This document shows positions 1-64,000 of a stretch of DNA of 64,000 bases, piece by piece; the first letter of the stretch is position 1, and each line of letters opens with the position of its first letter. The notes below the pieces were generated by a model, which was given only the letters and a program-made list of their open reading frames with translations, searched no databases and had not been told where the DNA came from. The stretch covers positions 142,501 through 206,500 of the forward strand of contig CAYXYK010000001.1 of NCBI GenBank assembly GCA_964469335.1, given 5' to 3'. The position numbers and the translations under genes were made by a program. Source of the stretch: an uncultured Candidatus Saccharibacteria bacterium (GTDB lineage Bacteria; Patescibacteriota; Minisyncoccia; Phycocordibacterales; UBA6899).

Positions 1-1883
1 AATACCTCTACACAGCACTCGACGCCAGCGCGGGGCTCAAGAACAGTATCGATGAGCTCCTCGACCGCCCTGACAGCGAGTGGGCACTTGCTGGCACAAA
101 CAGCAAACGAGACACCGTAGCAAAAGAAGACCGTGAGCGCATCGTGGAAGCCCTGCGAAACATACGAGTACTCGACCCAGCCGTAGGGTCAGGGGCATTC
201 CCAATGGGTGTGCTGCACAAGATCCTCAGCATCTTTGAGCGCCTCGACCCCAACTTTGACTCATACGAAACAAAGCTCTCGATCCTCAGAAACAACATCT
301 ACGGGGTTGATATTGACCCGACAGCTATTGAGATTGCTCGCCTCCGCGCATGGCTCTCAATTATCGTGGACGTGGAAGAGTTGAAAAAGATAAAGCCACT
401 CCCGAACCTCGACTTTAAGTTTGTTTGCGCAAACTCACTGGTTGGACTTACGAGAAGTGCTGCATCATTTACGACCGATGACACCTTAAAGCCAACACTC
501 ATGCGCATTCGCGATGAATACTATGCGACAAGTAGCAAGGTAAAAAAAGAGAAACTCCAAAAAGAATACTTGAAGCTGACTCACAAAGAGAGTCTGTTCG
601 ACTCCGAAGAGACCAAGCAGCTCAAGAGTTACCGTCCATTCGAAGTGGGATCAAGTACTTCGTTTTATGATCCTGAACTTATGCATGGCGTAAGTGTTTT
701 TGATCTCATAATTGGAAACCCACCCTACAATGTTAAGCTTTCTGACTTGGACAAACTCACATACAAAAACAAATATACTTCTGTTAGTTCTGGCAGGCAG
801 GATACCGCGGCAATCTTTGTGCAAGCAGCAAGCGGGTTCGCAAAGAATGATTTTACCATTTCTTTTATCGTGCCCTATCGTCTTTTCTCAAGAAAAAGAA
901 ATCATGGTGCGTTTCAAGAGTACATTTTGGAACATCTGTCGATCGATGAAATAATTTACCTCGGGAAGGATGCTGGGTTTGAGTCTGCAAAAGACGAGTT
1001 TATGGTTGTCTTGCTTAAAAAACCTGACCGAGAAAATTTAGTCAAAATATGCAATAAACCTGACTTTAGAAACCTGAACCAGCTAAATTTTGTATCTGTA
1101 AAACAATCTGTTTTTAGAGAAAACGGAGAAATCAACATAAATTTACTTAAGTACGATGTTGGTATTCTAAAAAAACTTGAGTCTAGTAGCACTCCACTTT
1201 CCTCATTATGTGAGGTAAAAGATGGGATTGTCCCATATATTAGAGAGAAGATGATTAGTTCACAGAAACTAGATAGTCGGTATGTAAAATTCGCGGGAGT
1301 ATCGGGGTGCTATAAGCTTGAACCATATTATTTCCATGCTGATGAAATGTATTTGTGTTACGACATCTCTGAAGCAAAAAAGTACATTACAGACCGTGAA
1401 GAGCTCAGGAAGGTTCAGCTCAGGGATAAATCAATATACCTCCAAGAAGAAAAAATAATTACCTCTCAGAATAGTTCAAGACTTAAGGGCACTATTGATC
1501 GGGAACAGTACTTTGTTTCTAATTCAATTCACAGCACCTATCTTAAAGAAGGATATAAGGACACCCTAGCGCTTGAATTTATTTTGGGTTGTATAAACTC
1601 GTCAGCATTAAATTATTTTTACAATTCAAAAAGACTGAAGGGAGTTGATCTCCATCCTCAAATACTGATCTCCACTCTCAAGACAGTTCCAGTGCCCAAA
1701 CTAGATACACCCGAAAAGGCGGAACTTGGGTCTCGGATCGTACGGTTGGTTAGACAAATTATTGAGAGCAAGAGGGGTGGGAAATCAAATTCGAATGTTC
1801 TTGAAGAAGAGGTTGACGACTTGGTATCCGAGCTATTTGGATTAAACGAAGACGAGGTGAGGATAATCAAAGAAAACAAATGA
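1..1883 (+). CDS. N6-adenine DNA methyltransferase (Eco57I / type IIG-like), 5' partial; the reading frame is open to the window start
   Basis: Frame is open from nt 3. Motif I LDPAVGSGAF at about 168-197; motif IV IGNPPY; start codon used by the ORF track is GTG. The C-terminal half is likely the target-recognition region. Confidence 0.7.
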   Translation, partial: YLYTALDASAGLKNSIDELLDRPDSEWALAGTNSKRDTVAKEDRERIVEALRNIRVLDPAVGSGAFPMGVLHKILSIFERLDPNFDSYETKLSILRNNIYGVDIDPTAIEIARLRAWLSIIVDVEELKKIKPLPNLDFKFVCANSLVGLTRSAASFTTDDTLKPTLMRIRDEYYATSSKVKKEKLQKEYLKLTHKESLFDSEETKQLKSYRPFEVGSSTSFYDPELMHGVSVFDLIIGNPPYNVKLSDLDKLTYKNKYTSVSSGRQDTAAIFVQAASGFAKNDFTISFIVPYRLFSRKRNHGAFQEYILEHLSIDEIIYLGKDAGFESAKDEFMVVLLKKPDRENLVKICNKPDFRNLNQLNFVSVKQSVFRENGEININLLKYDVGILKKLESSSTPLSSLCEVKDGIVPYIREKMISSQKLDSRYVKFAGVSGCYKLEPYYFHADEMYLCYDISEAKKYITDREELRKVQLRDKSIYLQEEKIITSQNSSRLKGTIDREQYFVSNSIHSTYLKEGYKDTLALEFILGCINSSALNYFYNSKRLKGVDLHPQILISTLKTVPVPKLDTPEKAELGSRIVRLVRQIIESKRGGKSNSNVLEEEVDDLVSELFGLNEDEVRIIKENK

Positions 1884-3379
1884 AAGCCGTAATCGTTGCC
1901 AGAGTCTCTACAGAGGAGCAGAAAGAAGCGGGTAGCTCCCTGCCTGCGCAAATCGATCGCATGGAGTCTTATTGCAAGCGTAAGGGGTTTCCGATTATCC
2001 AGTCCTATAGCTTTGACGAGAGTGCGTACGGAACAAAGCGAGATGAGTTCGACAAGATATTGGAGCTGATCGGCAAGTCGAAAGAAAAGCTCGCAATCTG
2101 CTTCGACAAAGTAGACCGCCTCTCTCGAAATATCTTCGACAAGCGCGTACCCCTTCTCTATGAAAAGGCGGTCGCGGGGCAGATCGAGCTCCACTTCGTG
2201 TCAGACGGGCAGATACTCAACGAGTCGGTTTCTGCGGTCGAGAAGTTTCACTTTCAGATCAATCTTGGTCTCGCAAAATACTTCTCTGACGCCATCAGCG
2301 ACAACGTGAAGCGCGTAAACGAGCGCAAACGCAATACTGGGGAGCTCACAGGAAAAGCCCCTATCGGATACAAGAGTAGCAAAGTAGAGGGTAGTCCCCG
2401 AGAGGTCGCCCCCGATCCCCTGCGCGCACCCCTCATTGCACGCGCATTTGAGCTCTACGGGAGCACTAACTACTCAATACAGACACTCCACATACAAATG
2501 ATAAAAGAGGGTCTCGTAGGCATCAACGGCAAGCCAATAGCGCACAGTGTCTTTGCCCGTATCCTGTCGAACCCGTTCTATTACGGAGTCATGCAAAGTA
2601 AGGGCAAGGAATATCCGCATATCTACCAACCCCTCATTTCAGAGATGCTGTTCCGCCGATGCCAAGAGATCCTCAAGAGACGCGCCAAAGCCCCGACAAA
2701 GTACCTCTCAAAGCCCTTCGTCTTTCGTGGTCTGCTTACCTGTGAAAATTGCGGTTGTAGCTACACCCCAGAGCTCCACAAGGGTAGGTTTGTGTACTAC
2801 AGCTGTACCAATGCACGCAGGGTCTGCAAGAAGGTATATGTGAACGAGAAAGATCTTCTGAAGCCGATTTTAAGCGACCTGAGGGCATTAGGAAAGCTTA
2901 GGCAGAAGGACATCGACATGATCACAGTGGACGTGCGCAAACTGAACGAAACGAAGACCTTGTATCTCTCAAACGCAGTTGCGGGACTCCGAAAACAGCA
3001 CGACGATGCTCAGCATCGGATCGACAGACTCATGGATCTTTTTATTGATGCGAGTATTACAAAGGAGGACTATGACAAAAAGCATAAAGAGCTCAGAGAA
3101 AAACAGTATGATCTCGGTATGCAATTGGATGATCACACGAAGGCAGACGAGAACTACCATATTGCCGCTTCTACAGTGCTCAGCTTAGCGAAACGCGCCG
3201 CAGAGATTTTCGAAAGTTCTGAACCAGAGGAAAAGAACGTACTTTTGAATTATCTACTTCAGAACCCGACCGTAAACGGAAAAAACGTAAGCTATGCCTT
3301 ACGTTCTCCCTTCAATGCTATTCTCGAACTTGCTAATTGTCCCTCTGGGGGTGCCTACAGGGATTCGAACCCTGACTGA
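1880..3379 (+). CDS. Large serine recombinase (resolvase/invertase N-terminal domain plus recombinase and zinc-ribbon C-terminal)
   Basis: N-terminus MKAVIVARVSTEEQ with the catalytic Ser; CxxC...CxxC cluster (CENCGCSYT...YYSC); 499 aa; last 34 nt overlap the tRNA-His gene antisense. Confidence 0.8.
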   Translation: MKAVIVARVSTEEQKEAGSSLPAQIDRMESYCKRKGFPIIQSYSFDESAYGTKRDEFDKILELIGKSKEKLAICFDKVDRLSRNIFDKRVPLLYEKAVAGQIELHFVSDGQILNESVSAVEKFHFQINLGLAKYFSDAISDNVKRVNERKRNTGELTGKAPIGYKSSKVEGSPREVAPDPLRAPLIARAFELYGSTNYSIQTLHIQMIKEGLVGINGKPIAHSVFARILSNPFYYGVMQSKGKEYPHIYQPLISEMLFRRCQEILKRRAKAPTKYLSKPFVFRGLLTCENCGCSYTPELHKGRFVYYSCTNARRVCKKVYVNEKDLLKPILSDLRALGKLRQKDIDMITVDVRKLNETKTLYLSNAVAGLRKQHDDAQHRIDRLMDLFIDASITKEDYDKKHKELREKQYDLGMQLDDHTKADENYHIAASTVLSLAKRAAEIFESSEPEEKNVLLNYLLQNPTVNGKNVSYALRSPFNAILELANCPSGGAYRDSNPD

Positions 3380-3422
3380 AAGCTCCACAAGCTTTAGTGC
3401 TAACCATTACACTATAAGCACC
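3346..3422 (-). tRNA. tRNA-His (GUG) with G-1 and encoded CCA
   Basis: Manual fold: G-1, acceptor GTGCTTA/TAGGCAC, anticodon loop TTGTGGA, T-arm CAGGG-TTCGAAT-CCCTG, discriminator C, CCA. Confidence 0.85.
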
Positions 3423-3487
3423 ATGAATGAAAACGCACCTTTCGGTGCTCGAGAGCATAATACCAGAGTTTGACAGGAAATCAAATT

Positions 3488-3913
3488 CTAGAGGATAAAG
3501 CGTTTCTCTTGCTCTGGGTCCATTGTTGGACACACCATCGGCGGCTTCGCGAACAGCTTCTTGCGCAGGTGGGAGACAGTATTATATGCAGCATCACGAA
3601 GGACTTTTGGCACACGGCGCATGAGCGGTGCAAAGCTTGGCCACGGCGCGTCGAGCTTCTCGAAGATGTGGAGAATCGCATCGGTACCGAGCAACATGGT
3701 GCCGTCGGGGAATAGGAGTACGACCTTCTCGATGAGCTCTTTGCGGTCAGCTTCACTGAAGCGCTCAGTGTAGTAACTCCCATCCATCGGAGCGAAGTGG
3801 AAGTAACCGAGGTGATCATGTTTCAAGATGAACTTCACTACCCGATGGCAAAGACCGCATCCTCCGTCGTAGAACAGCACCTCATGAGTATCAGTTGTCG
3901 TTCGTTGCTCCAT
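3488..3913 (-). CDS. DCC-family thiol-disulfide oxidoreductase (DUF393)
   Basis: VLFYDGGCGLCHRVVKF motif; the ORF-track N-terminal extension was trimmed to M at 3913. Confidence 0.6.
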   Translation of the reverse strand: MEQRTTTDTHEVLFYDGGCGLCHRVVKFILKHDHLGYFHFAPMDGSYYTERFSEADRKELIEKVVLLFPDGTMLLGTDAILHIFEKLDAPWPSFAPLMRRVPKVLRDAAYNTVSHLRKKLFAKPPMVCPTMDPEQEKRFIL

Positions 3914-3914
3914 A

Positions 3915-4469
3915 TCAGTAATGAGGTTTCTCTTCACCAATCCCCGCACGGTGGTTCGCGAGGCGAGCGAGCGCATAGAGAAGCGAGGAGAGTCGATTGA
4001 GAAATGCGAAAATCGGCGGTTTTTGCGTATGGTCTTCGATCTCGAGGGCGGCGACCACTCTCCTCTCTGCACGACGTGCCACCGTGCGCGCGACATCACA
4101 GTGAGCACCAAGCTCGGTGCCGCCGGAGACGAAGAAGCTTGTAATCGGAGGTAGCTCCTTCTCGATCGCGGCGATCCAATCTTCGACCTTCTTCACTCGC
4201 GCGTGATCCATTTTCTTGTCCGCACCGGCAAGTTCAGCCTGGACCACAAAAAGGTCTTGTTGCACGTCGGAAAGCAGATCATGGTAAGTCAGGGATTCTA
4301 CCGCGAGCACTTCTTTGCCTTTCATCTTCACGAAGCCGATCAGTGAGTTGATCTCATCGACCGTCCCGAGTGCCTCTGCGATGGCTGAGGATTTCGACAT
4401 GCGCTGATCGCAGCCGAATAGCTTGGTGGTCCCGTTATCTCCTTTTCCTGTATAAAGCATAGCCATCAT
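3915..4469 (-). CDS. PduO-type ATP:cob(I)alamin adenosyltransferase
   Basis: N-terminus YTGKGDNGTTKLFG...GTVDEINSLIGF matches the PduO/MMAB family. Confidence 0.75.
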   Translation of the reverse strand: MMAMLYTGKGDNGTTKLFGCDQRMSKSSAIAEALGTVDEINSLIGFVKMKGKEVLAVESLTYHDLLSDVQQDLFVVQAELAGADKKMDHARVKKVEDWIAAIEKELPPITSFFVSGGTELGAHCDVARTVARRAERRVVAALEIEDHTQKPPIFAFLNRLSSLLYALARLANHRAGIGEEKPHY

Positions 4470-4578
4470 AGTATATCAGAGCGCACCGCACGGTCACGAT
4501 TGACGGAACGTAAAAAGACCCTAGTCTTGATGCAGAATACGTTTTTGCTCTTTCTCATGCTCTCGAAAGGAACACAAC

Positions 4579-5280
4579 ATGGATATCTATGGACGTCGGG
4601 ATTCTGCCCGACTCTACCTTGCGGCGGCGATCGTCACATTCTTCGTGGCTGCCTTTCAGGTCGCTTCCTACTACAAAGGTATTGCGGAAAGCATATCGCT
4701 CTTTGCCGACACCTTCCACGCGTGGAGCGACGGGGTCACGCTGCTTGGCACGGTGCTGCTGCTCTTACTACGCGCTAAGACCAACTTCGCGCGCGAGGAG
4801 CGGATACACAGCGGTTTCACGTACTTCAACATCGCACTCCTCTTTGGCGGAGTCGGGCTCGCTACACACGAACTCTGGGTACATGCCGGCGAAGCGGCCA
4901 CTCCAAACTGGACGGTCGTACTGGTCGCGGCTCTCGGGGGATTCGGAGACTTCCTTGTCTGGCGGATGTTGGTGCGCGTGAAAATCGAGAACATACCCGC
5001 GTCACTTCGGACCAATCATGCCGCCAATGTGCTGCACATCATGCAGGATCTATGGCAGTCAGTCGTTGTCGTCGTGGCCGGCGTCGCGATCCGTTTCGGC
5101 ATTCCATATGTCGACACGGCACTCGGTGCAGTCATCACCTTCCTGATCTTCTGGGAGGGACTCGGACTTGCGTACGAAGAATGGACCGGGCGGCGATTCC
5201 CGTACCACTTCCACCTGTTCGGCGGACACGGCCATCAGCATGGGAACTACCCATGCAAAGGACACAACCACCACCACTGA
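4579..5280 (+). CDS. Cation diffusion facilitator-like membrane protein (transmembrane domain only, His-rich tail)
   Basis: Multi-TM; ADTFHAWSDG motif; C-terminal HGHQHGNYPCKGHNHHH. Confidence 0.45.
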   Translation: MDIYGRRDSARLYLAAAIVTFFVAAFQVASYYKGIAESISLFADTFHAWSDGVTLLGTVLLLLLRAKTNFAREERIHSGFTYFNIALLFGGVGLATHELWVHAGEAATPNWTVVLVAALGGFGDFLVWRMLVRVKIENIPASLRTNHAANVLHIMQDLWQSVVVVVAGVAIRFGIPYVDTALGAVITFLIFWEGLGLAYEEWTGRRFPYHFHLFGGHGHQHGNYPCKGHNHHH

Positions 5281-5310
5281 ACTTCATCCCTCTGTCACTT
5301 CTTTCGACAA

Positions 5311-5339
5311 AGCGGCACCTTACGGGTGCCGCTTTTTTT
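5311..5339 (+). terminator. Rho-independent terminator
   Basis: agcggcacc-ttac-gggtgccgc stem followed by a T7 run. Confidence 0.6.
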
Positions 5340-5352
5340 GTATAATGATGGA

Positions 5353-5850
5353 ATGAAATACATACTCACACTCCTCTTTGGTGCGACGCTCCTCGCTTTT
5401 CCATCGCTTCTTTTCGCCGAGACTGTCATGAGTGACAACTTCGTACTCCGCGATGCCTCGGGTCGCACCACTGCGCAGCTCACCACCTCAGGAGACGGCA
5501 CACCGGCATTCTTCATCTATGACAGCAAGGGAGTCGTGCGAGTCTCTATCGGCCTCTACCCTGACGGGGCTCCCGGTGTCGTCTTGAATGACAGCAAGGG
5601 CCTAGCTGGGGCAATCATGCGCCTTGTCGAGAATAACGGTGAGCCCGTGGTAGTACTTAAGGAAAATGGCCAAGACCGCTATATCATAAGGAAAGATGGT
5701 CCCGATGCCGGAACAACACCGATAACTTCCCCTTTCATGACTGTTCTCGCCACTGCACTCATTTCGATCATCGGCAGTTCACTCATGACACTCTATATAT
5801 TAGGAAAACGACTGCCACCTTCACTCCCCTTGCCCCCACAATCTATTTAG
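5353..5850 (+). CDS. Hypothetical secreted protein with C-terminal TM
   Basis: Signal peptide MKYILTLLFGATLLAFPSLLFA; C-terminal hydrophobic segment. Confidence 0.4.
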   Translation: MKYILTLLFGATLLAFPSLLFAETVMSDNFVLRDASGRTTAQLTTSGDGTPAFFIYDSKGVVRVSIGLYPDGAPGVVLNDSKGLAGAIMRLVENNGEPVVVLKENGQDRYIIRKDGPDAGTTPITSPFMTVLATALISIIGSSLMTLYILGKRLPPSLPLPPQSI

Positions 5851-5889
5851 TTTTAATTTCCTCATCTTTCTGCTAAGCTCTACTGCATT

Positions 5890-5911
5890 GGGCATGTGGC
5901 GGAATTGGTCA
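5890..5911 (+). other. Orphan 5' fragment of a tRNA-Leu-like gene (acceptor 5' strand through D-loop)
   Basis: GGGCATGTGGCGGAATTGGTCA is near-identical to nt 1-22 of the downstream tRNA-Leu. Its acceptor 5' strand GGGCATG pairs with CATGCCC at 6162-6168. Confidence 0.5.
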
Positions 5912-5935
5912 TTTTTGTTTCTTTCTGAACTAAGT

Positions 5936-6017
5936 GGGCGTGTGGCGGAATTGGTATACGCGTACGTCTCAGAAGCGTATCCCGTAAGGGTTGGGAGTTC
6001 GAGTCTCCCCACGCCCA
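5936..6017 (+). tRNA. tRNA-Leu (CAG)
   Basis: Manual fold parallel to E. coli tRNA-Leu: GGGCGTG acceptor, anticodon loop CTCAGAA, long variable arm, GGGAG-TTCGAGT-CTCCC, discriminator A. Confidence 0.85.
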
Positions 6018-6030
6018 CTTAGTTCAGAAT

Positions 6031-6169
6031 GGCGTACGTCTCAGAAGTGTGAGAAGCGAGTATGCGAGCTTCGCAAGACCTTTTGAGAGATTTTCTGAAA
6101 TCTCCAAAAGGTGAACAGCTCCTGTAGGGAGTCCCGTAAGGGTTGGGAGTTCGAGTCTCCCCATGCCCA
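6031..6169 (+). other. tRNA-Leu-like 3' portion (D-stem 3' strand to acceptor 3' end) carrying an 86-nt structured insertion after the anticodon loop
   Basis: GGCGTACGTCTCAGAAG then insertion 6048-6133, then CCCGTAAGGGTTGGGAGTTCGAGTCTCCCCATGCCCA; it lacks its own 5' acceptor strand. Confidence 0.4.
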
Positions 6170-6304
6170 CTCAGTTCAGAATAGTACACACAAAAAACTG
6201 ACTATGGTCAGTTTTTTGATTGATTGGAACATGGATGCATCATGCTGGGCTTCCTTGCTTCTCGTCACCCCTTTCGGTAGGGTGGGAGAAGATATTGGTC
6301 TCAA

Positions 6305-7348
6305 TTGTTCATTCTAAGAGGAGGCAATATGCCAAAAAGGATCCCGAAACCCTTTGCCGACTGTCTGCGCTGTACGAAACAACGACTCCTCACTCCGCGC
6401 AGACTGTGTGCATCGTGCGACACCCGCTACTACAGCTACAAACTGAGACTCAGCAAGGAAGACCCTAACAAGGCTCCTTCGGTCGAAGAATTCATCCTGT
6501 CTGACCCGGCACGCAAAAGTTCCGACCAAAGCGACACCGAACTCTTGCCGACGACCGAGCTCATCCCGGGTTTCATGATCTCAAGCCCTGCGATGCGACA
6601 AGTCGTTCATAAGCTCCAGCGTGCAGCAGCCCGCGATGTCAGCGTACTCATCGTCGGAGAGACGGGTGTCGGCAAGGAGTACGTCGCACGTGCCATCCAT
6701 GACCTCAGCCCACGCAAAGGACGACCGTTCGTGACGATCGACAGCCCGAGCCTCACTCCGGACCTCGCTTCAAGCGAATTGTTCGGGCACGAGCCCGGTG
6801 CCTTCACCGGCGCAAGGGCAGCGACACACGGATTGTTCGGTCAAGCGGACGGCGGGACGGTCTTCCTCGACGAACTCTCGGCACTTCAGATGGACATCCA
6901 ACCGAAACTCCTGCGTGCGCTCGAGTCCAAGACCATCCGCAGAGTCGGTGGCTGTGCCGACAAGAACATCGACGTACGAATGATCTCCGCGACGAATGTG
7001 CCGCTGCGTACCCTTGTCGAAGACCGCCGCTTTCGCCCTGACCTCCTGTACCGACTGAACGTGTTCCCCATCACCATCCCGCCGCTGCGGGAGCGTCGGA
7101 CGGATATCGCGATCCTTGCGGAACGTTTTCTTTTCCAGTTCGAAGGAGGAGCGGTCACGCTCTCAGCTGCGGCAACGAATGCGCTCAATGCCTATCCGTG
7201 GCCAGGGAATGTGCGAGAACTCTACCACGCGATCCAGTACGCGACCATCATGCAAGAGGGCGGGGTCATCACCAAAGATCACCTGCCCGAAGAGGTGCTC
7301 TTCCCGGAGCGGGCACTGCTTGAACCTGTCACAGCCAATTTCCACTGA
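6305..7348 (+). CDS. Sigma-54-interaction-domain AAA+ protein (bEBP-like) with N-terminal CxxC zinc ribbon and no C-terminal HTH
   Basis: Walker A GETGVGKE; ELFGHEPGAFTGA (GAFTGA motif); no Fis-type HTH at the C-terminus. Confidence 0.7.
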   Translation: MFILRGGNMPKRIPKPFADCLRCTKQRLLTPRRLCASCDTRYYSYKLRLSKEDPNKAPSVEEFILSDPARKSSDQSDTELLPTTELIPGFMISSPAMRQVVHKLQRAAARDVSVLIVGETGVGKEYVARAIHDLSPRKGRPFVTIDSPSLTPDLASSELFGHEPGAFTGARAATHGLFGQADGGTVFLDELSALQMDIQPKLLRALESKTIRRVGGCADKNIDVRMISATNVPLRTLVEDRRFRPDLLYRLNVFPITIPPLRERRTDIAILAERFLFQFEGGAVTLSAAATNALNAYPWPGNVRELYHAIQYATIMQEGGVITKDHLPEEVLFPERALLEPVTANFH

Positions 7349-7372
7349 TCCTTTGCCGCCCTCGGGCGGCTT

Positions 7373-8128
7373 TCATTTTTCCTTTGATTCTTTCCAGAGT
7401 AGTTCGAACTGGGCTTTCTGCAGTCTCGCGAAGTCCTTACTGTGAACAATGAACCCATATAATTCTTCGTGCGAGGCAATGAATGCGACCTTGTCGCCAT
7501 AGAGCGTGTATCCCATCTCCGGCGCAAATCCGCGCGGAGCGAAACGTCGCTCTACCTTGAAATCTCCTCCTTTCCAGATCCGCTCCTTTCCCTTCGGTCG
7601 ATCGGTCCACACCGTGCGCAGTGATATCTTTTGGCGGATACGTTTTCGGTTGAACTCCTCTAGCGTCTCTTCGCCAAGAACGCGCAGCATCTCATGATAA
7701 GGCCACACCGAAACTATCTCCATCGCACCTGACCAAAGGAAGTCGCCCAAGAGCTGTCTGAGCCCGTCCTTTGCTTCATAGAATTTTATCTTCGGCTCTA
7801 CTGATTCGATGTTTTTAATGAGTGTGTCACGTTCGGAAAGGAGCGTCTTTGCGAGAGTACTAACGCGCTGCTCCCGCTCTTTCACAAGTCGCACCAGATC
7901 ATCGACACCACTTACCGCAAACACCTTCTTGCCGTCCTGCTCAAGAAGTGCGACCACTCCTGCTTCGATGAGCGGTGCGACATGGTCATATACCGACGGA
8001 CGCGGCAGTGAGAGTCGTTCTGCGATCAGTCGAGCGCTCGATGCTCCATGCTCCGCGAGGAAGAGGTACACCCTCCGCGAGGGAAGCGGCAATGCGAGTT
8101 CTTTAAGTGTTTGGTCGAGAATATTCAT
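7373..8128 (-). CDS. TrmB-family transcriptional regulator
   Basis: N-terminal wHTH (LFLAEHGASSARLIAERLSLPRPSVYDHV) plus C-terminal TrmB-like domain; start trimmed to MNILD. Confidence 0.55.
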   Translation of the reverse strand: MNILDQTLKELALPLPSRRVYLFLAEHGASSARLIAERLSLPRPSVYDHVAPLIEAGVVALLEQDGKKVFAVSGVDDLVRLVKEREQRVSTLAKTLLSERDTLIKNIESVEPKIKFYEAKDGLRQLLGDFLWSGAMEIVSVWPYHEMLRVLGEETLEEFNRKRIRQKISLRTVWTDRPKGKERIWKGGDFKVERRFAPRGFAPEMGYTLYGDKVAFIASHEELYGFIVHSKDFARLQKAQFELLWKESKEK

Positions 8129-8225
8129 ATTTGTCGAGATTCGTCGACAATATAACAAATCTTAACTGTTATGGAAAGATGGTCACAGTCGTTCCTTTCC
8201 CAACCGCCAACATGAGGAGATCATC

Positions 8226-8756
8226 ATGGCACGCAAGCAGTCGCTCGTTTCTGTCCCGACCAACCTCTCCGAGCTCAACGCGCGCATCGCGCTCGTCGGC
8301 TCACTCACCCGCGATCTCGAAGTGGCCCGTGCCGCTGAAGAAGAAGCGGTCGCGAAGATCAAGGCCGCCTCGGCCGTCGTGCTCGCACCGCTGGCGGAGC
8401 GCATCGCCCGCGAGATGAGCGGAATCGAGAAGTTCGCGACCGCGAACCGCACTTCCCTCCTCGCCGAGGGCATGAAGTCGGTGTCGCTCTCGGCCGGCCG
8501 GATCGGCTGGCGCATGACGCCGCTGCGCGTCTCGTTCATGAAGAAGGGTGCCGAGAAAGCCCTCGCCTTCCTCAAGGCCAATCGGATGAAGAAGTACCTC
8601 CGGGTGATCACCGAGATCAACAAGGAAGCACTCCTTGCCGACCAGCCGGTCGTCGACGGCGTTTCGTACAAGCAGCAAGACGAGTTCTTCGTCGAGCCGA
8701 ATGCCGAGCCCACCCGTGTGGAAGCGATCGGTGAGGCGATCATGGTCTCCAAGTGA
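8226..8756 (+). CDS. gam: Phage Mu Gam-like protein (host-nuclease inhibitor / Ku-like DNA end-binding)
   Basis: C-terminal region WRMTPLRVSFMKKG...RVITEINKEALLADQPVVDGVSYKQQDEFFVEP aligns with Mu Gam WRVRPPSVSIRG...RTKQEINKEAILLEPK. Confidence 0.7.
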   Translation: MARKQSLVSVPTNLSELNARIALVGSLTRDLEVARAAEEEAVAKIKAASAVVLAPLAERIAREMSGIEKFATANRTSLLAEGMKSVSLSAGRIGWRMTPLRVSFMKKGAEKALAFLKANRMKKYLRVITEINKEALLADQPVVDGVSYKQQDEFFVEPNAEPTRVEAIGEAIMVSK

Positions 8757-8760
8757 GACG

Positions 8761-8787
8761 AAGCCCCGCAGTAGCGGGGCTTTTTTA
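8761..8787 (+). terminator. Rho-independent terminator after gam
   Basis: aagccccgc-agta-gcggggc followed by a T6 run. Confidence 0.7.
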
Positions 8788-8915
8788 TAGTCGAGTGAGG
8801 ATTTGGTCACGGATAATTTCCTCGAATCGTCTTTCAAATCCAGGATTTGAAGCTTACAGCTTCAGTACACCCTTCGTGTCGTACTCGCTTCGCTTCGTGC
8901 GATATACTCAGGGTC

Positions 8916-8960
8916 TTCAAATCCTCTCACGCAAGCACGCAGGTGCTTGCTTCGGGCACA
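8916..8960 (+). repeat. Inverted partial copy of the tRNA-Leu(GAG) 3' end interrupted by a CAAG..GCAG..CTTG hairpin
   Basis: TTCAAATCCTCTCACG-[caagcac GCAG gtgcttg]-CTTCGGGCACA mirrors the T-loop and acceptor of the tRNA at 9001-9084. Confidence 0.6.
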
Positions 8961-9000
8961 GATATGAAAAAGCCGCATCAAAGCGGCTTTTTCATATCTG

Positions 9001-9084
9001 TGCCCGAGAGAGGATTTGAACCTCCATGCCCTTGCGAGCGCTACCACCTCAAGGTAGTGCGTCTACCAATTTCGCCACCCGGGC
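9001..9084 (-). tRNA. tRNA-Leu (GAG)
   Basis: Manual fold: acceptor GCCCGGG/CTCGGGC, anticodon stem-loop CTACC-TTGAGGT-GGTAG, long variable arm, GGAGG-TTCAAAT-CCTCT. Confidence 0.85.
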
Positions 9085-9178
9085 TTGAGTTCCAATACTA
9101 TAGACAATAACCGATTTAATTTCAAGTCTTTACGAAACAAGACCATTCTTGCGAATGGTCTTGTTCAGTGTTTTCGGT

Positions 9179-9628
9179 TTATTCTACGGCAGTTGCTGCT
9201 TCTACGACTGCTGCTTCCGGTGCTGTCTCGAAGTCTTTTGTCGATCCGCCTCCCATGACGGTCTGCTTCATCTTGCGACGGACATCGCGGACGGCCTTCT
9301 CTCTCACGTAGTAGAGCTTTGCGCGGCGGACAGTAGAGCGCTTCACGAGCTCGATCTTGTCGATCGTGGGCGAGTAGAGAGGAAATACGCGCTCTACGCC
9401 AACTCCGCTAGCGACCTTGCGGACAGTGAAAGTCGCGCCGGTCTCAGAGCCGTGCTTTCGGGCGAGTACAAGTCCTTCAAAAGCCTGAAGGCGGTACTTT
9501 TGCTTTGCAGCGTCCTCGAGGACTCTCACCCATACGCGGACGGTGTCACCGGCACGAAAAGCGAGCGCTTTACGAGCTTCCATGTTGACCGGAGACATCT
9601 TGAAATTCTTGACCAGTGCTGTGTTCAT
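9179..9628 (-). CDS. rplS: 50S ribosomal protein L19 (with C-terminal extension)
   Basis: [10 protein letters not shown]...[13 protein letters not shown]...RVFPLYSP is the L19 signature. Confidence 0.85.
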
Positions 9629-9674
9629 AGTGCCTTGGAATTTACCATAGCGTCCTTAACTTTGCAAGAAAAGG

Positions 9675-10379
9675 CTAGAGTCGTGCTTTTGCCGCCTCAA
9701 AATCAGGGGGGAGTGGCGCCTCGAGGGTCATTTTACTCCCATTCGGGTGGGTAAAATCAAGCTTTCCGGCATGGAGTGCCACTCGTTTGATTCCGAGTGC
9801 CTCTTTGGTGCCGTAGCGCGTATCAGAGACTATTGGATGTCCGAGCGCTTTCATATGCACACGCAATTGGTGCGTACGTCCGGTTTGCGGTGACAGCTCA
9901 AGCAGAGCAAATCCGTTTCCCTGCTGTAATACCTTGAATCGCGACACTGCGCTGCGGAGTGTGCCTCGCGCATCGTCGCCGGTAGTGAACTGACGGAAGT
10001 CCGCACGACTGCGTCCGATCGGAAGATCGATCACCCCCTCCTTTGCATCGAGTACACCTTCGACAATAGCGAAATAGGTCTTTTGAATCGAATGATCGAG
10101 AAACTGCCGCTGCAAAAAATAGAATGCCTCATCATTCTTTGCAACAAGAATGATCCCTGATGTCTCACGATCAAGACGATGAAGTATGCCAGCGCGGACA
10201 GCGTAGCGTCCGGTATCGAGCGTATGCATACCACCTATGTCTTTGAGGTGCGGGTAGTGTGCAATCACCCAATCAGAGAGCGTCGGCTCTACTGTTCTTC
10301 CGTCGGCGTGCACCACGAGCCCGGAGGGTTTGTTCACGGCAAGCAATGTGTCGTCTTCATAGATGATCGTGGGCAGCAT
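9675..10379 (-). CDS. RluA-family pseudouridine synthase
   Basis: HRLDRETSGIILVAKN catalytic motif. Confidence 0.8.
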   Translation of the reverse strand: MLPTIIYEDDTLLAVNKPSGLVVHADGRTVEPTLSDWVIAHYPHLKDIGGMHTLDTGRYAVRAGILHRLDRETSGIILVAKNDEAFYFLQRQFLDHSIQKTYFAIVEGVLDAKEGVIDLPIGRSRADFRQFTTGDDARGTLRSAVSRFKVLQQGNGFALLELSPQTGRTHQLRVHMKALGHPIVSDTRYGTKEALGIKRVALHAGKLDFTHPNGSKMTLEAPLPPDFEAAKARL

Positions 10380-10388
10380 GGTGTTGGG

Positions 10389-11078
10389 TTATTTACCGAG
10401 TCGTCGTTCGCGCGCATGATACTCTTCGATGATCGCGAGGAATTCATCTTTAGAGAAGTCTGGCCACAGTGTCTTGGTGAAGAAGAATTCGCTGTACACA
10501 CTCTGCCACGGAAGAAAATTCGAAAGCCTCTCTTCCCCGCTGGTGCGGATGATAAGGTCAGGATCTGCGACATCCTTGGTCCACAACATCTTTGAGAATT
10601 CTTCTTCAGTGATGGTGGCGACCTTTTCTCCGGGAATGCGATGTACTGCGTCAATGATCTCCTGACGTCCACCGTAGGAAAGCGCGACGGCAAGCGTAAG
10701 TGCGGTGCATTCGCGAGTAGTCTGCTCTGATTCGTTCATCGCCATCCGTATATCCTCCGCGAATCGCTCACGCTGCCCGATATAGACGAGCTTGATCCCC
10801 TTCTCCTTGGCTTCTTTGGTCACCTCACCGATCACGGTGCGAAACAGATTCATCAAGTACCCCACTTCTTCTTCGGTCCTGTTCCAGTTCTCCGTCGAGA
10901 ATGCATAGACGGTGACATATCCGATACCTGCTTCCTTCGACCAATTGATGATCTCTTTGAGTTTCGCGTAACCCTCTCGGTGGCCTTCGAGAGTAGAGAG
11001 TCCGCGTGCTTTCGCCCAGCGACGGTTCCCGTCCATGATGATGCCGACCGAAAGCGGATGTTGAACTGTTGGTTTCAT
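10389..11078 (-). CDS. uppS: Undecaprenyl pyrophosphate synthase
   Basis: GIIMDGNRRWAKARGL and the FSTENWNR motif region. Confidence 0.85.
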   Translation of the reverse strand: MKPTVQHPLSVGIIMDGNRRWAKARGLSTLEGHREGYAKLKEIINWSKEAGIGYVTVYAFSTENWNRTEEEVGYLMNLFRTVIGEVTKEAKEKGIKLVYIGQRERFAEDIRMAMNESEQTTRECTALTLAVALSYGGRQEIIDAVHRIPGEKVATITEEEFSKMLWTKDVADPDLIIRTSGEERLSNFLPWQSVYSEFFFTKTLWPDFSKDEFLAIIEEYHARERRLGK

Positions 11079-12388
11079 TTTTTCTTCTTGAGTGATGCAA
11101 TAATATCACGAGCGCGCTCTATACCCGACTGTGCCGCACCTTCCATAAACCCTTGGAATCTGCCAACATGCTCTCCTGAAAAATAGGCATGAAGGAACGG
11201 TGCGGCAAATACCTTCTGTATATCTTCTTCCTGATGCGGTTGGTAGTACGCGTACGCGCCTCGCACGAACGGATCTTCTTTCCAGAAATGTCGAAACATC
11301 CGCTCTGGCGAGACACCCGTCGTGTCGATATCCTTCGGAAGTGCCTGTTTCAATTCCTTCCAGACCGCCGACATGCTCATCTTCGCAAGTGTGTCCGCAC
11401 GAGCACCCACCGCATAGACAGTGAGTGCTCCCCGCTTCCCTTTCTGGGACTGTGTCGTATGAAAGACATACTGGGCAAGGCCACTTGAAAGCTCAGCAAA
11501 ATTCTCTTTCTTCCAGAACCGTTTCGGGAAAACAAGAATGACTTTAATGATGTCTCCGTATCGAAGAGTCCGTTCATACGAGAGTATCTGCTTCGGGAGT
11601 TTCGGGACGAATGAGACGTCTCTCAGCGTCGTCAGCGGGACCGTGACAAGCAGTTTCTTCGCAAGGAATACTTTTCCGTTCTCGCACATGACAATGACCC
11701 CCTGATCGTCCTGCACTACATCTGTCACGACATGCCCAAGTCGGATGTGCCTTCGTCCGACCGCATGGGCGAGTGCTTCCATCAACCGAGAATTACCACC
11801 GACGACATGAAGGTCCATATGCATCGTCTTGCCGCCGGTAAAATGCTCATGGACCGGAAGCAGCGCGGTCACCTTTCCGATGTTCGTACCATATTCCGCG
11901 CTATAGATATCGTTTGCGATGACTAACTCCTTTTTCGTGAATGTCCTCGCCAAAAAATGCCTCCAGGTATGTCGATCGAGCGCATGCATCTCCTTCTTGG
12001 TCGCATGCTTCGGAAGAACGCTGAAAATACTGTCGAGCTTCTTTCCGACTACTTCATACAGGGGTTCTTTTTTGTGTGTCTTGATCGAGATGTACTCACT
12101 CTCATCGTATCTATGTGCTTCGAGCGGCACACCAAGTTCGTTGGCAAGTGCCCGCATGTGCGCATGATGCGTGCCGATCCATTCCGCTCCATGCTCGCTG
12201 ACGAGTCCTCCACCGAGCGCTACACTCCAGACCCTACCTCCCACGCGTTCACGTGCCTCAAGCATGACGACCTTCTTTTTCTTTTTTGTCAGTTCATATG
12301 CCGCAGCAAGACCGGAGATGCCTGCCCCGATCACGAGTACGTCGGCCTCCTCAATGGAGGATGTCTTGTGTTTCTTCTTGATGGCCAT
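11075..12388 (-). CDS. FAD-dependent oxidoreductase, amine oxidase family
   Basis: N-terminal dinucleotide-binding VLVIGAGISGLAAAYEL...LEARERVGGR. Confidence 0.6.
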   Translation of the reverse strand: MAIKKKHKTSSIEEADVLVIGAGISGLAAAYELTKKKKKVVMLEARERVGGRVWSVALGGGLVSEHGAEWIGTHHAHMRALANELGVPLEAHRYDESEYISIKTHKKEPLYEVVGKKLDSIFSVLPKHATKKEMHALDRHTWRHFLARTFTKKELVIANDIYSAEYGTNIGKVTALLPVHEHFTGGKTMHMDLHVVGGNSRLMEALAHAVGRRHIRLGHVVTDVVQDDQGVIVMCENGKVFLAKKLLVTVPLTTLRDVSFVPKLPKQILSYERTLRYGDIIKVILVFPKRFWKKENFAELSSGLAQYVFHTTQSQKGKRGALTVYAVGARADTLAKMSMSAVWKELKQALPKDIDTTGVSPERMFRHFWKEDPFVRGAYAYYQPHQEEDIQKVFAAPFLHAYFSGEHVGRFQGFMEGAAQSGIERARDIIASLKKKK

Positions 12389-12667
12389 TTATTCGTACAA
12401 TATCGAAAAATCAACGAATGTGCCATGCGGTTCATGCCAACGGACATCGACGCGCTCGACATGAGCAAGTACCGACCCGCGTCTCAGTAGTTCTACATAG
12501 CGGATGAGGTGCTCTTCTTCTCCCTCCGCAACGATGAATACCCTCCCGTCTTTTTTGTTCTGTACCGTACCGACGATACCGAGTGTCTTTGCTTTGCGCA
12601 TCGCAAAATCACGATACATCACCATCTGCACTCTCCCCTCGACGTGGCACTCGATGCGTTTATTCAT
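12389..12667 (-). CDS. acyP: Acylphosphatase
   Basis: VEGRVQMVMYRDFAMRKAKTLGIVGTVQNKKDGRVFIVAEGEE signature; the ORF-track extension into the repeat region was trimmed to MNKRIE. Confidence 0.75.
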   Translation of the reverse strand: MNKRIECHVEGRVQMVMYRDFAMRKAKTLGIVGTVQNKKDGRVFIVAEGEEEHLIRYVELLRRGSVLAHVERVDVRWHEPHGTFVDFSILYE

Positions 12668-12710
12668 GATGCAAAAACAGTAGCACGAACAGGATGCAAG
12701 GTGAAATATA

Positions 12711-12749
12711 TCCGAATCCTCTATCACAAGTCGCGCAGTCAGGATTCGG
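12711..12749 (+). repeat. Partial inverted copy of the tRNA-Val 3' end (copy 1) embedded in a 9-bp-stem hairpin
   Basis: CCGAATCCTCTATCACAAGTCGCGCAGTCAGGATTCGG. Confidence 0.5.
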
Positions 12750-12853
12750 TCACAAGCTACTTGATTGCATGGAGGAATTTCGGTCGCTACACGACCAGTA
12801 CCCGTTTTCCATTCGCTCATGACATGAATCATTCGCGAATAAGGAAGAACGGC

Positions 12854-12900
12854 TTCGAATCCTCTATCGCAAGTCGCGCAGGCGACTTGCTTCGCCCACA
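12854..12900 (+). repeat. Inverted copy of the tRNA-Val 3' end (copy 2) interrupted by a CAAG..GCAG..CTTG hairpin
   Basis: TTCGAATCCTCTATCG-[caagtcgc GCAG gcgacttg]-CTTCGCCCACA, followed by palindromic terminator 12893-12939. Confidence 0.6.
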
Positions 12901-12931
12901 GCAAAACAAACCCTTGCGGGTTTGTTTCTTG

Positions 12932-13004
12932 TGGGCGATAGAGGATTCGAACCTCTGACCTTCGCTGTGTAAAAGCGCTGCTCTACCAACTGAGCTAATC
13001 GCCC
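12932..13004 (-). tRNA. tRNA-Val (UAC)
   Basis: Manual fold: GGGCGAT acceptor, GCTC-AGTTGGTA-GAGC D-arm, anticodon loop TTTACAC, AGAGG-TTCGAAT-CCTCT. Confidence 0.85.
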
Positions 13005-13151
13005 GAAATTTTTAACCCATACCGCACTGAACATTCTACTCGTATCTTCTGTTATCTACCAAGACAGCTCACCGCCAGTCAATTTCACGGTTTTAGAACA
13101 ATAGAACATTTTGTCGACATACGCAATTTTTTACGCTAAGGTACTTGTATT

Positions 13152-13223
13152 CTCCCTGTAGTTCAATGGATAGAACGAAAGCCTTCTAAGCTTTAGATCC
13201 AAGTTCGATTCTTGGCGGGGGGA
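13152..13223 (+). tRNA. tRNA-Arg (UCU)
   Basis: Manual fold: acceptor CTCCCTG/CGGGGGG (two G-U pairs), GTTC-AATGGATA-GAAC, anticodon loop CTTCTAA, CCAAG-TTCGATT-CTTGG. Confidence 0.7.
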
Positions 13224-13275
13224 CATGGTGCTCAGCAAAAAACTCCGTTTGGAGTTTTTTGCTCTCCACCGCTCA

Positions 13276-13683
13276 CTATTGTGTTCTCACCGGAGCGGAG
13301 ATGACACCAGTGGAGTCGTCGAATGGGATCGCTGTGGTGGAAGTAGCGATGACTCCTTTTGCTCTACGGTATTCCGGTGCTTCAGGTGCAGTGCGCTGTA
13401 GTGCCGCAAAATTCACTTCTTTTTGATGGTAGAGCGCGATTACTTCTTCGAGCTCCGAAAGTGACAATGAGTCTCTGGATGATCGCGTCACCGCACTGGG
13501 TGCCTCAATGCTAAGCGCCCAGTCATATGTGACATACGCAAAAATAGCGACACCGCTGATGCCGATGAGCCCCGCCCACAATACCGCGCGCCAAAGTGTG
13601 TTTGGGTCAAGATTCTCCTTGTGCGCACGACGAAATCTTGTGACGAGGGAATTGAACGAAAAATTGATAGACTTCTTTTCCAT
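13276..13683 (-). CDS. Hypothetical single-TM protein (possible pilus assembly component)
   Basis: One TM helix; positioned directly downstream of pilO. Confidence 0.3.
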   Translation of the reverse strand: MEKKSINFSFNSLVTRFRRAHKENLDPNTLWRAVLWAGLIGISGVAIFAYVTYDWALSIEAPSAVTRSSRDSLSLSELEEVIALYHQKEVNFAALQRTAPEAPEYRRAKGVIATSTTAIPFDDSTGVISAPVRTQ

Positions 13684-13685
13684 GA

Positions 13686-14234
13686 TCAGTTCTGTGGTTG
13701 CTTTAGGCCCGCGAAATCGACAGAAATTCCTCCTGCCCAATTCTCTTTGGTGATTTTCGGATCAGCGAGCGGAGCAGTGTGGATGTCGTAGCGGTTGATC
13801 ACGACTCGAGCGGGAAATTCCTCCATTAATCTAAGAAAGCGATATAGTTCTGTCCATGAACCACTGACAGCGAATTCGCCGTGTAGCACAGGGGGTTTTG
13901 CCGCAGGTTGATAGTCAAAGGAGGTTGTCGTCACTTCGACACCGGTCGTGGAAGTTCCAAGACGTTCGACACGAGCGATCATCTGAATCTGGCTTTCATC
14001 ACTTGGGTCGACAAGATATCGCTCTAGCTGCTCTCTGTCCTTTGCCGCGGAAGCAAGGGTCTTTCTGAGTGTCTCCAATTTCTGTCCTTTTTGCTTTTCT
14101 TCGGCGAGCTGAGCGCGGAGATCGTTCTCTTCTTGTTTTATCTCAGTCATTTTTGTATACCCGTACCAGAATAGTCCTGCGCCAGCAAGATCGAGGAGTG
14201 CGAGTACGATGAGGATGTTCAGTGTTTTTTTCAT
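13686..14234 (-). CDS. PilO-like type IV pilus assembly protein
   Basis: N-terminal TM plus coiled coil; gene order pilM-pilN-pilO. Confidence 0.5.
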   Translation of the reverse strand: MKKTLNILIVLALLDLAGAGLFWYGYTKMTEIKQEENDLRAQLAEEKQKGQKLETLRKTLASAAKDREQLERYLVDPSDESQIQMIARVERLGTSTTGVEVTTTSFDYQPAAKPPVLHGEFAVSGSWTELYRFLRLMEEFPARVVINRYDIHTAPLADPKITKENWAGGISVDFAGLKQPQN

Positions 14235-14235
14235 A

Positions 14236-14772
14236 TCACTTGAAATCCACAGTTAAGAGAAAATCGATATCCGATTTCTTATTGATAAAACTCTGTGCAT
14301 AGCGAGCATCCTTTACATGGTCTTTGTCATCCTTCAAGAGCTTGCGGTACAAAATCAGGTCTTCGGGTTTCCCGGCATTTCCACTGATCTGAGCAGATAT
14401 CCCAAGTTCAGTGCGTGCATAGGTGAAACGAGTGACCACTATCCCCGCAGGTTTTTGGCCGAGCAGAATCGACATCATCTGCGAAGGAGGTGTGTCCTTG
14501 GCTGCAGCGCTCTTCAATAGAGTAATCTCACTCTTGATCACATTAAGATCATTCTGTGTCGCCTCGCCTCCTGGCGGAGTGGTACTTCTCATTGCGGCGA
14601 GTTCTTCAGACATGTTCTTTGTCGAGTTCGTGAGCGCCACATAGGACGGAACGAATGCAAGGAATGAAAAAACCTCAAGTGCTGAGAACACCAAAAGCGC
14701 AACGACGCCGTAACGCAACCAGAATTCCTTCTGTAATTTTTTCTTTTCTGACTGAGGAAGGAGATTGATCAT
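14236..14772 (-). CDS. PilN-like type IV pilus assembly protein
   Basis: MINLLP N-terminus; single TM; fimbrial assembly topology. Confidence 0.6.
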   Translation of the reverse strand: MINLLPQSEKKKLQKEFWLRYGVVALLVFSALEVFSFLAFVPSYVALTNSTKNMSEELAAMRSTTPPGGEATQNDLNVIKSEITLLKSAAAKDTPPSQMMSILLGQKPAGIVVTRFTYARTELGISAQISGNAGKPEDLILYRKLLKDDKDHVKDARYAQSFINKKSDIDFLLTVDFK

Positions 14773-14775
14773 GTT

Positions 14776-15849
14776 TTATGTATTCATGATATTACGAAGT
14801 GCGAGTCCAATCGCGGCAGTGTACCCATGCGACTCGTGCGCGGAAAGCGGAGGAACATATTTTTCGAATGTACATACATTCACCCAAGGATTTGCGATCT
14901 TCACCTTGACGTCGAGTGCCATGCCGAGAAACTCCGCAATTCCCTTCAGGTTCGCACCACCACCGGTAAGGTAAACGCATTCGATGTTCCCACCGACCTT
15001 ATCGCCGTGATGCGTCTGCCAATACGAGTAATGCCGCAAAAGACGAGTGCGCAGATCAGCGACAACGGCAAGCATGGCCGCACGCAATTCTTCTTCTTTC
15101 GCTCCGCCAATGAGTCCGTGCTTCACTTTGAGTGCTTCAGCTTCTTCATATGTCACCTTAAGCGACCGTTCGATCGACTGTGTCATGTTGTGTCCCCCGA
15201 TATCGAGCGACGCGGAGAACTGCACAACGCCGTTAGCGGCTACGAAGACATCGGTGACCATCTTTCCAATGTCGACAACCATGAATGTTCCATTGTCTCC
15301 ACGAGGAATGATCGAACGTGCCATTGCCTGCGACTCGAACTCGAATGCTTTCGGTGTCACTCCAGTGCCATGAAAGATCTCAAGGTATCCTTCCACCGCA
15401 CTTCGCGGCAACACAGAGACAACGACATCCATACTTTCTTTCTTTTGCCCCGATCCTTCGCCGACGACGATGTAGTCAAAGGTTGCCTCTGCCCCGGAGA
15501 TGGGGACATGTTCTTCTAGGGAGAGCTCGATCGTATCTCGCACCTCACTATCAGCGACTCGCGGGATCCGCATATTCGCTAAATATGCCTGCTCTTCGGG
15601 AAGTGAGACATTCGCAAACGAGAGCTTGTACTCGAACGCGAGGGCAGCGATGACATCCTGGAGACGCTTCTTGTCTTGCACATGCCCCTCTGCGGTAACG
15701 ATCAGCGGAAAATTCCTCGAGGCATAGCGAGTGACCTCAAGTGTGTCGCCGCGTTGCTCAAGTTCGATAAAACGAACCGCATCTGCGGATATATCAAGAC
15801 CGACCGCAGGCATCGACAGGAATTTAGGTGCGGAAAAGAAGGACATCAT
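14776..15849 (-). CDS. pilM: PilM (actin-like ATPase of the type IV pilus inner membrane platform)
   Basis: FtsA/PilM fold motifs (VGLDISADAVRFIEL...). Confidence 0.8.
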   Translation of the reverse strand: MMSFFSAPKFLSMPAVGLDISADAVRFIELEQRGDTLEVTRYASRNFPLIVTAEGHVQDKKRLQDVIAALAFEYKLSFANVSLPEEQAYLANMRIPRVADSEVRDTIELSLEEHVPISGAEATFDYIVVGEGSGQKKESMDVVVSVLPRSAVEGYLEIFHGTGVTPKAFEFESQAMARSIIPRGDNGTFMVVDIGKMVTDVFVAANGVVQFSASLDIGGHNMTQSIERSLKVTYEEAEALKVKHGLIGGAKEEELRAAMLAVVADLRTRLLRHYSYWQTHHGDKVGGNIECVYLTGGGANLKGIAEFLGMALDVKVKIANPWVNVCTFEKYVPPLSAHESHGYTAAIGLALRNIMNT

Positions 15850-15892
15850 CCACCAGTATACAGTATCTTATATAGAGAATGTAGTGGTTACA

Positions 15893-16219
15893 CTACGAAA
15901 GCGGGCTTCCAGGGAGAACTTCTTTGTCGGGATGGAGCAATACTGCGCCACCGTCTGAGGTCTTCACCGCAAGAATCATCCCATTGCTTTCTAGCCCACG
16001 AAGTGTGCGAGGCTCAAGATTGGTGACGAACGGGCAACGTTTGCCGATCAACTGCTCCGGCTGGTAGTATTCCCGAATTCCAGAAAGTATCTGTCTCGGC
16101 TTTTCTTCACCGAAATCCACTTCGAGACGAAGCAGTTTGTCTGCCCCCTCGACGTACTCCGCGACGAGTATCGTGCCGATCTTCATTTCTATTGCCTTAA
16201 AATCATCGATTGTTGCCAT
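15893..16219 (-). CDS. tRNA-binding protein (CsaA/Trbp111, EMAP/Myf domain)
   Basis: DFKAIEMKIGTILVAEYVEGADKLLRLEVDFGEE is the typical OB-fold tRNA-binding domain. Confidence 0.7.
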   Translation of the reverse strand: MATIDDFKAIEMKIGTILVAEYVEGADKLLRLEVDFGEEKPRQILSGIREYYQPEQLIGKRCPFVTNLEPRTLRGLESNGMILAVKTSDGGAVLLHPDKEVLPGSPLS

Positions 16220-16264
16220 ATGGAGAGAGTATAGGGTATTTCATATCGAGTATCCAGCAAGTGT

Positions 16265-16678
16265 TTATATTTCGCCATCATGCTCTCCCTGTGGCGGCGG
16301 ATTCCACTTGTTCAAATAGGATTGCAGAATGATGGCGGCAGCAGAAGCATCATTCTCCTTATTGTCACCCTGGATATGCGTTGCCTCGCGAGATGAGAGG
16401 ACTTCGTTCATGAACACGACCGGCAAACCGCTTGCAGTCTTCAATTCTTCGGAAAACGGAGTGATCTGTCTCATGATCGCATTATGGGTATTCTTGAAAT
16501 CAAGAGATTCGCCGATGACAATAGTCTCGACTCCCTCATCTTTGCAGATCTTCACGATATGAGGAACAACGGAACGAGAGTTGAGAATGACCCGAAGCGG
16601 AAACGCCATTCTCCCCCCATCATCAGAAGTCGCGAGTCCTATTCTTTTTGTCCCATAGTCGATACCGATGTATTTCAT
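16265..16678 (-). CDS. ruvX: Putative Holliday junction resolvase / pre-16S rRNA nuclease YqgF
   Basis: MKYIGIDYGTKRIGLATSD N-terminus. Confidence 0.8.
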   Translation of the reverse strand: MKYIGIDYGTKRIGLATSDDGGRMAFPLRVILNSRSVVPHIVKICKDEGVETIVIGESLDFKNTHNAIMRQITPFSEELKTASGLPVVFMNEVLSSREATHIQGDNKENDASAAAIILQSYLNKWNPPPQGEHDGEI

Positions 16679-16792
16679 TGCCTTATTTAGACAGGTCACA
16701 ACCACTTTTGCAAACTGCTTGCAAAAGCGTACTTATCATCTAGTCTGTAATATCAGAACGTACATTCCACCCTTACTACAAAGGAGACGATT

Positions 16793-17995
16793 GTGAAAAT
16801 CATCGTTATCACTCACGCTCCCGCGAATCGAGAAGTGACCGATCGCCTCTCAGGGCACACCGCGATCTCATTTGTCGCACAGAAGTCACCCGATGGCATG
16901 CTCGAACTGATCAAAGCCCACTGGGAGAATGTGTCGATCATCTACTTCGACCCCACTGCCCTTCTGTTCGCCGCAAGCGAACGGCTGGTGTGGGAAACAA
17001 CAAGAAAGATCAATGAACTGATCGGGAAAAGACGCAATCAGGTCATCCTCATCCTCGGACTTGAAGACGGTATCAGCGGGCTCAGCGGCAAATCACTATC
17101 CGACAGACTCACAAGAGAGCAGGTCAACATCGGAATGGTCGGAAAGCGAGACTCGTCACAGATCGCTACGTTCATCAACAGTGTGGCGACGCAATTCGGT
17201 CCGTATGTGGAAAAGTTCGGCGCTGTGTTCGAACCACCTGAACCATCAAGAATGCTGAGGCGCGGGCAAGTACGAAGCAACGGGCACGACCACACCGCCG
17301 CCGACGCAAAAAAGTCGGATACTCCAGTATTGCCAAGAGCGAGTTGCCCTGCCCCAACTCCAGTTGTCGCGGAAGCCCCGCGCAATGACAGACCGACCGA
17401 AGAAGCTGCAACGACCGCGTCTCCGCCTCAATCGACCGTGTCTGAAATCACGGTTCCGGCTACAGTGATTGCACCCAAGCAGGCACCGTCTGTCACTCCA
17501 ACAGCAAAGTCAGCGACGAGGAGTCGGCAGCATGATGTTGCCGAACTGGTATTAGACCTCGACCTCATCGAATCTGCGCTCACAGCAGGGCTTCATGCAA
17601 TGTTCGAAGTGCTGCGCAAAGGCATACCCGAATCAGGGAAGGGAACGAACGCAAGTGAGCCGGAGGCTGCACGACCGTCACCAAGTCAGACGGTCGGCGA
17701 AGCGGGGAACAAGTTCACCGTCAGAGTGGTGGGAAGTGTCGAGAAGGAGCATGGTGATTCGACCCGTGAGAGGCTCGTCCTGAACGGGAAGGAGGTGATT
17801 CTCGTAAGGAGAGCACGGCGGATGCTTGAGGCGCTTGCCACTCACGGCTCATGCAGCTTGAACGGCATCTTTCCAAGCGCAACGCCACAGGCAGTCGCAT
17901 CATTCGTTTGGGAAACGAACAGGAAACTGGCCAAAGCGCAGTTGCCGATCATGATCCACGCATCGAACAAGGAAAATCGTTTGCACGTCGATTAG
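16793..17995 (+). CDS. Hypothetical protein with a Pro/Ala/Thr-rich low-complexity linker
   Basis: No recognisable catalytic motif; N-terminal roughly 130-aa globular region, disordered middle. Confidence 0.35.
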   Translation: MKIIVITHAPANREVTDRLSGHTAISFVAQKSPDGMLELIKAHWENVSIIYFDPTALLFAASERLVWETTRKINELIGKRRNQVILILGLEDGISGLSGKSLSDRLTREQVNIGMVGKRDSSQIATFINSVATQFGPYVEKFGAVFEPPEPSRMLRRGQVRSNGHDHTAADAKKSDTPVLPRASCPAPTPVVAEAPRNDRPTEEAATTASPPQSTVSEITVPATVIAPKQAPSVTPTAKSATRSRQHDVAELVLDLDLIESALTAGLHAMFEVLRKGIPESGKGTNASEPEAARPSPSQTVGEAGNKFTVRVVGSVEKEHGDSTRERLVLNGKEVILVRRARRMLEALATHGSCSLNGIFPSATPQAVASFVWETNRKLAKAQLPIMIHASNKENRLHVD

Positions 17996-18073
17996 TGCAG
18001 GGCCGAGGGATACCCCTCGGTCATTTTGTTGCGTTTCGGTCGTTTTTTGCTACTATGCGGAAGTAAAAAATAA

Positions 18074-18160
18074 GGAGGAGTGGCTGAGTGGTTTAAGGCA
18101 ACAGTCTTGAAAACTGTCGTCCATTTACGTGGACCGTGAGTTCGAATCTCACCTCCTCCG
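18074..18160 (+). tRNA. tRNA-Ser (UGA)
   Basis: GGAGGAG acceptor, anticodon loop CTTGAAA, long variable arm, GTGAG-TTCGAAT-CTCAC, discriminator G. Confidence 0.85.
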
Positions 18161-18195
18161 CCCAATCAAAAAACACCTGAAGGGTGTTTTTTGAT

Positions 18196-18248
18196 TGGGC
18201 GGAGGAAGCAAGCAGGCTGCCCTGCTTGTGAGGTGAAATTCGAAGACC
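18196..18248 (-). repeat. Inverted copy of the tRNA-Ser 3' end interrupted by a CAAG..GCAG..CTTG hairpin
   Basis: Minus strand reads TTCGAATTTCACCTCA-[caagcagg GCAG cctgcttg]-CTTCCTCCGCCCA. A 24-bp palindromic terminator (18153-18200) lies between it and the tRNA; a further direct partial T-loop copy GGTTTCGAATCTCACC is at 18299-18314. Confidence 0.6.
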
Positions 18249-18430
18249 TCGCCGATGTTTCGGCTTTGCGAAACTGCCGAGGTGTACTGAAGCCGCAGGT
18301 TTCGAATCTCACCGGGCTTTTGTGACCGAATCTAATCTCTACCCTGTCCTACCACAACCCCACTCTTCCACTCCTACAGTGGGTAACTTGCTTCGTTGTC
18401 TGACTTCGTCTGTGCTAGAATAAGCACATT

Positions 18431-18880
18431 ATGGAGTGGGAAGCACTGGAGCATTCATATAGCGAGAAGACCAATGATTGGTATGCTTCGGCGATACTCA
18501 TTTCTGGTTCACTCATTGCGGTTGAATTCCTGTTGAATAATTTTCTGCTTATCACCCTCACCGTGATAGCTACGGTGGCATTCTTGCTTATGGCCGCAAA
18601 AAAGCCTGATATGGTGCATGTACAAATAAGAAAGAATGGTATTCGTGTCGGTGAAATACTTTACCCTTATCAAATGCTCGAGGGATTCTCTGTCATCGAA
18701 TACACTCCAGAGCGTCGGCTTCTGCTTCAATCAACACGAACGTTCATGCCGCTCATCGTCATTCATATCGCCGACGATATCGACGTGGAGGAACTTCACG
18801 ATGAACTTGCTCATTACCTCCCAGAGCGTGAATTGCACGAATCAGTGCCACAGCTTTTGATGGAGCGCCTCGGCTTCTAG
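18431..18880 (+). CDS. Hypothetical membrane protein
   Basis: Two predicted TM helices near the N-terminus. Confidence 0.35.
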   Translation: MEWEALEHSYSEKTNDWYASAILISGSLIAVEFLLNNFLLITLTVIATVAFLLMAAKKPDMVHVQIRKNGIRVGEILYPYQMLEGFSVIEYTPERRLLLQSTRTFMPLIVIHIADDIDVEELHDELAHYLPERELHESVPQLLMERLGF

Positions 18881-19080
18881 CCAATTTCGCAAAATCATCC
18901 CGACTACTTGTTGCGGGGCATATGCTACTCGAACGATGTACATGAATACACCTACTTCGTTGCTTTCTCCCTGCCACATAATCGTGCGATTTTGTGAAAT
19001 TGGTTGGGTTTTGACGGGAGAGGGTTTTTCATGTTAGTGTTTCCCTACTCCTCGCCCCAGCGGCATCAGGAGCAATTCAC

Positions 19081-19152
19081 GTCCTCGTCGTTCAATGGAT
19101 AGGACAAGAGTTTGCGGAACTCTAAATATAGGTTCGATTCCTATCGAGGGCA
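19081..19152 (+). tRNA. tRNA-Arg (GCG), unusual anticodon
   Basis: Manual fold: GTCCTCG/CGAGGGC acceptor, GTTC-AATGGATA-GGAC, anticodon stem-loop AGAGT-TTGCGGA-ACTCT, ATAGG-TTCGATT-CCTAT. Confidence 0.6.
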
Positions 19153-20675
19153 CAAAAATTAACTTCTTCTGAAATCTGCCCCGCGCGCAAGCGCGCGGTA
19201 GTCAGGAGGGGGTGGGTGAAATCCGAATTCGTGTTGCATGCAATGGCGAATGCGGTGGGTGGGCTAAATGAGACGGTGACGGATTTATCACGCATGATCG
19301 GGTTCGTTCCGATTTTTTTGATATAGTCCCGAATTTCCAAAAAATTATCGGACGAACTCAATTCCGTGGCTTTTTTCATATCCAAAATCCACTCCCGCAA
19401 AGGTTCGACCCAATTCTTTCTCTCTGCTCGAGCGGATGCCATTTTGTGCGCGAGCGACACCTTTTGCCCAAGGAGGTCATTTTTCTTTTTTAAATATTGC
19501 TCCTTGGGGATATCTCCGTCGAGGTAGAGTCCCACGAGGGTGTCGAGTTTCTGCTGTGTCTCGCGCTCACTTCCCCGCATCCGCTCGAGCTGACTTCCCG
19601 ACGACACGGTTTCCTCTCGCTCCCACTCGTCCACCTGTTTCGACATGCTCACAATCCAGTCGTCGGGAAGTACGATGTTTTGGAGCTGTGCTTTTACCTG
19701 AGCAACGAGCACCGCCTCCCGCATGTACCCCTGCGCACATTTTCCGTTCTTTTTCGTGCACCGATAATACCGATACAGTCCACCATGTCCTTTTGCCCAC
19801 TGTGCGGTAATCATGCCCCCACACTCCCCACAACGAAAAAGTCCGGTGAATGGAAAATCGTGATGCTTTTTTGATTTCACGGGGCGTGCTCGTTTGCTCA
19901 ATCTTTTCTGCACAGCTTCAAATAAGTCGGGAGAAAGAATTGGCGGAAATGTGCCATCAAACCATTCTCCGTGATGCTTCACCAACCCCAAATATGCCCG
20001 ATTGGAAAGCATGCCGGAGATGGCACATTTCGAGAGTGGCGTTCCATTTCGCGTCACAATGCCATGATCCGCCAAAAATTGCGCCATTGATTCGTAGCAA
20101 TGTTTCCCTGTGGCGAATTCCTTAAACACGCGAACAAGCAGGCTAGATTTCACCACGTCAGGCTCAATATTTCGCGTTTTAGGGTTATTTATATATCCAA
20201 ACGGTGCTTTGGTCAGCCATTCGCCACGGCGCAGTTTCTGGCGGATTCCACGCTCCACATTCTGCTTTAAGTTGTCGGAATAGTACTTGGACTGTCCGAA
20301 CGCCACTTGCAACATAAAAAGACCTTGCGGGGTTGGTTCAAACCAAAATGTCGGGAAGCGCAAAGAAATGATCTTGGTCGTGTCTACGGCATAGATGATG
20401 CGCCCGCCATCAATACTATTGCGTGCGAGGCGATCAGGATGCCACGCGAGGATACCCACACCGTCCATCGACTCAATGCGGGACATCATCTCATTGAATT
20501 TCTCACGACCCGGTTTCTTTGCGCTTTTCGACTCTTGAAATTCTTCGAGAATTTCAAGATTTTCTTTATGTGCGAACTCACGAAGCTCAAACAACTGCGC
20601 CTCGATAGACATCACTTGCTTATCATCATCCTCCGTACTCTTTCGCGCATAAAGAAAATATTTTGATTTGCTCAT
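19122..20675 (-). CDS. Large serine recombinase
   Basis: N-terminal YARKSTEDD...SIEAQ resolvase domain with catalytic Ser; CGECGG...YYRC zinc ribbon. The 3' end runs through the left inverted repeat and 31 nt of tRNA-Arg antisense. Start trimmed to MSKSKYF. Confidence 0.8.
   Translation of the reverse strand: MSKSKYFLYARKSTEDDDKQVMSIEAQLFELREFAHKENLEILEEFQESKSAKKPGREKFNEMMSRIESMDGVGILAWHPDRLARNSIDGGRIIYAVDTTKIISLRFPTFWFEPTPQGLFMLQVAFGQSKYYSDNLKQNVERGIRQKLRRGEWLTKAPFGYINNPKTRNIEPDVVKSSLLVRVFKEFATGKHCYESMAQFLADHGIVTRNGTPLSKCAISGMLSNRAYLGLVKHHGEWFDGTFPPILSPDLFEAVQKRLSKRARPVKSKKHHDFPFTGLFRCGECGGMITAQWAKGHGGLYRYYRCTKKNGKCAQGYMREAVLVAQVKAQLQNIVLPDDWIVSMSKQVDEWEREETVSSGSQLERMRGSERETQQKLDTLVGLYLDGDIPKEQYLKKKNDLLGQKVSLAHKMASARAERKNWVEPLREWILDMKKATELSSSDNFLEIRDYIKKIGTNPIMRDKSVTVSFSPPTAFAIACNTNSDFTHPLLTTARLRAGQISEEVNFCALDRNRTYI
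19151..19258. repeat. Left copy of a perfect 108-bp inverted repeat flanking the serine recombinase gene
   Basis: Exact reverse complement of 20742-20849; begins at the last 2 nt of tRNA-Arg. Confidence 0.9.
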
Positions 20676-20741
20676 AGATTTGCTTTTGATATAAAAAAAT
20701 GAAAAGTCCGTTGTCGGCTCATTTCCTGCCTTTCTGCCCGT

Positions 20742-20849
20742 CCACCGCATTCGCCATTGCATGCAACACGAATTCGGATTTCACCCACCCCCTCCTGACT
20801 ACCGCGCGCTTGCGCGCGGGGCAGATTTCAGAAGAAGTTAATTTTTGTG
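20742..20849. repeat. Right copy of the perfect 108-bp inverted repeat
   Basis: Reverse complement of 19151-19258. Read on the plus strand it re-encodes the recombinase C-terminal peptide (ORF 20699-20893). Confidence 0.9.
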
Positions 20850-20981
20850 CTCTTTTGCCGTGGCTCGCTCGAACCTTTTTCGAAAATAAATAAGTAATCA
20901 ACAACCACTCAGGCACCCCCGCTCGCTTCGCTCGTCGCCCCACGGGCACTCCCTCTCTCGATTTTTTTCCGCCCCGCCATA
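20850..20981. repeat. 132-bp repeat (copy 1), inverted relative to 29259-29391
   Basis: About 90 percent identical to the reverse complement of 29259-29391. Confidence 0.85.
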
Positions 20982-21082
20982 CCTAAAATCACGAAAGCAT
21001 TTCGCTTACCTTAATGCATTTCTCATGCCAATATATAATATCCCACTTTGGTCTATACCACAATGGGTTATATGCTTAAGGT

Positions 21083-21301
21083 ATGGATAGCATATACACA
21101 AAAGAACATGCGAGGCTTGTTCAGAAGCTTAAGCAGGCACGTGCTGATGCAAAGCTCACCCAGGTGCAAATTGCGAAGATGCTAAAAAAGCCACAATCAT
21201 ATATTTCAAAAATCGAACGTGGCGAGCGAAGGATAGAGGCGCTTGAGCTTGGTAAGTTTGCAAAACTGTACAAAAAAAGCATCGCGTATTTTTTTGAGTA
21301 G
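21083..21301 (+). CDS. XRE-family (Cro/CI-type) HTH transcriptional regulator
   Basis: LTQVQIAKMLKKPQSYISKIERGER HTH. Confidence 0.7.
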   Translation: MDSIYTKEHARLVQKLKQARADAKLTQVQIAKMLKKPQSYISKIERGERRIEALELGKFAKLYKKSIAYFFE

Positions 21302-21302
21302 C

Positions 21303-22136
21303 TCATTCTTTCGACATCAACTCGCGCAGGCGACGATTCACATCGATCGGCTTACCGCTCTCCTTCATAAACGCATACATGCCGAGGATCATCTTTTGAA
21401 TATCGGAGTGGCGAATCTCGATCACCATCTTGTCATTGAGTGCGAGAAGGTACATCGCGTCCTTGAATGCGAATATCTGTGCCGAGTGTTCAAAGTATGA
21501 TTGAGGAAGATATACCGCGGATGATGATCTTCCCTCATAATCTTTTGCCCATGCGTCGCCCATAGCTCTGTAATGATTTTCAATCCAATTCTGTGAAGCG
21601 ACAAGCTCGCTAATGATTCCATTCTTCTTTACGATCCGGTTCCATTCATTGATCTCTTCTGGAGTGAATATCGAGAGCCATCCTTTCTCAAGAATATCCC
21701 CGAATGGGGTGTAACCAAGAAATCGCTCATCTTTTCGTGAGGTAATCATGTCAAAAATCACTTTTTTTACGGCAGCGGCTCCACGATGCACAGTCACCAC
21801 TCCATCTGTCACTCCGCCAACCTCCTCTTTACCATCGGAAAATGCCAGCAGTTTTTTCTTGAGTGCATAGAGTGTATCCGCAAGCTCTTTCTCGCTTGCG
21901 ATATGCCAACTCTTTTTTCCTCCAACAATACGCGACGCAGCAAGCCCACGCTTCTTGAGTTTGAGCAAAATCACATATACCGATGGACGGCTCACGCGTG
22001 TTTTTCGGGCGATATCAAGTACTGAGGCTCTCCCAGATTGGAGAGCAAGAAGGACTTTCTCTTCTTTTAACGACAGATCGAGCATCCTTAACTCTTCGCG
22101 TAGAGGCTCTCTTGTCTTGATTTTTGGGTTTTTCAC
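21303..22136 (-). CDS. TrmB-family transcriptional regulator (paralog of 7373-8128)
   Basis: wHTH LALQSGRASVLDIARKTRVSRPSVYVILLKLKKRGL plus TrmB-like C-terminal domain. Confidence 0.55.
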   Translation of the reverse strand: MKNPKIKTREPLREELRMLDLSLKEEKVLLALQSGRASVLDIARKTRVSRPSVYVILLKLKKRGLAASRIVGGKKSWHIASEKELADTLYALKKKLLAFSDGKEEVGGVTDGVVTVHRGAAAVKKVIFDMITSRKDERFLGYTPFGDILEKGWLSIFTPEEINEWNRIVKKNGIISELVASQNWIENHYRAMGDAWAKDYEGRSSSAVYLPQSYFEHSAQIFAFKDAMYLLALNDKMVIEIRHSDIQKMILGMYAFMKESGKPIDVNRRLRELMSKE

Positions 22137-22332
22137 CCCCTTAGTATAGCAAATTCTACAGTTTTGTAAAGTTTTTTTGACATTTTATGTGCTATTTTCA
22201 TCCTTTATTTACAACATACTTTGTGCATGAATGTTTGATACAACATATATTTTTACTGTCAATACATTTCCTGTTACGATGATACCAGAACGATAAGCAC
22301 AGTGCTTACCGAGAACCTTGAAGGAGACGATC

Positions 22333-22623
22333 ATGTACGAAGACAATCAGGTGCGCGAAATGATGGCGTCGATCCCCCAAGGGTTTGGGGTAGTCGCGGT
22401 ACAGTTCACCAACTGGGACGCGTACAGCGACTTCGAGCTGTACAAGGTTCCAGAAGGAACTGTACTGCCCGACGGCAAAGAGCTTTCTAGCGGCGAGTGT
22501 GCTCGGTATGAATATACCCACCACGCCCGCTACGAAAAGCTCTACTCGTTCTTTCAGGATTACAGGAACATGCTTGGGTGGACCAAGCTAGATTCCTTCA
22601 TCCTAGAGACGAGGTTTGCCTAA
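22333..22623 (+). CDS. Hypothetical protein
   Basis: RBS aaggag then ATG at 22333; followed by a ctggga-acgtga-tcccag hairpin. Confidence 0.4.
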   Translation: MYEDNQVREMMASIPQGFGVVAVQFTNWDAYSDFELYKVPEGTVLPDGKELSSGECARYEYTHHARYEKLYSFFQDYRNMLGWTKLDSFILETRFA

Positions 22624-22687
22624 GGAGCCCTGGGAACGTGATCCCAGTCAATAACTCACCGTCACGCAGGAGGACGTCACTCTCCTG

Positions 22688-22745
22688 CACTTTATCAAGT
22701 TTCTGAAGTGACTCAGAAACTTGTAGAGTAAGTTCTTTGAGAAAT
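22688..22745 (+). repeat. Composite hairpin motif copy a (CTTTATCAAGTT-hairpin-AACTTGTAGAG..AGTTCTTTGA)
   Basis: ctttatcaaGTTTCTGAagtgacTCAGAAACttgtagagtaagttctttgagaaa. Confidence 0.8.
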
Positions 22746-22750
22746 GTTCC

Positions 22751-22859
22751 ATCTAAGTTTTAGGATCGTGCGAGTGATGCATCGCTCGCAGCATCCTAAA
22801 ACTTAGGCTCCCCACGTGAACGGCCCGTATTGGGTACGACGTAGGGGTGAGGAGCAATC
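22751..22859 (+). promoter_or_regulatory. Structured 110-nt leader (54-nt palindrome, then ggggtgaggag RBS) upstream of ORF 22860
   Basis: About 95 percent identical to 24158-24265; palindrome ctaagttttaggatcgtgcgagtgatgcatcgctcgcagcatcctaaaacttag. Confidence 0.6.
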
Positions 22860-23294
22860 ATGAGCAACGCAACTGAAATCATGGGCCTGCTGCATTCCTA
22901 CTACAATAAGGAGACAGCGAAGGTCAGCAGTGGTGAGGTGGATCCAAGGAATCACTTCATCAGCTGCAGAATGGACAAGGTCATTCTTCTGGGTGTGTCA
23001 TCACCAATCCCTAAGGGATGGAAGAAGGCCGGGCCTCGGCAGCTGATTTGGCTGGCTAGCCATTCTCAGTACATGCCGGTGGAGTGGAGAGGGTATGAGC
23101 TTTTGTTCGACGAGGTGGTCTTCCATGACACCGAAGCGGATAAAGACTGCATGCCTAACTCACCTCCGTCACTCTGGGTGCCGACATTGTCGTATAACAA
23201 TGGAAGCATACCCGGCTGGAACAACAAAAGGATCTTCCTTAGTTGTCGGCCGGAGACACATCCCAACATGCTTAGGTTGTGTGTGCCAGAGTAG
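22860..23294 (+). CDS. Hypothetical cassette protein A (144 aa)
   Basis: Preceded by the structured leader; no recognisable domain. Confidence 0.5.
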   Translation: MSNATEIMGLLHSYYNKETAKVSSGEVDPRNHFISCRMDKVILLGVSSPIPKGWKKAGPRQLIWLASHSQYMPVEWRGYELLFDEVVFHDTEADKDCMPNSPPSLWVPTLSYNNGSIPGWNNKRIFLSCRPETHPNMLRLCVPE

Positions 23295-23496
23295 GTGTCC
23301 AACCGCAGCGCTAGCTGACTGCGGTATAAAAATAAACTAGTAGTGGCCAACTCGAGGGCCTGCACAACGTGTGATGCTCTGTAGAAAGAGCGTGGCACGA
23401 GGTGAGTCGCTTCCATACGGCATGGAAAGAAGCGGCAAGCGCTATGACTGGTAGATATGCGCGAACTACCCACCCGCCCGAGCGTGATCGGTGCAT

Positions 23497-23585
23497 GGGG
23501 AATCGGTTGATCGTCATGTGACGATTGATTCCCCTCTTTATCGGGCTCATCACACAGATATGGTGGGTCAGTAGAGACAAGTTCT
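23497..23585 (+). repeat. Composite hairpin motif copy b (degenerate), with hairpin A GGGGAATCGGTTGATCGTCATGTGACGATTGATTCCCC
   Basis: tctttatc-gggctcatcacac...gtgggtc-agtagag-acaagttctttgaa. Confidence 0.6.
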
Positions 23586-23638
23586 TTGAATCAATCGCGA
23601 AATTCTTCGCACTGCACCTCGGGTACTGGGGTAAGGAG

Positions 23639-23797
23639 ATGAGCATGTGGAAATGGGCTGTCATCGCCCTCTGCGGCTTCCAAGCCGTGTGGGCAGCTCA
23701 CTATGTTGTCGAGAATAATGGTTGGTCGATCTTCGCGGTCGCAGCCATCATCATCGACATCCTTGTACTGCTTGCAGTCACAAAGGAGAACAGGTGA
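23639..23797 (+). CDS. Small single/double-TM peptide (52 aa)
   Basis: RBS aaggag; MSMWKWAVIALCGFQAVWAAHYVVENNGWSIFAVAAIIIDILVLLAVTKENR. Confidence 0.35.
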   Translation: MSMWKWAVIALCGFQAVWAAHYVVENNGWSIFAVAAIIIDILVLLAVTKENR

Positions 23798-23825
23798 GTA
23801 CACCCGGCCGGGAGGCCCGAGTATT

Positions 23826-23935
23826 GCGCGCTTGGGAACAGAAGTCGCATTGGGGGAAATTCATTTCCCCACTTTATCAAGTTCATCACATGGGTTGTGA
23901 ACTTGTAGAGTGCAGTTCTTTGAAAACGGCCTGTC
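23826..23935 (+). repeat. Composite hairpin motif copy c, with upstream box CGCTTGGGAACAGAAGTCGCATT and hairpin A GGGGGAAATTCATTTCCCC
   Basis: ctttatcaagttcatcacatgggttgtgaacttgtagagtgcagttctttgaaaa. Confidence 0.8.
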
Positions 23936-24070
23936 TGATGCCTTGTTGCACCGACTCCCAGGAGCGCTGCAGCAAAAATCAAATGGCTGATCACCATTTG
24001 ATGCTGACTATCGGTACTTGAACAAAACGCCGAGACGCCCGCAGATAAGGAAAGTATATCTGTGGGAGCG

Positions 24071-24150
24071 GAGGAAGCCTGCAACTTCCTCCTCTTTATC
24101 AAGTGCATCACATTGGGTGGTGCGCTTGTAGAGAAAGTTCTTTGAGAATA
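24071..24150 (+). repeat. Composite hairpin motif copy d, with hairpin A GGAGGAAGCCTGCAACTTCCTCC
   Basis: tctttatcaagtgcatcacattgggtggtgcgcttgtagagaaagttctttgagaata. Confidence 0.8.
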
Positions 24151-24157
24151 TCTCCAT

Positions 24158-24265
24158 TCTAAGTTTTAGGATCGTGCGAGTGATGCATCGCTCGCAGCAT
24201 CCTAAAACTTAGGCTCCCCACGTGCACGGCCCGCATTGGGTACGGCGTAGGGGTGAGGAGATAAC
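24158..24265 (+). promoter_or_regulatory. Structured 110-nt leader (second copy) upstream of ORF 24266
   Basis: Near-identical to 22751-22859, including the RBS. Confidence 0.6.
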
Positions 24266-24697
24266 ATGTCCAAGATCTATGTTTCACACTTTCATGGTTT
24301 CAACGACCTGGAGGCCACCAAGATGGCTGTGTCAGGCATTGAAGCAGAAAGTGAAAAGGAACTCCGACTGAAGCTTAGGGGTCGCCTCCTCGCCAACCTT
24401 GACAGCATTGTCGAAGAGTTGATGGAGAAGACCTTCAGCCTTCAGTATGTGACCCCGTTGGGTCAAAGGGTTTATCCCGAGGTGTACGAGATGATGCAAA
24501 GCCTGCCCAAGGGGTATACGCTCATCGAGTACACCTACCAGGTGAGGCCTGGGTGCATCGACTATCGAACGATGTACTACCAGGCCCCTGAAGGGATCGA
24601 GGTCGATGGCAAGACCTTGAGGGAAAGCGAGTTCTATCGGGCCGGAGGTTACTACGGAAGTAATCCTCCATGGGCCGTGAACTGCACCCGACTCTGA
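24266..24697 (+). CDS. Hypothetical cassette protein B (143 aa; unrelated in sequence to protein A)
   Basis: Same leader as 22860; the 3' flank 24698-24960 is homologous to 23295-23555. Confidence 0.5.
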   Translation: MSKIYVSHFHGFNDLEATKMAVSGIEAESEKELRLKLRGRLLANLDSIVEELMEKTFSLQYVTPLGQRVYPEVYEMMQSLPKGYTLIEYTYQVRPGCIDYRTMYYQAPEGIEVDGKTLRESEFYRAGGYYGSNPPWAVNCTRL

Positions 24698-24898
24698 CGG
24701 AGTAACCGCAGAGCTTGTTCGAACGACTGCGGTATAGAAATGAACAAGTAGTGGTCAACTCGAGGACCTGCACATTGCATGTCGCCCGTAGAACGGCAGA
24801 TGCACAAGGTGAGACCGTGGATACAGCTAAAACCATGGACAAACGCTTTACTGGTAGATACGCGTGAACTACTCGTCTGCCAGTACGTGAACTGTGCG

Positions 24899-24998
24899 CG
24901 GGGAATCGGTTGATCGTCATGTGACGATTGATTCCCCTCTTTATCAAGTTTCTGAAGAAATTCGGAAGCTTGTAGAGATGAGTTCATTGAATCAGTGT
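24899..24998 (+). repeat. Composite hairpin motif copy e, with hairpin A GGGAATCGGTTGATCGTCATGTGACGATTGATTCCCC
   Basis: tctttatcaagtttctgaagaaattcggaagcttgtagagatgagttcattgaatcag. Confidence 0.8.
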
Positions 24999-25099
24999 GA
25001 TGAAGTGAAGCGATGCCAGGAAGGCCTGTGGGGCATGTCTTTCAAACGAAAGCATGAACACATTCCTGCCATCACTCCACTTCATCACCGGAGATAACT

Positions 25100-25345
25100 A
25101 TGCAAAAGCTGATCATTGTTTGTGCGCTGTTTGTGCTGTCGGGCTGCGATATCGTCTACAGCGATCGCGCCGGCTTTGCGCACGGCTACCGCGACGGGCA
25201 AGGAGTCGCCTTGGGTCATGGAACATGCCAGACATTTCCAAACCCACGGAAGTCGATCATCCCGATCGAGCGACCGGCAAGTTACGCAAATGCATATCGG
25301 GAGGGATATGCGGTGGGCTGCCGAGCCATGCTCCGACATGAGTAA
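25100..25345 (+). CDS. Small lipoprotein (81 aa)
   Basis: Signal peptide and lipobox LSGC; preceded by a long imperfect hairpin leader 25003-25095. Confidence 0.5.
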   Translation: MQKLIIVCALFVLSGCDIVYSDRAGFAHGYRDGQGVALGHGTCQTFPNPRKSIIPIERPASYANAYREGYAVGCRAMLRHE

Positions 25346-25357
25346 GACTCCGAGCCC

Positions 25358-25478
25358 GCGACGCTTGGGAACAGAAGTCGCATTCGCAGAACATTTTGTT
25401 CTGCACTTTATCAAGTTCACGAAATGGCCTGCCTGTCGGCAGACAGGTTCGTGAACTTGTAGAGCAAACTCTTTCAAT
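25358..25478 (+). repeat. Composite hairpin motif copy f, with upstream box CGCTTGGGAACAGAAGTCGCATT and hairpin A GCAGAACATTTTGTTCTGC
   Basis: ctttatcaagttcacgaaatggcctgcctgtcggcagacaggttcgtgaacttgtagagcaaactctttcaatcaaggag. Confidence 0.8.
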
Positions 25479-25491
25479 CAAGGAGAAGACC

Positions 25492-25635
25492 ATGTGGTAT
25501 GTATTCTGTTTTGTGATCGGTTTCGCGTTTGGCGCACTGCTTGTGATCGAGATCAAGCTTGAGCTTGCGGGTTACCAGCCGCCGGAGGGCTACCCACGCA
25601 TTCCGCTTGACCGTGGTCCATACGTGCGACTGTGA
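25492..25635 (+). CDS. Small TM peptide (47 aa)
   Basis: RBS aaggag; MWYVFCFVIGFAFGALLVIEIK... Confidence 0.35.
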   Translation: MWYVFCFVIGFAFGALLVIEIKLELAGYQPPEGYPRIPLDRGPYVRL

Positions 25636-25669
25636 GTGTTCGGTTGAAAATTAACGAAAGGAGATCGTC

Positions 25670-25837
25670 ATGAAGAAAGTCGGGAAGACCCTCGCTCCGC
25701 GCCTGCCGGAGATCGCGAGGAAGAAGCTCACGCAGGGCGGTACGCACAATAACAAGAAGGCGTACAAGAGGAAGGAAAAGCATCACAGCCGAGAGACCTC
25801 TCGGCTGTATTTTTTAGTGATACAATTCATCAGATGA
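25670..25837 (+). CDS. Small highly basic protein (55 aa, K/R-rich)
   Basis: RBS aaggagatcgtc-ATG; MKKVGKTLAPRLPEIARKKLTQGGTHNNKKAYKRKEKHH...; an internal terminator-like hairpin near the 3' end makes the true stop uncertain. Confidence 0.3.
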   Translation: MKKVGKTLAPRLPEIARKKLTQGGTHNNKKAYKRKEKHHSRETSRLYFLVIQFIR

Positions 25838-26472
25838 GCACAGCGATAGAAATTGCAAGTGATATACATACGCTGACATCGAATTGGTCAAAAGGTCAGC
25901 ACAAGCTCGTTATGGCCCTCGATGGGTATACCGGTGTCGGGAAGACAACGATACTGAACGAACTATTGAAACTCAATCCTGACATCCTTCCTGTGCATGT
26001 GGACGACTTCATTTTGCCGCCGGCAGAATTCAAGGAAATTCTCGCGGAGAACTCCGACCGTTCGATTGCATTTGAACTGCATCGCAATGACTATGCGAGG
26101 ATTGAAGAATTGGTGAATAGGTTTCGCACACAAGATGACCCCGTCGAGGTGCTCGTTGCAAATCCAGTGACCGGAGCGATCGATGTTCCCAAAACCTTCG
26201 ACTGTTCGAAGAAGATTATGGTCGTCGAGGGGGTGTTCATGTTTCACCCGAAGTTACTGAACCACCTTTGGGACAAGCGCATATATCTTGATGGAGATAC
26301 TACGAAAATTGACGAGCGACGAATTGCTCGCGAAAAAGCACGTTGGGGTGATAAATATTTTCCCGAAACCCATCCAGATTCATTCTTTGGACAGGTGGTC
26401 ATTGCACTCAAGCGATATCGCGAAGAATATAAACCAGAAGAATTAGCGGATGCAGTATTATTCGTGAATTAA
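25834..26472 (+). CDS. P-loop nucleoside kinase, uridine kinase / PRK family-like
   Basis: Walker A GYTGVGKTT; RIYLDGDTTKIDERRIARE resembles the udk motif IFVDTDADVRLARRI. Confidence 0.55.
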   Translation: MSTAIEIASDIHTLTSNWSKGQHKLVMALDGYTGVGKTTILNELLKLNPDILPVHVDDFILPPAEFKEILAENSDRSIAFELHRNDYARIEELVNRFRTQDDPVEVLVANPVTGAIDVPKTFDCSKKIMVVEGVFMFHPKLLNHLWDKRIYLDGDTTKIDERRIAREKARWGDKYFPETHPDSFFGQVVIALKRYREEYKPEELADAVLFVN

Positions 26473-26477
26473 TTTTT

Positions 26478-27293
26478 ATGCTTAAGGATTTTTACCAAAA
26501 AAACCAAAGAGAAATAGCAAACGCAGTGCGTGATTTTGTCGATAAAGATTTGTACGGAGAACTCCCAGAGTTGAGAGGCGCCTGTTCAATTCTTGTAACA
26601 GGATCAGTGGCAACTAATAACTACGACCATTTTAGTGACATTGATCTCAATATACTTTTTGCCACTGACGAACAGGTGGCAAAATTCTCCCAGAGCATAT
26701 CAAAATACAAACAACACCTCAGAGAAATTGGGGAGCCGGTGCAAATTCATAAGCCAAACACCTACCAGTCCATCAAAGCAACGCTCGCAACATGGCAAAA
26801 CGATTCTCTGTTGAGAGAATATGCTCAAGCATTGATCGTCAACGATCCCCAAGATCAATTTTTGGCGATACAACAAAAATTTGCATACTACCCGCAAGAA
26901 ATATATAAGGAAAAAATTCAGTGGCTTTTTGCAGAAATGAATTTTCAGCTCAAGGATCGACTTGAGATTGGGGTCGCTCGGCAAGATCGATATTTCTGTG
27001 AGATCGTAAAGATGAATATCGTAAGATTGTTTTTGAATACATTACTCCTTCTAGGGCACAAATATCCGTCATTTGATAAACATCTATATCGCGATGCGAA
27101 GATGATTTTGCAGGAAGAAGTAAAACTTGTAGACAAACTTATTGGCGAAAAAGATTTGCCACAAATTCAACTCGAGACTCAACAACTTAAAGATCGTATT
27201 GAAACACTTCTCTTGGCAGCCCAGTTGATACCAAAAGAAACCGACCAGTACTGGATCGACCTGCGGCCCGCTTATCAAGTCAAATTGGACTAA
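26478..27293 (+). CDS. Pol-beta-superfamily nucleotidyltransferase with C-terminal helical domain (KNTase/Lnu-like architecture)
   Basis: GSVATNNYDHFSDIDLNILF is the hG[GS]x9-13Dh[DE]h motif. Confidence 0.6.
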   Translation: MLKDFYQKNQREIANAVRDFVDKDLYGELPELRGACSILVTGSVATNNYDHFSDIDLNILFATDEQVAKFSQSISKYKQHLREIGEPVQIHKPNTYQSIKATLATWQNDSLLREYAQALIVNDPQDQFLAIQQKFAYYPQEIYKEKIQWLFAEMNFQLKDRLEIGVARQDRYFCEIVKMNIVRLFLNTLLLLGHKYPSFDKHLYRDAKMILQEEVKLVDKLIGEKDLPQIQLETQQLKDRIETLLLAAQLIPKETDQYWIDLRPAYQVKLD

Positions 27294-27297
27294 GACA

Positions 27298-27855
27298 ATG
27301 AAAGGTGACGTACAAATGCGAAAACAAAGAGACAAAGAACACTTCGTTTTACGAGATGCAGACATATTTCCTAATGCAAAAACTGTCGAAGGAATGAAGT
27401 TTGAAGAGCGACTTGCAGTGAAGGTAATTCTTTTCGACAAAGACAAGAAGTTGGCACTCGTGGGAACCAAGCACCGTCTCTTGCCTGGTGGTGGAGTGGA
27501 TAAAAATGAAGGTAATGAGGATGCTGCTAAGCGTGAAATAAGAGAAGAGGTTGGCTGTGAAATAAAGGTCATCCGTGAAATAGCGAAAACTGAAGAGTTT
27601 CGAGAAAAAATCGGAAGACACCAATACACGAGATTTCTTCTCGCTGAAGTTGTGGGTGAGAAAGGTACACCTCAAACAACACAAAGTGACGAACAAGGCA
27701 TAGTTATCGAGTGGTGCACGCTCGCAGAGGCAATCACATTATTGGAAAAACAGAAAGAAGAAATCCCCTTCGAAGAATATAACGCCTGTTTCAATGTCCG
27801 CACTCATCTTAAGGTTTTGAAAGAGTTTCAAGCCAGCAATAATAGTGCGATCTGA
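27298..27855 (+). CDS. NUDIX hydrolase
   Basis: Nudix box GGGVDKNEGNEDAAKREIREEVG. Confidence 0.75.
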   Translation: MKGDVQMRKQRDKEHFVLRDADIFPNAKTVEGMKFEERLAVKVILFDKDKKLALVGTKHRLLPGGGVDKNEGNEDAAKREIREEVGCEIKVIREIAKTEEFREKIGRHQYTRFLLAEVVGEKGTPQTTQSDEQGIVIEWCTLAEAITLLEKQKEEIPFEEYNACFNVRTHLKVLKEFQASNNSAI

Positions 27856-27958
27856 AAATCAGCCCCCCAGTGCCCTTCTGGGCTCACGGATGGCTCTAGG
27901 TGTGCCACTTTCCTGCATAGCTGTGTCATATACCACTTCATTTTGCTAAAATAGGTCA

Positions 27959-28579
27959 ATGGATGAGCAAAATAGCCCCTCAACAGAACCCACTACAACT
28001 ACCCCTGATCCAGTGGTAAATACCCCAGCAGTTGAACCACAGCAAGCTGAAGTCGTTCAAGCCCCAGCGGAGATAGCTCCTGTACCAGAAACAACTCAAA
28101 TTGTCGCACCATCTGAGCCGATCGCCGAAACCCCAACGGCTCAAATGGCAGGAAGTGAGCCGTTGCCCGAAGTTCAATCGGCGTCTGCACCGAGCGCTAC
28201 CGCGCCAGCGGAAGCGCCTCAGCCACAAACTCCAACTGTCACTCAAGCTTCAACGGCAACGCCAGAACCAATGCCAACTCCTGTGCAACCTGCCCCCGCA
28301 TCCATGCCCGCGCAAGCGCCAGTCACAACTCCTCCTCGTAACCTCGCTCGTCTCTTCCTCGAAAAAGCGAAAGCAGTCATCCAATTTCGCAAGCAGAAGA
28401 AACTCACAAAGATTATGACGCTGTTTGAAAAGAAAAAACAAATCACGAATGACGAAGTGGAAAAACTCCTGCATGTCTCCGATGCAACCGCGACACGCTA
28501 TCTTTCTGAACTAGAGAAGCAAAACAAGATCACACAGACAGGAAAAATAGGACACGCAGTCACATACACCAAGCGCTAA
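27959..28579 (+). CDS. DNA-binding protein: Pro/Ala/Thr/Gln-rich disordered N-terminal region plus C-terminal winged HTH
   Basis: C-terminus ITNDEVEKLLHVSDATATRYLSELEKQNKITQTGKIGHAVTYTKR. Confidence 0.5.
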   Translation: MDEQNSPSTEPTTTTPDPVVNTPAVEPQQAEVVQAPAEIAPVPETTQIVAPSEPIAETPTAQMAGSEPLPEVQSASAPSATAPAEAPQPQTPTVTQASTATPEPMPTPVQPAPASMPAQAPVTTPPRNLARLFLEKAKAVIQFRKQKKLTKIMTLFEKKKQITNDEVEKLLHVSDATATRYLSELEKQNKITQTGKIGHAVTYTKR

Positions 28580-28654
28580 CTCACACTCAGTCCTTCGATC
28601 ACTGCATGTCAGCTCTCGCACAGCATATTCGCCGTACCAATCACGTGGATTCCT

Positions 28655-29000
28655 CCGGCCTCGGGCATTTCCGCTAGGGCGCCCATGATAACCGGATGAG
28701 CGCCGCCGCGAACGGAGGCACCCATGTTCGTAGCGAAAGCGACAAGAGGAACTCGGTAATGAAAACTCGGGTGGGGGGTTGTGCGGGTGGCGGTCCTCCG
28801 CCTCCACGCGGGGGGGAGGGTCCGCCCATCCCCCCAAACAGAGGCGGGCGTGACTCGCCGATTCAGAGTCTTCAAAGTCGAACGGCTCAATTGGTGGGAA
28901 ATGAGCCGTTCAGAGTAAACCAACGGCTCACTCGGCGAGGCAACCGCCCGTTCACTGACATCTAGGCGCGAGTAGCCCTAGCGGAAATGCCCGAAGCCGG
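28655..29000. other. GC-rich 346-bp non-coding element bounded by 26-bp terminal inverted repeats (MITE-like element or structured ncRNA; class unresolved)
   Basis: TIRs CCGGCCTCGGGCATTTCCGCTAGGGC / GCCCTAGCGGAAATGCCCGAAGCCGG; GC content far above the flanks; only nonsense ORFs; internal AACGGCTCA repeats. Confidence 0.35.
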
Positions 29001-29258
29001 ATGGCTGAGGGTGCACTGAAACTCCAACTACCTCTCACTCCAATCGCCGCACCGAAGTCGGAGGGCGATCACGGGAGTCTGTACGGAGAGAGAAGTGAAG
29101 AACGGATACTGCGCGCAAGGAGGAAGCACCCCCGGCTGGCGCATCAGCAGGAAACGAGCAAGCCCGAACAACCACAATGCTCTCGATCTACACATGCTCG
29201 TTTCCTGATGAATGCGACAGTTGCCCCACGGTCATCTTCTTCCTTACTGCAATTTTCT

Positions 29259-29391
29259 TATGGCGGGGCGGAAAAAAATCGAGAGCCGGAGATGCCGTGG
29301 GGAGACGAGCGAAGCGAGCGGGGGTGCCTGAGTGGTTGTTGATTACTTATTTATTTTCGAAAAAGGTTCGAGCGAGCCACGGCAAAAGAGC
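29259..29391. repeat. 132-bp repeat (copy 2), inverted relative to 20850-20981
   Basis: Followed by the palindrome caccaaaagaaaaaacggc-atta-gccgttttttcttttggtg (29392-29436). Confidence 0.85.
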
Positions 29392-29601
29392 ACCAAAAGA
29401 AAAAACGGCTAATGCCGTTTTTTCTTTTGGTGCCCTCGAGAAGTTACCTGCGCGCATTACGGATAAGAATCGAAAGGGTTTTCATTGTCGCGTCTTTGAG
29501 AGTGAAGACAACCTGCGGCGGTTGCCGAGATTCCTGCCACAAAATAGCATCCCTTTTTCTTCCCATAGTCCCCTTCACCCGCTATACTGGATGTAATTCA
29601 T

Positions 29602-30003
29602 ATGGACACAAAAAAAGTACTTTCGATTGAAGACGATGCATTCCTTTCCAGCCTTGTTTCCGGCAAACTTATCGAATCCGGATTTTCGGTCATCACAGCA
29701 GGAACGGGGCATGATGGTCTTTCAAAAGCAAAAAGTGAGCAGCCGAGTCTGATCCTGCTTGATATCATGCTTCCGGATATGGGAGGGTTCGAAATACTTG
29801 AAAAGCTCAAAAGTGATCCGGCAACCAGCAGCATACCGGTCATCATTCTTTCCAACCTCGGCGGGAGAGATGAGATCGAGCGCGGAGTAAAATTAGGTGC
29901 TTCAAGCTACTTGATCAAGTCAAATATCCTTCCTCACGAAGTGGCAGAAATGGTGCAGAGCCAGATCTCTACCACAACCCCGGATGGGGCAACCGCGGCA
30001 TAG
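29602..30003 (+). CDS. Stand-alone response regulator receiver (CheY-like)
   Basis: SIEDD...LILLDIMLPDMGGFEIL...IPVIILS...K; Asp and Lys positions conserved. Confidence 0.8.
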   Translation: MDTKKVLSIEDDAFLSSLVSGKLIESGFSVITAGTGHDGLSKAKSEQPSLILLDIMLPDMGGFEILEKLKSDPATSSIPVIILSNLGGRDEIERGVKLGASSYLIKSNILPHEVAEMVQSQISTTTPDGATAA

Positions 30004-30024
30004 CGATACGAGTTCGACAATAAA

Positions 30025-30053
30025 CAAAAAAGAGCCCTTTCAGGCTCTTTTTT
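30025..30053. terminator. Bidirectional rho-independent terminator
   Basis: aaaaaagagccc-tttca-gggctcttttttg. Confidence 0.7.
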
Positions 30054-30055
30054 GT

Positions 30056-30328
30056 TTATTTCTTTGCTTGCTGCTTCTTGAGAAACGCGACAACACGAGA
30101 TTTCTTTCGGGCTGCAGTATTTTTCTTGATGACACCGCGCTTTGCTGCCTTATCGATCGCCTTATAGACGTTCGCAAGTTCTTTCGAGGCTTCAGTGAAT
30201 TTCTTTGCAAGCGCCATCTTTTTGATGGTCTTTATCTCATCGCGCATGGTGTTTGTGCGACGAGCGTTATGGACTGCGCGTCTCGCGGTAACGCGGACTG
30301 CTCTTTTTGCTGATGACGTAATTGCCAT
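30056..30328 (-). CDS. rpsT: 30S ribosomal protein S20
   Basis: MAITSSAKRAVRVTARRAVHNARR... Confidence 0.85.
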   Translation of the reverse strand: MAITSSAKRAVRVTARRAVHNARRTNTMRDEIKTIKKMALAKKFTEASKELANVYKAIDKAAKRGVIKKNTAARKKSRVVAFLKKQQAKK

Positions 30329-30409
30329 AATCGGAAATCCTACAGGAGGAAGTGTAAAAAGGCAAGTCTGGGGGTCGCGATGTTCGGAGAACGTTGTATA
30401 ATAGTGGTC

Positions 30410-30982
30410 ATGATAGGCCACATCCATGGTGCGGTGCTCGACAAAGACGAGCGCTCACTGATTATTGACGTTTCGGGTATCGGATACGTGGTTTCTTCGA
30501 CACCCATCACCCTTACTCAGGCGGAAGTCGGGAAAGAAGTGTCACTTTGGACCCACCTTGCAGTGCGGGAAGATGCAATGGATCTTTATGGATTCAGTGG
30601 AAAAGACGAACTCGCACTGTTCCGACTATTGATCAATATCTCCGGAATCGGACCAAAGAGCGCCCTCAACGTGCTCGCACTTGCTGACATCAAGACTCTG
30701 ACCAGGGCTATCGCGTCAAATGATAGTAGCTATCTCACTAAGGTGTCCGGAATCGGAAAAAAACTTGCCGAAAAGATTATCCTCGAACTACGTGACAAAG
30801 TTGGCGGGATCGAGGAAGCAGCAATGCCGCACGCTGAATCTGAAGCACTCGAGGCACTCGAGGCACTAGGCTATACTCCACGAGACACTCGCGAGATAGT
30901 TCGCGCACTTGCAAGAGACAATTCGACCTCACAAGAAATTATTCGTAAGGCCCTCCAAACACTCGGCGGACGCTCGTCGTAA
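30410..30982 (+). CDS. ruvA: Holliday junction helicase subunit RuvA
   Basis: MIGHIHGAV...SGIGYVV...LINISGIGPKSAL (HhH motifs). Confidence 0.85.
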   Translation: MIGHIHGAVLDKDERSLIIDVSGIGYVVSSTPITLTQAEVGKEVSLWTHLAVREDAMDLYGFSGKDELALFRLLINISGIGPKSALNVLALADIKTLTRAIASNDSSYLTKVSGIGKKLAEKIILELRDKVGGIEEAAMPHAESEALEALEALGYTPRDTREIVRALARDNSTSQEIIRKALQTLGGRSS

Positions 30983-30985
30983 TTT

Positions 30986-32938
30986 ATGAAAAAGTTTTCT
31001 CTTCTCATCATTCCGTTATTCTTTGCTCGTACTGCTAGTGCAGCGTGTGCCAGCCCTGACCAATATGAGCTTCTGGTACCTATCGGATCACTTTCTGGCT
31101 GTGTTGATCTCGGCACGTATATCAAGGGAATGTTCGAAACTATCATCGGCATAGCAGGCATTCTTGCTGTGGTAATGATCGTGATCTGTGGAATAAAACT
31201 CATGACGGCGGGAAGTGCTGGGGGGAAGAGCGAAGCAAAAGATTGCATCACGAACGCACTATTCGGAGTACTTCTTGCGGTCGGATCATGGCTGATCCTG
31301 AATACCATCAACCCGCAACTTCTTGCGGCAAAACCTTCTGCAATAGGTGTACCTGTCGCACCACTTGCACCATCCACTCCGACCCCCGCCACTCCTTCAG
31401 GAACTACGATCTGGCAGCCGGGTCCAAGTTGTCCCGCGGTTGCAGGAAGCATCGTCACCAAAGCACCAGATGTGTACTGTTCAGGAGTGGCACCTACCGC
31501 AACCTCTATCTGTTGTCAGTACGTCACCGTACCGATGACTCCGCCAGTTGGAACACCGCCGATACCGGTTCCACCAGTGGGAACACCCTATGTACCCGTC
31601 CCAATGAGCGGTCCGGTTTGGATCGACAGTGCAACAACCAACGTAAGTGAAGGTGCGGGAAGTGTGACGATCATCATCCGTCGTGGGGGTGACATCCTCG
31701 GAACGGTTGACTACAGTATCACGAATGACACTGCAACGGCAGGTGCTGATTTTGGGTCGATCTCCGGTACCCTGACATTCCCTCCCGGAGTGAACCTCCT
31801 TTCAATCACCATTCCCATCCTCGAAGATGCACTTGTCGAGGGGAACGAGCGATTCATTCTCAATATCACGAATGCTACCGCAGGGCTTTTCCTTGGGGCT
31901 CCCCGGGCACTTCCAATCACCATTGTCGACAACGACGTCGCTACCCCTGACGTCACTCCCCCGGTCGTGAGTATCCTCTATCCGGTGAATGCGGTCGGGT
32001 TGGTCACCACTTCGCCGAGCATCAGCGCACGAGTCAGTGTCTCAGAAGAAACCAAGTTATACCGAGTTGACGTCTACTCGGTCCGAGCGAGTACTTCAGT
32101 GAAGATCTCGAATACGATCGCATGTCTCACTACGCCTGTCTGCCCGACACTCGGCGGGACATTCAACATCGCATCGACCACTCTTGGTCCGATGTACAAT
32201 GAGTACTACAATCTTGTCGCTCGAGGATGCGACGTAGCCGGAAACTGCGGATATGCAACGACCTCGATCGGATTTACCGCACTTTGTAACGACACCACGG
32301 GTGCGACAACAAGTTATCGCTGCTTTACTCTCCCAACCGGTGCCGGGGCGACCACAAGTCCTACCGTGCCGGGGCGAACGAATGCACATCTGATCAAACT
32401 CAATTCTCCGACCGGAGGCGGCACAGTATCTATATCAACCATCGCTCCTTATTTCGATTATTACGGAGAGAGCTGCACAGACATGTGGGGCAACTCACTG
32501 TGGTGCGGATACGGCTGTGCTGCACCGAGCTATGACACCTGCAATCTTGTTCCCACAACTCCAATTTGCGGAGGGATACCCTGTGTTTATGGATGTGCAG
32601 TAGATCACTGGACCGCGTCATGCAATCTCACGCCGCCTCCTCCGATGTGCGGAGGAATATCCTGCCCGAGCGGCTGCGCGATCAGCCCGGATTTCCCTAT
32701 GTGCTTCATCCCTGAGCCCGTCGTGATCGCCTCACTTGCCACAAGACCAAATGACCTGAGTCTTGGAGCCCCTTGCGGCAACGGTGGGTCATTCCCAGGC
32801 GCAACAACACTGAATATCACTTTTGGCACATCGAGTCCTGCGTGTGTCCTAAAGCCTTATTTCAACTATTTCCTCGACATCACTGCAAGTGACGGAAAGC
32901 CACACAACTTCCAGATCAATTACAATTGGGCACCGTAG
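30986..32938 (+). CDS. Large secreted protein: N-terminal VirB2/TrbC-pilin-like two-TM module, Calx-beta domain, Cys-rich C-terminal repeats
   Basis: The N-terminal 120 aa are paralogous to 57043-58272 and 58490-59605 (CASPD.Y.LL.PIG...GIAGILAV.MIVICGI.LM..GS..GKS.AK.CITNA.FGVLLA.GSWL.LNTINP); Calx-beta-like VDYSITNDTATAGADF...GTLTFPPG....I.I.DA..EGNE.F.L. Confidence 0.5.
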   Translation: MKKFSLLIIPLFFARTASAACASPDQYELLVPIGSLSGCVDLGTYIKGMFETIIGIAGILAVVMIVICGIKLMTAGSAGGKSEAKDCITNALFGVLLAVGSWLILNTINPQLLAAKPSAIGVPVAPLAPSTPTPATPSGTTIWQPGPSCPAVAGSIVTKAPDVYCSGVAPTATSICCQYVTVPMTPPVGTPPIPVPPVGTPYVPVPMSGPVWIDSATTNVSEGAGSVTIIIRRGGDILGTVDYSITNDTATAGADFGSISGTLTFPPGVNLLSITIPILEDALVEGNERFILNITNATAGLFLGAPRALPITIVDNDVATPDVTPPVVSILYPVNAVGLVTTSPSISARVSVSEETKLYRVDVYSVRASTSVKISNTIACLTTPVCPTLGGTFNIASTTLGPMYNEYYNLVARGCDVAGNCGYATTSIGFTALCNDTTGATTSYRCFTLPTGAGATTSPTVPGRTNAHLIKLNSPTGGGTVSISTIAPYFDYYGESCTDMWGNSLWCGYGCAAPSYDTCNLVPTTPICGGIPCVYGCAVDHWTASCNLTPPPPMCGGISCPSGCAISPDFPMCFIPEPVVIASLATRPNDLSLGAPCGNGGSFPGATTLNITFGTSSPACVLKPYFNYFLDITASDGKPHNFQINYNWAP

Positions 32939-32970
32939 AGCAGAATAACGCGTAGTGGTATGATGCGAAT

Positions 32971-34224
32971 ATGAAGAAGCTCATACGGCGCATCATCCCT
33001 CAATCGGTATACTCCTTGTATCACTTCGTTTTGGCGCTCCTCGGTGCGCTGCGATACGGCTTTCCATCTCGTCGCCTTGTTGTCATCGGCATTACCGGCA
33101 CAAAAGGAAAGACGAGCACGACGGAATTATTGAACGGAATACTCGAGGCCGCAGGAAAAAGGACCGCTGTGCTCGGGACACTTCGCTTCAAGATCGGAGA
33201 GAAGAACGAGCGCAACCTGAAGAAGATGACCATGCCAGGAAGGTTCTTCGTGCAGAAATTCCTCAGTGATGCTGTGGCTGCTGGCTGCACCCATGCGATC
33301 ATCGAGATGACATCGGAGGGCGCAAAACAGTATCGTCAACGCTTCGTAGACATGGACGCACTCATCTTCACAAACCTCTCACCTGAACATATAGAGTCAC
33401 ACGGGTCGTTCGAGAATTACCGAGACGCAAAACTCTCGATCGCACGCACACTGGCTCGCTCATCAAAAAAACATCGGTATATGGTGGCAAACGCAGATGA
33501 TGATGCAGGCAGACTTTTTTTGAGTGTACAAGGTGTTGAGGCTGTCCCGTTCAGCATTCATGACGCAGAGCCGGTCGAAGCTACCGCAAGTGATATCACT
33601 CTTTCTTGGGATGGAGAGAGGGTCACCTCCCTGCTTCCCGGTCTTTTCAACACATACAATATCATTGCCGCGGCAACTTGTGCCACAAAGCTCGGGATAG
33701 CAAAAGAGGCAATCCTGTCAGGGATCACCAACGTGAAACGCATAGAAGGGAGAGCTGAGCGGATCGAGGGGGGTCAACATTTTCCTGTCATCGTTGACTA
33801 TGCACACACTCCAGACTCCCTCGAAGCACTATATACGACATTCAAAGGGTACGAGAACGTCTGCATACTCGGAAATACGGGGGGAGGTAGAGACAAATGG
33901 AAACGTCCAGTCATGGGGAAGATCGCTGAAGCATATTGCACTGAAATCATCCTCACCAACGAAGACCCGTACGACGAAGACCCTCGAGAAATACTTGAGG
34001 AAATCGCCAGCGGCATGACCGAGAAAAAACCATTGATCATTTTGGATAGACGCGAAGCGATAGCAAAAGGGATCGCACGAGCGAAAGTACTCAATAACCC
34101 AGCACTACTCATTACCGGAAAAGGAACTGATCCGTATATTATGGGCCCTAACGGAACAAAAACGCCCTGGGATGACCGTGATGTCGCCAGAGAAGAATTG
34201 CTTGCATCTAATAAACACCGCTAG
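32971..34224 (+). CDS. Mur ligase family protein (MurE/MurT-like)
   Basis: GITGTKGKTSTTELL P-loop; Mur ligase middle-domain motifs. Confidence 0.65.
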   Translation: MKKLIRRIIPQSVYSLYHFVLALLGALRYGFPSRRLVVIGITGTKGKTSTTELLNGILEAAGKRTAVLGTLRFKIGEKNERNLKKMTMPGRFFVQKFLSDAVAAGCTHAIIEMTSEGAKQYRQRFVDMDALIFTNLSPEHIESHGSFENYRDAKLSIARTLARSSKKHRYMVANADDDAGRLFLSVQGVEAVPFSIHDAEPVEATASDITLSWDGERVTSLLPGLFNTYNIIAAATCATKLGIAKEAILSGITNVKRIEGRAERIEGGQHFPVIVDYAHTPDSLEALYTTFKGYENVCILGNTGGGRDKWKRPVMGKIAEAYCTEIILTNEDPYDEDPREILEEIASGMTEKKPLIILDRREAIAKGIARAKVLNNPALLITGKGTDPYIMGPNGTKTPWDDRDVAREELLASNKHR

Positions 34225-34703
34225 CGCCCAAAGATCCTGAACACGGCGACACCGAATGCAACGGAGACATTCAAGGACTCCTTTTCCCCATACATCGGTA
34301 TTTCGACGAGAACATCGCAGGCAGCACGTAGTGAGTCAGACATCCCATCCACCTCGCTTCCCACAATAAACAGGACTTTCGTTGGTGGAACGAGGGTTCG
34401 GTAGTCGATGGAACGAGGGTCCTGCTCAAGCCCCACAACGGTAAATCCCTCATTCTTTGCATTAAGTATGGTTTCTTCGAATGATTCAACATACTCCCAA
34501 GGGACCGAGATTTCTGCGCCTAAGGCTGTTTTGGCGATCTCCTTGACCGGTCTTTTAAAACGATCGAGCGGGCGAGGTGAATAACCGCCAAGAAAGATGC
34601 GGGTCACCCCAATAGCGTCGGCAGTACGAAATATCGAGCCTACATTATGGCTACTTCGGATATTGTGGACAAGAAGATGGATCTCATGCGTTCTATCAGT
34701 CAC
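34221..34703 (-). CDS. SpoU-family tRNA/rRNA 2'-O-methyltransferase
   Basis: NIRSSHNVGSIFRTADAIG and SPOUT knot motifs. Confidence 0.75.
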   Translation of the reverse strand: MTDRTHEIHLLVHNIRSSHNVGSIFRTADAIGVTRIFLGGYSPRPLDRFKRPVKEIAKTALGAEISVPWEYVESFEETILNAKNEGFTVVGLEQDPRSIDYRTLVPPTKVLFIVGSEVDGMSDSLRAACDVLVEIPMYGEKESLNVSVAFGVAVFRIFGR

Positions 34704-34726
34704 GAAGATATGGTACTATACCTCTC

Positions 34727-35086
34727 ATGCTTTCACTATTTCCGACACTTCTTGATTGGAACTGGTATGTCCCCTTTTTGTTCAGGATATTTCTTGGATA
34801 CTACTTCTTCAATTTAGGACTCCACATGATGAAGAAAAGTGACGAGAGCGCATGGAAGATCCTTGGCGGAATGAGTTCAATAATGGGAATCATGTTCGTA
34901 CTCGGAGTAGTGACCCAACTCTTGGGAGTCATCGCGGCCGTTTCTTCTCTCATGCTTTCGTATTTCAAAAAGAAAAAAATGAAGTACTCCCTGGAATCAA
35001 CTTCTTTCTATGCACTGCTCTCTCTTGTTTCTATCTCATTGCTATTTCTCGGAGCAGGTCCATACGCGATCGACCTGCCCCTTTAA
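34727..35086 (+). CDS. Small polytopic membrane protein (DoxX-like)
   Basis: Three to four TM helices. Confidence 0.35.
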   Translation: MLSLFPTLLDWNWYVPFLFRIFLGYYFFNLGLHMMKKSDESAWKILGGMSSIMGIMFVLGVVTQLLGVIAAVSSLMLSYFKKKKMKYSLESTSFYALLSLVSISLLFLGAGPYAIDLPL

Positions 35087-35161
35087 AAACTCGTATTCGT
35101 GTGTTAGTATCAAAAAATTCTCGAACAGTCGAGAATGACTGATTTTTCAACGTTATTTTAT

Positions 35162-35234
35162 CCCCCTATAGCTCAGCTGGTAGAGCAGTAGCCTTTTAAG
35201 CTAACGGTCGCAGGTTCGAGCCCTGCTGGGGGGA
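35162..35234 (+). tRNA. tRNA-Lys (UUU)
   Basis: Acceptor CCCCCTA/TGGGGGG, GCTC-AGCTGGTA-GAGC, anticodon loop CTTTTAA, GCAGG-TTCGAGC-CCTGC; terminator hairpin at 35248-35272. Confidence 0.8.
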
Positions 35235-35332
35235 CTAAATGAGATTCAAAGAGCACCCTTCGGTGCTCTTTGGCTTCTATCGACTTTCGGGAAAGCTTTT
35301 TTGGTTTTGTGACACTAAAGCTTACCCTCAGT

Positions 35333-35752
35333 CTATAATTTCCATAAATTAAGGCCTATTTCAGGGATAAACTCCCTTTCCAGCGTATTTTCATGGAAAC
35401 GGATGGTTACCTCGCATGTTGCACCGACGACAAGCTTTCGAACATGCCCACCAAAGGCATTGAATTCGGCGTCAGCAATGGTGGAATGGAGGTGGACGAC
35501 GGGTTTACCTTCAAAGTAACTGATATTCCCCACCCCGCCAGTTACTTCGAATTCACCGATGAACTCTCTCCAATGATACTCTTTCTTTTCAAGTGAGTAG
35601 AACCCCAACTCAATGCTCGTTGTTGCACCAATCACCGTGAATGTGCCTGACTTACTATTGTCCAGAGAAAATAGGTCAATCAAACCAGAAATAAGTTCGT
35701 CGCCGCGTTCAAATCGGATAAGCACAGCATCTGCATTTTCTCGAATTTTCAT
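35333..35752 (-). CDS. PPC (DUF296) domain protein
   Basis: The DUF296 glycine-rich core with His residues is present. Confidence 0.55.
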   Translation of the reverse strand: MKIRENADAVLIRFERGDELISGLIDLFSLDNSKSGTFTVIGATTSIELGFYSLEKKEYHWREFIGEFEVTGGVGNISYFEGKPVVHLHSTIADAEFNAFGGHVRKLVVGATCEVTIRFHENTLEREFIPEIGLNLWKL

Positions 35753-36040
35753 TATTCAATTGTATCAAACACAGATCACAGATTCGGCAGACTTGCCATA
35801 TTTAAAAAAATGTATTGTAACAATCATATGTATATAGTTATCCACACCATGTCCTTGAATGTTGTAAAGGACAGAGTATACTCATATCAGACGATTCTCA
35901 GTAAGTCACTTTTTCTAAAAGACTACTGAGAGATCAGTAGTTCTTTACACAATCAACAAAGGTTTTCCTCCAACACAAAGACCGACAATAGTCGGCAATC
36001 AAAGCCGGGACACTCAAACCCGGCTTTTTAGCACCTTTTT

Positions 36041-36748
36041 TTAGTTATTGAGTATGAATTCTTCGAGGAGCTCCTCAAGCCCACCCTCCCCTCTATGTCC
36101 TTTATGATATATCTCTTTTAGGGTTGTTACCTTGTCTTTTAGCTCATGCAAAGTGAAGTTTTTCGCAAGGGTCGAATATGTCCTATATGATGACTCTTTC
36201 ACACCGCAGCGAAGCGCAGCGGGCTTTGGCAATATGCTCGTAATTAGCATGGTCTTGAATCCCCAAAATACCGTTCCGTGCACTTCTTCCATTGCTGAGC
36301 CAGCTTTCCTCACTTTTTCAAATTCAACCCATGATGCTTTTTTGTCTTTTCGCGCAAGGGCATTCACAACTCCAAAACTGTCGATCCGGGACTCGAATTT
36401 TTTCGCAAGCGGATATTCCTTGACCTCCCCAAGCCGCTCAAAGAAAGCCTTCAGGTCCTTTCCCGGAGCAACTTCGCGAATGATCACCTGATGGTCTGTT
36501 TCCCTTAGAACGGTGCGGAAAAAGGATTCTCCGTCGGGGTGATCCAGAATACCGTCAAAATAAAGGATGTTTTCTCCCCCAAACAGACTTTCAGAGGTGA
36601 ACGCATCGACAGCACCGGTAAGGTCGAAAAGTGTGTCGTCAAAATAACTCGCATGTGCTGAGGGACTTTCCGCTCGCAGTTGTTCAAAAAATGCCCTCGC
36701 TTCCATGCGTGCTCGCTGAGTATCATCCCCAAAGTAGCAGCGGATCAT
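36041..36748 (-). CDS. Hypothetical protein (possibly DNA polymerase III delta-like; weak)
   Basis: No decisive motif. Confidence 0.3.
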   Translation of the reverse strand: MIRCYFGDDTQRARMEARAFFEQLRAESPSAHASYFDDTLFDLTGAVDAFTSESLFGGENILYFDGILDHPDGESFFRTVLRETDHQVIIREVAPGKDLKAFFERLGEVKEYPLAKKFESRIDSFGVVNALARKDKKASWVEFEKVRKAGSAMEEVHGTVFWGFKTMLITSILPKPAALRCGVKESSYRTYSTLAKNFTLHELKDKVTTLKEIYHKGHRGEGGLEELLEEFILNN

Positions 36749-36834
36749 ATGAAAATTCTAGCACGAAAATGAGCGTGCAAAGAACAACCCCACCGCCAGG
36801 AGGGGTTGCTGAAAAGCTTGTACCAGGAATCTCG

Positions 36835-36985
36835 ATCAGCGCTTGCCGGGCATAGTTTGATCGTTCTGGGTCGGCGCCTGGGCGCCGTAGCCCACATTCT
36901 TGTCCATAAGGAGCGGAACGAATGCACAGCCAGCGAGTTCGAGGGAAACGAGCAGGAGCAGTAAGGCAGAAAATCGACGGATCAT
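36835..36985 (-). CDS. Putative small lipoprotein (49 aa), not in the ORF track
   Basis: MIRRFSALLLLLVSLELAGC lipobox; found by manual reading. Confidence 0.3.
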
Positions 36986-37108
36986 GATTCCTCTTGAATC
37001 TGATGATGGACTATCTATATTATGAATAATAATTATTATTTTGTCAATATTCTAACATTTTGCACCCGCACGGGCGGATAAATGTGACTAGAGGTCAGTG
37101 AATCCCCT

Positions 37109-39508
37109 CTACGCAAGGCTTCCCCAGCGCATTCCCTTTGCCATGTCTACAGTGAGCGGAATCGACTCCCCCTTCGTTCCAACCGCAACCCCCGTCATGG
37201 CTTTCACGATGATCTCCTCCGCTTTCTTGAGAGTTGTTTCATCATCGGAAACCTCGAATATCAGTTCATCATGCACCTGCAGGATAAGTTCGATCTGTTT
37301 CTCTAACTTCGCCGATCGTATTGCTTCATCCGAGCGGATCATTGCTATCTTCACAAAATCAGCCGCGGTCCCCTGCAGAGGAGCATTCATCGCCATGCGT
37401 TCTGCCATTGCTTTCATAAAAGGTATCTTTGAGCGAAGATTCGGGAACAGACGCCTTCGTCCGAAAAGTGTTTCTGTGTAGCCTTTTTTCGTCGCGTCCT
37501 TCTTTACATTCTCAAAATAGAGCGCGATGGCAGGAAAAGTGACGAAGTACTGATCATAGAATTCCTGTGCTTCTTCCCGTGTTGATCCAAGATTCTGCTT
37601 AAGAGCATTCACTCCCATCCCGTAGATGATACCGAAATTGATCACTTTTGCCTTTCTGCGCATTTCTTTTGTCACTGCCCCAGGGTCTATCTTGAACACG
37701 CGAGAAGCGACCGATGTGTGGATGTCTGATCCTGAACGGAAAATCTCAGCAAGTCCGGAATCACCGGAAAGCATCGCAAGGACGCGCATTTCGATCTGAG
37801 AGTAGTCAAAAGACATAAGAACTTTTCCTTTTGGAGCGATGAATGCATCTCGGATCACCTCACCAAGTCCCTCACGCACGGGAATATTCTGAAGACCTGG
37901 ATTTGTCGAGGAAAATCTTCCTGTTGCCGCTCCGTCCTGGTGGAATGTGGTGTGCACTCGGTTTTCCGAGTCGACCATTTGAGGAATGTTGTCGATGTAG
38001 GTCGACAACAATTTTTGGTACTCGCGATAGATGAGTATCGTCGAAATGATCGGGTGCGCATCACGTAATTTTTCCAACTCAGATTCGCGGGTAGAGCGGG
38101 CACCGCCTTCGGTCTTCTTCAATCCTTTTGCCGTCAGATTGAGTTTATCGAACAAGATAACTCCGAGCTGTTTCGGTGAATTGATATTGAACTCCTCTCC
38201 CGCATGCATATATATGTCTTTTTCTGCCTGAGCGAGTTTTTTGTGATACTCCTTTGATAGCTCTGCAAGATATGGAACATCGATCATCACCCCTTTTGTC
38301 TGCGCACGTTCGATGATCGGGATCAGGGGGAGTTCTATCTGCTCAAAAACACTGAAAATACCGCTCTGCTTAAGCTCTTTCTCGATCACTTGGTATGCTT
38401 TTGTGACATCGGTCTCTCCGGTATATTCGCTCACGTCCTCAGGGCTGGGAGTGGTCTTTTCTGAATCGATAAGCCACAATCCGATCTCGGCCTTACGCAA
38501 AAGAAGGGGGTCACCTACGAGTAAGGCGGGTGTGGTGGCACTCTTCTTGAGTTTTCTACTCTCTGTTTCAGACTGTTTCTCTTCTTCCGTCCCAAAAAGG
38601 CTCTTCACTCTTCCTCCGAGAGTTTTGAACTCCAATTCAGCGAAAAGTTTCACTGCCGCATCCGCAGAGAACGTGTCCTTCCATTTCTGTTCGGGTAGCT
38701 TGTATTTGATAGGTGCATCGAGCCTTATTGTTGCGAGCATCTTCGAGAACAACGCCTCCTCTTCTCCCTTGGTCAAAAGGTCGACGATGCGGGGTTTTAT
38801 ACCCGCATCGGAAAAAGACCCTTTGTCTTTCTTGAGTGCCTTATATATCCCTTCGATTGTACCGAATTTCTGTATCAAGGTACTTCCCGTCTTTTCTCCT
38901 ATCCCGGCAATGCCGATGATATTGTCGGACGGATCCCCGCGTAGTCCTTTGTAGTCCGGAACTTGTTCCGGACCGAACCCAAAGCGCTCTCTCACTTTTT
39001 CTTCATCGTAAACGATCGTGTCGTTTATGCCTTTTCTCAAGGTATATACTCTCACACGCCTACCTGAAACAAGTTGCAGTGTATCCATGTCGCCGGTGAC
39101 GATAAGTATTTCGAGATCCTTCATTTTCTTCGTTTGTTCAACGATTGTGCCAAGCATGTCATCTGCTTCATACCCCGGCGCGTCATAGATAGGTATGTGG
39201 AACGCGGTGAACACATCCCTACTACGCTTGAGTTGGGCCTTGAGGTCATCATCGAGTTTTTTCCGTCCTGCCTTATATTCTTTATATTCCTTGTGGCGGA
39301 ATGTCGGACCGGGAAGATCGTAGCACGCAGCCATATAATCAGGGGCGAATTCAGCGATTGCCCGAATCAACATTGTCGAAAGACCATAGAGTCCACCCGT
39401 CGGTTCGCCGGCTTTTGTGGCGAAATCGGGGAGGGCATGATATGCGCGATGGATGATCGCATGTGCGTCGAATAAAACAAGCCGAGTGGGGCGTTCTTTG
39501 GAAACCAT
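37109..39508 (-). CDS. polA: DNA polymerase I
   Basis: 5'-3' exonuclease N-terminal domain; polymerase motifs RRKAKVINFGIIYG and QVHDELIFE. Confidence 0.9.
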   Translation of the reverse strand: MVSKERPTRLVLFDAHAIIHRAYHALPDFATKAGEPTGGLYGLSTMLIRAIAEFAPDYMAACYDLPGPTFRHKEYKEYKAGRKKLDDDLKAQLKRSRDVFTAFHIPIYDAPGYEADDMLGTIVEQTKKMKDLEILIVTGDMDTLQLVSGRRVRVYTLRKGINDTIVYDEEKVRERFGFGPEQVPDYKGLRGDPSDNIIGIAGIGEKTGSTLIQKFGTIEGIYKALKKDKGSFSDAGIKPRIVDLLTKGEEEALFSKMLATIRLDAPIKYKLPEQKWKDTFSADAAVKLFAELEFKTLGGRVKSLFGTEEEKQSETESRKLKKSATTPALLVGDPLLLRKAEIGLWLIDSEKTTPSPEDVSEYTGETDVTKAYQVIEKELKQSGIFSVFEQIELPLIPIIERAQTKGVMIDVPYLAELSKEYHKKLAQAEKDIYMHAGEEFNINSPKQLGVILFDKLNLTAKGLKKTEGGARSTRESELEKLRDAHPIISTILIYREYQKLLSTYIDNIPQMVDSENRVHTTFHQDGAATGRFSSTNPGLQNIPVREGLGEVIRDAFIAPKGKVLMSFDYSQIEMRVLAMLSGDSGLAEIFRSGSDIHTSVASRVFKIDPGAVTKEMRRKAKVINFGIIYGMGVNALKQNLGSTREEAQEFYDQYFVTFPAIALYFENVKKDATKKGYTETLFGRRRLFPNLRSKIPFMKAMAERMAMNAPLQGTAADFVKIAMIRSDEAIRSAKLEKQIELILQVHDELIFEVSDDETTLKKAEEIIVKAMTGVAVGTKGESIPLTVDMAKGMRWGSLA

Positions 39509-39668
39509 CACCCAATGATACCGCAAATTAAAAAACCTCCAATTGAGGGGTTTTCAGCATACATATCTTTGGGCAGGTCACGAATATTTTCTGCTGAAAA
39601 TTTCGCGACCCCGCCTCGCGCCGCCGCGCTCCGGCTCTAAAAACTTCCATGCTTTCAGTTTTTAGCAC

Positions 39669-39715
39669 CTTTTGGGGATTTAGGAAAATCCCTCAAAAGG
39701 TCTTGCGTGAGAAGA
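39669..39715 (+). repeat. 46-bp palindromic direct repeat, copy 1
   Basis: caccttttggggatttaggaaaatccctcaaaaggtcttgcgtgag. Confidence 0.8.
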
Positions 39716-39770
39716 CCGGAGCTCACTGAGGATTCATATCGCGCACTCGCCCTACAGGCGCAGTACACCT

Positions 39771-39817
39771 TTTGGGGATTTAGGAAAATCCCTCAAAAGG
39801 TCTTGCGTGAGTGACAG
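39771..39817 (+). repeat. 46-bp palindromic direct repeat, copy 2
   Basis: Identical to copy 1; 56-bp spacer. Confidence 0.8.
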
Positions 39818-39851
39818 CCCATCATAGGAATGATGGGTTCCCTTTCGTCAC

Positions 39852-40076
39852 TCACTCACCCCAGCTGGCACCGAACTCGTAGAGAAGTAGCTGACATGCT
39901 TCTTCGACATCCTCATCACGAAGGACGAACACATCGAACCCGAATGGTTCCTCTCCCGGCTTTACCGTACTTGGTGACCGTTCGCGCAGATAACTCTTTA
40001 TCCCTCGGGTATTCAGAAATTGGCGCGTTTCATGCGCCTGGGTCCCGTCTCTGAAGAATTTCACTCGTGAGCTCAT
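39852..40076 (-). CDS. Hypothetical small protein
   Basis: ORF only. Confidence 0.3.
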   Translation of the reverse strand: MSSRVKFFRDGTQAHETRQFLNTRGIKSYLRERSPSTVKPGEEPFGFDVFVLRDEDVEEACQLLLYEFGASWGE

Positions 40077-40519
40077 GATGGAATATCGATCGTTCTTGTA
40101 TGTTCATCCACGAACGTGAACTTCAGTGTACTCGCAAATGAAGGATAATGCTTCCCCAGCTGTTCAGGCCACTCAAGTATGATGAGTTTTTTCGGATCAC
40201 CTACTATTTCATCGAAACGGAGCGCGGAGAGCTCATGCTCGTCCTCTATCCGATATGCATCGATATGAACGAGTTCTTTCCATTGTTTTCCTGAAAGCGG
40301 GTAGAATTTTGCAAGGACGAATGTGGGCGAGAGGATATCATCATTGACACCGAGTGCGGCGGCGAGCGCTTTTGTGAACGCGGTTTTTCCAGAGCCGAGG
40401 TCACCGGAAAGACCGATGACCGTTGCCGTAGAATCCGAGGGTCGAAGTTGCCCGGCAAACTCATTCGCTAACTCAGATAATTCATGCAGGTTTTTCACTG
40501 TATGTTCCATTCCTGACAT
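40073..40519 (-). CDS. tsaE: tRNA threonylcarbamoyladenosine biosynthesis ATPase TsaE
   Basis: GDLGSGKTAFTKALAAALGV P-loop and YjeE family features; start trimmed. Confidence 0.75.
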   Translation of the reverse strand: MSGMEHTVKNLHELSELANEFAGQLRPSDSTATVIGLSGDLGSGKTAFTKALAAALGVNDDILSPTFVLAKFYPLSGKQWKELVHIDAYRIEDEHELSALRFDEIVGDPKKLIILEWPEQLGKHYPSFASTLKFTFVDEHTRTIDIPS

Positions 40520-40547
40520 ACTAGCATAACCGGTATGTTCGGGAATA

Positions 40548-42278
40548 TTATGCAGCAACGACACCGTTTCCGAGCTGATTTGCTTCGCGTTGTCGGCGAG
40601 CAGTCTCTTCTTCGAGGGCAATCTCCTCTTTGCGAGCGACATAATATGCACGCGCTTTTCGAATTCCGAAGATGATGAGAGTGATGATCCCCACGTAGAG
40701 TATCCATCCGAATATCGAACTCGGGAATAGTGAGAACGAGGACGAGGAAGTCGAGGAGCTCTTTGCTTTCGCCGCAGATGCGGCAGCCGCAGTGCCTTCT
40801 GCGCTCACGACCTCAACTCCGCCGGTCGAAGGGGAATATTCGAGTCGAGCACGAGCATCAGGGAAAGTTCCGTCTGCGTCGCCCGTTGTCATTCCAAGAA
40901 TGCTGATCGTCCGAGTAGAGCCGCTTTCGAGTCTTCCGACAGGGAGTACGTAGGTTCTTTCCGGACCAGAACCCTCCTCGAGCAAGAGCTCGTTGGTGGT
41001 ATTGTCACCGATATACACGACACTTCCGGGAAGAATGATCTTCAGTTTCGCATTTGTCGCGATATCAGAGCGACGATAAGCGTATGTCACTCGATACTCG
41101 ACCGGGGTGTGTGAGGGGGCCTTGTTCGGCCCTACTTTCTCGACCGTCACTTCGGCGACTTTCTTTCCGGTAAGGGTATTCCAGAAGGTACCTAGGGGTG
41201 TCGTCGCGCCAGCTCCTGCTACCTGAGTCGCAGTATCAACTGTATTACCGCTTGATGTAGTTTTTCCACTCGTTACCGCTCCGGAATTACCAGATGTTGC
41301 GCCAGAAGTGTTCGTTGTGTTATTTGCTGCGGTTTTATTACCCCCAAACAATGAACTGAACGAAAAGCTCGGAAAATTAAGAGCAGCAGGAGGATAGTAT
41401 GCTGAGCCGGGAATATACGTACCGCTTGCTGTTCCAGCACTGTAGTTTGCGGCAACTCCTCCCCCTCCGGCTTGATTTGCGCCTCCGTTTCGCACAACAC
41501 CGTCGCCAGCCTGCGGAGACGCGACACTCTGACTTCGTGGCGTTTCGCCGGCGATCGGGGCGGTACCTTGTGTGGTAAAGCTCCTCACCGCACCATACAC
41601 GATTCCTTGAGAGTTTTGTGCCGCGATACGGTACATGTACGATGTGCCGGGCGTAAGGTTTGCCACGGCTAGTTGTGCAACCCCCGAATCTCCACCCCAT
41701 CCTCCTACCTGAGTAGCATTTTCAAGTCTATTGGTGGTGCCATATTCAAACCACCATTTCACTCCCTGCCCTTCATGGGGAGCGATATAGCCGCGAAGTG
41801 TTGCGGACTTCTCAAGGATAGCGGTCGGAGTACGAGTCTCAACGATCACGATCGGGTCAACGGCTTCAGTTATGGTCTTAGTAGTGAAATAAGTTGTGAT
41901 GCCTGTATCACGACCTCGGCTGCTTTCCGCAACCAAACGATAGAAGTATTGTACATTGGGAGCAAGACCGTACACCGTGTCACTGAAATCGTTGAGCGTG
42001 CTCCCTGCGCCAACTTGGCGATGAGCAGTCTCGTACACGGTAGTGCGACCGGAAACCCCCCACTCGAACCATGCATAAGTATCGGCAATCTCATTCGGAT
42101 TCACTGAACCATTCATGATCGCACTTTTTTCGGTAATGAAAGTCGGATTTTTCGTGTTTGCCACCGGTGCCGCCTGATATGCTGCGGCAAAAAACGGCTG
42201 CAGAAGCAGTAGTGTGAGCGGCACAACGAGCGCAAGCTGTAGTTTTTTTCTGTGCGTGTTCATGTTGGAATTATACAC
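40548..42278 (-). CDS. Secreted surface protein with three fibronectin-III-like repeats, Ser/Thr/Gly-rich spacer and C-terminal TM anchor
   Basis: Signal peptide; the repeat unit E/GKSA.L.G.V.P......W.E.G....L.....Y.Y.Y....A...G...G....FTT occurs three times. Confidence 0.5.
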   Translation of the reverse strand: MYNSNMNTHRKKLQLALVVPLTLLLLQPFFAAAYQAAPVANTKNPTFITEKSAIMNGSVNPNEIADTYAWFEWGVSGRTTVYETAHRQVGAGSTLNDFSDTVYGLAPNVQYFYRLVAESSRGRDTGITTYFTTKTITEAVDPIVIVETRTPTAILEKSATLRGYIAPHEGQGVKWWFEYGTTNRLENATQVGGWGGDSGVAQLAVANLTPGTSYMYRIAAQNSQGIVYGAVRSFTTQGTAPIAGETPRSQSVASPQAGDGVVRNGGANQAGGGGVAANYSAGTASGTYIPGSAYYPPAALNFPSFSFSSLFGGNKTAANNTTNTSGATSGNSGAVTSGKTTSSGNTVDTATQVAGAGATTPLGTFWNTLTGKKVAEVTVEKVGPNKAPSHTPVEYRVTYAYRRSDIATNAKLKIILPGSVVYIGDNTTNELLLEEGSGPERTYVLPVGRLESGSTRTISILGMTTGDADGTFPDARARLEYSPSTGGVEVVSAEGTAAAASAAKAKSSSTSSSSFSLFPSSIFGWILYVGIITLIIFGIRKARAYYVARKEEIALEEETARRQREANQLGNGVVAA

Positions 42279-42362
42279 TATTTAAACATTTTGTCAAACG
42301 ATCTTCCGACCAAACTCCGGCACCTTGTGGAAGCATGAAACAACAAGTAAAATGGTTAGGAA

Positions 42363-44042
42363 ATGCCTCATTTTAATGACGGAAAAGACAGTAAGCAGTT
42401 CACCGACATGCGCGAGAAGGAAGCTGAGGCTTTGGCGCAGATATTGGCCGAACGCTACGACCTCCCCTATGTCGATCTTTCCCGTGTGATCGTCGACAAC
42501 AATGCGATCCGTATTATTCCGGAAGCGACCTCTCGTGACGCAAAGGTAGTCATATTCGGACTGAACATGCACCAGATAGATATGGCGGTACAGACACCAA
42601 ATAATCCGAAGATCGCGAGCGTACTCGAAGAACTCCAGCGCCAAGGGTATGCGACGAATCTCTATATCGCTTCTGAATTCTCGATCGCGAGAGCATGGGA
42701 AACCTATAATGAAGTTTCTTATGCGAAGGCAGAGACGAAGGGAGTCATGTCGGTCTCCGATGAGACGATGCAGAAATACGTCTCGACCATCAAGACAATT
42801 ACCGACGTGAAGGCGGTTGTTGAGGGAGCAATATCTTCCGGAGACATCCATTCACTTTCGACTGTCGTCGAGATCGTACTTGGTGGAGCTGTGGCGACGG
42901 GAGTTTCCGACGTACACATCGAACCGGAAAAAGAGAGCGTGAAAGTCCGCTACCGCTTGGATGGCATCTTGCAGGATGTGGTGATCATCACTCCTGAAAA
43001 CTACAAGAAAGTGCTCGCACGCATCAAACTGCTAGCAGGAGTGAAGCTCAATTTGGTGCACCAGGCACAGGACGGTCGTTTCACCATCAAGATCAGCGGT
43101 GTTGATGTCGAGGTGCGTACCTCAATTCTCCCCGCAGCTTATGCTGAATCGGTCGTTATGCGTATCCTAAATCCAAAATCGATCTCTGTGCCGCTCGAAG
43201 AGCTTGGTATGGATGAGTACTTCTACCAGATCATGGTGGACCAGATCAATAAGCCGAACGGACTTATCCTCACGACAGGCCCGACCGGTTCAGGTAAAAC
43301 CACGACACTCTATGCATGTCTCAAGAAGCTTCGCAGCCCGCAAGTGAAGATCATCACCATTGAAGACCCTATCGAATACCATCTCGACGGTATCTCGCAA
43401 ACTCAGATCGATCATGAAAAAGGCTATGATTTCAGCCACGGATTGCGTGCTGCGGTTCGCCAGGACCCTGACGTGATCATGGTCGGAGAAATCCGCGACG
43501 AAGAAACAGCCTCGGTTGCGATCGATTCCGCGCTAACCGGACACCTCGTTTTTTCTACGCTTCACACCAACAATGCCGCAGGTGCCATCCCTCGTCTTGT
43601 CGACATCGGTATCAACCCGAAGATTATCAGTTCCGCGCTCAATATCGCGATCGGTCAACGTCTAGTTCGTCGCTTATGCAAGTTCTGCAAGGAAGAATAT
43701 GTGCCGGACGGGAAAGAGGCAGAGGCGTTTGCCCGAGAGCTGCCGGAAATAAAGAAATTCCGCCCGAATCTCGTTGTTCCCGAAAAACTCTGGAAACCGG
43801 TCGGCTGCGAGAAGTGTTCATTCACTGGATTCAAGGGACGCGTTTCCATCTATGAAGGAATATTGATGGATCGAGCGATCGAGGCGATCCTACGCGAGAA
43901 CCCAAGTGAGCGTGAGATAAAAGAAGCCGCAAAACCTCAAGGGATACTCGATATGCGCCAGGATGGATTCGTGAAATGCATGTCCGGAATGACTGCTATC
44001 TCGGAGATCGATCGCGCTGTTGGACTTGAGGAAGGCCGATAG
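42363..44042 (+). CDS. pilB: Type II/IV secretion system ATPase (GspE/PilB family)
   Basis: Walker A TTGPTGSGKTTTL; Asp box; His box GEIRDEETA; C-terminal CxxC tetracysteine. Confidence 0.85.
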   Translation: MPHFNDGKDSKQFTDMREKEAEALAQILAERYDLPYVDLSRVIVDNNAIRIIPEATSRDAKVVIFGLNMHQIDMAVQTPNNPKIASVLEELQRQGYATNLYIASEFSIARAWETYNEVSYAKAETKGVMSVSDETMQKYVSTIKTITDVKAVVEGAISSGDIHSLSTVVEIVLGGAVATGVSDVHIEPEKESVKVRYRLDGILQDVVIITPENYKKVLARIKLLAGVKLNLVHQAQDGRFTIKISGVDVEVRTSILPAAYAESVVMRILNPKSISVPLEELGMDEYFYQIMVDQINKPNGLILTTGPTGSGKTTTLYACLKKLRSPQVKIITIEDPIEYHLDGISQTQIDHEKGYDFSHGLRAAVRQDPDVIMVGEIRDEETASVAIDSALTGHLVFSTLHTNNAAGAIPRLVDIGINPKIISSALNIAIGQRLVRRLCKFCKEEYVPDGKEAEAFARELPEIKKFRPNLVVPEKLWKPVGCEKCSFTGFKGRVSIYEGILMDRAIEAILRENPSEREIKEAAKPQGILDMRQDGFVKCMSGMTAISEIDRAVGLEEGR

Positions 44043-44507
44043 TTGAAGGATATTCTGCGAAATTCATCAGAAAATTCGCTTATTCTCTGCGAGAGAGATA
44101 AAAAAACACCCTATGGTGATTTTTTTATTTCTGATCCTGTTCGAACACATTACCCTTCAAACAACTACTTCTCACATATAATATGAAAAGTTAAATGCAT
44201 TCCTGAGGGGAACTCCAGTTGAGACGCGTGAGCGTTAACCAGGGAATCCTTGGAAGTACATCATGGAAGCCTGTGGGGCCTTAGTAGTTTGAAGGGTGAT
44301 ACGTTCGAGTCATCTGCTATTACCCAAGGTGTGAGGATCGTTACAGAAGCACTATATCACGACAATACAAAGTTGTCAATACCCTCTCATGGCGAACTGT
44401 CTTTATCTTGGAAGATAGAGACTCACATGGCATACTGAGGAGGAAAAGAGTTTCGAAAAACGTTGCTCGATTCCTGTGCTTGTAAAAGTGTAGCACAGTC
44501 GACACCT

Positions 44508-45533
44508 ATGTCAAGTATTCAAACCGAAAAAACAGAAAATAGCCCTAAGGATAGCCTTTTTCTTGACCAACGACTGCGCCCTGAGCATTGGGAGGACTAC
44601 ATAGGCCAGAATCATATCAAGCAGAATCTGCACATCCTTTTAGCTGCGGCTAAAGAGCGTAGCCACCCTCCGGAGCACCTGCTTTTTTACGGCCCTCCAG
44701 GGCTTGGAAAGACGACTCTTGCACACTTGGTGGCGAAGGAGATCAATGCGCAGATGAAGAACACTTCCGGGCCCGCGATCGAAAAAGTTGGCGATCTTGC
44801 ATCGATCCTCACGAATCTCAACCCCGGCGACATACTCTTCATCGATGAGATCCATCGTTTGAATAAAATGGTAGAGGAAGTCCTCTACCCTGCCATGGAG
44901 TCTGGTGTACTCGATATCATCATCGGCAAAGGTCCTTCTGCGCGCACCATCCAACTCGAACTCCCTCCATTCACACTGATTGCAGCAACAACTCGTATTG
45001 CCCTCCTCTCTGCCCCGCTCCGATCTCGATTCTCGGGAGGAACATTCCGGCTCGAATTCTACTCCGAAGAGGAAATCGCAAGAATCGTCGAGCGTTCAGC
45101 GGATATCCTTGGTGTGCCACTCTCAAGTGGTGCGAGTATGGCAATCGCACAGAGAAGTCGATTCACACCTCGTACTGCCAACTACTTCCTCAAACGTGCT
45201 CGTGACTTAGCCCAAGTTGGCAAGACCGAACTCAATGAAAAGATCGTCGAAGACACATTGCGACTTCTCGAAGTAGACGAGATTGGGCTCACACAACCAG
45301 ACCGCACACTGCTTTCAATTATGATAGAGAAGTGGAACGGTGGACCGGTCGGACTCTCTACTCTTGCTGCAGCGACCAGTGAGGAACAGGCGACGATCGA
45401 AGAAGTCTATGAACCATTCCTGTTGAAACTTGGATTACTCGAACGAACACCCCGCGGCAGGACAGCAACAAAAAAAGCATATGAACATCTGGGATTCGAA
45501 TATATGAAGGATGACCAAGGCAAACTCTTATAA
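44508..45533 (+). CDS. ruvB: Holliday junction helicase RuvB
   Basis: GPPGLGKTTLA; DEIHRL; RuvB C-terminal winged helix. Confidence 0.9.
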   Translation: MSSIQTEKTENSPKDSLFLDQRLRPEHWEDYIGQNHIKQNLHILLAAAKERSHPPEHLLFYGPPGLGKTTLAHLVAKEINAQMKNTSGPAIEKVGDLASILTNLNPGDILFIDEIHRLNKMVEEVLYPAMESGVLDIIIGKGPSARTIQLELPPFTLIAATTRIALLSAPLRSRFSGGTFRLEFYSEEEIARIVERSADILGVPLSSGASMAIAQRSRFTPRTANYFLKRARDLAQVGKTELNEKIVEDTLRLLEVDEIGLTQPDRTLLSIMIEKWNGGPVGLSTLAAATSEEQATIEEVYEPFLLKLGLLERTPRGRTATKKAYEHLGFEYMKDDQGKLL

Positions 45534-45553
45534 GACAAATTCAAGAAATAACC

Positions 45554-46084
45554 ATGTCAGGACACAGTAAATGGGCGCAAATCAAAAGACAGAAAGGGGC
45601 TGAGGATGCGAAGAAATCAAAACTATTCGGTAAGCTCGGAAGTCTCATCGCCTCTGAATCACGCAAATCAAAAGGAGACACTTCAGCTCCGGGACTTCGC
45701 ACCATCATAGAGAAAGCGAAGAAAGAGAATATGCCGAAAGATACCATCGAGCGTGCCGTCAAAAAAGGCATGGGTGGAGAAGCGGACGCGATGGAAGAGC
45801 TGACCTACGAAGCATACGGTCCAGGAGGCTGCGCACTGATCATTGAGTCGTTCACAGGAAACAGGAACAAAGCTGCGCAAGAAATTAAATTCATCCTATC
45901 AAAGAATGGGGGCTCGCTTGCCGCTCAGGGTGCCGCATCATGGGCGTTCACAAAAAATGAAGACGGATGGGAACCTGCCAATACGACCCCACTTTCTGAC
46001 GAGGATGGGGCGCAGCTCTCCACGCTCATCGAAGAGCTTGAAGCGAACGACGAGGTGCAGGATGTTTACACGAACGCTGATTAA
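45554..46084 (+). CDS. YebC/PmpR-family transcriptional regulator (truncated type)
   Basis: MSGHSKWAQIKRQKG. Confidence 0.85.
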   Translation: MSGHSKWAQIKRQKGAEDAKKSKLFGKLGSLIASESRKSKGDTSAPGLRTIIEKAKKENMPKDTIERAVKKGMGGEADAMEELTYEAYGPGGCALIIESFTGNRNKAAQEIKFILSKNGGSLAAQGAASWAFTKNEDGWEPANTTPLSDEDGAQLSTLIEELEANDEVQDVYTNAD

Positions 46085-46087
46085 CTC

Positions 46088-46579
46088 ATGCGGGTACTCG
46101 CGATTGACCCTGGATTCGGACGCTGTGGTGTTGCTCTCCTCGACGGAGACGCATCATCGGCGCACATTATCCATTCGGATACGATCAAAACAGACGCGAA
46201 GTCGGAATTCATCGACCGGCTACTCGTGATAGCCGAAACAATCTCCGATTTGATCGAGACACACAAGCCTGAGCTAGTCGCCATCGAAGAATTATTCTTC
46301 AGCAACAATCAAAAAACGGTTTTCCATGTTGCGGAAGTACGTGGGGTACTGATGTATCTCGCGGTCTCTCGCCATATTCCCCTTGTTGAGTACAATCCGC
46401 TTGCTATAAAGATCGCGCTTACCGGACATGGTCGTGCCACCAAACAAGAAGTGATGAAGATGGTCACACGATTGACTGATCTTACTAAGACACCGAGACA
46501 CGATGATGAATATGATGCGATAGCCCTTGGTATCACCGCACTTGCCGGTGCTAGAAGTATGGCTATACGGGGCCGTTAA
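46088..46579 (+). CDS. ruvC: Crossover junction endodeoxyribonuclease RuvC
   Basis: MRVLAIDPGFGRCGVAL...AIEELFF. Confidence 0.85.
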   Translation: MRVLAIDPGFGRCGVALLDGDASSAHIIHSDTIKTDAKSEFIDRLLVIAETISDLIETHKPELVAIEELFFSNNQKTVFHVAEVRGVLMYLAVSRHIPLVEYNPLAIKIALTGHGRATKQEVMKMVTRLTDLTKTPRHDDEYDAIALGITALAGARSMAIRGR

Positions 46580-46771
46580 ATAAAGTTTTCCACATATTAT
46601 TTTCGCCCTCTTGCGAAGCATCTTGTCGCGTGATACATATTGGGTAATGTTTGATTCGATCACCTTTCAAACATTTGTTCACAGGAAGGGCTAGGATAGT
46701 AAGCATGCCCCCGTAAACATTCGACGGAAAACATATCGTTAAATAATTAGATTATAAAAAATTGATCAATC

Positions 46772-46966
46772 ATGGGAGATGACTTAATTGCAGGAGGAAT
46801 ATTACCTGTCGACGATACCTCGTCAGACGAAAAAGAGTTCGACCCTGACGCTCTTGAGAGTGATGATCTTCTTGATGATTTTATTGAGGATCCACTTCTC
46901 TCCGAAGAGCTTGCCCTAGGAGATGAAGATGATGAGGAATCACCTTTTGCAGACGAAATGGAGTAG
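46772..46966 (+). CDS. Small highly acidic protein (64 aa, about 40 percent Asp/Glu)
   Basis: MGDDLIAGGILPVDDTSSDEKEFDPDALESDDLLDDFIEDPLLSEELALGDEDDEESPFADEME. Confidence 0.35.
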   Translation: MGDDLIAGGILPVDDTSSDEKEFDPDALESDDLLDDFIEDPLLSEELALGDEDDEESPFADEME

Positions 46967-47034
46967 GAATTATCGCCATCATCAAAAAAACAAAGAACAC
47001 CGCGAGAAAACGCGGTGTTCTTTGTTAATGAGCA

Positions 47035-48489
47035 CTAAACGATGATTCTCACAAAACGATGTTTTCCGATCTTAAGGGTCGTTGTCTTGTCGATCTTAGA
47101 AAACGGGTCTGTCACTTTATGTTCACCATCAATACGTATTGCCCCTTCATCTACTAGTCGCCGAAACTCGCTTTTTGATCCTACCTGCTCAGCATCAAGC
47201 AATGCGTCTGCAAGCAGAACGCCCTTTTCCGCTTTGTACTCAGGAATATCTTCCGGGAGAGCTTTGTTTTGAAACGTCTCGATAAATGTCTTTCGTGCAG
47301 ATTCTCCACTCGCTCTACCGTGATATATCTCAACAATCTGCTGCGCGAGCTGCATTTTTACATCCTTTGGATGGGATTTCCCAGTTGTCATGTCAGACAT
47401 AATCTTTGTCACCTCGTCCATCGGTGTGAAGGTGCATAATTCAAAATAACCAGGCAGCAATGCGTCAGGAAGACTCATAATCTTTCCAAACATATCTGTG
47501 GGGGTATCAGTGACGGCGATGTAGTTATCTAGTGATTTTGACATTTTCTCCTTTCCATCAGTCCCCACCAGAAGCGTAAATGAGAGAATCGCTTGAGGTT
47601 CTTTTCCGGTCATTTCCATGACTTTTCTTCCCATCAATAAATTGAAGGTTTGATCAGTACCGCCGACCTCAAGATCACATGAACCATAGATAAGTGCGAT
47701 GAGCTCTGAATCAATTCCTTGAGCGACCGGATACAACATCTCATGCATATAGAGCGGGGTGTTTGAATTGACTCGCTCTTGGAACATATCTCGTTCGAGA
47801 AGTTGTGCGTTCGTGATCTTCCTAAGCACCGACAATAGATTTACCACAGAAACAGTGTGGGTTGTTTTTCTCCCAAGGAAGGTTTTCTGCATTCGTGTAT
47901 TTTCAAACACTGCTGCCTTTGCGACAAACGAAGTACTCGGCACCTCAAGGAGATTTCCGGTCACTTCATCTTTAATCGTAAGTGCATTCTTACTTGCGCC
48001 TTCGACACTAATATCTGTCACATTGAAGAACCAGTCTGAGTTTCTACTCCAACTGAACAGGGGGCTATCGATGATCACTCCTTTCTCATCTCGCTCAACA
48101 AGAAGAATCTTGTCTACTTGTTCAAGATATGTCGCCATATTCTTTGCGACAGTCTCAAAATCTACTTCCGGTCGCACCTTGCTTTTCCCTGTCGGATCAC
48201 CGATAAGAGTTGTGAAATCTCCGATAAGAAAGACGATCTTACAACCCAGATCCTGCATTTGTCTTAGTTTTCGTAATACTACCGCATGTCCTAAGTGAAT
48301 ATCCGGCCTTGTGGGGTCCATTCCAAATTTGACGATGATGTCCTTCGTGTACTCACCTTTTGCTTTCGCAATAAGCTTTTTTCTGAACGAGCCGTCCGGA
48401 TCGACAAAGGTGCCGACCCCCCTTCCAAGTATCTCTGAAATGAGGCTTTCCGCCTCTTGTTCCGTCATTTTCTTTCCCATAAAGTTCAT
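47035..48489 (-). CDS. tyrS: Tyrosyl-tRNA synthetase (with insertion; C-terminal S4 domain)
   Basis: HIGH-like PDIHLGHAV; KMSKS; C-terminal S4-like FRRLVDEGAIRIDGEHKV. Confidence 0.85.
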   Translation of the reverse strand: MNFMGKKMTEQEAESLISEILGRGVGTFVDPDGSFRKKLIAKAKGEYTKDIIVKFGMDPTRPDIHLGHAVVLRKLRQMQDLGCKIVFLIGDFTTLIGDPTGKSKVRPEVDFETVAKNMATYLEQVDKILLVERDEKGVIIDSPLFSWSRNSDWFFNVTDISVEGASKNALTIKDEVTGNLLEVPSTSFVAKAAVFENTRMQKTFLGRKTTHTVSVVNLLSVLRKITNAQLLERDMFQERVNSNTPLYMHEMLYPVAQGIDSELIALIYGSCDLEVGGTDQTFNLLMGRKVMEMTGKEPQAILSFTLLVGTDGKEKMSKSLDNYIAVTDTPTDMFGKIMSLPDALLPGYFELCTFTPMDEVTKIMSDMTTGKSHPKDVKMQLAQQIVEIYHGRASGESARKTFIETFQNKALPEDIPEYKAEKGVLLADALLDAEQVGSKSEFRRLVDEGAIRIDGEHKVTDPFSKIDKTTTLKIGKHRFVRIIV

Positions 48490-48556
48490 GCTAACACATC
48501 ATTTTTTCTTTGTCTTTTTGATGAGTTTTTATGCTAGTATAGAGAGAACTTTCTCT

Positions 48557-51091
48557 ATGAGTATCAGCACCCGTAAAAAGAAAAAGGGGGGAATGCTCCA
48601 TTATATCCAGTTGCTCGTCATCCTTTTCCTGGTCATGATGATCTTTTCTGCAAGTGCGTTTTTTATATGGGCGGCAACTGTCCAAATACCAGATTTCAGT
48701 CTTTTCGAGTCTAGAAAAGTGTCACAATCTACGAAACTCTATGATCGAACGGGGACAATCCTTCTTTATGATGTCCATAGGGATGTTCGTCGAACAATAG
48801 TCCCATTCGAATCGATAAGCCCTTATGTGAAGAACGCATCGGTTGCTATCGAAGATGATCAGTTCTACCAACACATCGGTATCCAACCAAAGGCAATCCT
48901 CCGAGCGGTCCTCGTGAATCTCCATCTTCGTGATGGCTATCTCGGACAAGGCGGATCAACAATCACACAGCAAGTCATCAAGAATGCCCTTTTGACCCAA
49001 GAAAAAACCCTGACCAGAAAAGTGAAGGAGTGGATCCTTGCGATCAAACTCGAACACATCATGAATAAAGAACAAATTCTCACTCTCTATTTAAACGAAG
49101 CACCCTACGGAGGAAACATCTACGGGATAGAGGAAGCGAGTATGTCCTTCTTTGGTAAACATGCAAATGATGTTGATCTCGCTGAATCGGCATATCTCGC
49201 CGCTCTTCCTCAGGCGCCTACCCTTTATTCTCCATATGGGAACAATGTTGATCGTCTTGAAGCTCGAAAGAATCTCGTACTTAAAAAGATGTTCGATCTA
49301 CAAATGATCACCGCTGGGGATTACGCTTCTGCGACAGAAGAAAAAGTTAAGTTCATCCCCCCACAACAGGGAGGAATAAAGGCCCCACATTTCGTTATGT
49401 TTATCAAAGAACAATTAGCGGAACGGTATGGTGAAGATGTACTCAATGAGGGAGGGTTGAAGGTCATTACGACACTCGATATGGGATTGCAAAAAAAAGC
49501 GGAAGACGTGGTGAAACAGTACGGGCCACAGAACGAGAAGCAGTTCAACGCAAAAAACGCATCGATGGTAGCGATAGACCCAAAAACCGGACAAATACTC
49601 ATGATGGTCGGTTCCCGTGATTATTTCGATACCGCCCGTGATGGCAACTACAATATCGCACTCGCAAAACGCCAACCAGGTTCTTCTTTCAAACCTTTCG
49701 TATATGCAGCAGCATTTGAAAAGGGGTACACACCAGATACGGTGGTGTTCGACAGTCCCACACAATTTTCCACACGCTGTGATCCTTTCGGTAACCCTCT
49801 CCCAGGGTCAAATGCCTCAATGTGTTATATGCCGGAAAATTATGATCATATTTACAGGGGGCCAACATCACTTCGCAATGCTCTCGCGCAGTCAATCAAT
49901 GTCCCTGCAGTAAAGATGCTTTATTTGGTCGGACTTGATAGTGCTATCGATATGGCACAACGTCTCGGTATCACAAGCCTAAAAGATAAATCCAGATACG
50001 GACTTACTCTTGTTTTAGGAGGAGGAGAAGTATCATTACTTGAAATGACCAGTGCTTATGGTGTATTCGCGAATGATGGTAAACGTAACCCTTATACGGG
50101 AATTATTAAAATTGAAGACACTCAAGGACAAACTGTTTATGAGTACACCCAAAGAGAAACTCAAGTCATTGAGCCAGAAATCGCAAGAAATATCTCTGAT
50201 GTATTATCTGATAATTCTGCTCGAGCACCTGCTTTCGGAGAGAATTCATTCTTAAAAGTAGCTGATCGAGAAGTTGCTGTAAAAACAGGAACTACGAACG
50301 ATTACCGTGACGCATGGATCATTGGATATACCCCATCACTCGCAGTTGGGGCATGGGCTGGAAATAACGATAATAGTCCTATGCAGAAGAAGGTCGCAGG
50401 TTTCATTATTGCACCACTTTGGAATGCATTTTTTAGCAGCGCTTCAACATCGATGATCACTGAACAATTTCCTTCACCACAACCCACACCAAAGAATCTG
50501 AAGCCTGCACTCCGAGGGGTGTGGTATGGCGGCGAGGTATATCATGTTGATAAAGTTTCAGGAAAGCTTGCAACAGAATTCACTCCTGGAGATATGATCG
50601 AGGACCGGGTAGTTCCTAATCCACACGAAATACTCTATTGGGTGAATAAAAATGATCCCACTGGTCCTATTCCTCAAAACCCATATAGTGACCCACAATT
50701 TCTACTATGGGAGATACCTGCCGAAAAATGGATTGTTGAGAACGGATTACCTCAAAGTGCTCAAACAATCATTCCTCAAGGTACAGACGATATCCATCGG
50801 CCAGAATTAGCGCCAGTGATAACCATCATCAATCCAAATTCAACATCGACATACCAAGTCGACCAAAAATTGATCATCAATACTGATGTTCACAGTACAT
50901 TCGCTATCACCCACGTAGACCTCTATTTCAATAATACTTTCGTCGGGTCAACACAGTTCGCTCCATATGAATTTTCATTCATACCCTCTCAAGTCGGCGT
51001 ACAAAGTGATGTAAATGAAATTCGACTGACTGCCTACGATGCGGTCGGTAATATTGTCAACACATCAATGCGTATCGTTTTCACTCAATAA
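48557..51091 (+). CDS. Class A penicillin-binding protein (transglycosylase plus transpeptidase) with C-terminal extension
   Basis: GT51 motifs EDDQFYQHIG and GGSTITQQ; transpeptidase SSFKP and KTG; start trimmed to MSISTRKK. Confidence 0.85.
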   Translation: MSISTRKKKKGGMLHYIQLLVILFLVMMIFSASAFFIWAATVQIPDFSLFESRKVSQSTKLYDRTGTILLYDVHRDVRRTIVPFESISPYVKNASVAIEDDQFYQHIGIQPKAILRAVLVNLHLRDGYLGQGGSTITQQVIKNALLTQEKTLTRKVKEWILAIKLEHIMNKEQILTLYLNEAPYGGNIYGIEEASMSFFGKHANDVDLAESAYLAALPQAPTLYSPYGNNVDRLEARKNLVLKKMFDLQMITAGDYASATEEKVKFIPPQQGGIKAPHFVMFIKEQLAERYGEDVLNEGGLKVITTLDMGLQKKAEDVVKQYGPQNEKQFNAKNASMVAIDPKTGQILMMVGSRDYFDTARDGNYNIALAKRQPGSSFKPFVYAAAFEKGYTPDTVVFDSPTQFSTRCDPFGNPLPGSNASMCYMPENYDHIYRGPTSLRNALAQSINVPAVKMLYLVGLDSAIDMAQRLGITSLKDKSRYGLTLVLGGGEVSLLEMTSAYGVFANDGKRNPYTGIIKIEDTQGQTVYEYTQRETQVIEPEIARNISDVLSDNSARAPAFGENSFLKVADREVAVKTGTTNDYRDAWIIGYTPSLAVGAWAGNNDNSPMQKKVAGFIIAPLWNAFFSSASTSMITEQFPSPQPTPKNLKPALRGVWYGGEVYHVDKVSGKLATEFTPGDMIEDRVVPNPHEILYWVNKNDPTGPIPQNPYSDPQFLLWEIPAEKWIVENGLPQSAQTIIPQGTDDIHRPELAPVITIINPNSTSTYQVDQKLIINTDVHSTFAITHVDLYFNNTFVGSTQFAPYEFSFIPSQVGVQSDVNEIRLTAYDAVGNIVNTSMRIVFTQ

Positions 51092-51352
51092 TCAGCGTAT
51101 CTCAGATATTTTCTGAAGGTTTCCATCATTCAATGTTTCAATGATTTTCTTTTTATAAAGGAAGATTTGGTTTTTCTTTATAGGAGAAGTGAGGAGAATT
51201 ATTTCTCCTCTTTCTATTTTATATTCATTATTCTTGAGTGTGACACCACTGATATTCTTTATGATTTGAGAGATCTCCTCACGTATCAGATCAGACCGAA
51301 GAAGTGTTTTTTTATATCGTTCAAGAAAATCCTTAATCCCTTTTAATTCCAT
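51092..51352 (-). CDS. Small DUF721-like protein downstream of dnaN
   Basis: Position and size only. Confidence 0.35.
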   Translation of the reverse strand: MELKGIKDFLERYKKTLLRSDLIREEISQIIKNISGVTLKNNEYKIERGEIILLTSPIKKNQIFLYKKKIIETLNDGNLQKISEIR

Positions 51353-51354
51353 AT

Positions 51355-52455
51355 TTAGCCTTTCATCGGCATCACAAGGTAAGTGAATGAATGATCACCG
51401 ATCCCTTTTATAATCAATGGTTTTCCATTTCCATTCGCATAAAGTGCAATACTATCTGTTGTAAGGTATGAAAGCACATCCATTATAAAACGTTGATTCA
51501 AAAGAAATTCAACTGGGTCACCTTTCAGTGTTGCTTCAATCTGTTGTGTTGTTTCCCCAATATCATCATTCCGTGATTCGATCTCAAGAAGTTTATCTTG
51601 TGGGTATATTTTTAGACGAATTTGTTGTAATTTACCCGAAAAAACTGTGGTAAGTTTCAATCGATCAATGAAATCCTGCCGTAATAGGACCACTTCGGTC
51701 GTGTGTTGTTTTGGGATTATTTGTTTATAGTCCGGAAATACCCCATCGATCAGACGAGAGGTGATATGGATCTGGTCGGTCTTAAAAGAAATCTGATTCT
51801 TAGTCGTAGTAATAATCACCTTTCCAGATGTATTCTCAAGAGCCCTAATTAACTCTGAAACATTCTTCCAGGGAATGAGTATCGAGAACTGTTCGGTAAT
51901 ATTCTTTGTTGGGATAAGTTTCTCAGAAAGACGCGATGAATCAGTGGCAACCATGACCATTCCTTGGTCGCTAGAGTAGCAGTAGACGCTAGAAAACTCA
52001 GGTTTGATGTCTGATACCGCTGCGGCGAATTGAGTGGCTTTAAATCCAGAAATGAGCGTTTTAATATCCATCTCAAAAACTATTCCCTTAGTCACAAATG
52101 GAAGTGTTGGAAAATCCTCATATCCAAAACCCTTAATAAGAGTTGAATACGACGATCCGGTGATAGTTAGATGCTCACCAATCTGTTCAATTATGATATT
52201 TTTTTCTTGAGGAAGATTTGAGAGGAAACTCCCAAGTATATCTGCTGGGATCGCTATAACACCTTCTTTTTCTATCTTAGCAGGGATCTCAATCTCAATA
52301 CCGAGATCGAGATTTGTCGCACGAAGTTTTAATGCTTTCTCTGAGGCAATAAATAGTACATATCGAAGTACAGGTAATGAAAGTTGTTTACCAGTGAATC
52401 GTTCAGCAGTAAGAAGTGCGTCTTTGAGATTGAGTTTTACACATTCAACTTTCAT
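51355..52455 (-). CDS. dnaN: DNA polymerase III beta sliding clamp
   Basis: Three-domain beta clamp; MKVECVKLNLKDAL N-terminus. Confidence 0.9.
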   Translation of the reverse strand: MKVECVKLNLKDALLTAERFTGKQLSLPVLRYVLFIASEKALKLRATNLDLGIEIEIPAKIEKEGVIAIPADILGSFLSNLPQEKNIIIEQIGEHLTITGSSYSTLIKGFGYEDFPTLPFVTKGIVFEMDIKTLISGFKATQFAAAVSDIKPEFSSVYCYSSDQGMVMVATDSSRLSEKLIPTKNITEQFSILIPWKNVSELIRALENTSGKVIITTTKNQISFKTDQIHITSRLIDGVFPDYKQIIPKQHTTEVVLLRQDFIDRLKLTTVFSGKLQQIRLKIYPQDKLLEIESRNDDIGETTQQIEATLKGDPVEFLLNQRFIMDVLSYLTTDSIALYANGNGKPLIIKGIGDHSFTYLVMPMKG

Positions 52456-52690
52456 ATTCTCTATATTAATACTAGTTATATCTATTACTCCTGTGGATAT
52501 GTGGATGAAGTGATTTTCATGAAGTAAGAATTCATTACTTCACTCAATTACCGACTGTGTATATTGTGAAGATATCTTCATTTATCCACAGTAGCGATCG
52601 AGTATTATATTCTATCCACATCTCACCCACACACTAACACTGACATTACTCACAGTTTATCTCTATCTATCCACACACTTTTTAACATCT
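52456..52690. promoter_or_regulatory. Putative oriC: DnaA-box cluster in the dnaA-dnaN intergenic region
   Basis: At least five TTATCCACA-like 9-mers: TGTGGATAT 52492, GTGGATGAA 52501, TTATCCACA 52582, CTATCCACA 52612, CTATCCACA 52667. AT-rich. Confidence 0.6.
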
Positions 52691-54040
52691 TTAGAACAAT
52701 GCACGGATCTGTTCTATCTCCTGCATTAATAATGAGTCGGATTTAATATCAACTTTTATCTTTTCACATGAATGGATAACAGTCGTGTGGTCACGTCCTC
52801 CAAGTTTTTGACCAATAAGCGGATAAGAAATATTGAAATCCTCACGAAGTATATACATCAATACTTGTCGAGGTTTCACCACTTCCTTCCTTCGGGTCTT
52901 TTCATAAATGAAACGCTCATCGATGTTATAAAAACTCGTCACTGTTTTAACGATATCTTTTATCGACACCGGTTTTGTCGGTTTTGCGTTGTTCTTTATA
53001 AGGGTCTTCACTTCATTAAGTGAAAGTACCTTATTTTTCAGTTGAGCTTGGCAGACAACAAGATTTAACGTTCCCTCTAATTCACGGATACTCGCCTGAA
53101 TAGTCTCAGCGATATATGAAACAATCTCATCGGGAATTGAAATCTGTTGTTGCTTGAGTTTCTCATTCAAGATAGCTAAACGAGACTCATAATCAGGCAT
53201 GGTTATTTCAACAATCATCCCCGAACCAAATCGTGATTTCAATCTATCTTCAAGACCGTTGATGTAATTAGGGTGTTTATCAGATGAAAAGATGATCTGC
53301 TTATTGTTTTCATAAAGTGCGTTGTATAGATGAAATAATTCCTCCTGGGTCTTCTCCTTCCCTACAAGGAATTGAATATCATCCATAATAAGTACATCAT
53401 ATTTTCTGTATTTCTCTTTGAATTCACTTACTTTATTGTTCTGCAGTGAATTCACGTAGTCGGTCGAAAATTTCTCAGAACTCACATATTGGATCTTCTT
53501 ACTCGGATTCTGTTTTTTCACCCCATTACCTATGGATTGGATCAGGTGTGTCTTACCAAAACCCGTTGAACCATATATGAAAAGCGGGTTATACATGATA
53601 CCTGGCTTCTTTAATACTGCCTGAGCAGCGGCATATGCAAGTTCATTGAAAGGACCAATAACAAAAGAATCGAATACATATCTCGGATTTAAGCCGTCTT
53701 CTTTGCCAACATATACGTCTTGAAGCGGTAATTCTGCCCCAAAAACAGGGTAGTTTTCTTTTTTTGGTGATTGCTCAGATTTATCACCAGCGTCTTCTTT
53801 TGCGATGATGTATTCAACCCCTTTCACTTCAGCGGAAAGGTTCCGGAGGACACGGAGCACGGATGAGTTGTATTTATTGATGAGCCAGTCCCGAACAAAT
53901 TCGTTTTGGACACCGATATATACCGTCCCGGCATCTTGCTTCACGATCCTTGTGTTCTTAAACCAAGTACTAAAATTAGCTTTTGAGACCTCTAGTTCGA
54001 TATCCACCATGGCTTTCGCCCACAACTCTTTATTATCCAT
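52691..54040 (-). CDS. dnaA: Chromosomal replication initiator DnaA
   Basis: Walker A GSTGFGKTHL; sensor motifs; C-terminal DnaA-box-binding domain. Confidence 0.9.
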   Translation of the reverse strand: MDNKELWAKAMVDIELEVSKANFSTWFKNTRIVKQDAGTVYIGVQNEFVRDWLINKYNSSVLRVLRNLSAEVKGVEYIIAKEDAGDKSEQSPKKENYPVFGAELPLQDVYVGKEDGLNPRYVFDSFVIGPFNELAYAAAQAVLKKPGIMYNPLFIYGSTGFGKTHLIQSIGNGVKKQNPSKKIQYVSSEKFSTDYVNSLQNNKVSEFKEKYRKYDVLIMDDIQFLVGKEKTQEELFHLYNALYENNKQIIFSSDKHPNYINGLEDRLKSRFGSGMIVEITMPDYESRLAILNEKLKQQQISIPDEIVSYIAETIQASIRELEGTLNLVVCQAQLKNKVLSLNEVKTLIKNNAKPTKPVSIKDIVKTVTSFYNIDERFIYEKTRRKEVVKPRQVLMYILREDFNISYPLIGQKLGGRDHTTVIHSCEKIKVDIKSDSLLMQEIEQIRALF

Positions 54041-54215
54041 AAAAGATCCTCGTTGATTACATCAATAACTTATCGACCAATTATAACGAACAAGTTGAAC
54101 GCGGAGAAAAACAAAGAAATGTTCATAAGTAGTGTATAAACTGTGGACAACATTACAACACAACCAAACATCAGGCAACATTGAAAAAATAAAAATAGTA
54201 TTCTATACTGCGCGC

Positions 54216-54350
54216 ATGTCAGTCACATACCAACCAAAGAAGCGTAAGCGCGCAAAGACCCACGGCTTTCTTTCAAGAAAAAAGACCGCTAATGGTGCAA
54301 AGGTGATTAAGCGCCGCATCCAAAAAGGCAGAGCAAAGGTAGCAGTATAG
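54216..54350 (+). CDS. rpmH: 50S ribosomal protein L34
   Basis: [44 protein letters not shown]. Confidence 0.9.
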
Positions 54351-54468
54351 TCATTCTCTGACGTCTGTAGTCATTTGATCTTGTTATTCGAAGAGCACTA
54401 CCCACAGAGATACTGTGGGTAGCGCTCTTACATACTCCTGTATAAACGGTGCATTGTAGGGAAAAAAT

Positions 54469-54807
54469 ATGATCGAAAAAAAAAGAAGAATATCAAGATC
54501 ATTGATCAAAACGATATCTGGGAGGAGATCAGTGCTGCGTGGTAATTTCATCACCATGACACATTATCAGGATAATTCCATCCCCCACTCGAGGTTTACT
54601 GTCGTTGTTTCAAAAAAAATAGCAAAGCTTGCCGTGGAACGAAACTCGATGAAAAGACGGGTATATGAAGCAGTACGTTCCCATGAAAAGTCGTTCGATG
54701 AAAAATTCAGGGGTATTATCGTGTTTTCTCTCAATAAAAAAGGCATACAAATCGACTCCAGTGATATTATGCGTGATATCAAATTTTTTCTCACTATTCC
54801 CCTATGA
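54469..54807 (+). CDS. rnpA: RNase P protein component
   Basis: Position after rpmH; RNR-like basic motif NSMKRRVYEAVR. Confidence 0.8.
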   Translation: MIEKKRRISRSLIKTISGRRSVLRGNFITMTHYQDNSIPHSRFTVVVSKKIAKLAVERNSMKRRVYEAVRSHEKSFDEKFRGIIVFSLNKKGIQIDSSDIMRDIKFFLTIPL

Positions 54808-55043
54808 TGAAAAAAACCATAATTTTTCTCATACGTTCATATCAGCGGTCAGTTTCCCCCGATCAAGGATTCTTCAGATTTTTCTATGTAAACAAGTATC
54901 AACACTGCCTGATGTATCCTAGCTGCTCCGAATATATGGTCATTTCAGTTGATAAATATGGCTCAGTGAGAGGGGTTTGGAAAGGAATACTTCGGATTTT
55001 TCGTTGCCACCCGTATCAGAAAGAATACATCGATATTCCGTAA
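54804..55043 (+). CDS. yidD: Membrane protein insertion efficiency factor YidD
   Basis: CRFHPSCSEY-like motif (YPSCSEY). Confidence 0.8.
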   Translation: MMKKTIIFLIRSYQRSVSPDQGFFRFFYVNKYQHCLMYPSCSEYMVISVDKYGSVRGVWKGILRIFRCHPYQKEYIDIP

Positions 55044-55083
55044 GGTTTTTGCATAAAATGCCCAATTCCATTAGGATTGATGA

Positions 55084-55812
55084 ATGATATCCACCTTGTG
55101 GCATACCGTCGTGTATCGCCCTCTCCACAACATACTTATCCTACTAGTCGGGATATTACCCGGTCACAGCGTCGGGTTGGCCATCATAGTATTAACGATC
55201 ATTGTAAGAGTTGCGCTCTTCCCCCTTACCGGCAAATCCATTCGTGCTCAAAAAGCCATGAAGGAGTTGGAACCGGAAATCAAGAAAATAAGAGAAAAAT
55301 ACAAGGACGACAAACAAGAGCAGGCAAAGAAAACCATGGAACTCTATCAAGAGAAAGGAGTGACTCCTTTTTCTGGTTGCCTTCCGCTTTTCATACAAAT
55401 ACCGATCATCATTGGTCTTTACATGGTATTCAAGGATATCCTTATCGTCGATGAAACACAGTTATATGGCTTCGTAACTCACCCAGGGGTGTTGGATATG
55501 CATTTCTTGATGTTTGACCTTGCCGCGAAAAGTGCAATCCTTGCAGCACTTGCGGGTATCACCCAATATTTCCAAGCAGATCTCTCGTTGGGAAGGCAGC
55601 CACTCTCGAATCCAGTTAAAGGTAGCACCCCCAGTTTCCAGGAGGATTTTGCTAGAAGCATGCAAATGCAAATGAGGTATGTGCTTCCAGTAATGATCAG
55701 TTTCATTGCTTTCAATGCTTCTGCTGCTGTTGCACTTTATTGGACTACGAGTAATATACTCAGTATCACACAAGAGCTTTTGATCCGTCGGAAGGCAAGT
55801 ACCAATAAGTGA
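55084..55812 (+). CDS. yidC: Membrane protein insertase YidC (short form)
   Basis: Conserved TM segments; synteny rpmH-rnpA-yidD-yidC-jag. Confidence 0.8.
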   Translation: MISTLWHTVVYRPLHNILILLVGILPGHSVGLAIIVLTIIVRVALFPLTGKSIRAQKAMKELEPEIKKIREKYKDDKQEQAKKTMELYQEKGVTPFSGCLPLFIQIPIIIGLYMVFKDILIVDETQLYGFVTHPGVLDMHFLMFDLAAKSAILAALAGITQYFQADLSLGRQPLSNPVKGSTPSFQEDFARSMQMQMRYVLPVMISFIAFNASAAVALYWTTSNILSITQELLIRRKASTNK

Positions 55813-55818
55813 CCAAAT

Positions 55819-56298
55819 ATGGAAAAAGAACAACACATTCGTGAGACGCTTACTACACTCTTAGGTCATTTAGGAGTGGAAGTGACCGATATTATTATCG
55901 AGAAGGATGGGAAAACTGATTCCACACGTTTTATTATTGCGACGCCGGATTCCGCCATCCTCATCGGTGAACACGGCGCAAGATTGTTGGCTCTCAATCA
56001 TCTCATGAAGCGTATTGTCGAGAAAAACAGTGAAGAAACAAGCCCTTTCTTTGTCGACGTGAATGATTACCAGAAGAAGCGCATCGAAGATATTCGTGCA
56101 AAAGCGCATATGCTTGCAGAACGGGCGAGATATTTCAAAAGTTCTGTCGAAATGGACCCAATGAGCTCATATGAACGCATGATTGTGCATGCTGAATTTT
56201 CAGAGGAAAAAGATATCACGACAGAGTCGACCGGTGCGGGGAGGGATAGACGCGTGATCATTCGCTTCTCAGAGACAAAAATCGAAGCTGACAAATAG
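55819..56298 (+). CDS. jag: Jag/KhpB (KH plus R3H RNA-binding protein)
   Basis: Synteny and the R3H region. Confidence 0.7.
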   Translation: MEKEQHIRETLTTLLGHLGVEVTDIIIEKDGKTDSTRFIIATPDSAILIGEHGARLLALNHLMKRIVEKNSEETSPFFVDVNDYQKKRIEDIRAKAHMLAERARYFKSSVEMDPMSSYERMIVHAEFSEEKDITTESTGAGRDRRVIIRFSETKIEADK

Positions 56299-56299
56299 A

Positions 56300-57043
56300 T
56301 TACTGCCGCCTTCTAATTCGGTAGAACACAAACGCAAACACAAGGATCAGGACTCCTCCAACGAATGAGAGGATCGTTTTTGTGTCGATCGACCCCCCTT
56401 TTACTATAGAGCCTTCCCCTGTGGTTATATATGAGGTGTCGGTCGCAGAAGGAGTTGCTGATGAAGGTGGAGCTACGATGTCAGGTGTCGGCGAAACAGG
56501 GTTAGGTGTCGAAACAGGCTCTATCGGCGGGCTTATTACTACTGCGTCTGGTGGAATGGGGCAGTCAGCCGGACAATTAAGATAGGTTTCCCCGCTTTTA
56601 GCGTCACATATGTTGTTGTCGTTGCAAAATGACGAGTCTTTCACTGACACAGTAAACAACATCCTCCCCCCTTTTTCATAAAACGAGACATGGTCAGCGT
56701 TCGCAAAGTACGGGGCACGGACACTCATGATGCTTTTGCCGAGTGAGACTACCGTAGATGTAGGAGCCATGAATCCAAATCGGGCCTCCTCTCTGTTCTT
56801 CCCATTAAACACGATGCCATAAAAATCTGATTCATCACTTTTAAATTCGGGAATGAACTTCATCGGTACTGGGGAATATTTGTCTTTGACCCCTTCCTCT
56901 ACCTGTAAGGTGTTTTGCTTATATTCCAAATGAAAAACATAGATCCAGTCTTCGCTATCAACCATGGCATGAACGAGCATCGGTGTGAATAGTATTGTTA
57001 TGAGGAGAGTGGTGATCTTTTTCATATATGGTTCTTGTTTCAT
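56300..57043 (-). CDS. Secreted protein with Pro/Thr-rich stalk and C-terminal TM anchor plus basic tail
   Basis: Signal peptide; ...SIDTKTILSFVGGVLILVFAFVFYRIRRRQ C-terminus. Confidence 0.4.
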   Translation of the reverse strand: MKQEPYMKKITTLLITILFTPMLVHAMVDSEDWIYVFHLEYKQNTLQVEEGVKDKYSPVPMKFIPEFKSDESDFYGIVFNGKNREEARFGFMAPTSTVVSLGKSIMSVRAPYFANADHVSFYEKGGRMLFTVSVKDSSFCNDNNICDAKSGETYLNCPADCPIPPDAVVISPPIEPVSTPNPVSPTPDIVAPPSSATPSATDTSYITTGEGSIVKGGSIDTKTILSFVGGVLILVFAFVFYRIRRRQ

Positions 57044-58272
57044 TAGTATCCTGGGTGGTTTGTGCAGTACAACACATTTGTTGCATATTTTCGAGTCCCA
57101 ATCAATCCGCTGTTGCAGACTTTGTGGGCATTGTCATCATAGAGGCACTCCCATTGTCGAACCTGCGTATGTCCCGCATCACAACTCGTGTCACTTCCAC
57201 ATGATGCCGAGTCCTGGCATCTCCCCGCCCCCGCATTGTATCCCGCCGCAAGATTTCGGACATCATTTCCACAACTTCCGGTGAGTGATTTGACGTACTC
57301 AGCGGCAATGCAGATGCTTTTGGGCCAATTCTTCTCTTCTGCAAGCCACCCAAGAGTGATGGTGTCAGTGACTCCACATGAACCAGAATTCTTGAACTTG
57401 TTCGCAGTTGCAGGAGTGAGGTGGATTGGCCCTGCCGACAGACCGTCAAAACCCACCACATCAGAAGGGCGTGCGACACAGCTCGACTCCTGAAGTATCA
57501 GTGCTTTCAGAAAATTCGCCGTTGCGACACCGCTCGCGTAGGTGTTCACCATCGGAACGAATCGGGCACAATTCGGATTCGTACATTGTCGGAAGGTCTC
57601 TTCGCAAAGATTCATTCCTGACTGCGGACAAGTGACACTCCCCGCCGTCGTGACTGGGGGAGGAGTCGATCCTGGAGGAGCGGCAACTTTCGTTGGCTCA
57701 TAACACTTACTCTGGATGAGATAGTGTGCGGGATCTGCCTGGAAATTACTACGAATGTTATCGCACTGTTCACATGTGTCAGCACTTTGGAATTTCACAT
57801 TTCCGGTCGTATTGTCCCGGTATTTGAAATAGCAGCCCGGTCCGGTCGGATTCGGCTCGGTCGTTGCAGTGGAGGCAGGAGTGGTGAGGGTAACCGCATT
57901 GACCAATGTCTGTGTATTTTTCAGCAAGAGTGGATTGATGGTGTTGAGGAGGAGCCATGAGCCGATCGCTAGCAGCACTCCGAATATCGCATTGGTGATA
58001 CACTCTTTTGCTGCACTTTTCCCCGATACCGACCCGGAGGCCATCAGTTGGATGCCGCAGATGACGATCATGATGACCGCGAGGATCCCCGCGATGCCGA
58101 TAGTGGTCTCAAGAATACCCTTGAGATAGTTCGCGAGATTCACACAACCAGTAAGGGTACCGATCGGAGCAAGGAGATCATATTCGTCCGGACTCGCACA
58201 GGCGGCGAATGCAGTGTTGGTAGTTAATCCAAGAACAAGAAACGGCAAATGACGGAATTGGCGTATGGTCAT
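57043..58272 (-). CDS. VirB2/TrbC-pilin-like N-terminal module fused to an SLT-family lytic transglycosylase (VirB1-like)
   Basis: N-terminal two-TM module shared with 58490-59605 and 30986-32938; C-terminal LILQESS (catalytic E-S) and AAGYNAGAG (SLT AYNAG motif). Confidence 0.6.
   Translation of the reverse strand: MTIRQFRHLPFLVLGLTTNTAFAACASPDEYDLLAPIGTLTGCVNLANYLKGILETTIGIAGILAVIMIVICGIQLMASGSVSGKSAAKECITNAIFGVLLAIGSWLLLNTINPLLLKNTQTLVNAVTLTTPASTATTEPNPTGPGCYFKYRDNTTGNVKFQSADTCEQCDNIRSNFQADPAHYLIQSKCYEPTKVAAPPGSTPPPVTTAGSVTCPQSGMNLCEETFRQCTNPNCARFVPMVNTYASGVATANFLKALILQESSCVARPSDVVGFDGLSAGPIHLTPATANKFKNSGSCGVTDTITLGWLAEEKNWPKSICIAAEYVKSLTGSCGNDVRNLAAGYNAGAGRCQDSASCGSDTSCDAGHTQVRQWECLYDDNAHKVCNSGLIGTRKYATNVLYCTNHPGY
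57901..58217. repeat. 317-bp module identical to 59231-59547
   Basis: Encodes residues about 18-125 of both pilin-like proteins; exact DNA identity. Confidence 0.9.
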
Positions 58273-58489
58273 GATGGCGTATACGTTAAGTATACTATAA
58301 ACCTATCGTGCAATCCCTCGAGCGTTATATTCTAAGTGGATATCTAAGGCAGATTCTTGTCATAAAACAGGAAATCCCGTGAATCCGGAGCTTGAGTTGT
58401 GGGAAGGGGCAATATTCGCCCAGGTTTGCGCCACGACTACGCCCGATGTACTCAGAACATAGAATCGGACCAGGTGATGGTTATACCAA

Positions 58490-59605
58490 TCAGATTTGTG
58501 TACATGCTTTCTGGAACAAGCCTGCACTTTTCCCTGCAGGTGCGGTGGTTCCGTCTCGACATACATGCCAGTGAGGAAATTTTGAGCCGCCAGTCTCATC
58601 AGTGAACCAATATCCATTGTAAAGCCATTTTTGGAAGCAGTATCCAGCCTTTACATCACAAAAAGACGGGTTCGCTTTCACGGTGGCATTCGTCTTGATG
58701 AAATTATATAGCGTGTCAGTCTTTGAGAGGTCGAAGACAGGAATCCCTGAGCCATGACTCGAGTGCCCCCCTTCTGTCCCCCCGGTGATCGTGACTTTGC
58801 AGCCGCATGCGCTTGCAAGGCTTTTTAGGTCACTAATAAGGGTACCATCAAGTCCGTCGACATTCGTGCAGTTCACCCCTCCGGTATTAGTCGGGGCGCA
58901 GGAATTCTTATTGATATAGACATTGGAGTTACTCGAACTTGTGCACGAGTCATTCCCGCAAATGGAGTTCCTTGTCGCCACCTCGCCAGCTGGCTGGGCG
59001 GACTTTCTGATCTCAAAACAACCCGGGGTCCCGTTAGGGCCGTTCTGGATCACCGATCCATTATCCGCTTCTTTTTTTTGAAGCTGAAGACAGGATTCCG
59101 ATGTCTCATATTTCGGGCTGTTCTTGATGTTCCCTGCACTATCACGATATCTGAAATACCAACCTGCTTCTGTCGGCATCGGGGCAGTCGTCGGACCAGC
59201 GGCCGGCGGAGTCGTTAGTGTGGTTGCAGTCACCAATGTCTGTGTATTTTTCAGCAAGAGTGGATTGATGGTGTTGAGGAGGAGCCATGAGCCGATCGCT
59301 AGCAGCACTCCGAATATCGCATTGGTGATACACTCTTTTGCTGCACTTTTCCCCGATACCGACCCGGAGGCCATCAGTTGGATGCCGCAGATGACGATCA
59401 TGATGACCGCGAGGATCCCCGCGATGCCGATAGTGGTCTCAAGAATACCCTTGAGATAGTTCGCGAGATTCACACAACCAGTAAGGGTACCGATCGGAGC
59501 AAGGAGATCATATTCGTCCGGACTCGCACAGGCGGCGAATGCAGTGTTCGACGGAGCTAATAAGGCGAGGATTGGGAAGAATGTGTAAATCGCAAATCTG
59601 CTCAT
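58490..59605 (-). CDS. VirB2/TrbC-pilin-like N-terminal module fused to an M15-family (VanY / L-Ala-D-Glu peptidase-like) cell wall peptidase
   Basis: EGGHSSHGSGIPVFDL (SxHxxGxAxD-like) and FPHWHV (HWH) metal-binding motifs in the C-terminal domain. Confidence 0.5.
   Translation of the reverse strand: MSRFAIYTFFPILALLAPSNTAFAACASPDEYDLLAPIGTLTGCVNLANYLKGILETTIGIAGILAVIMIVICGIQLMASGSVSGKSAAKECITNAIFGVLLAIGSWLLLNTINPLLLKNTQTLVTATTLTTPPAAGPTTAPMPTEAGWYFRYRDSAGNIKNSPKYETSESCLQLQKKEADNGSVIQNGPNGTPGCFEIRKSAQPAGEVATRNSICGNDSCTSSSNSNVYINKNSCAPTNTGGVNCTNVDGLDGTLISDLKSLASACGCKVTITGGTEGGHSSHGSGIPVFDLSKTDTLYNFIKTNATVKANPSFCDVKAGYCFQKWLYNGYWFTDETGGSKFPHWHVCRDGTTAPAGKSAGLFQKACTQI
59231..59547. repeat. 317-bp module identical to 57901-58217
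   Basis: See the paired copy. Confidence 0.9.
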
Positions 59606-59615
59606 TGGTTAATCG

Positions 59616-61049
59616 TTATTTCTTTCTGCTACTAGAGGTTGCTGTGGCCGAGGGGAGACTTCCTATCGCATCGCGCATTTCCTCAGGAGTAAGTTCAGGG
59701 AGGACGACCCCAGTGCTTTCTTCCAGCTCGTCACTGGTAGTATATTTTGATTTTTCAAGTCTCATCGACCAAAGAGTCGAGTCATTCTTGTCGACAAAAA
59801 AGAAATGGTCTTCCGTTTTGTCCAGGAATGGGATGAAGACATCAAAAGTCCTACCGGTTTCCTTCTTTGGGTCTGCGAGGAATACAAGGTCGGAAAGATC
59901 AGTATTAATCGTCCAAAACGTATCTGAGAATGAAAGTGCACCCTGATACCAATCATCTGGTATCTGCGCGCGCGGAGTCGATGCGAATGCTCCGCAGTAT
60001 ACGCGGACCGCATTGAGCGACCAAGCGCATTTTTCCGGAAGGGTTGCAAGTTGGAGCGGTGCGGTGTGAGTGACCACTCCTTCATCCTGGCTGAAACCCT
60101 GTTTGTCATAGAAACTCAAAATGGTACTGCCGACAATATTCTCGCTGTAGATCACCCGCTCACCTTTTGCGGTAGCAAGTGTGGTCAAGCCATTCTTTTC
60201 CCTAATGATGCGTGCGAGTGATTTATTGCTTGTATTGTAGAGGTAGGAATAGCCGAATGCATTTGCCGACGCTTTCGAGGTAAGAATGACATTCCCGTCA
60301 TCAAGCATCTGTGGAAGCCACTCACTGAATGAATTACGGAAAACCTCCACCCCTACTTTAGAGGTGATATTGACGACTGTTCCTGAAACCCCGTCTTCAA
60401 CGGGAAGGAGGTAGAATAGTTTCGTTCCGTCTGCTGAAACACTTACTGAAGCGATATTGTCAGGGAGCTGTGGGTCGAAGGTTTTAAGTGATCCGAGTGC
60501 GTCGGGGGTAATCTCAGAAGGAAGGTTGAGGTCTGCGATCTGTGTCTTGATGATGTCTTTTCTTGCGAGGTCGTCGTGCTTGAGGTAGCGCAGTATGACC
60601 GTGTTCCCTCCTAATGCCCAATAGGCCTCATAAATGCGCGGGATGACGGTATTGGTGATCTGGGTGGAAACACCAGTTGTGGGGTCAACATCATATACGT
60701 AGCCGTTCTCTCGTGCGATGTATCGCACTGCTGTCTTTCCATTCTTCACAATGGAAATCGCTCCAGCGACTTGGATTGTCGAAAGTTGCCTGAAAAGTGG
60801 CTCACTCGCTTCCCCTGTTGTCCCTCCTCCGTCTCCTTCAGTTCCGTTCCCGCCCCCGGTGATCTGGCTATTCGTTGGTCTTGGTACATCCGTACCGCTA
60901 TTCCCAAACAACGCGCCGAATGATGTGGTGCCTGATCCGTCCGTCTTCCCTCCCTTTAAGAGGAAGAATGCGGCAATGAGGACGAGTAGAACAACCGCAA
61001 CGATTGTAACGACGATGACGATCTTTTTTTGTGGGTGCTGCTCTTCCAT
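59616..61049 (-). CDS. Membrane-anchored secreted protein (N-terminal TM, Gly/Thr-rich linker, beta-rich ectodomain)
   Basis: Topology only. Confidence 0.4.
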   Translation of the reverse strand: MEEQHPQKKIVIVVTIVAVVLLVLIAAFFLLKGGKTDGSGTTSFGALFGNSGTDVPRPTNSQITGGGNGTEGDGGGTTGEASEPLFRQLSTIQVAGAISIVKNGKTAVRYIARENGYVYDVDPTTGVSTQITNTVIPRIYEAYWALGGNTVILRYLKHDDLARKDIIKTQIADLNLPSEITPDALGSLKTFDPQLPDNIASVSVSADGTKLFYLLPVEDGVSGTVVNITSKVGVEVFRNSFSEWLPQMLDDGNVILTSKASANAFGYSYLYNTSNKSLARIIREKNGLTTLATAKGERVIYSENIVGSTILSFYDKQGFSQDEGVVTHTAPLQLATLPEKCAWSLNAVRVYCGAFASTPRAQIPDDWYQGALSFSDTFWTINTDLSDLVFLADPKKETGRTFDVFIPFLDKTEDHFFFVDKNDSTLWSMRLEKSKYTTSDELEESTGVVLPELTPEEMRDAIGSLPSATATSSSRKK

Positions 61050-61064
61050 AAGTTATAACTATGA

Positions 61065-62060
61065 CTATTGTCGATTTTCTTCAGGGAGGCTAATAGTTGT
61101 CACACTTTGTCCGTCTTGAAGCAAGTGACGAGTGGTCTGGACGCGAAGTGTTGCCTTGAATTGCTGAGCCCTCAGTTGTTCTTCGTCAGTTCCTTTTTTT
61201 GAAACGAGAAGGAGCGTTGGGTCGAGTCCTGGAACTACATTGCTGTTTCCGAGTCTCCATGTGTATATCAGAACCCCCTCATCGACATCCTCTTTTGAAA
61301 AGAAATACGGCACTGCTTTGATGGTAAATTGATTACCCGATCCCGTTACTTCCTTCCCGAGGGCCTTGTTGAAATTGATACCCAATAGAGGTGCTTGCTC
61401 ATAGAATCGAACGACTGCTTCCCCTCCTCTTATGTTGTCAGTGCGTTGTCCCGCCCATTCATCTCCAGGAAGAGATACATCAACTGAGACAGGAACTGGG
61501 GTGTCTGCATAACCCATTTTGATCAGTGCGCTGTTCCTTCCCAACCCTTGACCGACAGTAAGGGTGCGGTTGTATTTCCAGCTGTACATGAACTGCCTCG
61601 GCTCACTTGATGCTTTTCCGTAGCGCGGGATAGCGGTGACTTTGACCAGACTCTTGAACGTCGGGATCGCTTTTCCTTTGTAGAAGGGAGGGGTGTATGT
61701 CTGCGCTTCCCACAGCATGTCTATCTCAGAAGGAGTGATCGTGATCTTCTTTTCTTTTTTTACCCCAAGGTTCGAGATAATGACCGCCGTCAGGTTTATC
61801 ACCTGCCCGAATTCCCCGGTCCTGACCTTTATTGATTTTTCTCCGACTCCCTGCTTGATAGGGTCCTTTTCCTGATACCAGATGATCTCGGCAGAATTGA
61901 GATCTGTGCTAAAGGAATCCAGAGTTACAGTGACTTCCTCATTCTCGCCCGGAGTCTTTGGGTTGAATTTTGCGTTTATGAGATCGATCCCTACCGCGAA
62001 GGAAGTGGTCGGCATAAACACCCCGGCAACAAGAAGCAATGTAAATAGTTTTTTCATCAT
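61065..62060 (-). CDS. Secreted hypothetical protein
   Basis: Signal peptide MMKKLFTLLLVAGVFMPTTSFA. Confidence 0.4.
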   Translation of the reverse strand: MMKKLFTLLLVAGVFMPTTSFAVGIDLINAKFNPKTPGENEEVTVTLDSFSTDLNSAEIIWYQEKDPIKQGVGEKSIKVRTGEFGQVINLTAVIISNLGVKKEKKITITPSEIDMLWEAQTYTPPFYKGKAIPTFKSLVKVTAIPRYGKASSEPRQFMYSWKYNRTLTVGQGLGRNSALIKMGYADTPVPVSVDVSLPGDEWAGQRTDNIRGGEAVVRFYEQAPLLGINFNKALGKEVTGSGNQFTIKAVPYFFSKEDVDEGVLIYTWRLGNSNVVPGLDPTLLLVSKKGTDEEQLRAQQFKATLRVQTTRHLLQDGQSVTTISLPEENRQ

Positions 62061-62686
62061 ATGTATTTTGCCACTTTAACGGCTACACGTGCCACCTTAA
62101 CCACCTTCTGGGTCGTATTCCCTGCTTGTGCGATCGCCTTCACTCCGCGTCCAAAGACGTATGCAGCCACAAACGTCACCGTTGTGAGTGGGAGAACATC
62201 TAAAAACGGCAATGCGTCAACGAAAGCACCAATCGACATGATCACAAGTCGAAGCGCGAATCCTCCCCCGATATACGCGAAGTATGCAACAAGGGTGAAG
62301 TCAATCATGAGCCCAGTCCCCTTATCAAGAAGCTCTGAAAAGATACCAAGCGGAACACCAACAACCGCTCCGGCGACCGTTGCAGAGAGTGCGAGACCAA
62401 GCAAGTCGAGTAATACACTGAAAACATCAACTGTGTCCTTGATGACGGCAATACCGAATACGAGCCAAAATAATACTGGGCCACCTTTGACTTGCATGTT
62501 CCCTGCAGCAGTCTTCGTTTCTTCCCAGTCCTGAGGGGTGGTTTGAGTACCATTGTTCTGCATCCTTCTTGAGTAGGCGTCACGTATCGCACGGCTTCGT
62601 TGTCGTGTTGCTTCCGCGCCTGCTTCTCGCCTCGCGGCGGCCGTCCCCACCTTTACGGTATCGCTTATTGTCGCCATATGCTCCAA
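62057..62686 (-). CDS. Polytopic membrane protein (possible T4SS VirB3/VirB6-like component)
   Basis: Four to five TM helices; position next to the VirB4-like ATPase. Confidence 0.35.
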   Translation of the reverse strand: MEHMATISDTVKVGTAAARREAGAEATRQRSRAIRDAYSRRMQNNGTQTTPQDWEETKTAAGNMQVKGGPVLFWLVFGIAVIKDTVDVFSVLLDLLGLALSATVAGAVVGVPLGIFSELLDKGTGLMIDFTLVAYFAYIGGGFALRLVIMSIGAFVDALPFLDVLPLTTVTFVAAYVFGRGVKAIAQAGNTTQKVVKVARVAVKVAKYI

Positions 62687-62764
62687 TCATTATAACTGAA
62701 TAATGGCGAACATACCGCCTATATTAAGGAAAACTGTTGATAGCCGAAGGCGTTTGTGCTGGCA

Positions 62765-64000
62765 CTACTTTGAGGCAGCAAGCTCTTGCTTCGCCTTCGC
62801 AATAGCGAGCATTTGAGCTGGGTCTGACGAGACGATCTGATCTTCGGTATATGAGGCATACACCTTGATCGCGACATGCTTGAGTCCTGCGAAAAATAGG
62901 CCTTCCCCGACCCCTGATTCGAGCAAGAGGTACTTTTCCTCATCTGTTAGGTGGAATGTCTGCTGGACCAGGTCGATCGTCGTCGGCGACTGTTTGAGAA
63001 GGATCTGGATCGACGAGTTGGTAAGGATCGGAAGTCCATATGGTGAACGAAGGAAGTCGTTGACGTCCTGGGTGATGGTCGCGATCCCAAGATAATATTT
63101 GCGCCCGCGTTTCGCAAGTCCGAAAAGGAATGAGGCGGTGTCTTCGGATTTCATCATCCACCACGCTTCATCGACGATCATCAAGCGTTTTCTGAGCTCC
63201 TTACGCACTGCGGTCCAGATGTGGTGGGTAATGATATACACTGCGACCGGCTTCAGTTCGTCCTCCATATTTCGCACGGAAAATACCGTGAATCGCTTGG
63301 TGATATCAACATTCGTCGGATTATTGAGGAAGCCCGACCAGGTGCCCTTGGTGTATTTCTCGAGACGTTGCAAGATACTCTCGGTGCCGTCCATTCCGGA
63401 AAGTACAAGCTCGAAGTCAGACAGCAGCGGAGGCTCGATTGTCGAGAAATCCGAGTCCCCTGAGATGTCCTTCAGGTTGTATGTTTCCGCAACTGCACGG
63501 TCGATGATCGCATCTTCTTCAGGAGAAAGTCCTCCGAGCATGATGCGGAATAGTCCGACAAGGAAGATGATGTTCGAGCGAAGGACATCCGATGCCGACT
63601 CATCATCACGCGGAACAGGGAGATCAAACGGATTGATGTGGTGTTCCGAGGTCAGTGAGATGTTGAAGTATCTCCCACCGGTTGCTTCTGCGAGGAATTG
63701 ATACTCTTGTTCAGGGTCGATGACGATGACGTCGGCATCGAACATGAGCGTACGAAGGATCTCCAGCTTGGTGGTGTATGACTTTCCGGATCCGGACACC
63801 GCAAAAGTGACCGAGTTGTAGTTCGGCATCGAGAAGCGGTCGAAGAGGATCAGGGAAGCATTATGGCGGTTGATCCCCCAAAGGATCCCTTTGTCCGAGG
63901 TAAGATCGAACGAGACGAACGGAAATATCGAAGAAAGCGGCGCAGAATTGAGTTTGTAGTGCACCTCGAGGTCGTCCGTCATGATAGGAAGAACACTTCG
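62765..64000 (-). CDS. VirB4/TrbE-family T4SS ATPase, C-terminal part (gene continues beyond the window end)
   Basis: Walker A AVSGSGKSYTTK; Walker B with diagnostic DEAW (LMIVDEAWWMM). Confidence 0.7.
   Translation of the reverse strand, partial: RSVLPIMTDDLEVHYKLNSAPLSSIFPFVSFDLTSDKGILWGINRHNASLILFDRFSMPNYNSVTFAVSGSGKSYTTKLEILRTLMFDADVIVIDPEQEYQFLAEATGGRYFNISLTSEHHINPFDLPVPRDDESASDVLRSNIIFLVGLFRIMLGGLSPEEDAIIDRAVAETYNLKDISGDSDFSTIEPPLLSDFELVLSGMDGTESILQRLEKYTKGTWSGFLNNPTNVDITKRFTVFSVRNMEDELKPVAVYIITHHIWTAVRKELRKRLMIVDEAWWMMKSEDTASFLFGLAKRGRKYYLGIATITQDVNDFLRSPYGLPILTNSSIQILLKQSPTTIDLVQQTFHLTDEEKYLLLESGVGEGLFFAGLKHVAIKVYASYTEDQIVSSDPAQMLAIAKAKQELAASK

Follow-up and report, generated by a model that had tools for sequence, protein, structure and literature searches.

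Results

Organization of the array

The window, that is the whole 64-kb stretch of DNA that was analysed, comes from an ultra-small (Patescibacteria) bacterium and holds a series of small genes separated by copies of a non-coding element (Table 1). The AlphaFold model of the divergently encoded TrmB-family regulator (pLDDT 86.6) matched TrmBL2 and TrmB over its full length with an E value of 1e-10. In a related locus, L171, the orthologous promoter region contains a strong promoter, TTGACA-17 nt-TATGAT, and window positions 22279-22327 show 90% homology to L171. At the junctions there was no recurrent sigma-70-like promoter and there were no conserved promoter hexamers. The terminator-type site at the end of the array is the only one on the + strand between 20.8 and 26.6 kb with a long uninterrupted U run; the same scan also listed hairpin A of copy 4 and a short stem at 23689. 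Less than half of the array is coding and the remainder is stable RNA structure. Such arrays look like single operons. The six copies are all in sense with the genes.

Table 1. Features of the array and its surroundings (positions are those of the window).
Feature	Position	Strand	Basis or score
TrmB-family regulator (winged HTH, coiled coil, PLD-like C-terminal domain), divergent from array	21303..22136	-	Pfam TrmB
A+T-rich divergent promoter region and leader of first array gene; putative array transcript start	22140..22333	+	sequence reading
First array gene, ~96 aa, without motif upstream	22334..22623	+	ORF list; SD GGAG, ATG 22334
Copy 1: hairpin A 22666-22688, hairpin B 22690-22728, tail GTTCTTTGA 22732-22740	22666..22740	+	57.3 bits
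Structured 5' UTR module: 54-nt hairpin 22753-22806, then stem-loop pairing with SD region	22741..22859	+	covariation, 7 sequences
Cassette ORF144, orphan	22860..23294	+	
Structured 3' module, ~195 nt, conserved, after ORF144	23300..23496	+	covariation
Copy 2: hairpin A 23497-23534, hairpin B 23536-23576, tail 23581-23589	23497..23589	+	51.0 bits
Small membrane peptide, 50-52 aa	23639..23797	+	
Copy 3: upstream box 23829-23851, hairpin A 23853-23870, hairpin B 23872-23910, tail 23915-23923	23829..23923	+	62.1 bits
Stretch between copies 3 and 4, a non-coding 'cassette' that has two small hairpins and lacks a credible ORF	23925..24069	+	
Copy 4: hairpin A 24070-24092, hairpin B 24094-24133, tail 24137-24145	24070..24145	+	63.5 bits
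Cassette ORF143, near-orphan	24266..24697	+	
Copy 5: hairpin A 24900-24937, hairpin B 24939-24977, tail GTTCATTGA 24982-24990	24900..24990	+	61.3 bits
Lipoprotein-like gene, 81 aa; orthologue in L171	25100..25345	+	
Copy 6: box 25362-25384, hairpin A 25386-25404, hairpin B 25406-25464, degenerate tail ACTCTTTCA 25468-25476	25362..25476	+	48.8 bits
Membrane peptide, 47 aa; orthologue in L171	25492..25635	+	
Small basic protein, last in arrays of window, L158, L161/L126 and L171	25670..25837	+	
Intrinsic-terminator-type site: 10-bp stem, then ATTTTTT	25785..25816	+	terminator scan

A family search with the first array gene gave no match. ORF144 was without a match in Pfam, PHROG, PADLOC and NCBIfam, and a search of 5.8 billion proteins returned one homologous cluster. 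ORF143 had 7 matches among 1.84 billion representatives; its C-terminal part is similar to the first array gene and to ORF130 of L171. Copies 1 and 4 are part of a larger repeat, in which the 5' UTR module (second instance at 24146-24265) and the 3' module that follows ORF144 and ORF143 are shared. The 3' module, which had no match in Rfam, recurs at 24704-24900 in the window, twice in L145, and in L153, L164 and L171. Every copy of the element had been described as lying directly 5' of a short gene; what follows copy 3 is instead a stretch of about 145 nt that contains no credible ORF.

Six copies of a two-hairpin element

A covariance model of hairpin B and the tail, built from 34 family members, was employed to search the window. 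It gave exactly six matches, all on the + strand within 22666-25476, with starts at 22690, 23536, 23872, 24094, 24939 and 25406, scores of 48.8-63.5 bits and E values from 1e-12 to 4e-9. The next-best match reached 17 bits. The six composite copies within 3 kb that the sequence-only reading had reported were thus recovered. Each consists of two abutting hairpins, with folding z-scores between -2.9 and -6.0: a variable, G+C-rich hairpin A is followed by hairpin B and, 3-5 nt later, by the tail. The element belongs to a family found in Patescibacteria/Paceibacteria genomes and groundwater metagenomes. A search of Rfam with this family gave no match, in agreement with the earlier statement that the motif was not recognised as any described element; it is a previously undescribed folded-RNA element.

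The conserved blocks are less uniform than had been proposed. The sequence CTTTATCAAG occurs exactly five times in the window, always in the array, and copy 2 has CTTTATCGGG in its place. Copy 2 reads CGGG...TCAG where the other copies read CAAG...CTTG, which leaves one mispair in the stem; at the same positions in related loci, compensatory exchanges (CAGA/TCTG and CGAG/TTCG) were found. Nor is the tail invariant, since copies 5 and 6 depart from it (Table 1), and copies 2 and 4 deviate from the AAGTT opening and AACTT closing once ascribed to every hairpin B. The box CGCTTGGGAACAGAAGTCGCATT was found in two copies, as claimed (copies 3 and 6). Copies 2 and 5 have an identical hairpin A, and hairpin B of copy 6 has an extended apex.

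Structure and covariation of hairpins A and B

Hairpin B has about 17 bp, a fixed length and a conserved base, CUUUAuCAAG/CUUGUAGAG, that includes a bulged U; it also has a conserved U-G (Y-G) and, higher in the stem, an invariant A-U pair. The base sequence and both of these pairs are kept across classes of Paceibacteria. The flanks CTTTA and TAGAG, earlier taken to be single-stranded, appear to be the two strands of this base. The five basal pairs almost never vary; the evidence that they pair comes from complementarity and from a handful of variants, and some variants (L168, L171) break the pairing.

Hairpin B showed strong covariation. Paired cells amounted to 98.1%, vs. 82% in shuffled and 31-50% in slid alignments, and nine pairs had compensatory changes (93 cells vs. 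27 expected). Furthermore, the fold is specific to the coding strand, with -17.0 vs. -10.0 kcal/mol and 141 vs. 28 G-U pairs on the coding and opposite strands, respectively. The proposal of selection on a folded single strand is borne out by these values. Hairpin A is strand-symmetric and averages 9.7 bp; it is distinct in 53 of the 58 unique copies, and CUUUAU follows within 0-2 nt in 55 of them.

A boxA-like tail

The tail has the consensus GTTCTTTSAAAA. Written as GUUCUUU(G/C/A)AAAA, it departs at only one of 11 positions (10 of 11 agree) from GYTCTTTAANA, the boxA consensus in the literature (PMC5725501), from which the lineage's own rrn boxA may differ. Position 8 of the tail is mostly G or C. 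At an offset of 3-5 nt the tail was present in 42 of the 58 unique copies, against a background of 3.7%. It is not obligatory: in one genome (L122/L125) none of the four copies has it, and some others lack it too. In L164 the last copy has no tail either, and a canonical terminator stands after it, indicating that hairpins A and B belong to the upstream unit and the tail to the downstream one, and that hairpin A is not the efficient terminator.

Hammerhead ribozymes and the neighbouring regulator in related arrays

Infernal identified at least five type III hammerhead ribozymes at the same junction position in related arrays, with scores of 49.9 bits (L126/L161), 44.7 (L126), 46.0 (L156), 44.1 (L151) and 40.9 (L171). 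Three more were recognised by the core pattern only, and the number at these junctions is probably eight. Each hammerhead has GTTCTTT within 1-9 nt on its 3' side, and hammerheads alternate with A/B copies within the same arrays. In L171 a hammerhead and tail precede the same 5' UTR module that follows copies 1 and 4 of the window. The window itself has an A/B hairpin pair at every junction and no hammerhead.

The TrmB-family gene is the sole protein gene that consistently adjoins such arrays, in many loci 0.5-2.3 kb upstream of the first copy. Five homologue loci were retrieved by TrmB alone; four (L164, L166, L168 and L173) have the motif within 2.3 kb upstream and one (L172) has none. The array of L171, which was retrieved through the small basic protein, also adjoins a TrmB gene. 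Additionally, the motif was found inside an ordinary ABC-transporter operon.

Gene exchange between related arrays

A comparison of related strains had been proposed, and they differ in gene content, with breakpoints at the motif. The ORFs are exchanged precisely from ATG to stop within conserved structured UTRs. Homology ends at two different conserved blocks rather than at one crossover point. Moreover, hairpin A, the apex of hairpin B and the downstream UTR assort as three independent modules, suggesting crossovers at two or more blocks, as for homologous exchange. We read the repeated conserved blocks as doubling as recombination breakpoints.

Discussion

From the anatomy of the arrays we infer co-transcription, cleavage and antitermination. 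With moderate confidence, the motif is taken to be intercistronic RNA punctuation within one operon, in which an element that stabilises the 3' end or acts as a leaky stop is combined with a hairpin for processing and an antitermination box of the Nus type. Among the possibilities raised by the sequence-only reading, a terminator/antiterminator or riboregulator family comes closest. Transcription would start at the promoter shared divergently with the TrmB-family gene, and RNA polymerase would transcribe the entire array. After each cistron, hairpin A with CUUUAU would serve as a protective 3' stem or weak stop for the upstream unit. Hairpin B would be the recognition and cleavage site of a host double-strand-specific RNase, of which RNase III is our best guess, and cleavage would split the polycistronic RNA into units, as type III hammerheads do unaided at the equivalent junctions. 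The single-stranded tail, as a boxA-type element, would load NusB/NusE and thereby carry the polymerase through the next hairpins and the extended untranslated region, in the manner of rRNA operons and CRISPR arrays. That the transcript is cut is suggested because related genomes often hold self-cleaving hammerheads at the same position; this equivalence could also be compatible with an A/B pair that stabilises without being cleaved and merely shares the junction.

The possibility was considered that the A/B pair is a 3'-end module that is not cleaved and that acts within operons as REP/BIME elements do, either as a weak terminator in tandem or as a barrier to exonucleases. Each unit would then be expressed from its own unrecognised promoter or by read-through, and the hammerheads would be unrelated neighbours. 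A G+C-rich, strand-symmetric hairpin A next to CUUUAU, the terminator-like score of one copy, the U-rich stretch 3' of hairpin B and the A/B pair that closes the last unit of L164, with no gene beyond, are consistent with such a module. However, the canonical terminator after that same copy indicates that A/B is insufficient for termination, and a barrier needs neither the conserved base and fixed length of hairpin B nor its invariant A-U and Y-G pairs. The junctions have no conserved promoter hexamers, and the tail shared with hammerheads is left unexplained. This explanation is rather unlikely. REPs occur genome-wide in both orientations, are mobilised by RAYTs, and as REP/BIME elements in operons can stabilise upstream mRNA. 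The present element shares with them the intergenic palindromes inside operons and the potential to stabilise but, unlike them, is local, oriented, composite and bound to one regulator family.

Earlier ribozyme classes were discovered as conserved motifs near hammerheads, and the A/B pair could in principle be a new self-cleaving ribozyme or a hammerhead-derived variant, with parts in the type III order of hairpin, conserved strand, hairpin, conserved strand. In line with this reading are its alternation with hammerheads at the corresponding junctions, the 3' tail common to both, the near invariance of its CUUUAU and UAGAG blocks, which show no covariation, and the lack of an Rfam family for it. 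However, the conserved strands are complementary at five of five positions and a G-to-A variant keeps the pair, suggesting a plain helix rather than a catalytic core. Hardly any conserved nucleotide is unpaired, G5, G8, G12 and GAAA of the hammerhead core are missing, and a closing third stem was sought in the flanks and not found. We regard a ribozyme as improbable.

The conserved blocks form an imperfect inverted repeat, and the constant TrmB neighbour (beside the motif in four of five TrmB-retrieved loci and in L171) is in line with the suggestion that they are DNA operators of the TrmB-family or XRE regulator, through which the array would be silenced as by the chromatin-like repressor TrmBL2. 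XRE does not recur. The half-sites are a variable 20-50 bp apart and lie between genes, far from the promoter, and a covarying stem with G-U pairs on one strand is meaningless for double-stranded DNA. The association with TrmB stands, but an operator role is very unlikely.

An integron-like cassette system, with the motif as an attC-like recombination site of folded single-stranded DNA, was also considered. Points of likeness are one-orientation, promoterless arrays of diverse, mostly orphan genes, strain-specific content with breakpoints at the motif, a hairpin with conserved base, extrahelical base and variable top, and a large serine recombinase 2 kb away. However, this recombinase does not recur in other loci. 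When intI was sought by tblastn with two Patescibacteria Xer/integrase queries, no tyrosine recombinase was found in the window (E>5), and the only ones in related loci are Xer-type (integron-integrase model 128.9, cut-off 265). The R''/R' core sites (RYYYAAC...GTTRRRY) are absent from both strands of the region. Furthermore, it is the coding strand that folds, each junction has several breakpoints as homologous exchange predicts, ORF swaps run from ATG to stop in conserved UTRs rather than at the motif, and the motif also occurs in the ABC-transporter operon. The integron proposal is thus highly improbable. Least probable of all is a selfish REP/MITE-like repeat with no host role: the element is palindromic, intergenic and repeated, but within the 64 kb it occurs in a single 3-kb operon only and always in sense, its position with respect to SD sites, hammerheads and tail is fixed, it is kept beside one regulator family across distant Paceibacteria, and it lacks terminal inverted repeats, target duplications and a RAYT or transposase.

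RNA punctuation has several partial precedents. In phage T7, related RNase III hairpins lie at each early-gene junction, and cleavage leaves a protective 3' hairpin on the upstream message. The array likewise has sequence-related hairpins at each junction of one polycistronic RNA, but here two hairpins abut, one of them separate and variable, and cleavage is putative. PeSL (promoter-early stem-loop) cassettes of T4-type phages reportedly place a promoter and stem-loop between small variable ORFs that are shuffled by recombination. The present element is similarly a short repeated stem-loop expression signal and a substrate for modular shuffling; unlike PeSL, it has no recognisable promoter and would act on the RNA strand. 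For clustered hammerheads that flank variable prophage genes, a role in dividing long transcripts into mRNAs of gene length has been proposed (Perreault et al. 2011, PMC3088659). Common to both systems are structured RNAs between co-oriented, mostly hypothetical, non-constant genes, the proposed cutting and, in related arrays, type III hammerheads at the same junctions. However, the A/B pair that occupies all junctions of the window has no catalytic core, a boxA-like tail is common to both kinds of junction, and the operon is chromosomal, TrmB-linked and from Patescibacteria, with no recognisable prophage.

The tail resembles the NusB-NusE site of boxA, nut and rrn signals (GYUCUUUAANA, 10 of 11; PMC5725501, PMC7665894) in being single-stranded, in lying just 3' of a hairpin as in boxB-boxA of rrn leaders, and in being repeated along a largely untranslated transcript. 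Unlike boxA, it precedes almost every cistron rather than occurring once or twice per operon, and differs at position 8. BoxA shields untranslated RNA, for example that of CRISPR arrays, against Rho (PMC7665894). Most likely, the element marks the points at which cutting and stabilisation of a long transcript take place and its elongation is sustained, and not the insertion of DNA cassettes. As a by-product, homologous recombination between the short conserved blocks, which are repeated at every junction, would duplicate, delete and reshuffle the units.

The two-hairpin element and its fold

Seven short genes lie on the + strand between 22.3 and 25.8 kb of the window, and six copies of one composite element were found between them. 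A covariance model of the family, built on 34 of its members, matched the 64-kb window at exactly these six places (48.8-63.5 bits, E 1e-12 to 4e-9), the best score after them being 17 bits. Every copy folded as two abutting hairpins with an energy 2.9-6.0 sd under that of shuffled sequence. Hairpin A is G+C-rich and its sequence differs in nearly all copies. Hairpin B begins 0-2 nt further on and has a variable upper stem; at its base, which includes a bulged U and a U-G pair, CUUUA-u-CAAG pairs with CUUG-UAGAG. The tail, GTTCTTTGA, stands 3-5 A/U-rich nt past hairpin B and is degenerate in copies 5 and 6. The sequence-only reading had taken the conserved blocks for invariant single-stranded flanks; they are really the two strands of the hairpin B base, and some of the blocks vary. 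Nor does a gene directly follow every copy, as had been stated, since copy 3 precedes non-coding sequence instead.

Features of the window and of three related loci (L-numbers are related loci fetched for comparison; all other positions are in the window)
Feature	Position	Strand	Length	Identity of repeats
51-nt direct repeat	5980-6030 / 6132-6182		51 nt	96%
tRNA-Leu	5936-6018			
tRNA-Arg	19081-19153			
Large serine recombinase gene	19122-20762	-		
Inverted repeat pair around the recombinase gene	19147-19264 / 20736-20853		118 nt	97%
Inverted repeat pair around the array block	20842-20981 / 29259-29398		140 nt	95%
TrmB-family gene	21303-22136			
First gene of the array	22334-22623	+		
Six copies of the element	22666-25476	+		
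5' UTR module	22753-22859, 24159-24265			
3' module	23300-23496, 24704-24900		~195 nt	
Non-coding segment after copy 3	23925-24069		~145 nt	
Small Lys/Arg-rich protein	25670-25837			
Site with a long uninterrupted U run	25785-25816	+		
G+C-rich region	28596-29332			
Non-coding segment, L171	about 1990-2430		~450 nt	
SGSxGRGKPLR ORF, L173	9150-9255	-	~30 aa	
SGSxGRGKPLR ORF, L168	7815-7910	-	~30 aa	

Hairpin B was tested for covariation over 17 pairs in an alignment of 34 distinct copies. The cells were paired in 98.1% of cases, a share that fell to 82% on shuffling and to 31-50% on sliding the partner, and compensatory double changes at nine pairs amounted to 93 cells where 27 were expected. 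The basal five pairs are nearly unvarying in this alignment, and their pairing is proposed from complementarity and from a small number of variants; higher in the stem, one A-U and one Y-G pair are also conserved. The coding strand folded to -17.0 kcal/mol compared with -10.0 kcal/mol for the complement and formed 141 G-U pairs compared with 28. Hairpin A, unlike this coding-strand-biased fold, shows strand symmetry. Among 58 unique copies it took 53 different sequences (mean 9.7 bp), and in 55 of them it ended 0-2 nt ahead of CUUUAU. Covariation together with strand bias marks the element as an RNA transcribed in the same direction as the genes. The earlier proposal of selection on a folded single strand was borne out by the pairing and the compensatory changes.

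Distribution of the element

When 185,579 genomes were scanned with a loose pattern, most matches were due to chance: about 130 were expected in 596 Gb by our own arithmetic and at least 120 were returned, the real ones being those in Patescibacteria only. The true copies were in Paceibacteria-type MAGs (Kaiserbacteria, Yonathbacteria, Lloydbacteria and 'Paceibacterota'). A stricter pattern matched 18 metagenome contigs, mostly from groundwater, and no viral contig in IMG/VR; GenBank phages contained no DNA match of the region. Among the related loci, the model matched 93 times across 37 loci. The window itself encodes a type IV pilus PilM, a T4SS pilin and Pol I, and its closest DNA relatives are Paceibacteria MAGs, which indicates that it comes from a Patescibacteria-like genome.

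Rfam 15 returned only tRNAs at the gathering score and no family for the motif, and at E<=10 the interval 22200-25900 gave only chance-level miRNA and lncRNA matches. No description of the motif was found in the literature on hammerheads or cassettes in Patescibacteria. The view that it is unlike any described element therefore stands, and the motif is a real, undescribed and conserved RNA element with a demonstrated anatomy, distribution and covariation.

Exchange of genes between conserved UTRs

Within the window, three modules are combined independently of one another: hairpin A, the apex of hairpin B and the downstream UTR. Hairpin A matches at 100% between copies 2 and 5, the hairpin B apex at about 75% between copies 1 and 5 and between copies 3 and 4, and the downstream UTR at 93% between copies 1 and 4. 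When the window was compared with the syntenic locus L145, homology of 84% ran across TrmB, the first gene, motif copy 1 and the 5' UTR, ended at the ATG of ORF144 and picked up again (89%) 6 nt past its stop codon; L145 has unrelated ORFs of 173 and 119 aa inside the same UTR frames. Gene content does vary between related loci. The module assortment, the homology breaks and the unrelated ORFs indicate that the repeats serve as breakpoints for homologous exchange, and that the ORFs occupy standard structured UTR 'slots'. No family is common to the 40 distinct ORFs downstream of motif copies. The ORFs of the window cassettes, the units between motif copies, had no match in Pfam, PHROGs, PADLOC or NCBIfam, and the two tested by homologue searches are near-orphans.

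Covariation was seen in both UTR modules that flank ORF144 and ORF143. The 3' module, which is also present twice in L145 and in L153, L164 and L171, follows unrelated ORFs; compensatory changes back several of its stems, and it has no Rfam family. Its place is held by long non-coding stretches or hammerheads in some related cassettes. The 5' UTR module consists of a near-perfect 54-nt hairpin followed by a stem-loop that joins CUCCCC to GGGG of the GGGGUGAGGAG Shine-Dalgarno region, a pairing that suggests translational control. The module is kept with covariation in L145, L146, L149, L166 and L171.

The non-coding segments in the window and in L171 have punctuation elements on both sides and could be excised as small RNAs. 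In two distant loci, L173 and L168, an ORF with the peptide SGSxGRGKPLR ends ~10-20 nt ahead of hairpin A of a motif copy and may be a leader peptide. The small Lys/Arg-rich protein (MKKVGKTLAPRLPE...GGTHNNKKAYKRKEK) had no family match; it closes the arrays in the window, L158, L161/L126 and L171, and its frame spans a terminator-like hairpin and overlaps the ATG of the next gene.

A boxA-like tail common to the element and to hammerheads

GTTCTTT with at most one mismatch was found 3-5 nt past hairpin B in 42 of the 58 unique copies, against a background of 3.7%, and the weight matrix of the tail reads GTTCTTT[C/G/A]AAAA. In one genome, none of the four copies had a tail. The Gram-positive rrn boxA is GTTCTTTGAAAA. 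The tail matches the boxA consensus, GYTCTTTAANA (PMC5725501), in a predicted single-stranded context. Neither the window nor any of the fetched loci contained an rRNA gene. Where RNA is untranslated, as in rRNA and CRISPR arrays, boxA/Nus complexes shield it from Rho (PMC7665894), and a boxA ahead of each long structured untranslated stretch would make sense.

Type III hammerhead ribozymes were identified in related arrays, five by Infernal (40.9-49.9 bits, E 4e-8 to 2e-6) and three further by core sequence alone, giving eight distinct hammerheads in Patescibacteria arrays (L126/L161, L147/L162, L151, L156, L162, L163 and L170/L171). Most scored 40.9-46 bits, under the Rfam gathering threshold, or were visible by core pattern alone. 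GTTCTTT occurs 1-9 nt past every hammerhead, and hammerheads and A/B copies alternate along the same arrays. The L171 array is orthologous to that of the window, and the first-gene leader, 5' UTR module, 3' module, lipoprotein, membrane peptide and basic protein aligned at 74-91%. In L171, a hammerhead and tail stand directly ahead of the 5' UTR module that follows window copies 1 and 4. This comparison indicates that a junction can be filled either by the A/B hairpins or by a self-cleaving ribozyme, the tail being common to both. Clustered hammerheads flanking variable prophage genes were proposed to cut long transcripts into gene-length RNAs (Perreault et al., PMC3088659).

The TrmB-family neighbour and transcription of the array

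The array starts in a divergent A+T-rich region that it has in common with the TrmB-family gene, and the TrmB family was the sole protein recurring with the motif across loci. Five loci were fetched by the TrmB protein alone. The motif was present in four of them (L164, L166, L168 and L173), where it lay 0.6-2.3 kb upstream of that gene with no further match in the 20 kb, and absent from L172, all matches in the five thus being at most 2.3 kb upstream of the TrmB gene. L171, fetched via the small basic protein, also has the TrmB-then-array layout, and in L173 the motif is within an ordinary ABC-transporter operon. The AlphaFold model of the window protein (pLDDT 86.6) matched TrmBL2 and TrmB over its full length. 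A role as a nuclease or recombinase was considered from its PLD-like C-terminal fold, but the whole protein matches these regulators, and there is no invariant histidine, hence no HKD motif. Paceibacteria genomes (L172; ENA contig of P0061) carry 3-5 paralogous TrmB-family regulators within 20 kb, each adjoining a divergent operon, which suggests that such proteins have a major role in local regulation in these reduced genomes.

No recurrent sigma-70-like promoter was found in the junctions. Reading TTGTAG as -35 and TAGAGN as -10 was rejected, as no partner hexamer is conserved, position 6 of the putative -10 is variable, and the SD would fall upstream of the predicted start in several copies. 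The U-run site listed in the table is the sole + strand site of its kind in 20.8-26.6 kb, and L171 has TTGACA-17-TATGAT right ahead of its first array gene. Taken together, the junctions, the U run and the L171 promoter point to the array being one transcript. The coding share of 22624-25669 is under half.

Alternative explanations

The A/B element might conceivably be a new ribozyme, as its layout mimics that of a type III hammerhead. However, its two conserved strands are simply complementary, and it has no conserved unpaired nucleotides of catalytic-core type. The type III core is CUGANGA ... GAAA, whereas the conserved strands of the window motif are CUUUAU and UAGAG; the motif had no RF00008 match at E<=10, and true hammerheads occur in the related arrays only. 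On inspection, the flanks showed no consistent complementarity from which a third stem could join A and B in a hammerhead-like junction, nor any for an alternative pairing of the tail with the 5' strand.

As for intrinsic termination, hairpin A is G+C-rich but is followed by CUUUAUC instead of a U run, and one of the six copies passed a terminator scan. In L164 the last A/B pair is tailless and then comes a canonical terminator, which implies that the A/B pair is part of the unit upstream and the tail part of the unit downstream, and that hairpin A is not an efficient terminator. That the copies are operators is opposed by the strand-specific G-U pairing and the variable spacing.

The sequence-only reading had also likened the array to integron cassettes with attC-like sites, and this was not upheld. 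A tblastn search with two Patescibacteria Xer/integrase queries found no tyrosine recombinase in the 64-kb window (E>5), the recombinase near the array being a large serine recombinase; the tyrosine recombinase tested from related loci is Xer-type, scoring 128.9 with the integron-integrase model TIGR02249, whose cut-off is 265. No R'' (RYYYAAC) / R' (GTTRRRY) pairs within 30-130 nt were found on either strand of 22600-25700. Moreover, it is the wrong strand that folds, and the breakpoints are several per junction rather than one crossover point: the modules assort independently, and L145 homology ends at the ATG and resumes past the stop. A dispersed REP/MITE-like repeat was dismissed for the window and the five TrmB-fetched loci. 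The six window copies occupy a single strand within 3 kb of the 64 kb, and the motif is local, has one orientation and keeps to one context.

Other features of the window

The 140-nt inverted repeats enclose an 8.3-kb block containing XRE, TrmB, the array, and kinase-like, nucleotidyltransferase, NUDIX and wHTH proteins. The 118-nt pair encloses the serine recombinase gene, which abuts tRNA-Arg. The right arm of one pair adjoins the left arm of the other, and the bounded region could be an invertible or mobile segment. The G+C-rich region has no credible ORFs, an internal inverted copy of GCCCTAGCGGAAATGCCCGARGCCGGA, 83-89% identity in L145 and ~73% in Kaiserbacteria loci; it had no Rfam match at E<=1 and is a candidate large non-coding RNA. 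The direct repeat takes in the 3' end of tRNA-Leu, the kind of duplication that integration into a tRNA gene leaves.

Interpretation

The motif is most likely an intercistronic punctuation that combines a stabiliser, a processing hairpin and a boxA-like antitermination box, and most likely promotes modular gene shuffling as a side effect. Cleavage, Nus binding and co-transcription of the array are inferred. The motif is a second, undescribed structured element at hammerhead junctions, with the same downstream box. One operon with six junctions, together with orthologous arrays that have ribozymes in place of the motif, offers a testable system. If the tail is a boxA, Nus-type antitermination would reach the gene arrays of the Candidate Phyla Radiation. 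The start-to-stop swap of unrelated orphan ORFs in folded UTR 'slots' is an unusual gene-content variation, and the slots would be a natural counterpart of the synthetic ribozyme insulators of genetic circuit design. There is an outside chance that A/B represents a new RNA-cleaving class, as a hammerhead-like small ribozyme or the target of an unknown endonuclease, within a modular 'insulator' system. If so, hammerheads, A/B and the boxA-like tail would be natural modules, and Patescibacteria would plug arbitrary ORFs or non-coding RNAs into the UTR slots of one TrmB-controlled transcript.

Follow-up and report, generated by a model that had tools for sequence, protein, structure and literature searches.

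Structured leader and trailer RNAs as putative untranslated-region modules of interchangeable orphan-gene cassettes in an uncultured Candidatus Saccharibacteria bacterium

Introduction

A 64,000-nucleotide stretch of DNA (the window) from an uncultured Candidatus Saccharibacteria bacterium contains two unrelated small genes, each preceded by a near-identical leader and followed by a similar trailer. This arrangement raises the question of what the flanking modules are and whether the coding sequence that they enclose is exchangeable. An earlier note on this DNA proposed a modular expression cassette with a swappable coding core, controlled by a thermosensor or ligand-responsive leader. The reading favoured here, at slightly better than even odds (about 0.55), is that the leaders and trailers are the 5' and 3' untranslated-region (UTR) RNA modules of interchangeable orphan-gene cassettes, which are cut, gated and swapped in the manner proposed in the Discussion.

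Results

Pairwise alignment of leader A (22751-22859) with leader B (24158-24265) gave 102 identical positions out of 109 (93.6%), in agreement with the figure of about 95% in the earlier note. When the leaders were delimited more widely (22749-22863 and 24155-24269) the identity was 94%, and the similarity ran on upstream, at 85.5% between 22690-22859 and 24094-24265. Two features described previously were located in both leaders: a near-perfect 54-nt palindrome (22753-22806 in leader A and 24159-24212 in leader B), with a stable predicted fold in which a 2x2 internal loop separates 15 bp from a further 9 bp capped by a tetraloop, and the arrangement GCTCCCC...TAGGGGTGAGGAG directly before the ATG. 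The MFE of the 156-nt leader region was -63.4 kcal/mol (z = -5.6 compared to shuffled sequences). A CM search of the 64 kb returned two copies, both on the + strand and inside the array described below, with none elsewhere: leader A at 22745..22859 (CM R1, 122 bits) and leader B at 24150..24265 (CM R1, 115.5 bits).

As had been claimed, the two proteins behind the leaders, ORF-X (22860..23294, + strand, 144 aa) and ORF-Y (24266..24697, + strand, 143 aa), showed no similarity to each other (BLASTP E = 3.9). ORF-X is a strict orphan: among 5.8 billion proteins its only homologues were members of its own 90% cluster. ORF-Y belongs to a small family, and its AF2 model (pLDDT 87) matched no fold in the PDB. 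Pfam domains were absent from ORF-X, ORF-Y and nine leader-associated ORFs from other loci. The regions downstream of the two genes (23295-23555 and 24698-24960) were identical at 200 of 272 positions (73.5%), close to the value of 75% or so given before.

The genes are part of a 3.6-kb array of small same-strand cassettes (approximately 22250-25815), which is divergent from a gene encoding a TrmB-like wHTH regulator (21303..22136, - strand; Pfam TrmB, 4.9e-07). The neighbours assigned by Pfam were this gene, an Xre regulator and a large serine recombinase (19122-20762, 1.5 kb away). The array start (22250..22332, + strand) comprises a TTTTTACTGTCAA motif, a hairpin (GATAAGC..GCTTA, 22292-22309) and the Shine-Dalgarno sequence (SD) of the first cassette; the motif and the hairpin were shared with loci L148 and L153. 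Cassette 1 (ORF 22333..22623, + strand, 96 aa from the ATG at 22333) encodes a distant paralogue of ORF-Y (BLASTP E = 5e-06). Between ORF-X and ORF-Y are a leaderless cassette encoding a small membrane protein (23645..23797, + strand, 50 aa), with a homologue in L001, and a cassette lacking an ORF (23924..24069, + strand), a conserved non-coding spacer that in L148 (5480-5665) lies between different neighbouring cassettes. ORF-Y is followed by leaderless cassettes encoding a putative lipoprotein (25100..25345, + strand, 81 aa, no Pfam match) and a small membrane protein (25492..25635, + strand, 47 aa), and the array ends with a small basic ORF and a strong intrinsic terminator (25670..25815, + strand; terminator at 25785-25808 plus a T run).

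Both modules recurred in approximately 20 loci from uncultured bacteria, most of them labelled as candidate phyla radiation (CPR). By pattern and CM searches the leader was found once in each of L001-L006, L127, L129, L132, L134-L137, L140, L143 and L152-L155, and twice in L130 and in each of L144-L151, which come from aquatic samples (PRJNA377521). The trailer was present in L003-L006, L130 (twice), L132, L140-L143, L148 (twice), L152 and L153. Loci L007-L126 and L156 onward were chance matches of looser element patterns and were left out. A TrmB-like gene was also found divergent and upstream in L127, L130, L134, L135, L140, L144-L151, L153 and the P0008 contig. Leader and trailer thus recur on many independent contigs. 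The leader is conserved beyond this genome, and the resemblance between the copies cannot be due to chance.

In the syntenic locus L130, another ORF, of 173 aa instead of 144 aa, stands between the same leader and trailer. Nucleotide identity between the window and L130 was 93-100% over cassette 1, the intercistronic element and the 5' arm of leader hairpin P1, was random across the ORF, and was 82-95% again from the first trailer nucleotide; the TrmB-like gene was only about 80% identical. This swap, and the at least 12 unrelated orphan ORFs that were enclosed by the modules across the loci, supported the earlier proposal that leader and trailer form a conserved unit around an exchangeable coding core. 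Cassette content and order varied between syntenic genomes, with breakpoints within the conserved modules; the order in L148, for example, differed from that in the window, and members of the ORF-Y family were found with either trailer type. Obligatory pairing of leader and trailer was rejected because each occurs without the other: L141 has a trailer and no leader, and L129 and L136 have a leader and no trailer. In L127 and L134 only the first trailer hairpin was present.

Covariation supported a leader architecture of two hairpins, P1 (approximately 25 bp interrupted by a fixed internal loop) and P2. In the leader alignment 97.3% of cells were paired and 11 pairs carried double changes; none of 500 shuffles reached any of the measures, and slid controls had at most 48% of cells paired. 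G.U pairs fell on the + strand, and the sense strand was more stable than its reverse complement in 10 of 14 leaders. The covariation upheld the view that the leader is a genuine structured RNA. P1 spanned a constant 50 nt in eight true homologues from a genome scan, and its outer 13 bp were invariant across 14 sequences. This invariance, judged from the alignment, hints at sequence-specific recognition, beyond what the favoured model accounts for.

The earlier note had the ribosome binding site sequestered by pairing of its GGGG with the CCCC tract. The two tracts do pair, and they covary (CCCC/GGGG to CACC/GGUG), but the helix that they form is P2, which stops 1-2 nt before the AGGAG SD and leaves it uncovered. 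Sequestration of the SD is predicted instead through a different helix, P0, in which the 5' flank pairs with the SD: UGUUCC with GGAGCA in leader A and AUCUCC with GGAGAU in leader B, a compensatory change. The successive parts are the anti-SD (22745-22750), P1 (22753-22806), P2 (22808-22849) and AGGAG SD (22850-22854) of leader A, and the anti-SD (24150-24155), P1 (24159-24212), P2 (24214-24255) and SD (24256-24260) of leader B, all on the + strand. P0 was predicted in most copies, with weak, G.U-rich pairs. In 8 of 14 leaders the SD was predicted to pair with the 5' flank with a probability of at least 0.95; in seven of these eight, 0-5 of 100 flank shuffles scored as high as the real sequence, and in the eighth (L135) 12 of 100 did so. 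P0 was weak or no better than shuffles in five to six of the 14.

The trailer was delimited at 23302..23492 (trailer A) and 24705..24897 (trailer B, a B-type variant of the same RNA), both on the + strand, from the alignments and pair counts. Its covariation-supported fold has nine helices, including a pseudoknot. The first hairpin begins 6-9 nt after the stop codon (7 nt in trailer A, where it is followed by the multi-helix domain with the pseudoknot). In the trailer alignment 94.1% of cells were paired and 18 pairs had double changes, with none of 500 shuffles reaching four of the five measures; the pseudoknot stem was 100% paired, with two covarying pairs. As in the leader, where the alignments likewise support RNA structure on the sense strand, this strand was the more stable in 11 of 13 trailers. 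A coding function for the trailer was ruled out by its compensatory substitutions and by indel runs of 1, 2, 3 and 5 nt, which break every reading frame.

Cassettes are parted by a punctuation module that consists of a variable GC hairpin, a CUUUA(U)-stem-UAGAG hairpin of 15-24 bp and a U-rich box. Six copies were found, all on the + strand within the 3.6 kb and none elsewhere in the 64 kb: copy 1 (22666..22740; GC hairpin 22666-22688, CUUUAU..UAGAG hairpin 22690-22728, box AAGTTCTTTGA 22730-22740), copy 2 (23497..23589; GC hairpin 23497-23534, hairpin 23536-23576, box 23579-23589), copy 3 (23853..23923), copy 4 (24070..24145; GC hairpin 24070-24092, hairpin 24094-24133, box 24135-24145), copy 5 (24900..24990) and copy 6 (25386..25477). 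A possible seventh copy at 36306 and a regex match at 52994 formed no hairpin and were dropped. Of 34 distinct copies of the element hairpin, 31 folded more stably than the reverse complement did, a strand asymmetry that fits RNA and top-strand single-stranded DNA alike.

The U-rich box was rejected as a general anti-SD of the leaderless cassettes, since box-SD pairing was no better than in shuffles. The GC hairpin with the UCUUUAU behind it may be no more than a terminator. In boxA/nut antitermination sites a single-stranded boxA (GCUCUUUAACAA) lies beside a hairpin and is bound by NusB/NusE; CUCUUUAUCAA resembles this boxA, which may not be that of the host, at 10 of 11 positions, yet here it makes up the 5' side of the element hairpin.

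Type III hammerhead ribozymes have three stems around a CUGAUGA...GAAA core and cleave at a NUH site. Candidates were found in relatives (L001/L002, L137 and L143) in the same slot as the punctuation module, just 5' of the leader, with E values of 1e-05 to 6e-05, an intact CUGAUGAG/CGAAA core and a covarying stem I. A further candidate in L132 (E 0.004) sits at a contig end, with the downstream sequence off the contig. At 32-41 bits, the five (L001, L002, L132, L137 and L143) fell short of the gathering score, which is 48.5. No hammerhead was detected in the window (22200-25900 against Rfam 15, E <= 10). This wider system had escaped the earlier note: an intercistronic element in six copies, an array linked to a TrmB-like gene, and candidate hammerheads at the corresponding position in relatives.

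At the gathering threshold, Rfam 15 returned only tRNAs from the window, and at E <= 10 the region 22200-25900 gave only chance matches to miRNA-type hairpins (13-22 bits). Because the leader has no match in Rfam 15 and is conserved beyond this genome, it is neither a known family of that release nor a peculiarity of one genome, the two outcomes against which the earlier note had asked for checks. No match was found by blastn in phage and plasmid collections (50,697 phage records). The leader, trailer and hammerhead-subtype patterns were absent from IMG/VR, where two looser element patterns gave single chance matches only. On these blank searches a phage or plasmid origin was rejected; the flanks of the array are chromosomal genes. 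An integrated element bounded by tRNA-Arg repeats was also rejected, as the window holds no second copy of the tRNA 3' end. A search of the literature on CPR cassettes and RNA motifs yielded nothing relevant.

Discussion

The modules are best read as RNAs that act in cis, as UTRs and as punctuation, to process and stabilise the cassettes and to gate their translation. The array would be transcribed as long RNAs and then cut between cassettes. In some relatives the hammerhead would do the cutting; in the window a host RNase, most obviously RNase III, would act at the punctuation hairpin. The 3' end would be protected by the GC hairpin and the trailer. The leader would close a three-way junction through P0, and because P0 pairs the 5' flank with the SD, translation of leader-bearing cassettes would be off by default until P0 was opened, for example through cleavage of P1 or by a bound factor. 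Since the modules would be conserved for their RNA function, they could double as portable homology arms, and coding cores may be swapped by homologous recombination between them, like the promoter-early stem-loops (PeSLs) of T4-type phages. The promoters, processing sites and transcript ends are those that we infer.

Leaders and intercistronic sites processed by RNase III, as in the T7 early mRNAs and the lambda N leader, are hairpins of at least 20 bp with an internal loop; cleavage sets the mRNA ends and can relieve occlusion of a ribosome binding site. Judged by sequence, P1, with its 15 bp, 2x2 loop and 9 bp, has the roughly two turns of double-stranded RNA and the internal loop of such a site, and the element hairpins have 15-24 bp. 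The T7 and lambda sequences, however, are unrelated to those of the array, and an invariant outer stem such as that of P1 is not among the known RNase III determinants.

Because the trailer, with nine helices and invariant loops, is more complex than a 3' stabiliser requires, its actual role may differ. It is conceivable, though improbable, that RNA defines the cassettes of this array, which would make it a bacterial equivalent of integrons or PeSLs, and that the trailer or the punctuation module represents a new functional class of RNA, for example self-cleaving or factor-recruiting. If so, structured RNAs that are as yet uncatalogued would set cassette identity, processing and expression, and the trailer would not be a passive UTR.

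The suggestion of the earlier note, a riboswitch or RNA thermometer in which a ligand or temperature opens the SD-sequestering helix, has fared poorly and is unlikely. The strong conservation of a three-helix leader across genomes, and its predicted closing helix with weak G.U-rich pairs, would suit such a device. However, the genes controlled are unrelated orphans (at least 12 ORFs) with no common pathway, and a ligand is nowhere indicated. The junctions have almost no linkers, most of the invariant nucleotides are within the P1 and P2 helices and not in junctions, bulges or a pocket, and in L153 the P1 sequence is replaced wholesale while the long hairpin is retained.

Slightly less likely again is an integron-like system, in which the element, P1 and first trailer hairpins fold as single-stranded DNA and a site-specific recombinase captures and excises cassettes. 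Like an integron, the array has small cassettes of mostly unknown function in one orientation beside a divergent anchor gene, a shuffled cassette order, and imperfect palindromes at the boundaries whose structure is better conserved than their sequence, with conserved ends (CTTTAT...TAGAG), a variable palindromic centre that also differs in length and a single extrahelical base. The large serine recombinase is nearby, and a truncated one abuts the array of L003. In contrast to integrons, there is no IntI or other tyrosine integrase and there are no attC cores (RYYYAAC...GTTRRRY), and the element folds better on the top (coding) strand, whereas attC does so on the bottom strand. The arrays of L144-L151 and L130 have no recombinase nearby, the neighbours of related arrays being TrmB-like and housekeeping genes, and the variable hairpin length ill suits the dimer site of a serine recombinase. 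The candidate self-cleaving RNA in the same slot in relatives, and the SD and start codon that are integral to the leader, also speak against an integron-like system. Cassettes bring their own SD and leader, and features at the RNA level dominate.

A DNA-level explanation, with the box and the 5' arm of P1 as a promoter and the palindrome as an operator of the TrmB-like or Xre regulator, is less probable still. A TTGAGA-18-TAGGAT match at 22737-22766, the TrmB-like regulator that always adjoins the arrays and the invariant outer stem of P1 are consistent with it. Promoter-like sites, however, were at chance level (3 found in 3.8 kb compared to 3.5 expected), and a sigma70 promoter in the repeated element was rejected, given chance-level matches and inconsistent spacing. 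The putative -10 differs in its final base (T, C or A) from copy to copy, the inner P1 stem and P2 show covariation with sense-strand G.U pairs, L136 has a consensus promoter (TTGACT-17-TATAAT) approximately 35 nt upstream of P1, ahead of the whole leader, as transcription through the leader would require, and L153 keeps the hairpin and not its sequence. Functionless selfish palindromic repeats (MITE/REP-like) or a plain tandem duplication might be suspected from repeated intergenic palindromes and two units 1.4 kb apart, and are highly improbable given copies confined to the array within 64 kb, a fixed register to the SD, start and stop codons, extensive compensatory changes over approximately 20 loci and no observed target-site duplications.

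For the UTR modules proposed here the closest analogue is the PeSL-flanked ORFans of T4-type phages. PeSLs are composites of a sigma70 promoter and a terminator that flank small orphan genes in hyperplastic regions of these phage genomes (PMC2839356, PMC4122927). They mark the breakpoints of insertions, deletions and replacements between relatives, and homologous recombination between the motifs is the proposed means of exchange (Arbiol 2010, PMC2839356; Comeau 2014, PMC4122927). Conserved stem-loop motifs flank small orphan genes here too, and breakpoints between relatives fall in the motifs, as seen in the comparison with L130 and in the order of L148. Unlike PeSLs, the repeated element has no promoter consensus, although it has a GC stem-loop; the array lies in a bacterial chromosome and has no phage match; and its modules are much larger, covarying RNAs. 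If the proposed reading holds, this would be a cellular, chromosomal analogue of phage PeSL shuffling, in which orphan genes are exchanged exactly at their start and stop codons, and a concrete route for trade in accessory genes among symbionts with reduced genomes. It would also add at least three covariation-supported RNA motifs absent from Rfam 15 (the 110-nt leader, the pseudoknotted trailer of about 200 nt and the intercistronic hairpin module) from the poorly studied CPR. Large, complex RNAs whose function is unknown are seldom found, and such RNAs have time and again led to new biochemistry.

Clustered hammerheads in prophage-like regions, often near integrases, flank single genes of inconstant identity (Perreault 2011, PMC3088659) and were proposed to cut long transcripts into gene-length mRNAs (PMC3088659). 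Relatives of the array similarly carry type III candidates at cassette boundaries, whereas the window has a simple conserved hairpin instead, and leader and trailer are outside that description. Alternation of a hammerhead with a plain hairpin at one boundary would, if the reading holds, be a natural experiment on the punctuation of polycistronic transcripts. In L152 the same candidate hammerhead sequence lies 5' of a leaderless cassette.

Leaders, ORFs and trailers in the window

The two leader copies (22751-22859 and 24158-24265) were 93.6% identical, and each contained a 54-nt palindrome (22753-22806 and 24159-24212) followed by GCTCCCC...TAGGGGTGAGGAG and then the ATG. The proteins encoded behind them, ORF-X (22860-23294; 144 aa) and ORF-Y (24266-24697; 143 aa), were unrelated (BLASTP E = 3.9), and the regions of approximately 260 nt located 3' of both ORFs shared 73.5% identity. 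Because the indels between these regions were 1, 2, 3 and 5 nt long, a coding role for the trailers was excluded. These results bore out the earlier note, which had described near-identical palindromic leaders, unrelated proteins and homologous downstream regions. The predicted model of ORF-Y was confident (pLDDT 87) and matched no fold in the PDB. Parts of ORF-Y occurred as repeats in two larger proteins (P0010, P0011): a 3822-aa protein had 16 copies of residues 59-103, and a 606-aa protein had seven copies of residues 7-65.

A repeated punctuation element

A repeat search revealed six + strand copies of a short intercistronic punctuation element inside 3 kb (22690, 23536, 23872, 24094, 24939 and 25406). 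The element consisted of a variable GC-rich hairpin; 1 nt further, a second hairpin with an invariant CUUUA(U)...UAGAG base and a stem of variable sequence and length; and the U-rich box AAGTTCTTTGA. It stood 5' of every small + strand ORF between approximately 22333 and 25837; the leaders are part of a larger repeated system. The array was closed by a strong intrinsic terminator (25785-25815), the hairpin of which was overlapped by the 3' end of the last array gene, a small, very basic ORF (25670-25837; ..RLP..ARKKL..GGTHNNKKAYKRKEK..) that was conserved in the related locus L137.

One cassette carried no ORF. Its conserved non-coding spacer, with the hairpin CAAAUGG..CCAUUUG, was present at 23924-24069 and in a related locus, L148 (5480-5665), and was flanked by two punctuation elements, although the neighbouring cassettes differed between the window and L148. 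This spacer may be a small RNA.

Recurrence and probable exchange of cassettes

Searches of the array region against Rfam 15 returned nothing, even at E ≤ 10; the leader matched no known family, a match that the earlier note had named as a refutation. No match to the region was found in the phage collection, the plasmid collection or IMG/VR. Conservation of the leader beyond this genome was apparent from its recovery in relatives. A pattern scan of species-representative genomes located the leader in eight further MAGs, labelled Saccharibacteria (two), Moraniibacteriota (one), Lloydbacteria (one), unclassified (one) and binned Bdellovibrionales (three); five other matches were due to chance. 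The handful of ORF-Y homologues had the same leader and trailer on their contigs, and ORF-X-carrying contigs yielded eight additional arrays. The leader covariance model identified exactly two copies in the window and one or two in each related array, including diverged arrays. A metagenome scan located the trailer in four further contigs. The ORFs behind the leader (74-173 aa) were mutually unrelated and had no Pfam domains. In the window, a TrmB-like regulator gene (21303-22136) adjoins the start of the array and is transcribed divergently from it; such a gene also lay upstream, in divergent orientation, at every locus whose flanking sequence reached far enough.

The coding core proposed to be exchangeable between leader and trailer was indeed replaced in L130, a locus syntenic with the window, in which the TrmB-like gene had approximately 80% nucleotide identity. 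Identity was 93-100% across the first cassette, the element and the 5' arm of the leader, fell to random within the ORF (144 aa in the window, 173 aa in L130) and recovered to 82-95% from the first nucleotide of the trailer onwards. In L148, a second unit of leader, ORF and trailer came immediately after ORF-X, and the ORF-less spacer came next; in the window this spacer follows a different cassette. ORF-Y relatives were associated with either trailer type. Leader and trailer were separable: L141 had only a trailer, L129 and L136 only a leader, and L127 and L134 only the first trailer hairpin. The RNA modules were far better conserved across loci than the TrmB-like genes. Taken together, these observations indicate that cassettes or their flanks move between arrays, or that they are much more strongly constrained than the anchor gene.

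Structure of the modules

The + strand was more stable than its reverse complement for 31 of 34 distinct punctuation hairpins, 10 of 14 leaders and 11 of 13 trailers; the structures belong to the sense strand. All 34 punctuation hairpins had the same fold, with one to five G.U pairs. Since the leader incorporates an SD sequence and a start codon, and since a consensus promoter lies upstream of the whole leader in L136, the natural reading is that the structures act as RNA. The alternative that they are integron-like single-stranded DNA sites is less well supported: the organisation resembles that of integron arrays, but by the defining tests of integrons it is not one.

The consensus of 14 distinct leaders comprised two hairpins, P1 and P2, with 97.3% of cells paired and double changes at 11 pairs; none of 500 shuffles reached any measure, and slid controls were at most 48% paired. 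The outer 13-14 bp of P1 were invariant (CUAAGUUUUAGGA/UCCUAAAACUUAG); each single-sided change in this outer stem gave a U.G or G.U pair on the + strand. The inner stem of P1 covaried freely. In L153, the most distant member, the P1 sequence was wholly different, yet its place was taken by a hairpin of comparable length that also had an internal loop. The CCCC/GGGG pairing proposed earlier to sequester the ribosome binding site is real and covaries within P2 (for example, to CACC/GGUG), but it leaves the SD uncovered, since P2 stops 1-2 nt before AGGAG. Folding of the leader with its 5' flank instead predicted a third helix, P0, in which nucleotides immediately 5' of P1 form pairs with the SD (UGUUCC with GGAGCA in leader A; AUCUCC with GGAGAU in leader B, a compensatory difference). 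The P0 pairing probability was ≥ 0.95 in eight of 14 leaders, mostly above shuffled flanks, and weak in five to six; SD sequestration through P0 is therefore likely but not established. That the leader is a riboswitch or thermometer is less well supported than its role as one of several cis-acting modules.

The nine-helix model built on 13 trailers had 94.1% of cells paired and double changes at 18 pairs; on four of five measures no shuffle (0/500) attained the observed value. It includes an H-type pseudoknot, the stem of which was 100% paired, in which the GGUAG loop of a GCGC/GCGC stem pairs with CUACC. The first trailer hairpin always began 6-9 nt after the stop codon, so that a terminating ribosome would reach it. 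The complexity of the trailer suggests that its function may be other than 3'-end stabilisation.

Hammerhead candidates in the punctuation slot

A type III hammerhead candidate replaced the CUUUAU...UAGAG hairpin in L001 (567-621), L002 (227-281), L137 (1069-1123, - strand) and L143 (1244-1298, - strand), in each case flanked 5' by the GC hairpin and directly 3' by the box and leader. Another lay at the end of the L132 contig (2436-2489), and the same sequence preceded a leaderless cassette in L152 (approximately 1116-1167). Each was preceded by a variable GC hairpin. The candidates scored 32-41 bits (E 1e-05 to 4e-03), which is less than the gathering score set by Rfam; they retained intact CUGAUGAG and CGAAA cores, and stem I covaried. 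An earlier study described hammerheads that flank single genes, the identity of which is not constant, and that often lie close to integrases; it interpreted them as cutting long transcripts to gene-length mRNAs (PMC3088659). Mainly because hammerhead candidates share its slot, the punctuation hairpin is read as an RNA processing site, not as a promoter or DNA recombination site. A promoter with an operator is less well supported.

A conserved non-coding sequence, ..GCGUUGCC.A.AGGCAAUGUUAC....GGAAGAA, was found upstream of the hammerhead candidates in L137 (approximately 1130-1240, - strand), L132 (2330-2430), L143 and L152 (1020-1085), and could be another structured RNA belonging to the arrays.

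Proposed mechanism

Cis-acting RNA modules make up the best-supported model, in which the processing, the gating and the mechanism of exchange are inferred. Punctuation would fall to a ribozyme in relatives and to the hairpin, a candidate RNase III-type substrate, in the window; the GC hairpin and trailer would protect the 3' end; and a three-way junction would hide the SD, gating leader-bearing cassettes. Because they are conserved, the modules could double as homology arms between which coding cores are swapped, as do the PeSLs of T4-type phages (PMC2839356, PMC4122927). The organisation resembles PeSL shuffling and hammerhead-punctuated gene sets, but by the defining tests of each it belongs to neither. 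That the modules are simply selfish repeats is also less well supported. The modules are absent from Rfam 15 and no description was found in the searchable literature; less probably, the trailer or punctuation module represents a new functional RNA class.

Chromosomal setting

The surrounding genes (PilM, PolA, PBP, Mur ligase, a type IV secretion pilin and scattered tRNAs) point to a bacterial chromosome. Each of two large serine recombinase genes adjoined a tRNA gene (1880-3379 with tRNA-His, 3346-3422; 19122-20762 with tRNA-Arg, 19081-19153), which suggests integrated elements or their remnants. The latter overlaps tRNA-Arg 1.5 kb upstream of the array; no second copy of the tRNA-Arg end, delimiting an island, was found within the window. 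In the related locus L003, a large serine recombinase without its N-terminal catalytic domain (1276-2076) lay immediately 3' of the last cassette, a boundary suggestive of a junction left by recombination or deletion.

Elsewhere in the window, the 3' half of tRNA-Leu(CAG) (5980-6030) had a second copy 152 nt downstream (6132-6182; 96% identity), the pattern that an attachment-site scar would leave. A 300-nt direct repeat (57860-58159 and 59190-59489; 94% identity) spanned two neighbouring genes on the minus strand. A 46-nt direct repeat (39666-39711 and 39766-39811), perfect and containing a hairpin, had copies 100 nt apart.

Follow-up and report, generated by a model that had tools for sequence, protein, structure and literature searches.

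Pilin-like modules on two adjacent predicted wall-hydrolase genes at a type IV secretion locus of Paceibacteria

In a 64,000-nt stretch of DNA (the window) from an ultrasmall patescibacterium, a member of the Paceibacteria related to Ca. Lloydbacteria, two consecutive genes, A and B, carry the same pilin-like module in front of different predicted peptidoglycan hydrolases, and the DNA encoding the module is identical in both. This raises the question of what such a module does on a wall hydrolase, and how two copies came to be the same to the base. We describe the domain content, genomic association, recurrence and conversion signature of the pair.

The T4SS locus and its hydrolase genes

The features of the locus are listed in Table 1. 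Its type IV secretion system (T4SS) genes adjoin jag-yidC-rnpA-rpmH-dnaA beside the replication origin, and it is the Patescibacteria T4SS published as lying beside dnaA (PMC12102498), with which it shares the PrgI/VirB3, TrsD, VirB4 and PF18895 gene set and the position by dnaA/rpmH/rnpA. The preliminary description had placed A and B at a T4SS locus, and PrgI/VirB3-like, TrsD/TraC-like and VirB4 genes do lie just upstream of them, partly past the window; an upstream 909-aa polytopic protein weakly matched a family of VirB6-like mobilome membrane proteins (E = 0.0015, far below the cut-off). The virB4 ORF (62765-63982) has a frame open to base 64000, and the encoded part contains Walker A (GSGKS) and Walker B (IVDEAW) motifs, matches P-loop_TraG (1.6e-26), AAA_10 and DUF87 in Pfam, and shares 77-94% identity with the VirB4 proteins encoded in Paceibacteria MAGs. 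For the full 600-aa VirB4 of a sister strain, NCBIfam NF045971 ('VirB4-like conjugal transfer ATPase, CD1110 family') gave 358 bits at a cut-off of 325, in agreement with the earlier assignment, and FtsK and VirD4 were rejected on this match. No relaxase or coupling protein was found in the stretch examined.

Table 1. Features of the T4SS locus and the third module gene, in window coordinates
Feature	Position	Strand	Remarks
virB4, 3' part	62765-64000	-	C-terminal ~411 aa of 600-aa ATPase; runs off window end
Small polytopic membrane protein	62057-62686	-	Several hydrophobic segments; conserved position after virB4; 168 aa from JGI start 62563, 209 aa from TTG 62686; gene called in L081-L084; no Pfam or NCBIfam match
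Secreted 331-aa protein	61065-62060	-	N-terminal signal peptide; hydrophobic segment aa 5-23; no match in family searches
477-aa protein	59616-61049	-	One N-terminal TM anchor (aa 10-28), large extracytoplasmic part; no significant match in family searches
Gene B, 371 aa	58490-59605	-	Pilin-like hairpin and LAS-like metallopeptidase head
Repeat copy B	59232-59548	-	aa 20-125 of gene B; exact match to copy A
Gene A, 409 aa	57043-58272	-	Signal peptide, PF18895 hairpin, SLT head
Repeat copy A	57902-58218	-	aa 19-124 of gene A; exact match to copy B
247-aa surface protein	56300-57043	-	Operon ends with this gene; a signal peptide precedes a Cys-containing domain, a stalk rich in P/S/T and a TM anchor at the C-terminus; TM segments aa 10-28 and 223-241; DUF7478 match sub-threshold only; missing from the gene order of the closest Lloydbacteria locus (L003)
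Third paralog, 650 aa	30986-32938	+	Module, Calx-beta and Cys-rich adhesin-like head; outside the T4SS locus

Gene B encodes a signal peptide (aa 1-24), a PF18895 hairpin (25-118), a disordered T/P-rich linker (119-147), a small alpha/beta domain (148-204) and a head (205-371; window 58493-58993). This head has no match in Pfam and is a LAS-like (Hedgehog/DD-peptidase fold) metallopeptidase with invariant metal-ligand-like residues. The hairpin of gene A is identical to that of gene B, and its linker and small domain are paralogous to those of gene B; its head, unrelated to that of gene B, is a Cys-rich family-1 lytic transglycosylase (aa 252-354; window 57211-57519) with the motifs LILQESS and AAGYNAGAG. 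The SLT domain named in the preliminary description was recognised by Pfam (PF01464, 26-27 bits; gathering score 21.3). A homolog of the gene A head is absent from 80 related loci, and one metagenome relative is 52% identical. Pfam and BLASTP also recovered the third module gene with its Calx-beta domain where it had been reported (T4SS_pilin 34.9 bits, Calx-beta 3.4e-16). Flanked by ruvA and a Mur ligase gene, it has a module with 73% aa identity (73/100) and a longest exact DNA match of 10 nt.

Patescibacteria (CPR) T4SS are related to MPF-FATA systems and have arrays of VirB2-like pilins (Wang et al. 2023 Cell, PMC10633639; Quinonero-Coronel et al. 2025, PMC12102498). In Southlakia epibionticum, virB4 (SEML1_0008) is followed by SEML1_0007, with a Hedgehog/DD-peptidase domain, and SEML1_0006, with two lysozyme-like domains and a Cys proteinase; both genes are essential, and short proteins encoded separately serve as pilins (Wang 2023 supplement, PMC10633639). 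In the window, too, virB4 is followed by a DD-peptidase-fold protein and, after it, a lysozyme-like one. The pilins of Saccharimonadia T4SS are short, standalone and arrayed, no more than 54% identical in aa sequence (PMC12102498), and distinct large proteins serve as hydrolases, whereas here a pilin-like module forms the N-terminus of each hydrolase and two copies are identical in DNA.

The identical module in genes A and B

The module matched Pfam PF18895 (T4SS_pilin) at 30.6 bits in gene A and 31.1 bits in the other copy (gathering score 26.6), and all three paralogs scored above the gathering score. The N-terminal module is thus T4SS-pilin-like, as first described, in that it belongs to a family annotated as T4SS pilin. 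TrbC/VirB2 (PF04956) stayed below threshold (E = 0.04), and in the PDB the module profile came closest in sequence to A. tumefaciens VirB2, at non-significant values (E = 0.37-0.6). By hydropathy the two hydrophobic helices span aa 59-77 and 92-110, and in an AF2 model they span 47-79 and 83-113, so that a membrane hairpin is predicted. The module resembles the T4SS-linked VirB2/TrbC/TraA pilins in its long signal peptide, two hydrophobic helices and short basic loop, but those pilins have about 70-120 aa and lack an enzymatic domain, whereas 250-530 aa follow the hairpin here. In the JGI annotation, these module proteins already bear the label 'VirB2 (pilin)'.

The longest common substring of genes A and B is exactly 317 nt, in the same reading frame and at an offset of 1330 nt. 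It codes for NTAFA followed by ACASPDEYDLLAPIG..., that is, the signal-peptide cleavage site and the two-helix hairpin. Identity is lost abruptly on its 5' side, where the signal-peptide n- and h-regions are unrelated, and on its 3' side the next 89 aa are 34% identical (BLASTP E = 7e-7), so that a 100%-identical tract sits within otherwise diverged paralogs. Both genes and the exact repeat were present in each of five independent JGI assemblies of the sister strain (L081-L085). That strain differs by two synonymous substitutions (59279/57949 C>G and 59237/57907 A>G), each found in copy A as well as copy B, a sign of concerted evolution. Tandem pairs in four related loci (L038, L074, L067 and L055) have exact runs of 758, 265, 249 and 101 bp, respectively, embedded in blocks that are 90-99.7% identical. 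Across gene B orthologs conservation peaks in the module (mean pairwise identity 62%, versus 48% for the head), and differences between strains are mostly synonymous (five synonymous and one nonsynonymous in gene B, seven and one in gene A). The module DNA of A and B apparently became identical through gene conversion; recurrent conversion (concerted evolution) would keep the tandem module DNA identical while the heads diverge or are swapped. The preliminary description had called the repeat exact and therefore recombinogenic. Its exactness over 317 bp stands, and it is better read as a product of conversion.

As de Bruijn assemblers can collapse near-identical repeats, 'exactly identical' copies could be 'at least about 99% identical'. 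It is highly improbable that the pattern as such is an artefact in which the copies are not truly identical, or in which the tandem consists of misassembled strain variants of one gene. Repeats that exceed k are indeed collapsed, and bubbles popped, in short-read de Bruijn assembly, a related contig (L006) stops inside the module, and the contig end of L084 is aberrant just after the repeat; however, six assemblies (the window and the five JGI samples) agree on the order of two genes with different heads and signal peptides, and in 5/5 sister-strain assemblies the repeat carries the allele that goes with the strain SNPs on its flanks. Four other lineages from other studies repeat the pattern, with a few mismatches remaining, and both ORFs are intact, with the mostly synonymous changes given above.

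Recurrence of module-head fusions in relatives

The arrangement, not recognised as a known one at the outset, is not confined to this locus. A module gene lies downstream of virB4, on the same strand and at a distance of 1-4 kb, in 69 of 80 related loci that span many Paceibacteria orders and differ in their heads, and the tail exceeds 100 aa in 54 of 77 module ORFs; the module-head fusion is the predominant architecture downstream of virB4 in Paceibacteria. Because of this constant placement, the module is not the generic TM anchor that had been considered at the outset. Heads recognised by Pfam on the module in relatives were NlpC/P60, Peptidase_M15_4/VanY, SLT, SLT_2, SLT_3, 3D, He_PIG and Calx-beta, with a weak match to CHAP. 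A library-wide search of 56,649 representatives (E <= 1e-3) contained, among its best 150 matches, 132 newly returned proteins, 89 of which were 250 aa or longer and bore these same types of head, with the gene-B-type head the most frequent (27/89). This head is conserved and vertically stable together with the module in many lineages. The design of a hydrolase on a pilin-like module is widespread in the Patescibacteria group, and a description of it in the literature is apparently lacking.

The position next to virB4 could also be a matter of conserved gene order near oriC with no secretion function, the hairpin being one of several anchors that the lineage uses for the wall enzymes and surface proteins of housekeeping. 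Growth and division of Patescibacteria require wall hydrolases, the third paralog lies away from the T4SS between ruvA and a Mur ligase gene, and the T4SS genes occupy a conserved origin-proximal neighbourhood (PMC12102498). Such housekeeping autolysins are nonetheless a very doubtful explanation, as the module gene holds its strand and distance to virB4 despite differing heads, PF18895 proteins were T4SS-linked in 1135 assemblies (PMC12102498), and the analogous hydrolases of S. epibionticum are part of an essential T4SS cluster.

A conserved N-terminal module joined to many unrelated heads, with recombination signatures limited to the module, would also suit polymorphic effectors or toxins, in which the module would be a T4SS trafficking domain, the heads would be released against the peptidoglycan of host or competitors, and recombination at the module would exchange heads among genes and strains. 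The L084 contig end departs from gene A 28 nt past the repeat, and effector delivery by the T4SS of Saccharibacteria has been speculated upon (PMC11665869). We consider this unlikely to be the case here, since a Sec signal peptide followed by a TM hairpin predicts retention in the membrane and not translocation through a T4SS channel, and no immunity-like gene follows the heads, B being followed by A and A by the 247-aa surface-anchored protein. Known T4SS substrates, moreover, carry their signals at the C-terminus. The vertical stability of the gene-B-type head argues against it as well, as do the mostly synonymous strain differences, unlike the diversifying pattern of polymorphic toxins.

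Proposed role of the hydrolase pair

The explanation that we favour, and hold to be probable, is that A and B are a dedicated, split wall-hydrolase pair of the Paceibacteria T4SS, each enzyme mounted on a shared VirB2-like (PF18895) module. The signal peptide would be cleaved after AFA, and the two long helices would enter the membrane as a hairpin whose conserved Lys-rich loop (SGKSAAKE) would lie on the cytoplasmic side. The disordered linker of about 30 aa, the small domain and the enzyme would therefore be found on the outer side of the membrane, within the zone of the wall. Since the module is paralogous to T4SS pilins, both enzymes may dock at, or be fed into, the VirB3/TrsD/VirB4 machine. 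There the LAS-type metallopeptidase of gene B would cut peptide cross-links and the SLT lytic transglycosylase of gene A glycan strands, locally, where the channel or pilus crosses the peptidoglycan. The wall that is cut would be the cell's own and possibly that of an attached host cell.

By analogy, the pair is likely to do the job of the single bifunctional, membrane-anchored VirB1-type hydrolases of Gram-positives such as PrgK, TraG of pIP501 and CwlT. These proteins (PrgK of pCF10, TraG of pIP501, CwlT of ICEBs1 and TcpG of pCW3) are likewise encoded in T4SS operons with an N-terminal membrane anchor, and they combine glycan-cleaving (SLT/muramidase) and peptide-cleaving (CHAP, NlpC/P60, LytM) domains (PMC12102498, and general background); module heads in relatives likewise include NlpC/P60, CHAP (weakly matched), SLT and M15. 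In VirB1-type hydrolases, however, two or three catalytic domains are combined on one polypeptide with a single TM or signal anchor, whereas here two genes share the activities, each with a signal peptide and a two-helix pilin-family hairpin, and the peptidase has a LAS-type fold and not CHAP or NlpC.

Less readily, the PF18895 modules could be true pilins that are extracted by VirB4 and polymerised into a VirB2-type filament, on the surface or tip of which the heads (hydrolases, and adhesin-like in other paralogs) would drill or bind the host wall. Different heads would then have to fit one lattice, so that identical modules would be needed, and the module is indeed conserved above the heads and homogenised between paralogs. 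The pilins of F and T pili have both termini on the outside, and F-pilin tolerates small C-terminal fusions; the long disordered linker could hold heads off a filament. Adhesin-like Calx-beta and He_PIG occur among the heads, neither the window nor the roughly 5.6 kb upstream of it in L081 yielded a standalone short pilin, the module belongs to PF18895 with VirB2 as its best, though non-significant, PDB match, and the pilin array of S. epibionticum is essential (PMC12857230). An armed filament of this kind is nevertheless rather unlikely, as a VirB2-type lattice would be crowded if each subunit bore a head of 250-530 aa, no Patescibacteria T4SS is known to have a pilus, and VirB1-type hydrolases of Gram-positives function as simple membrane-anchored enzymes. 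Short standalone pilins of the PF18895 family are abundant elsewhere and may be the real filament subunits.

The bimodular type IV pilins of Streptococcus sanguinis, in which functional C-terminal modules are grafted onto a conserved N-terminal module, and the recombining pilE/pilS genes of Neisseria resemble the present genes in concept, with an N-terminal polymerisation or anchoring module, grafted heads and recombining pilin genes. They are, however, type IV pilins, a superfamily unrelated to the pilins of T4SS, and gene conversion in pilE/pilS diversifies the variable part of the pilin, whereas here it homogenises the constant module.

The 317-nt repeat and its N-terminal module

Genes B and A were found to have a single exact 317-nt block in common, which lies in the identical frame in both, as the preliminary description of a 317-bp identical module in two adjacent genes had stated (see table). 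The block starts in the signal-peptide c-region (NTAFA) and ends a few codons past the second hydrophobic helix (…LNTINPLLLKNTQTLV). On its 5' side the signal-peptide n- and h-regions of the two genes are unrelated; on its 3' side paralogy persists through the linker and a small domain, at only 34% identity over 89 aa (E = 7e-7), and the enzymatic heads beyond them are unrelated to each other. A mobile element or an RNA gene was rejected as an explanation of the repeat, since it forms part of the reading frame of both genes. An Rfam scan of the window returned tRNAs only, scanning the locus for promoters and terminators gave matches at or below chance, and no database record was found for the exact gene A protein of the window. 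The third paralog that had been reported was also recovered: its module has 73% amino acid identity, its longest common DNA block with genes A and B is 10 nt, and it carries the Calx-beta plus Cys-rich head, without T4SS linkage.

All three modules matched the Pfam T4SS pilin family PF18895 above its gathering score of 26.6 bits (gene A, 30.6; gene B, 31.1; third paralog, 34.9), which supports the earlier description of the module as T4SS-pilin-like. The TrbC/VirB2 family that had been proposed for this check (PF04956) was reached only below threshold, with E = 0.03-0.04 and 14-15 bits (cut-off 27.9). When a profile of 40 modules was compared with the PDB, VirB2 of A. tumefaciens was the top match, although not significant (E = 0.37), and NCBIfam gave weak matches to the 'pilin-like conjugal transfer protein' of Mycoplasma ICEs. 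A two-TM hairpin had been expected from the AlphaFold model, and AlphaFold2 indeed placed two long helices at residues 47-79 and 83-113 after the signal peptide (pLDDT 80.6), while hydropathy analysis gave hydrophobic segments at 59-77 and 92-110. The loop between the helices is short and has conserved lysines, with K86 invariant and K90 present in at least 90% of homologs. After the hairpin the model shows a disordered linker rich in T and P (115-135), then a small alpha/beta domain, then the head. Read off the sequence, the signal peptide would be cleaved at AFA|A. None of the proteins has the length of a short module-only protein (about 100-200 aa), as genes B and A and the third paralog encode 371, 409 and 650 aa, of which 246-531 aa lie beyond the module. 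Among gene-B orthologs the module is the most conserved part (62% versus 48% for the head).

Coordinates of the features described here (positions in the window unless a related contig is named)
Feature	Position	Strand	Details
Gene B	58490-59605	-	3.2 kb downstream of virB4
Gene A	57043-58272	-	4.5 kb downstream of virB4
Third paralog	30986-32938	+
Repeat copy in gene B	59232-59548	-	exact 317 nt
Repeat copy in gene A	57902-58218	-	1330 nt from gene B copy
Shared synonymous change 1	59279/57949		C>G, both repeat copies, L081-L085
Shared synonymous change 2	59237/57907		A>G, both repeat copies, L081-L085
virB4, 3' part	62765-63982		open to window end
Tandem-unit region	22688-24978		unit of ~1.4 kb
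ORFs flanked by its repeats	22860-23294, 24266-24697		~143 aa each
46-nt palindrome, two copies	39666-39711, 39766-39811		100 nt apart
Module pair, L038 (Nomurabacteria)	L038:12256-14004, L038:15409-17256		781 bp at 99.1%; NlpC/P60 head and unannotated head
Module pair, L067			289 bp at 99.7%; 3D head and head with LAS-like motif
Module pair, L074			366 bp at 94%
Module pair, L055			~288 bp at 90%
Two-module gene, L055	L055:13276-14697		two modules ahead of head
Gene-B-type fusion, L003	L003:14121-15197		jag directly after
Variant contig, L084	L084:5837-5900		corresponds to window ~57811-57874

The T4SS operon

The virB4 ORF of the window contains GSGKS and IVDEAW. VirB4 of the sister strain (600 aa) scored 358 bits with the VirB4-like (CD1110) equivalog NF045971, for which the cut-off is 325, and its next NCBIfam matches were VirB4_plasma, TraC-F-type and VirB4_CagE. 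With Walker A and B motifs present, the ATPase is of the VirB4 family, as had been claimed, and not a VirD4 or FtsK. VirB4 in MAGs of Ca. Lloydbacteria and related Paceibacteria shares 89-94% identity with it. Past the window edge, the locus was read from five JGI metagenome contigs of the sister strain. In order, these encode a polytopic protein of 909 aa, whose match to the VirB6-like CD3337/EF1877 mobilome membrane family is weak (E = 0.0015) and far below cut-off, a protein of 291 aa, a PrgI-like (VirB3) protein, a 216-aa TrsD/TraC-like protein, VirB4, a small polytopic membrane protein, a 331-aa secreted protein, a 477-aa protein with a TM anchor, and the products of gene B, gene A and a gene for a surface-anchored 247-aa protein. 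The presence of PrgI-like, TrsD/TraC-like and VirB4 genes in one operon supports the assignment as a T4SS locus. The operon is convergent with jag-yidC-yidD-rnpA-rpmH, adjoining dnaA-dnaN, and is the Patescibacteria T4SS of Wang et al. 2023 and Quinonero-Coronel et al. 2025. That system is related to MPF-FATA, lies near the origin, usually has no relaxase and includes PF18895 'VirB2-like' genes (PMC10633639, PMC12102498). It is essential for epibiotic growth and is the sole monoderm T4SS with pilin-like genes (PMC10633639, PMC11665869, PMC12857230).

The 3' part of virB4 in the window had 85 synonymous and 0 nonsynonymous differences (7.0%) from that of L081, one of the sister-strain assemblies, whereas every neighbouring gene was only 0.3-0.65% different. 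The dense differences end near 62800, and the stretch looks like a divergent allele imported via homologous recombination, under strong purifying selection.

Enzymatic heads and their proposed function

The head of gene A matched SLT (PF01464) in Pfam at 26-27 bits, above the gathering score of 21.3, and has both the catalytic E-S motif (LILQESS) and the AYNxG motif (AAGYNAGAG). The SLT assignment in the preliminary description was thereby upheld, and the head is a predicted family-1 SLT lytic transglycosylase. No homolog of it was found in any of 80 related loci, and a metagenome scan returned one short contig, whose context was uninformative.

The head of gene B gave no Pfam match even at E <= 10, and comparison with PDB sequences, using the single sequence or a profile, returned no match beyond chance nanobody His-tag hits. 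Modelled by itself, the head had a pLDDT of 91.6 and a pTM of 0.88, and in 27 homologs TGGTE, H281, H284, D292, E337, H345 and H347 are all invariant. These residues agree with the zinc-ligand pattern of LAS/M15 enzymes, in which H-x(n)-D and H-x-H (or E-x-x-H) are conserved. With hhalign, the head aligned in register (P = 3.6e-4) with the motifs S-x-H-x-x-G-x-A-x-D and the conserved downstream His of canonical VanY/M15_4 heads that sit on the same module in other genomes. Alignment with single-sequence targets was not significant, although the motifs nonetheless lined up, and a whole-protein profile run against the relatives aligned through the module alone. On the basis of the invariant residues, the confident head model and the motif register, we consider it, with moderate confidence, a divergent LAS-type metallopeptidase, which by sequence falls outside every defined M15 family. 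For the M15 head previously proposed, the motifs and, more tentatively, the fold agree, but neither an M15 family model nor a solved M15 sequence was matched.

We think it probable that genes A and B are a split hydrolase pair dedicated to the T4SS. Both proteins would be exported by Sec and then cleaved; the Lys-rich loop of the hairpin would stay in the cytoplasm, with linker and head on the outer side of the membrane. The pilin-family module would direct both enzymes to the VirB3/TrsD/VirB4 machine (including the polytopic, possibly VirB6-like protein), where the SLT enzyme would cut glycan strands and the LAS peptidase the peptide stems or cross-links. By analogy, this would be the role that VirB1-type enzymes (PrgK/TraG/CwlT), which are bifunctional and TM-anchored, have in the conjugation systems of Gram-positive bacteria. 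Like these, genes A and B lie in a T4SS operon and encode N-terminally anchored proteins, but the predicted glycosidase and peptidase activities are on two polypeptides instead of one. In Southlakia epibionticum, virB4 is followed by SEML1_0007 (Hedgehog/DD-peptidase domain) and SEML1_0006 (lysozyme-like plus cysteine-proteinase); both are essential, and each of the six pilins is a short protein of its own (PMC10633639). The window encodes both of these predicted enzyme classes in matching order after virB4, but each is fused to a pilin module. The fused heads offer an explanation for the reported absence of VirB1, tie the pilin family directly to wall breaching, and provide concrete candidates, in the form of catalytic residues and anchor swaps, for how ultrasmall parasites may open their own or a host's wall.

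Polymorphic effectors, set free against the walls of the host or of competitors, are an improbable alternative. In contrast to polymorphic toxin systems, neither head is followed by a small cytoplasmic ORF of immunity type, gene B being followed by gene A and gene A by the gene for the surface-anchored 247-aa protein, and the membrane-hairpin design also argues against released effectors.

Distribution of the fusions and probable gene conversion of the module

A jackhmmer search for module ORFs over 80 related genome loci located one in 69 of them, 1-4 kb downstream of virB4 and on its strand; the arrangement is not confined to this locus. More than 100 aa lie beyond the module in 54 of 77 module ORFs (74 from related loci and 3 from the window). 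The relatives also carry the module on other heads; those recognized by Pfam were NlpC/P60 (4), Peptidase_M15_4/VanY, SLT, SLT_2, SLT_3, 3D, He_PIG and Calx-beta, and the majority are without annotation. When the module was used to query a word-indexed protein library, no match exceeded 226 aa, and the fusion census was taken instead from a profile search run exhaustively over 1.84 billion representatives, which gave 56,649 family members at E <= 1e-3. The best 150 of these matches included 132 newly returned proteins, 89 of them at least 250 aa long. Among these 89 long proteins the gene-B-type head was the commonest partner (27), and SLT (5), M15_4/VanY (4), SLT_3 (2) and NlpC/P60 (1) heads also occurred. 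In the homolog search, all full-length homologs with recorded Pfam domains carry PF18895. The fusion of pilin module and hydrolase is a widespread architecture in Paceibacteria, the largest class, where the module encoded after virB4 usually forms the N-terminal part of a predicted cell-wall hydrolase and where some lineages have a tandem pair of module genes with different heads. No published description of such a fusion was found in the literature searched, in which these proteins are classed simply as VirB2. Housekeeping autolysins on a generic anchor would be a still poorer explanation than released effectors, given that the linkage to virB4 is conserved.

L003 (Ca. Lloydbacteria; VirB4 identity 92%), the closest relative whose locus is complete, carries the gene-B-type (LAS-like) fusion alone and lacks both gene A and the 247-aa gene. 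This absence, together with the lack of homologs of the gene A head in the 80 loci, indicates that the SLT gene is a recent, lineage-specific addition. Up to 17 modules per polypeptide were seen elsewhere in the PF18895-like family (protein P0161, 17 matched stretches in 1775 aa; P0162, 11 in 1147 aa; P0173, 7 in 1046 aa).

In the sister strain, represented by five assemblies from five samples, these genes are 0.3-0.65% different from the window, mostly by synonymous differences, and within the repeat there are two synonymous third-codon changes, each present in both copies. Near-identical module DNA was found in four of the five other loci with two module genes, and in all four the 3' edge of the block lies just past the module. 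A 100% tract inside old paralogs, changes shared by both copies and recurrence in other lineages indicate that the module DNA is most probably kept identical by gene conversion (concerted evolution). A recent duplication was rejected, since the flanks are those of old paralogs and both copies changed together between strains. Short-read assemblers may erase one or two real differences within a repeat, but mismatches are retained in the other lineages and the repeat allele tracks the strain background in 5/5 assemblies, which argues that the conversion signal is real; we regard an assembly artefact as very improbable. An argument from contig ends was rejected, as the related contigs L004 and L005 simply stop before the gene and L006 alone ends within the module. 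Module-restricted conversion, seen in five independent lineages, is a clear natural case of one-domain concerted evolution in multidomain paralogs.

It is also conceivable, though unlikely, that the proteins form an enzyme-armed pilus, in which the VirB2-like hairpin is extracted and polymerised by the T4SS and the heads (glycosidases, peptidases, adhesins) are displayed. In the majority of Paceibacteria, the T4SS 'pilins' would then be a modular display platform with interchangeable extracellular heads and not bare filament subunits, gene conversion would hold the lattice-forming module identical among head variants, and the pilus would cut the wall of the host bacterium, setting up an epibiotic feeding junction.

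The block in L038 additionally takes in ~140 aa of an N-terminal extracellular domain preceding the hairpin, so that these proteins have domains before as well as after the membrane module. Heads without annotation in L038 and L074 gave no match to PDB sequences, and their possible glycosidase character, a mere motif reading, is not relied on here. One sister-strain contig (L084, JGI sample 3300045332) matches gene A through the repeat and diverges completely 28 nt past it, in the linker, up to the contig end; either the population has a further linker/head variant, or the repeat gave rise to a chimeric end of this contig.

Elsewhere in the window, a tandem unit contains non-coding blocks conserved at 86-93% identity, together with a hairpin in three copies (CAAGTTTCTGA...TCAGAAACTTG). 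Its repeats flank two unrelated ORFs in a region otherwise short of long ORFs, and the arrangement is cassette-like. A palindromic sequence (CACCTTTTGGGGATTTAGGAAAATCCCTCAAAAGGT...), for which no Rfam family was matched, is present in two exact copies.
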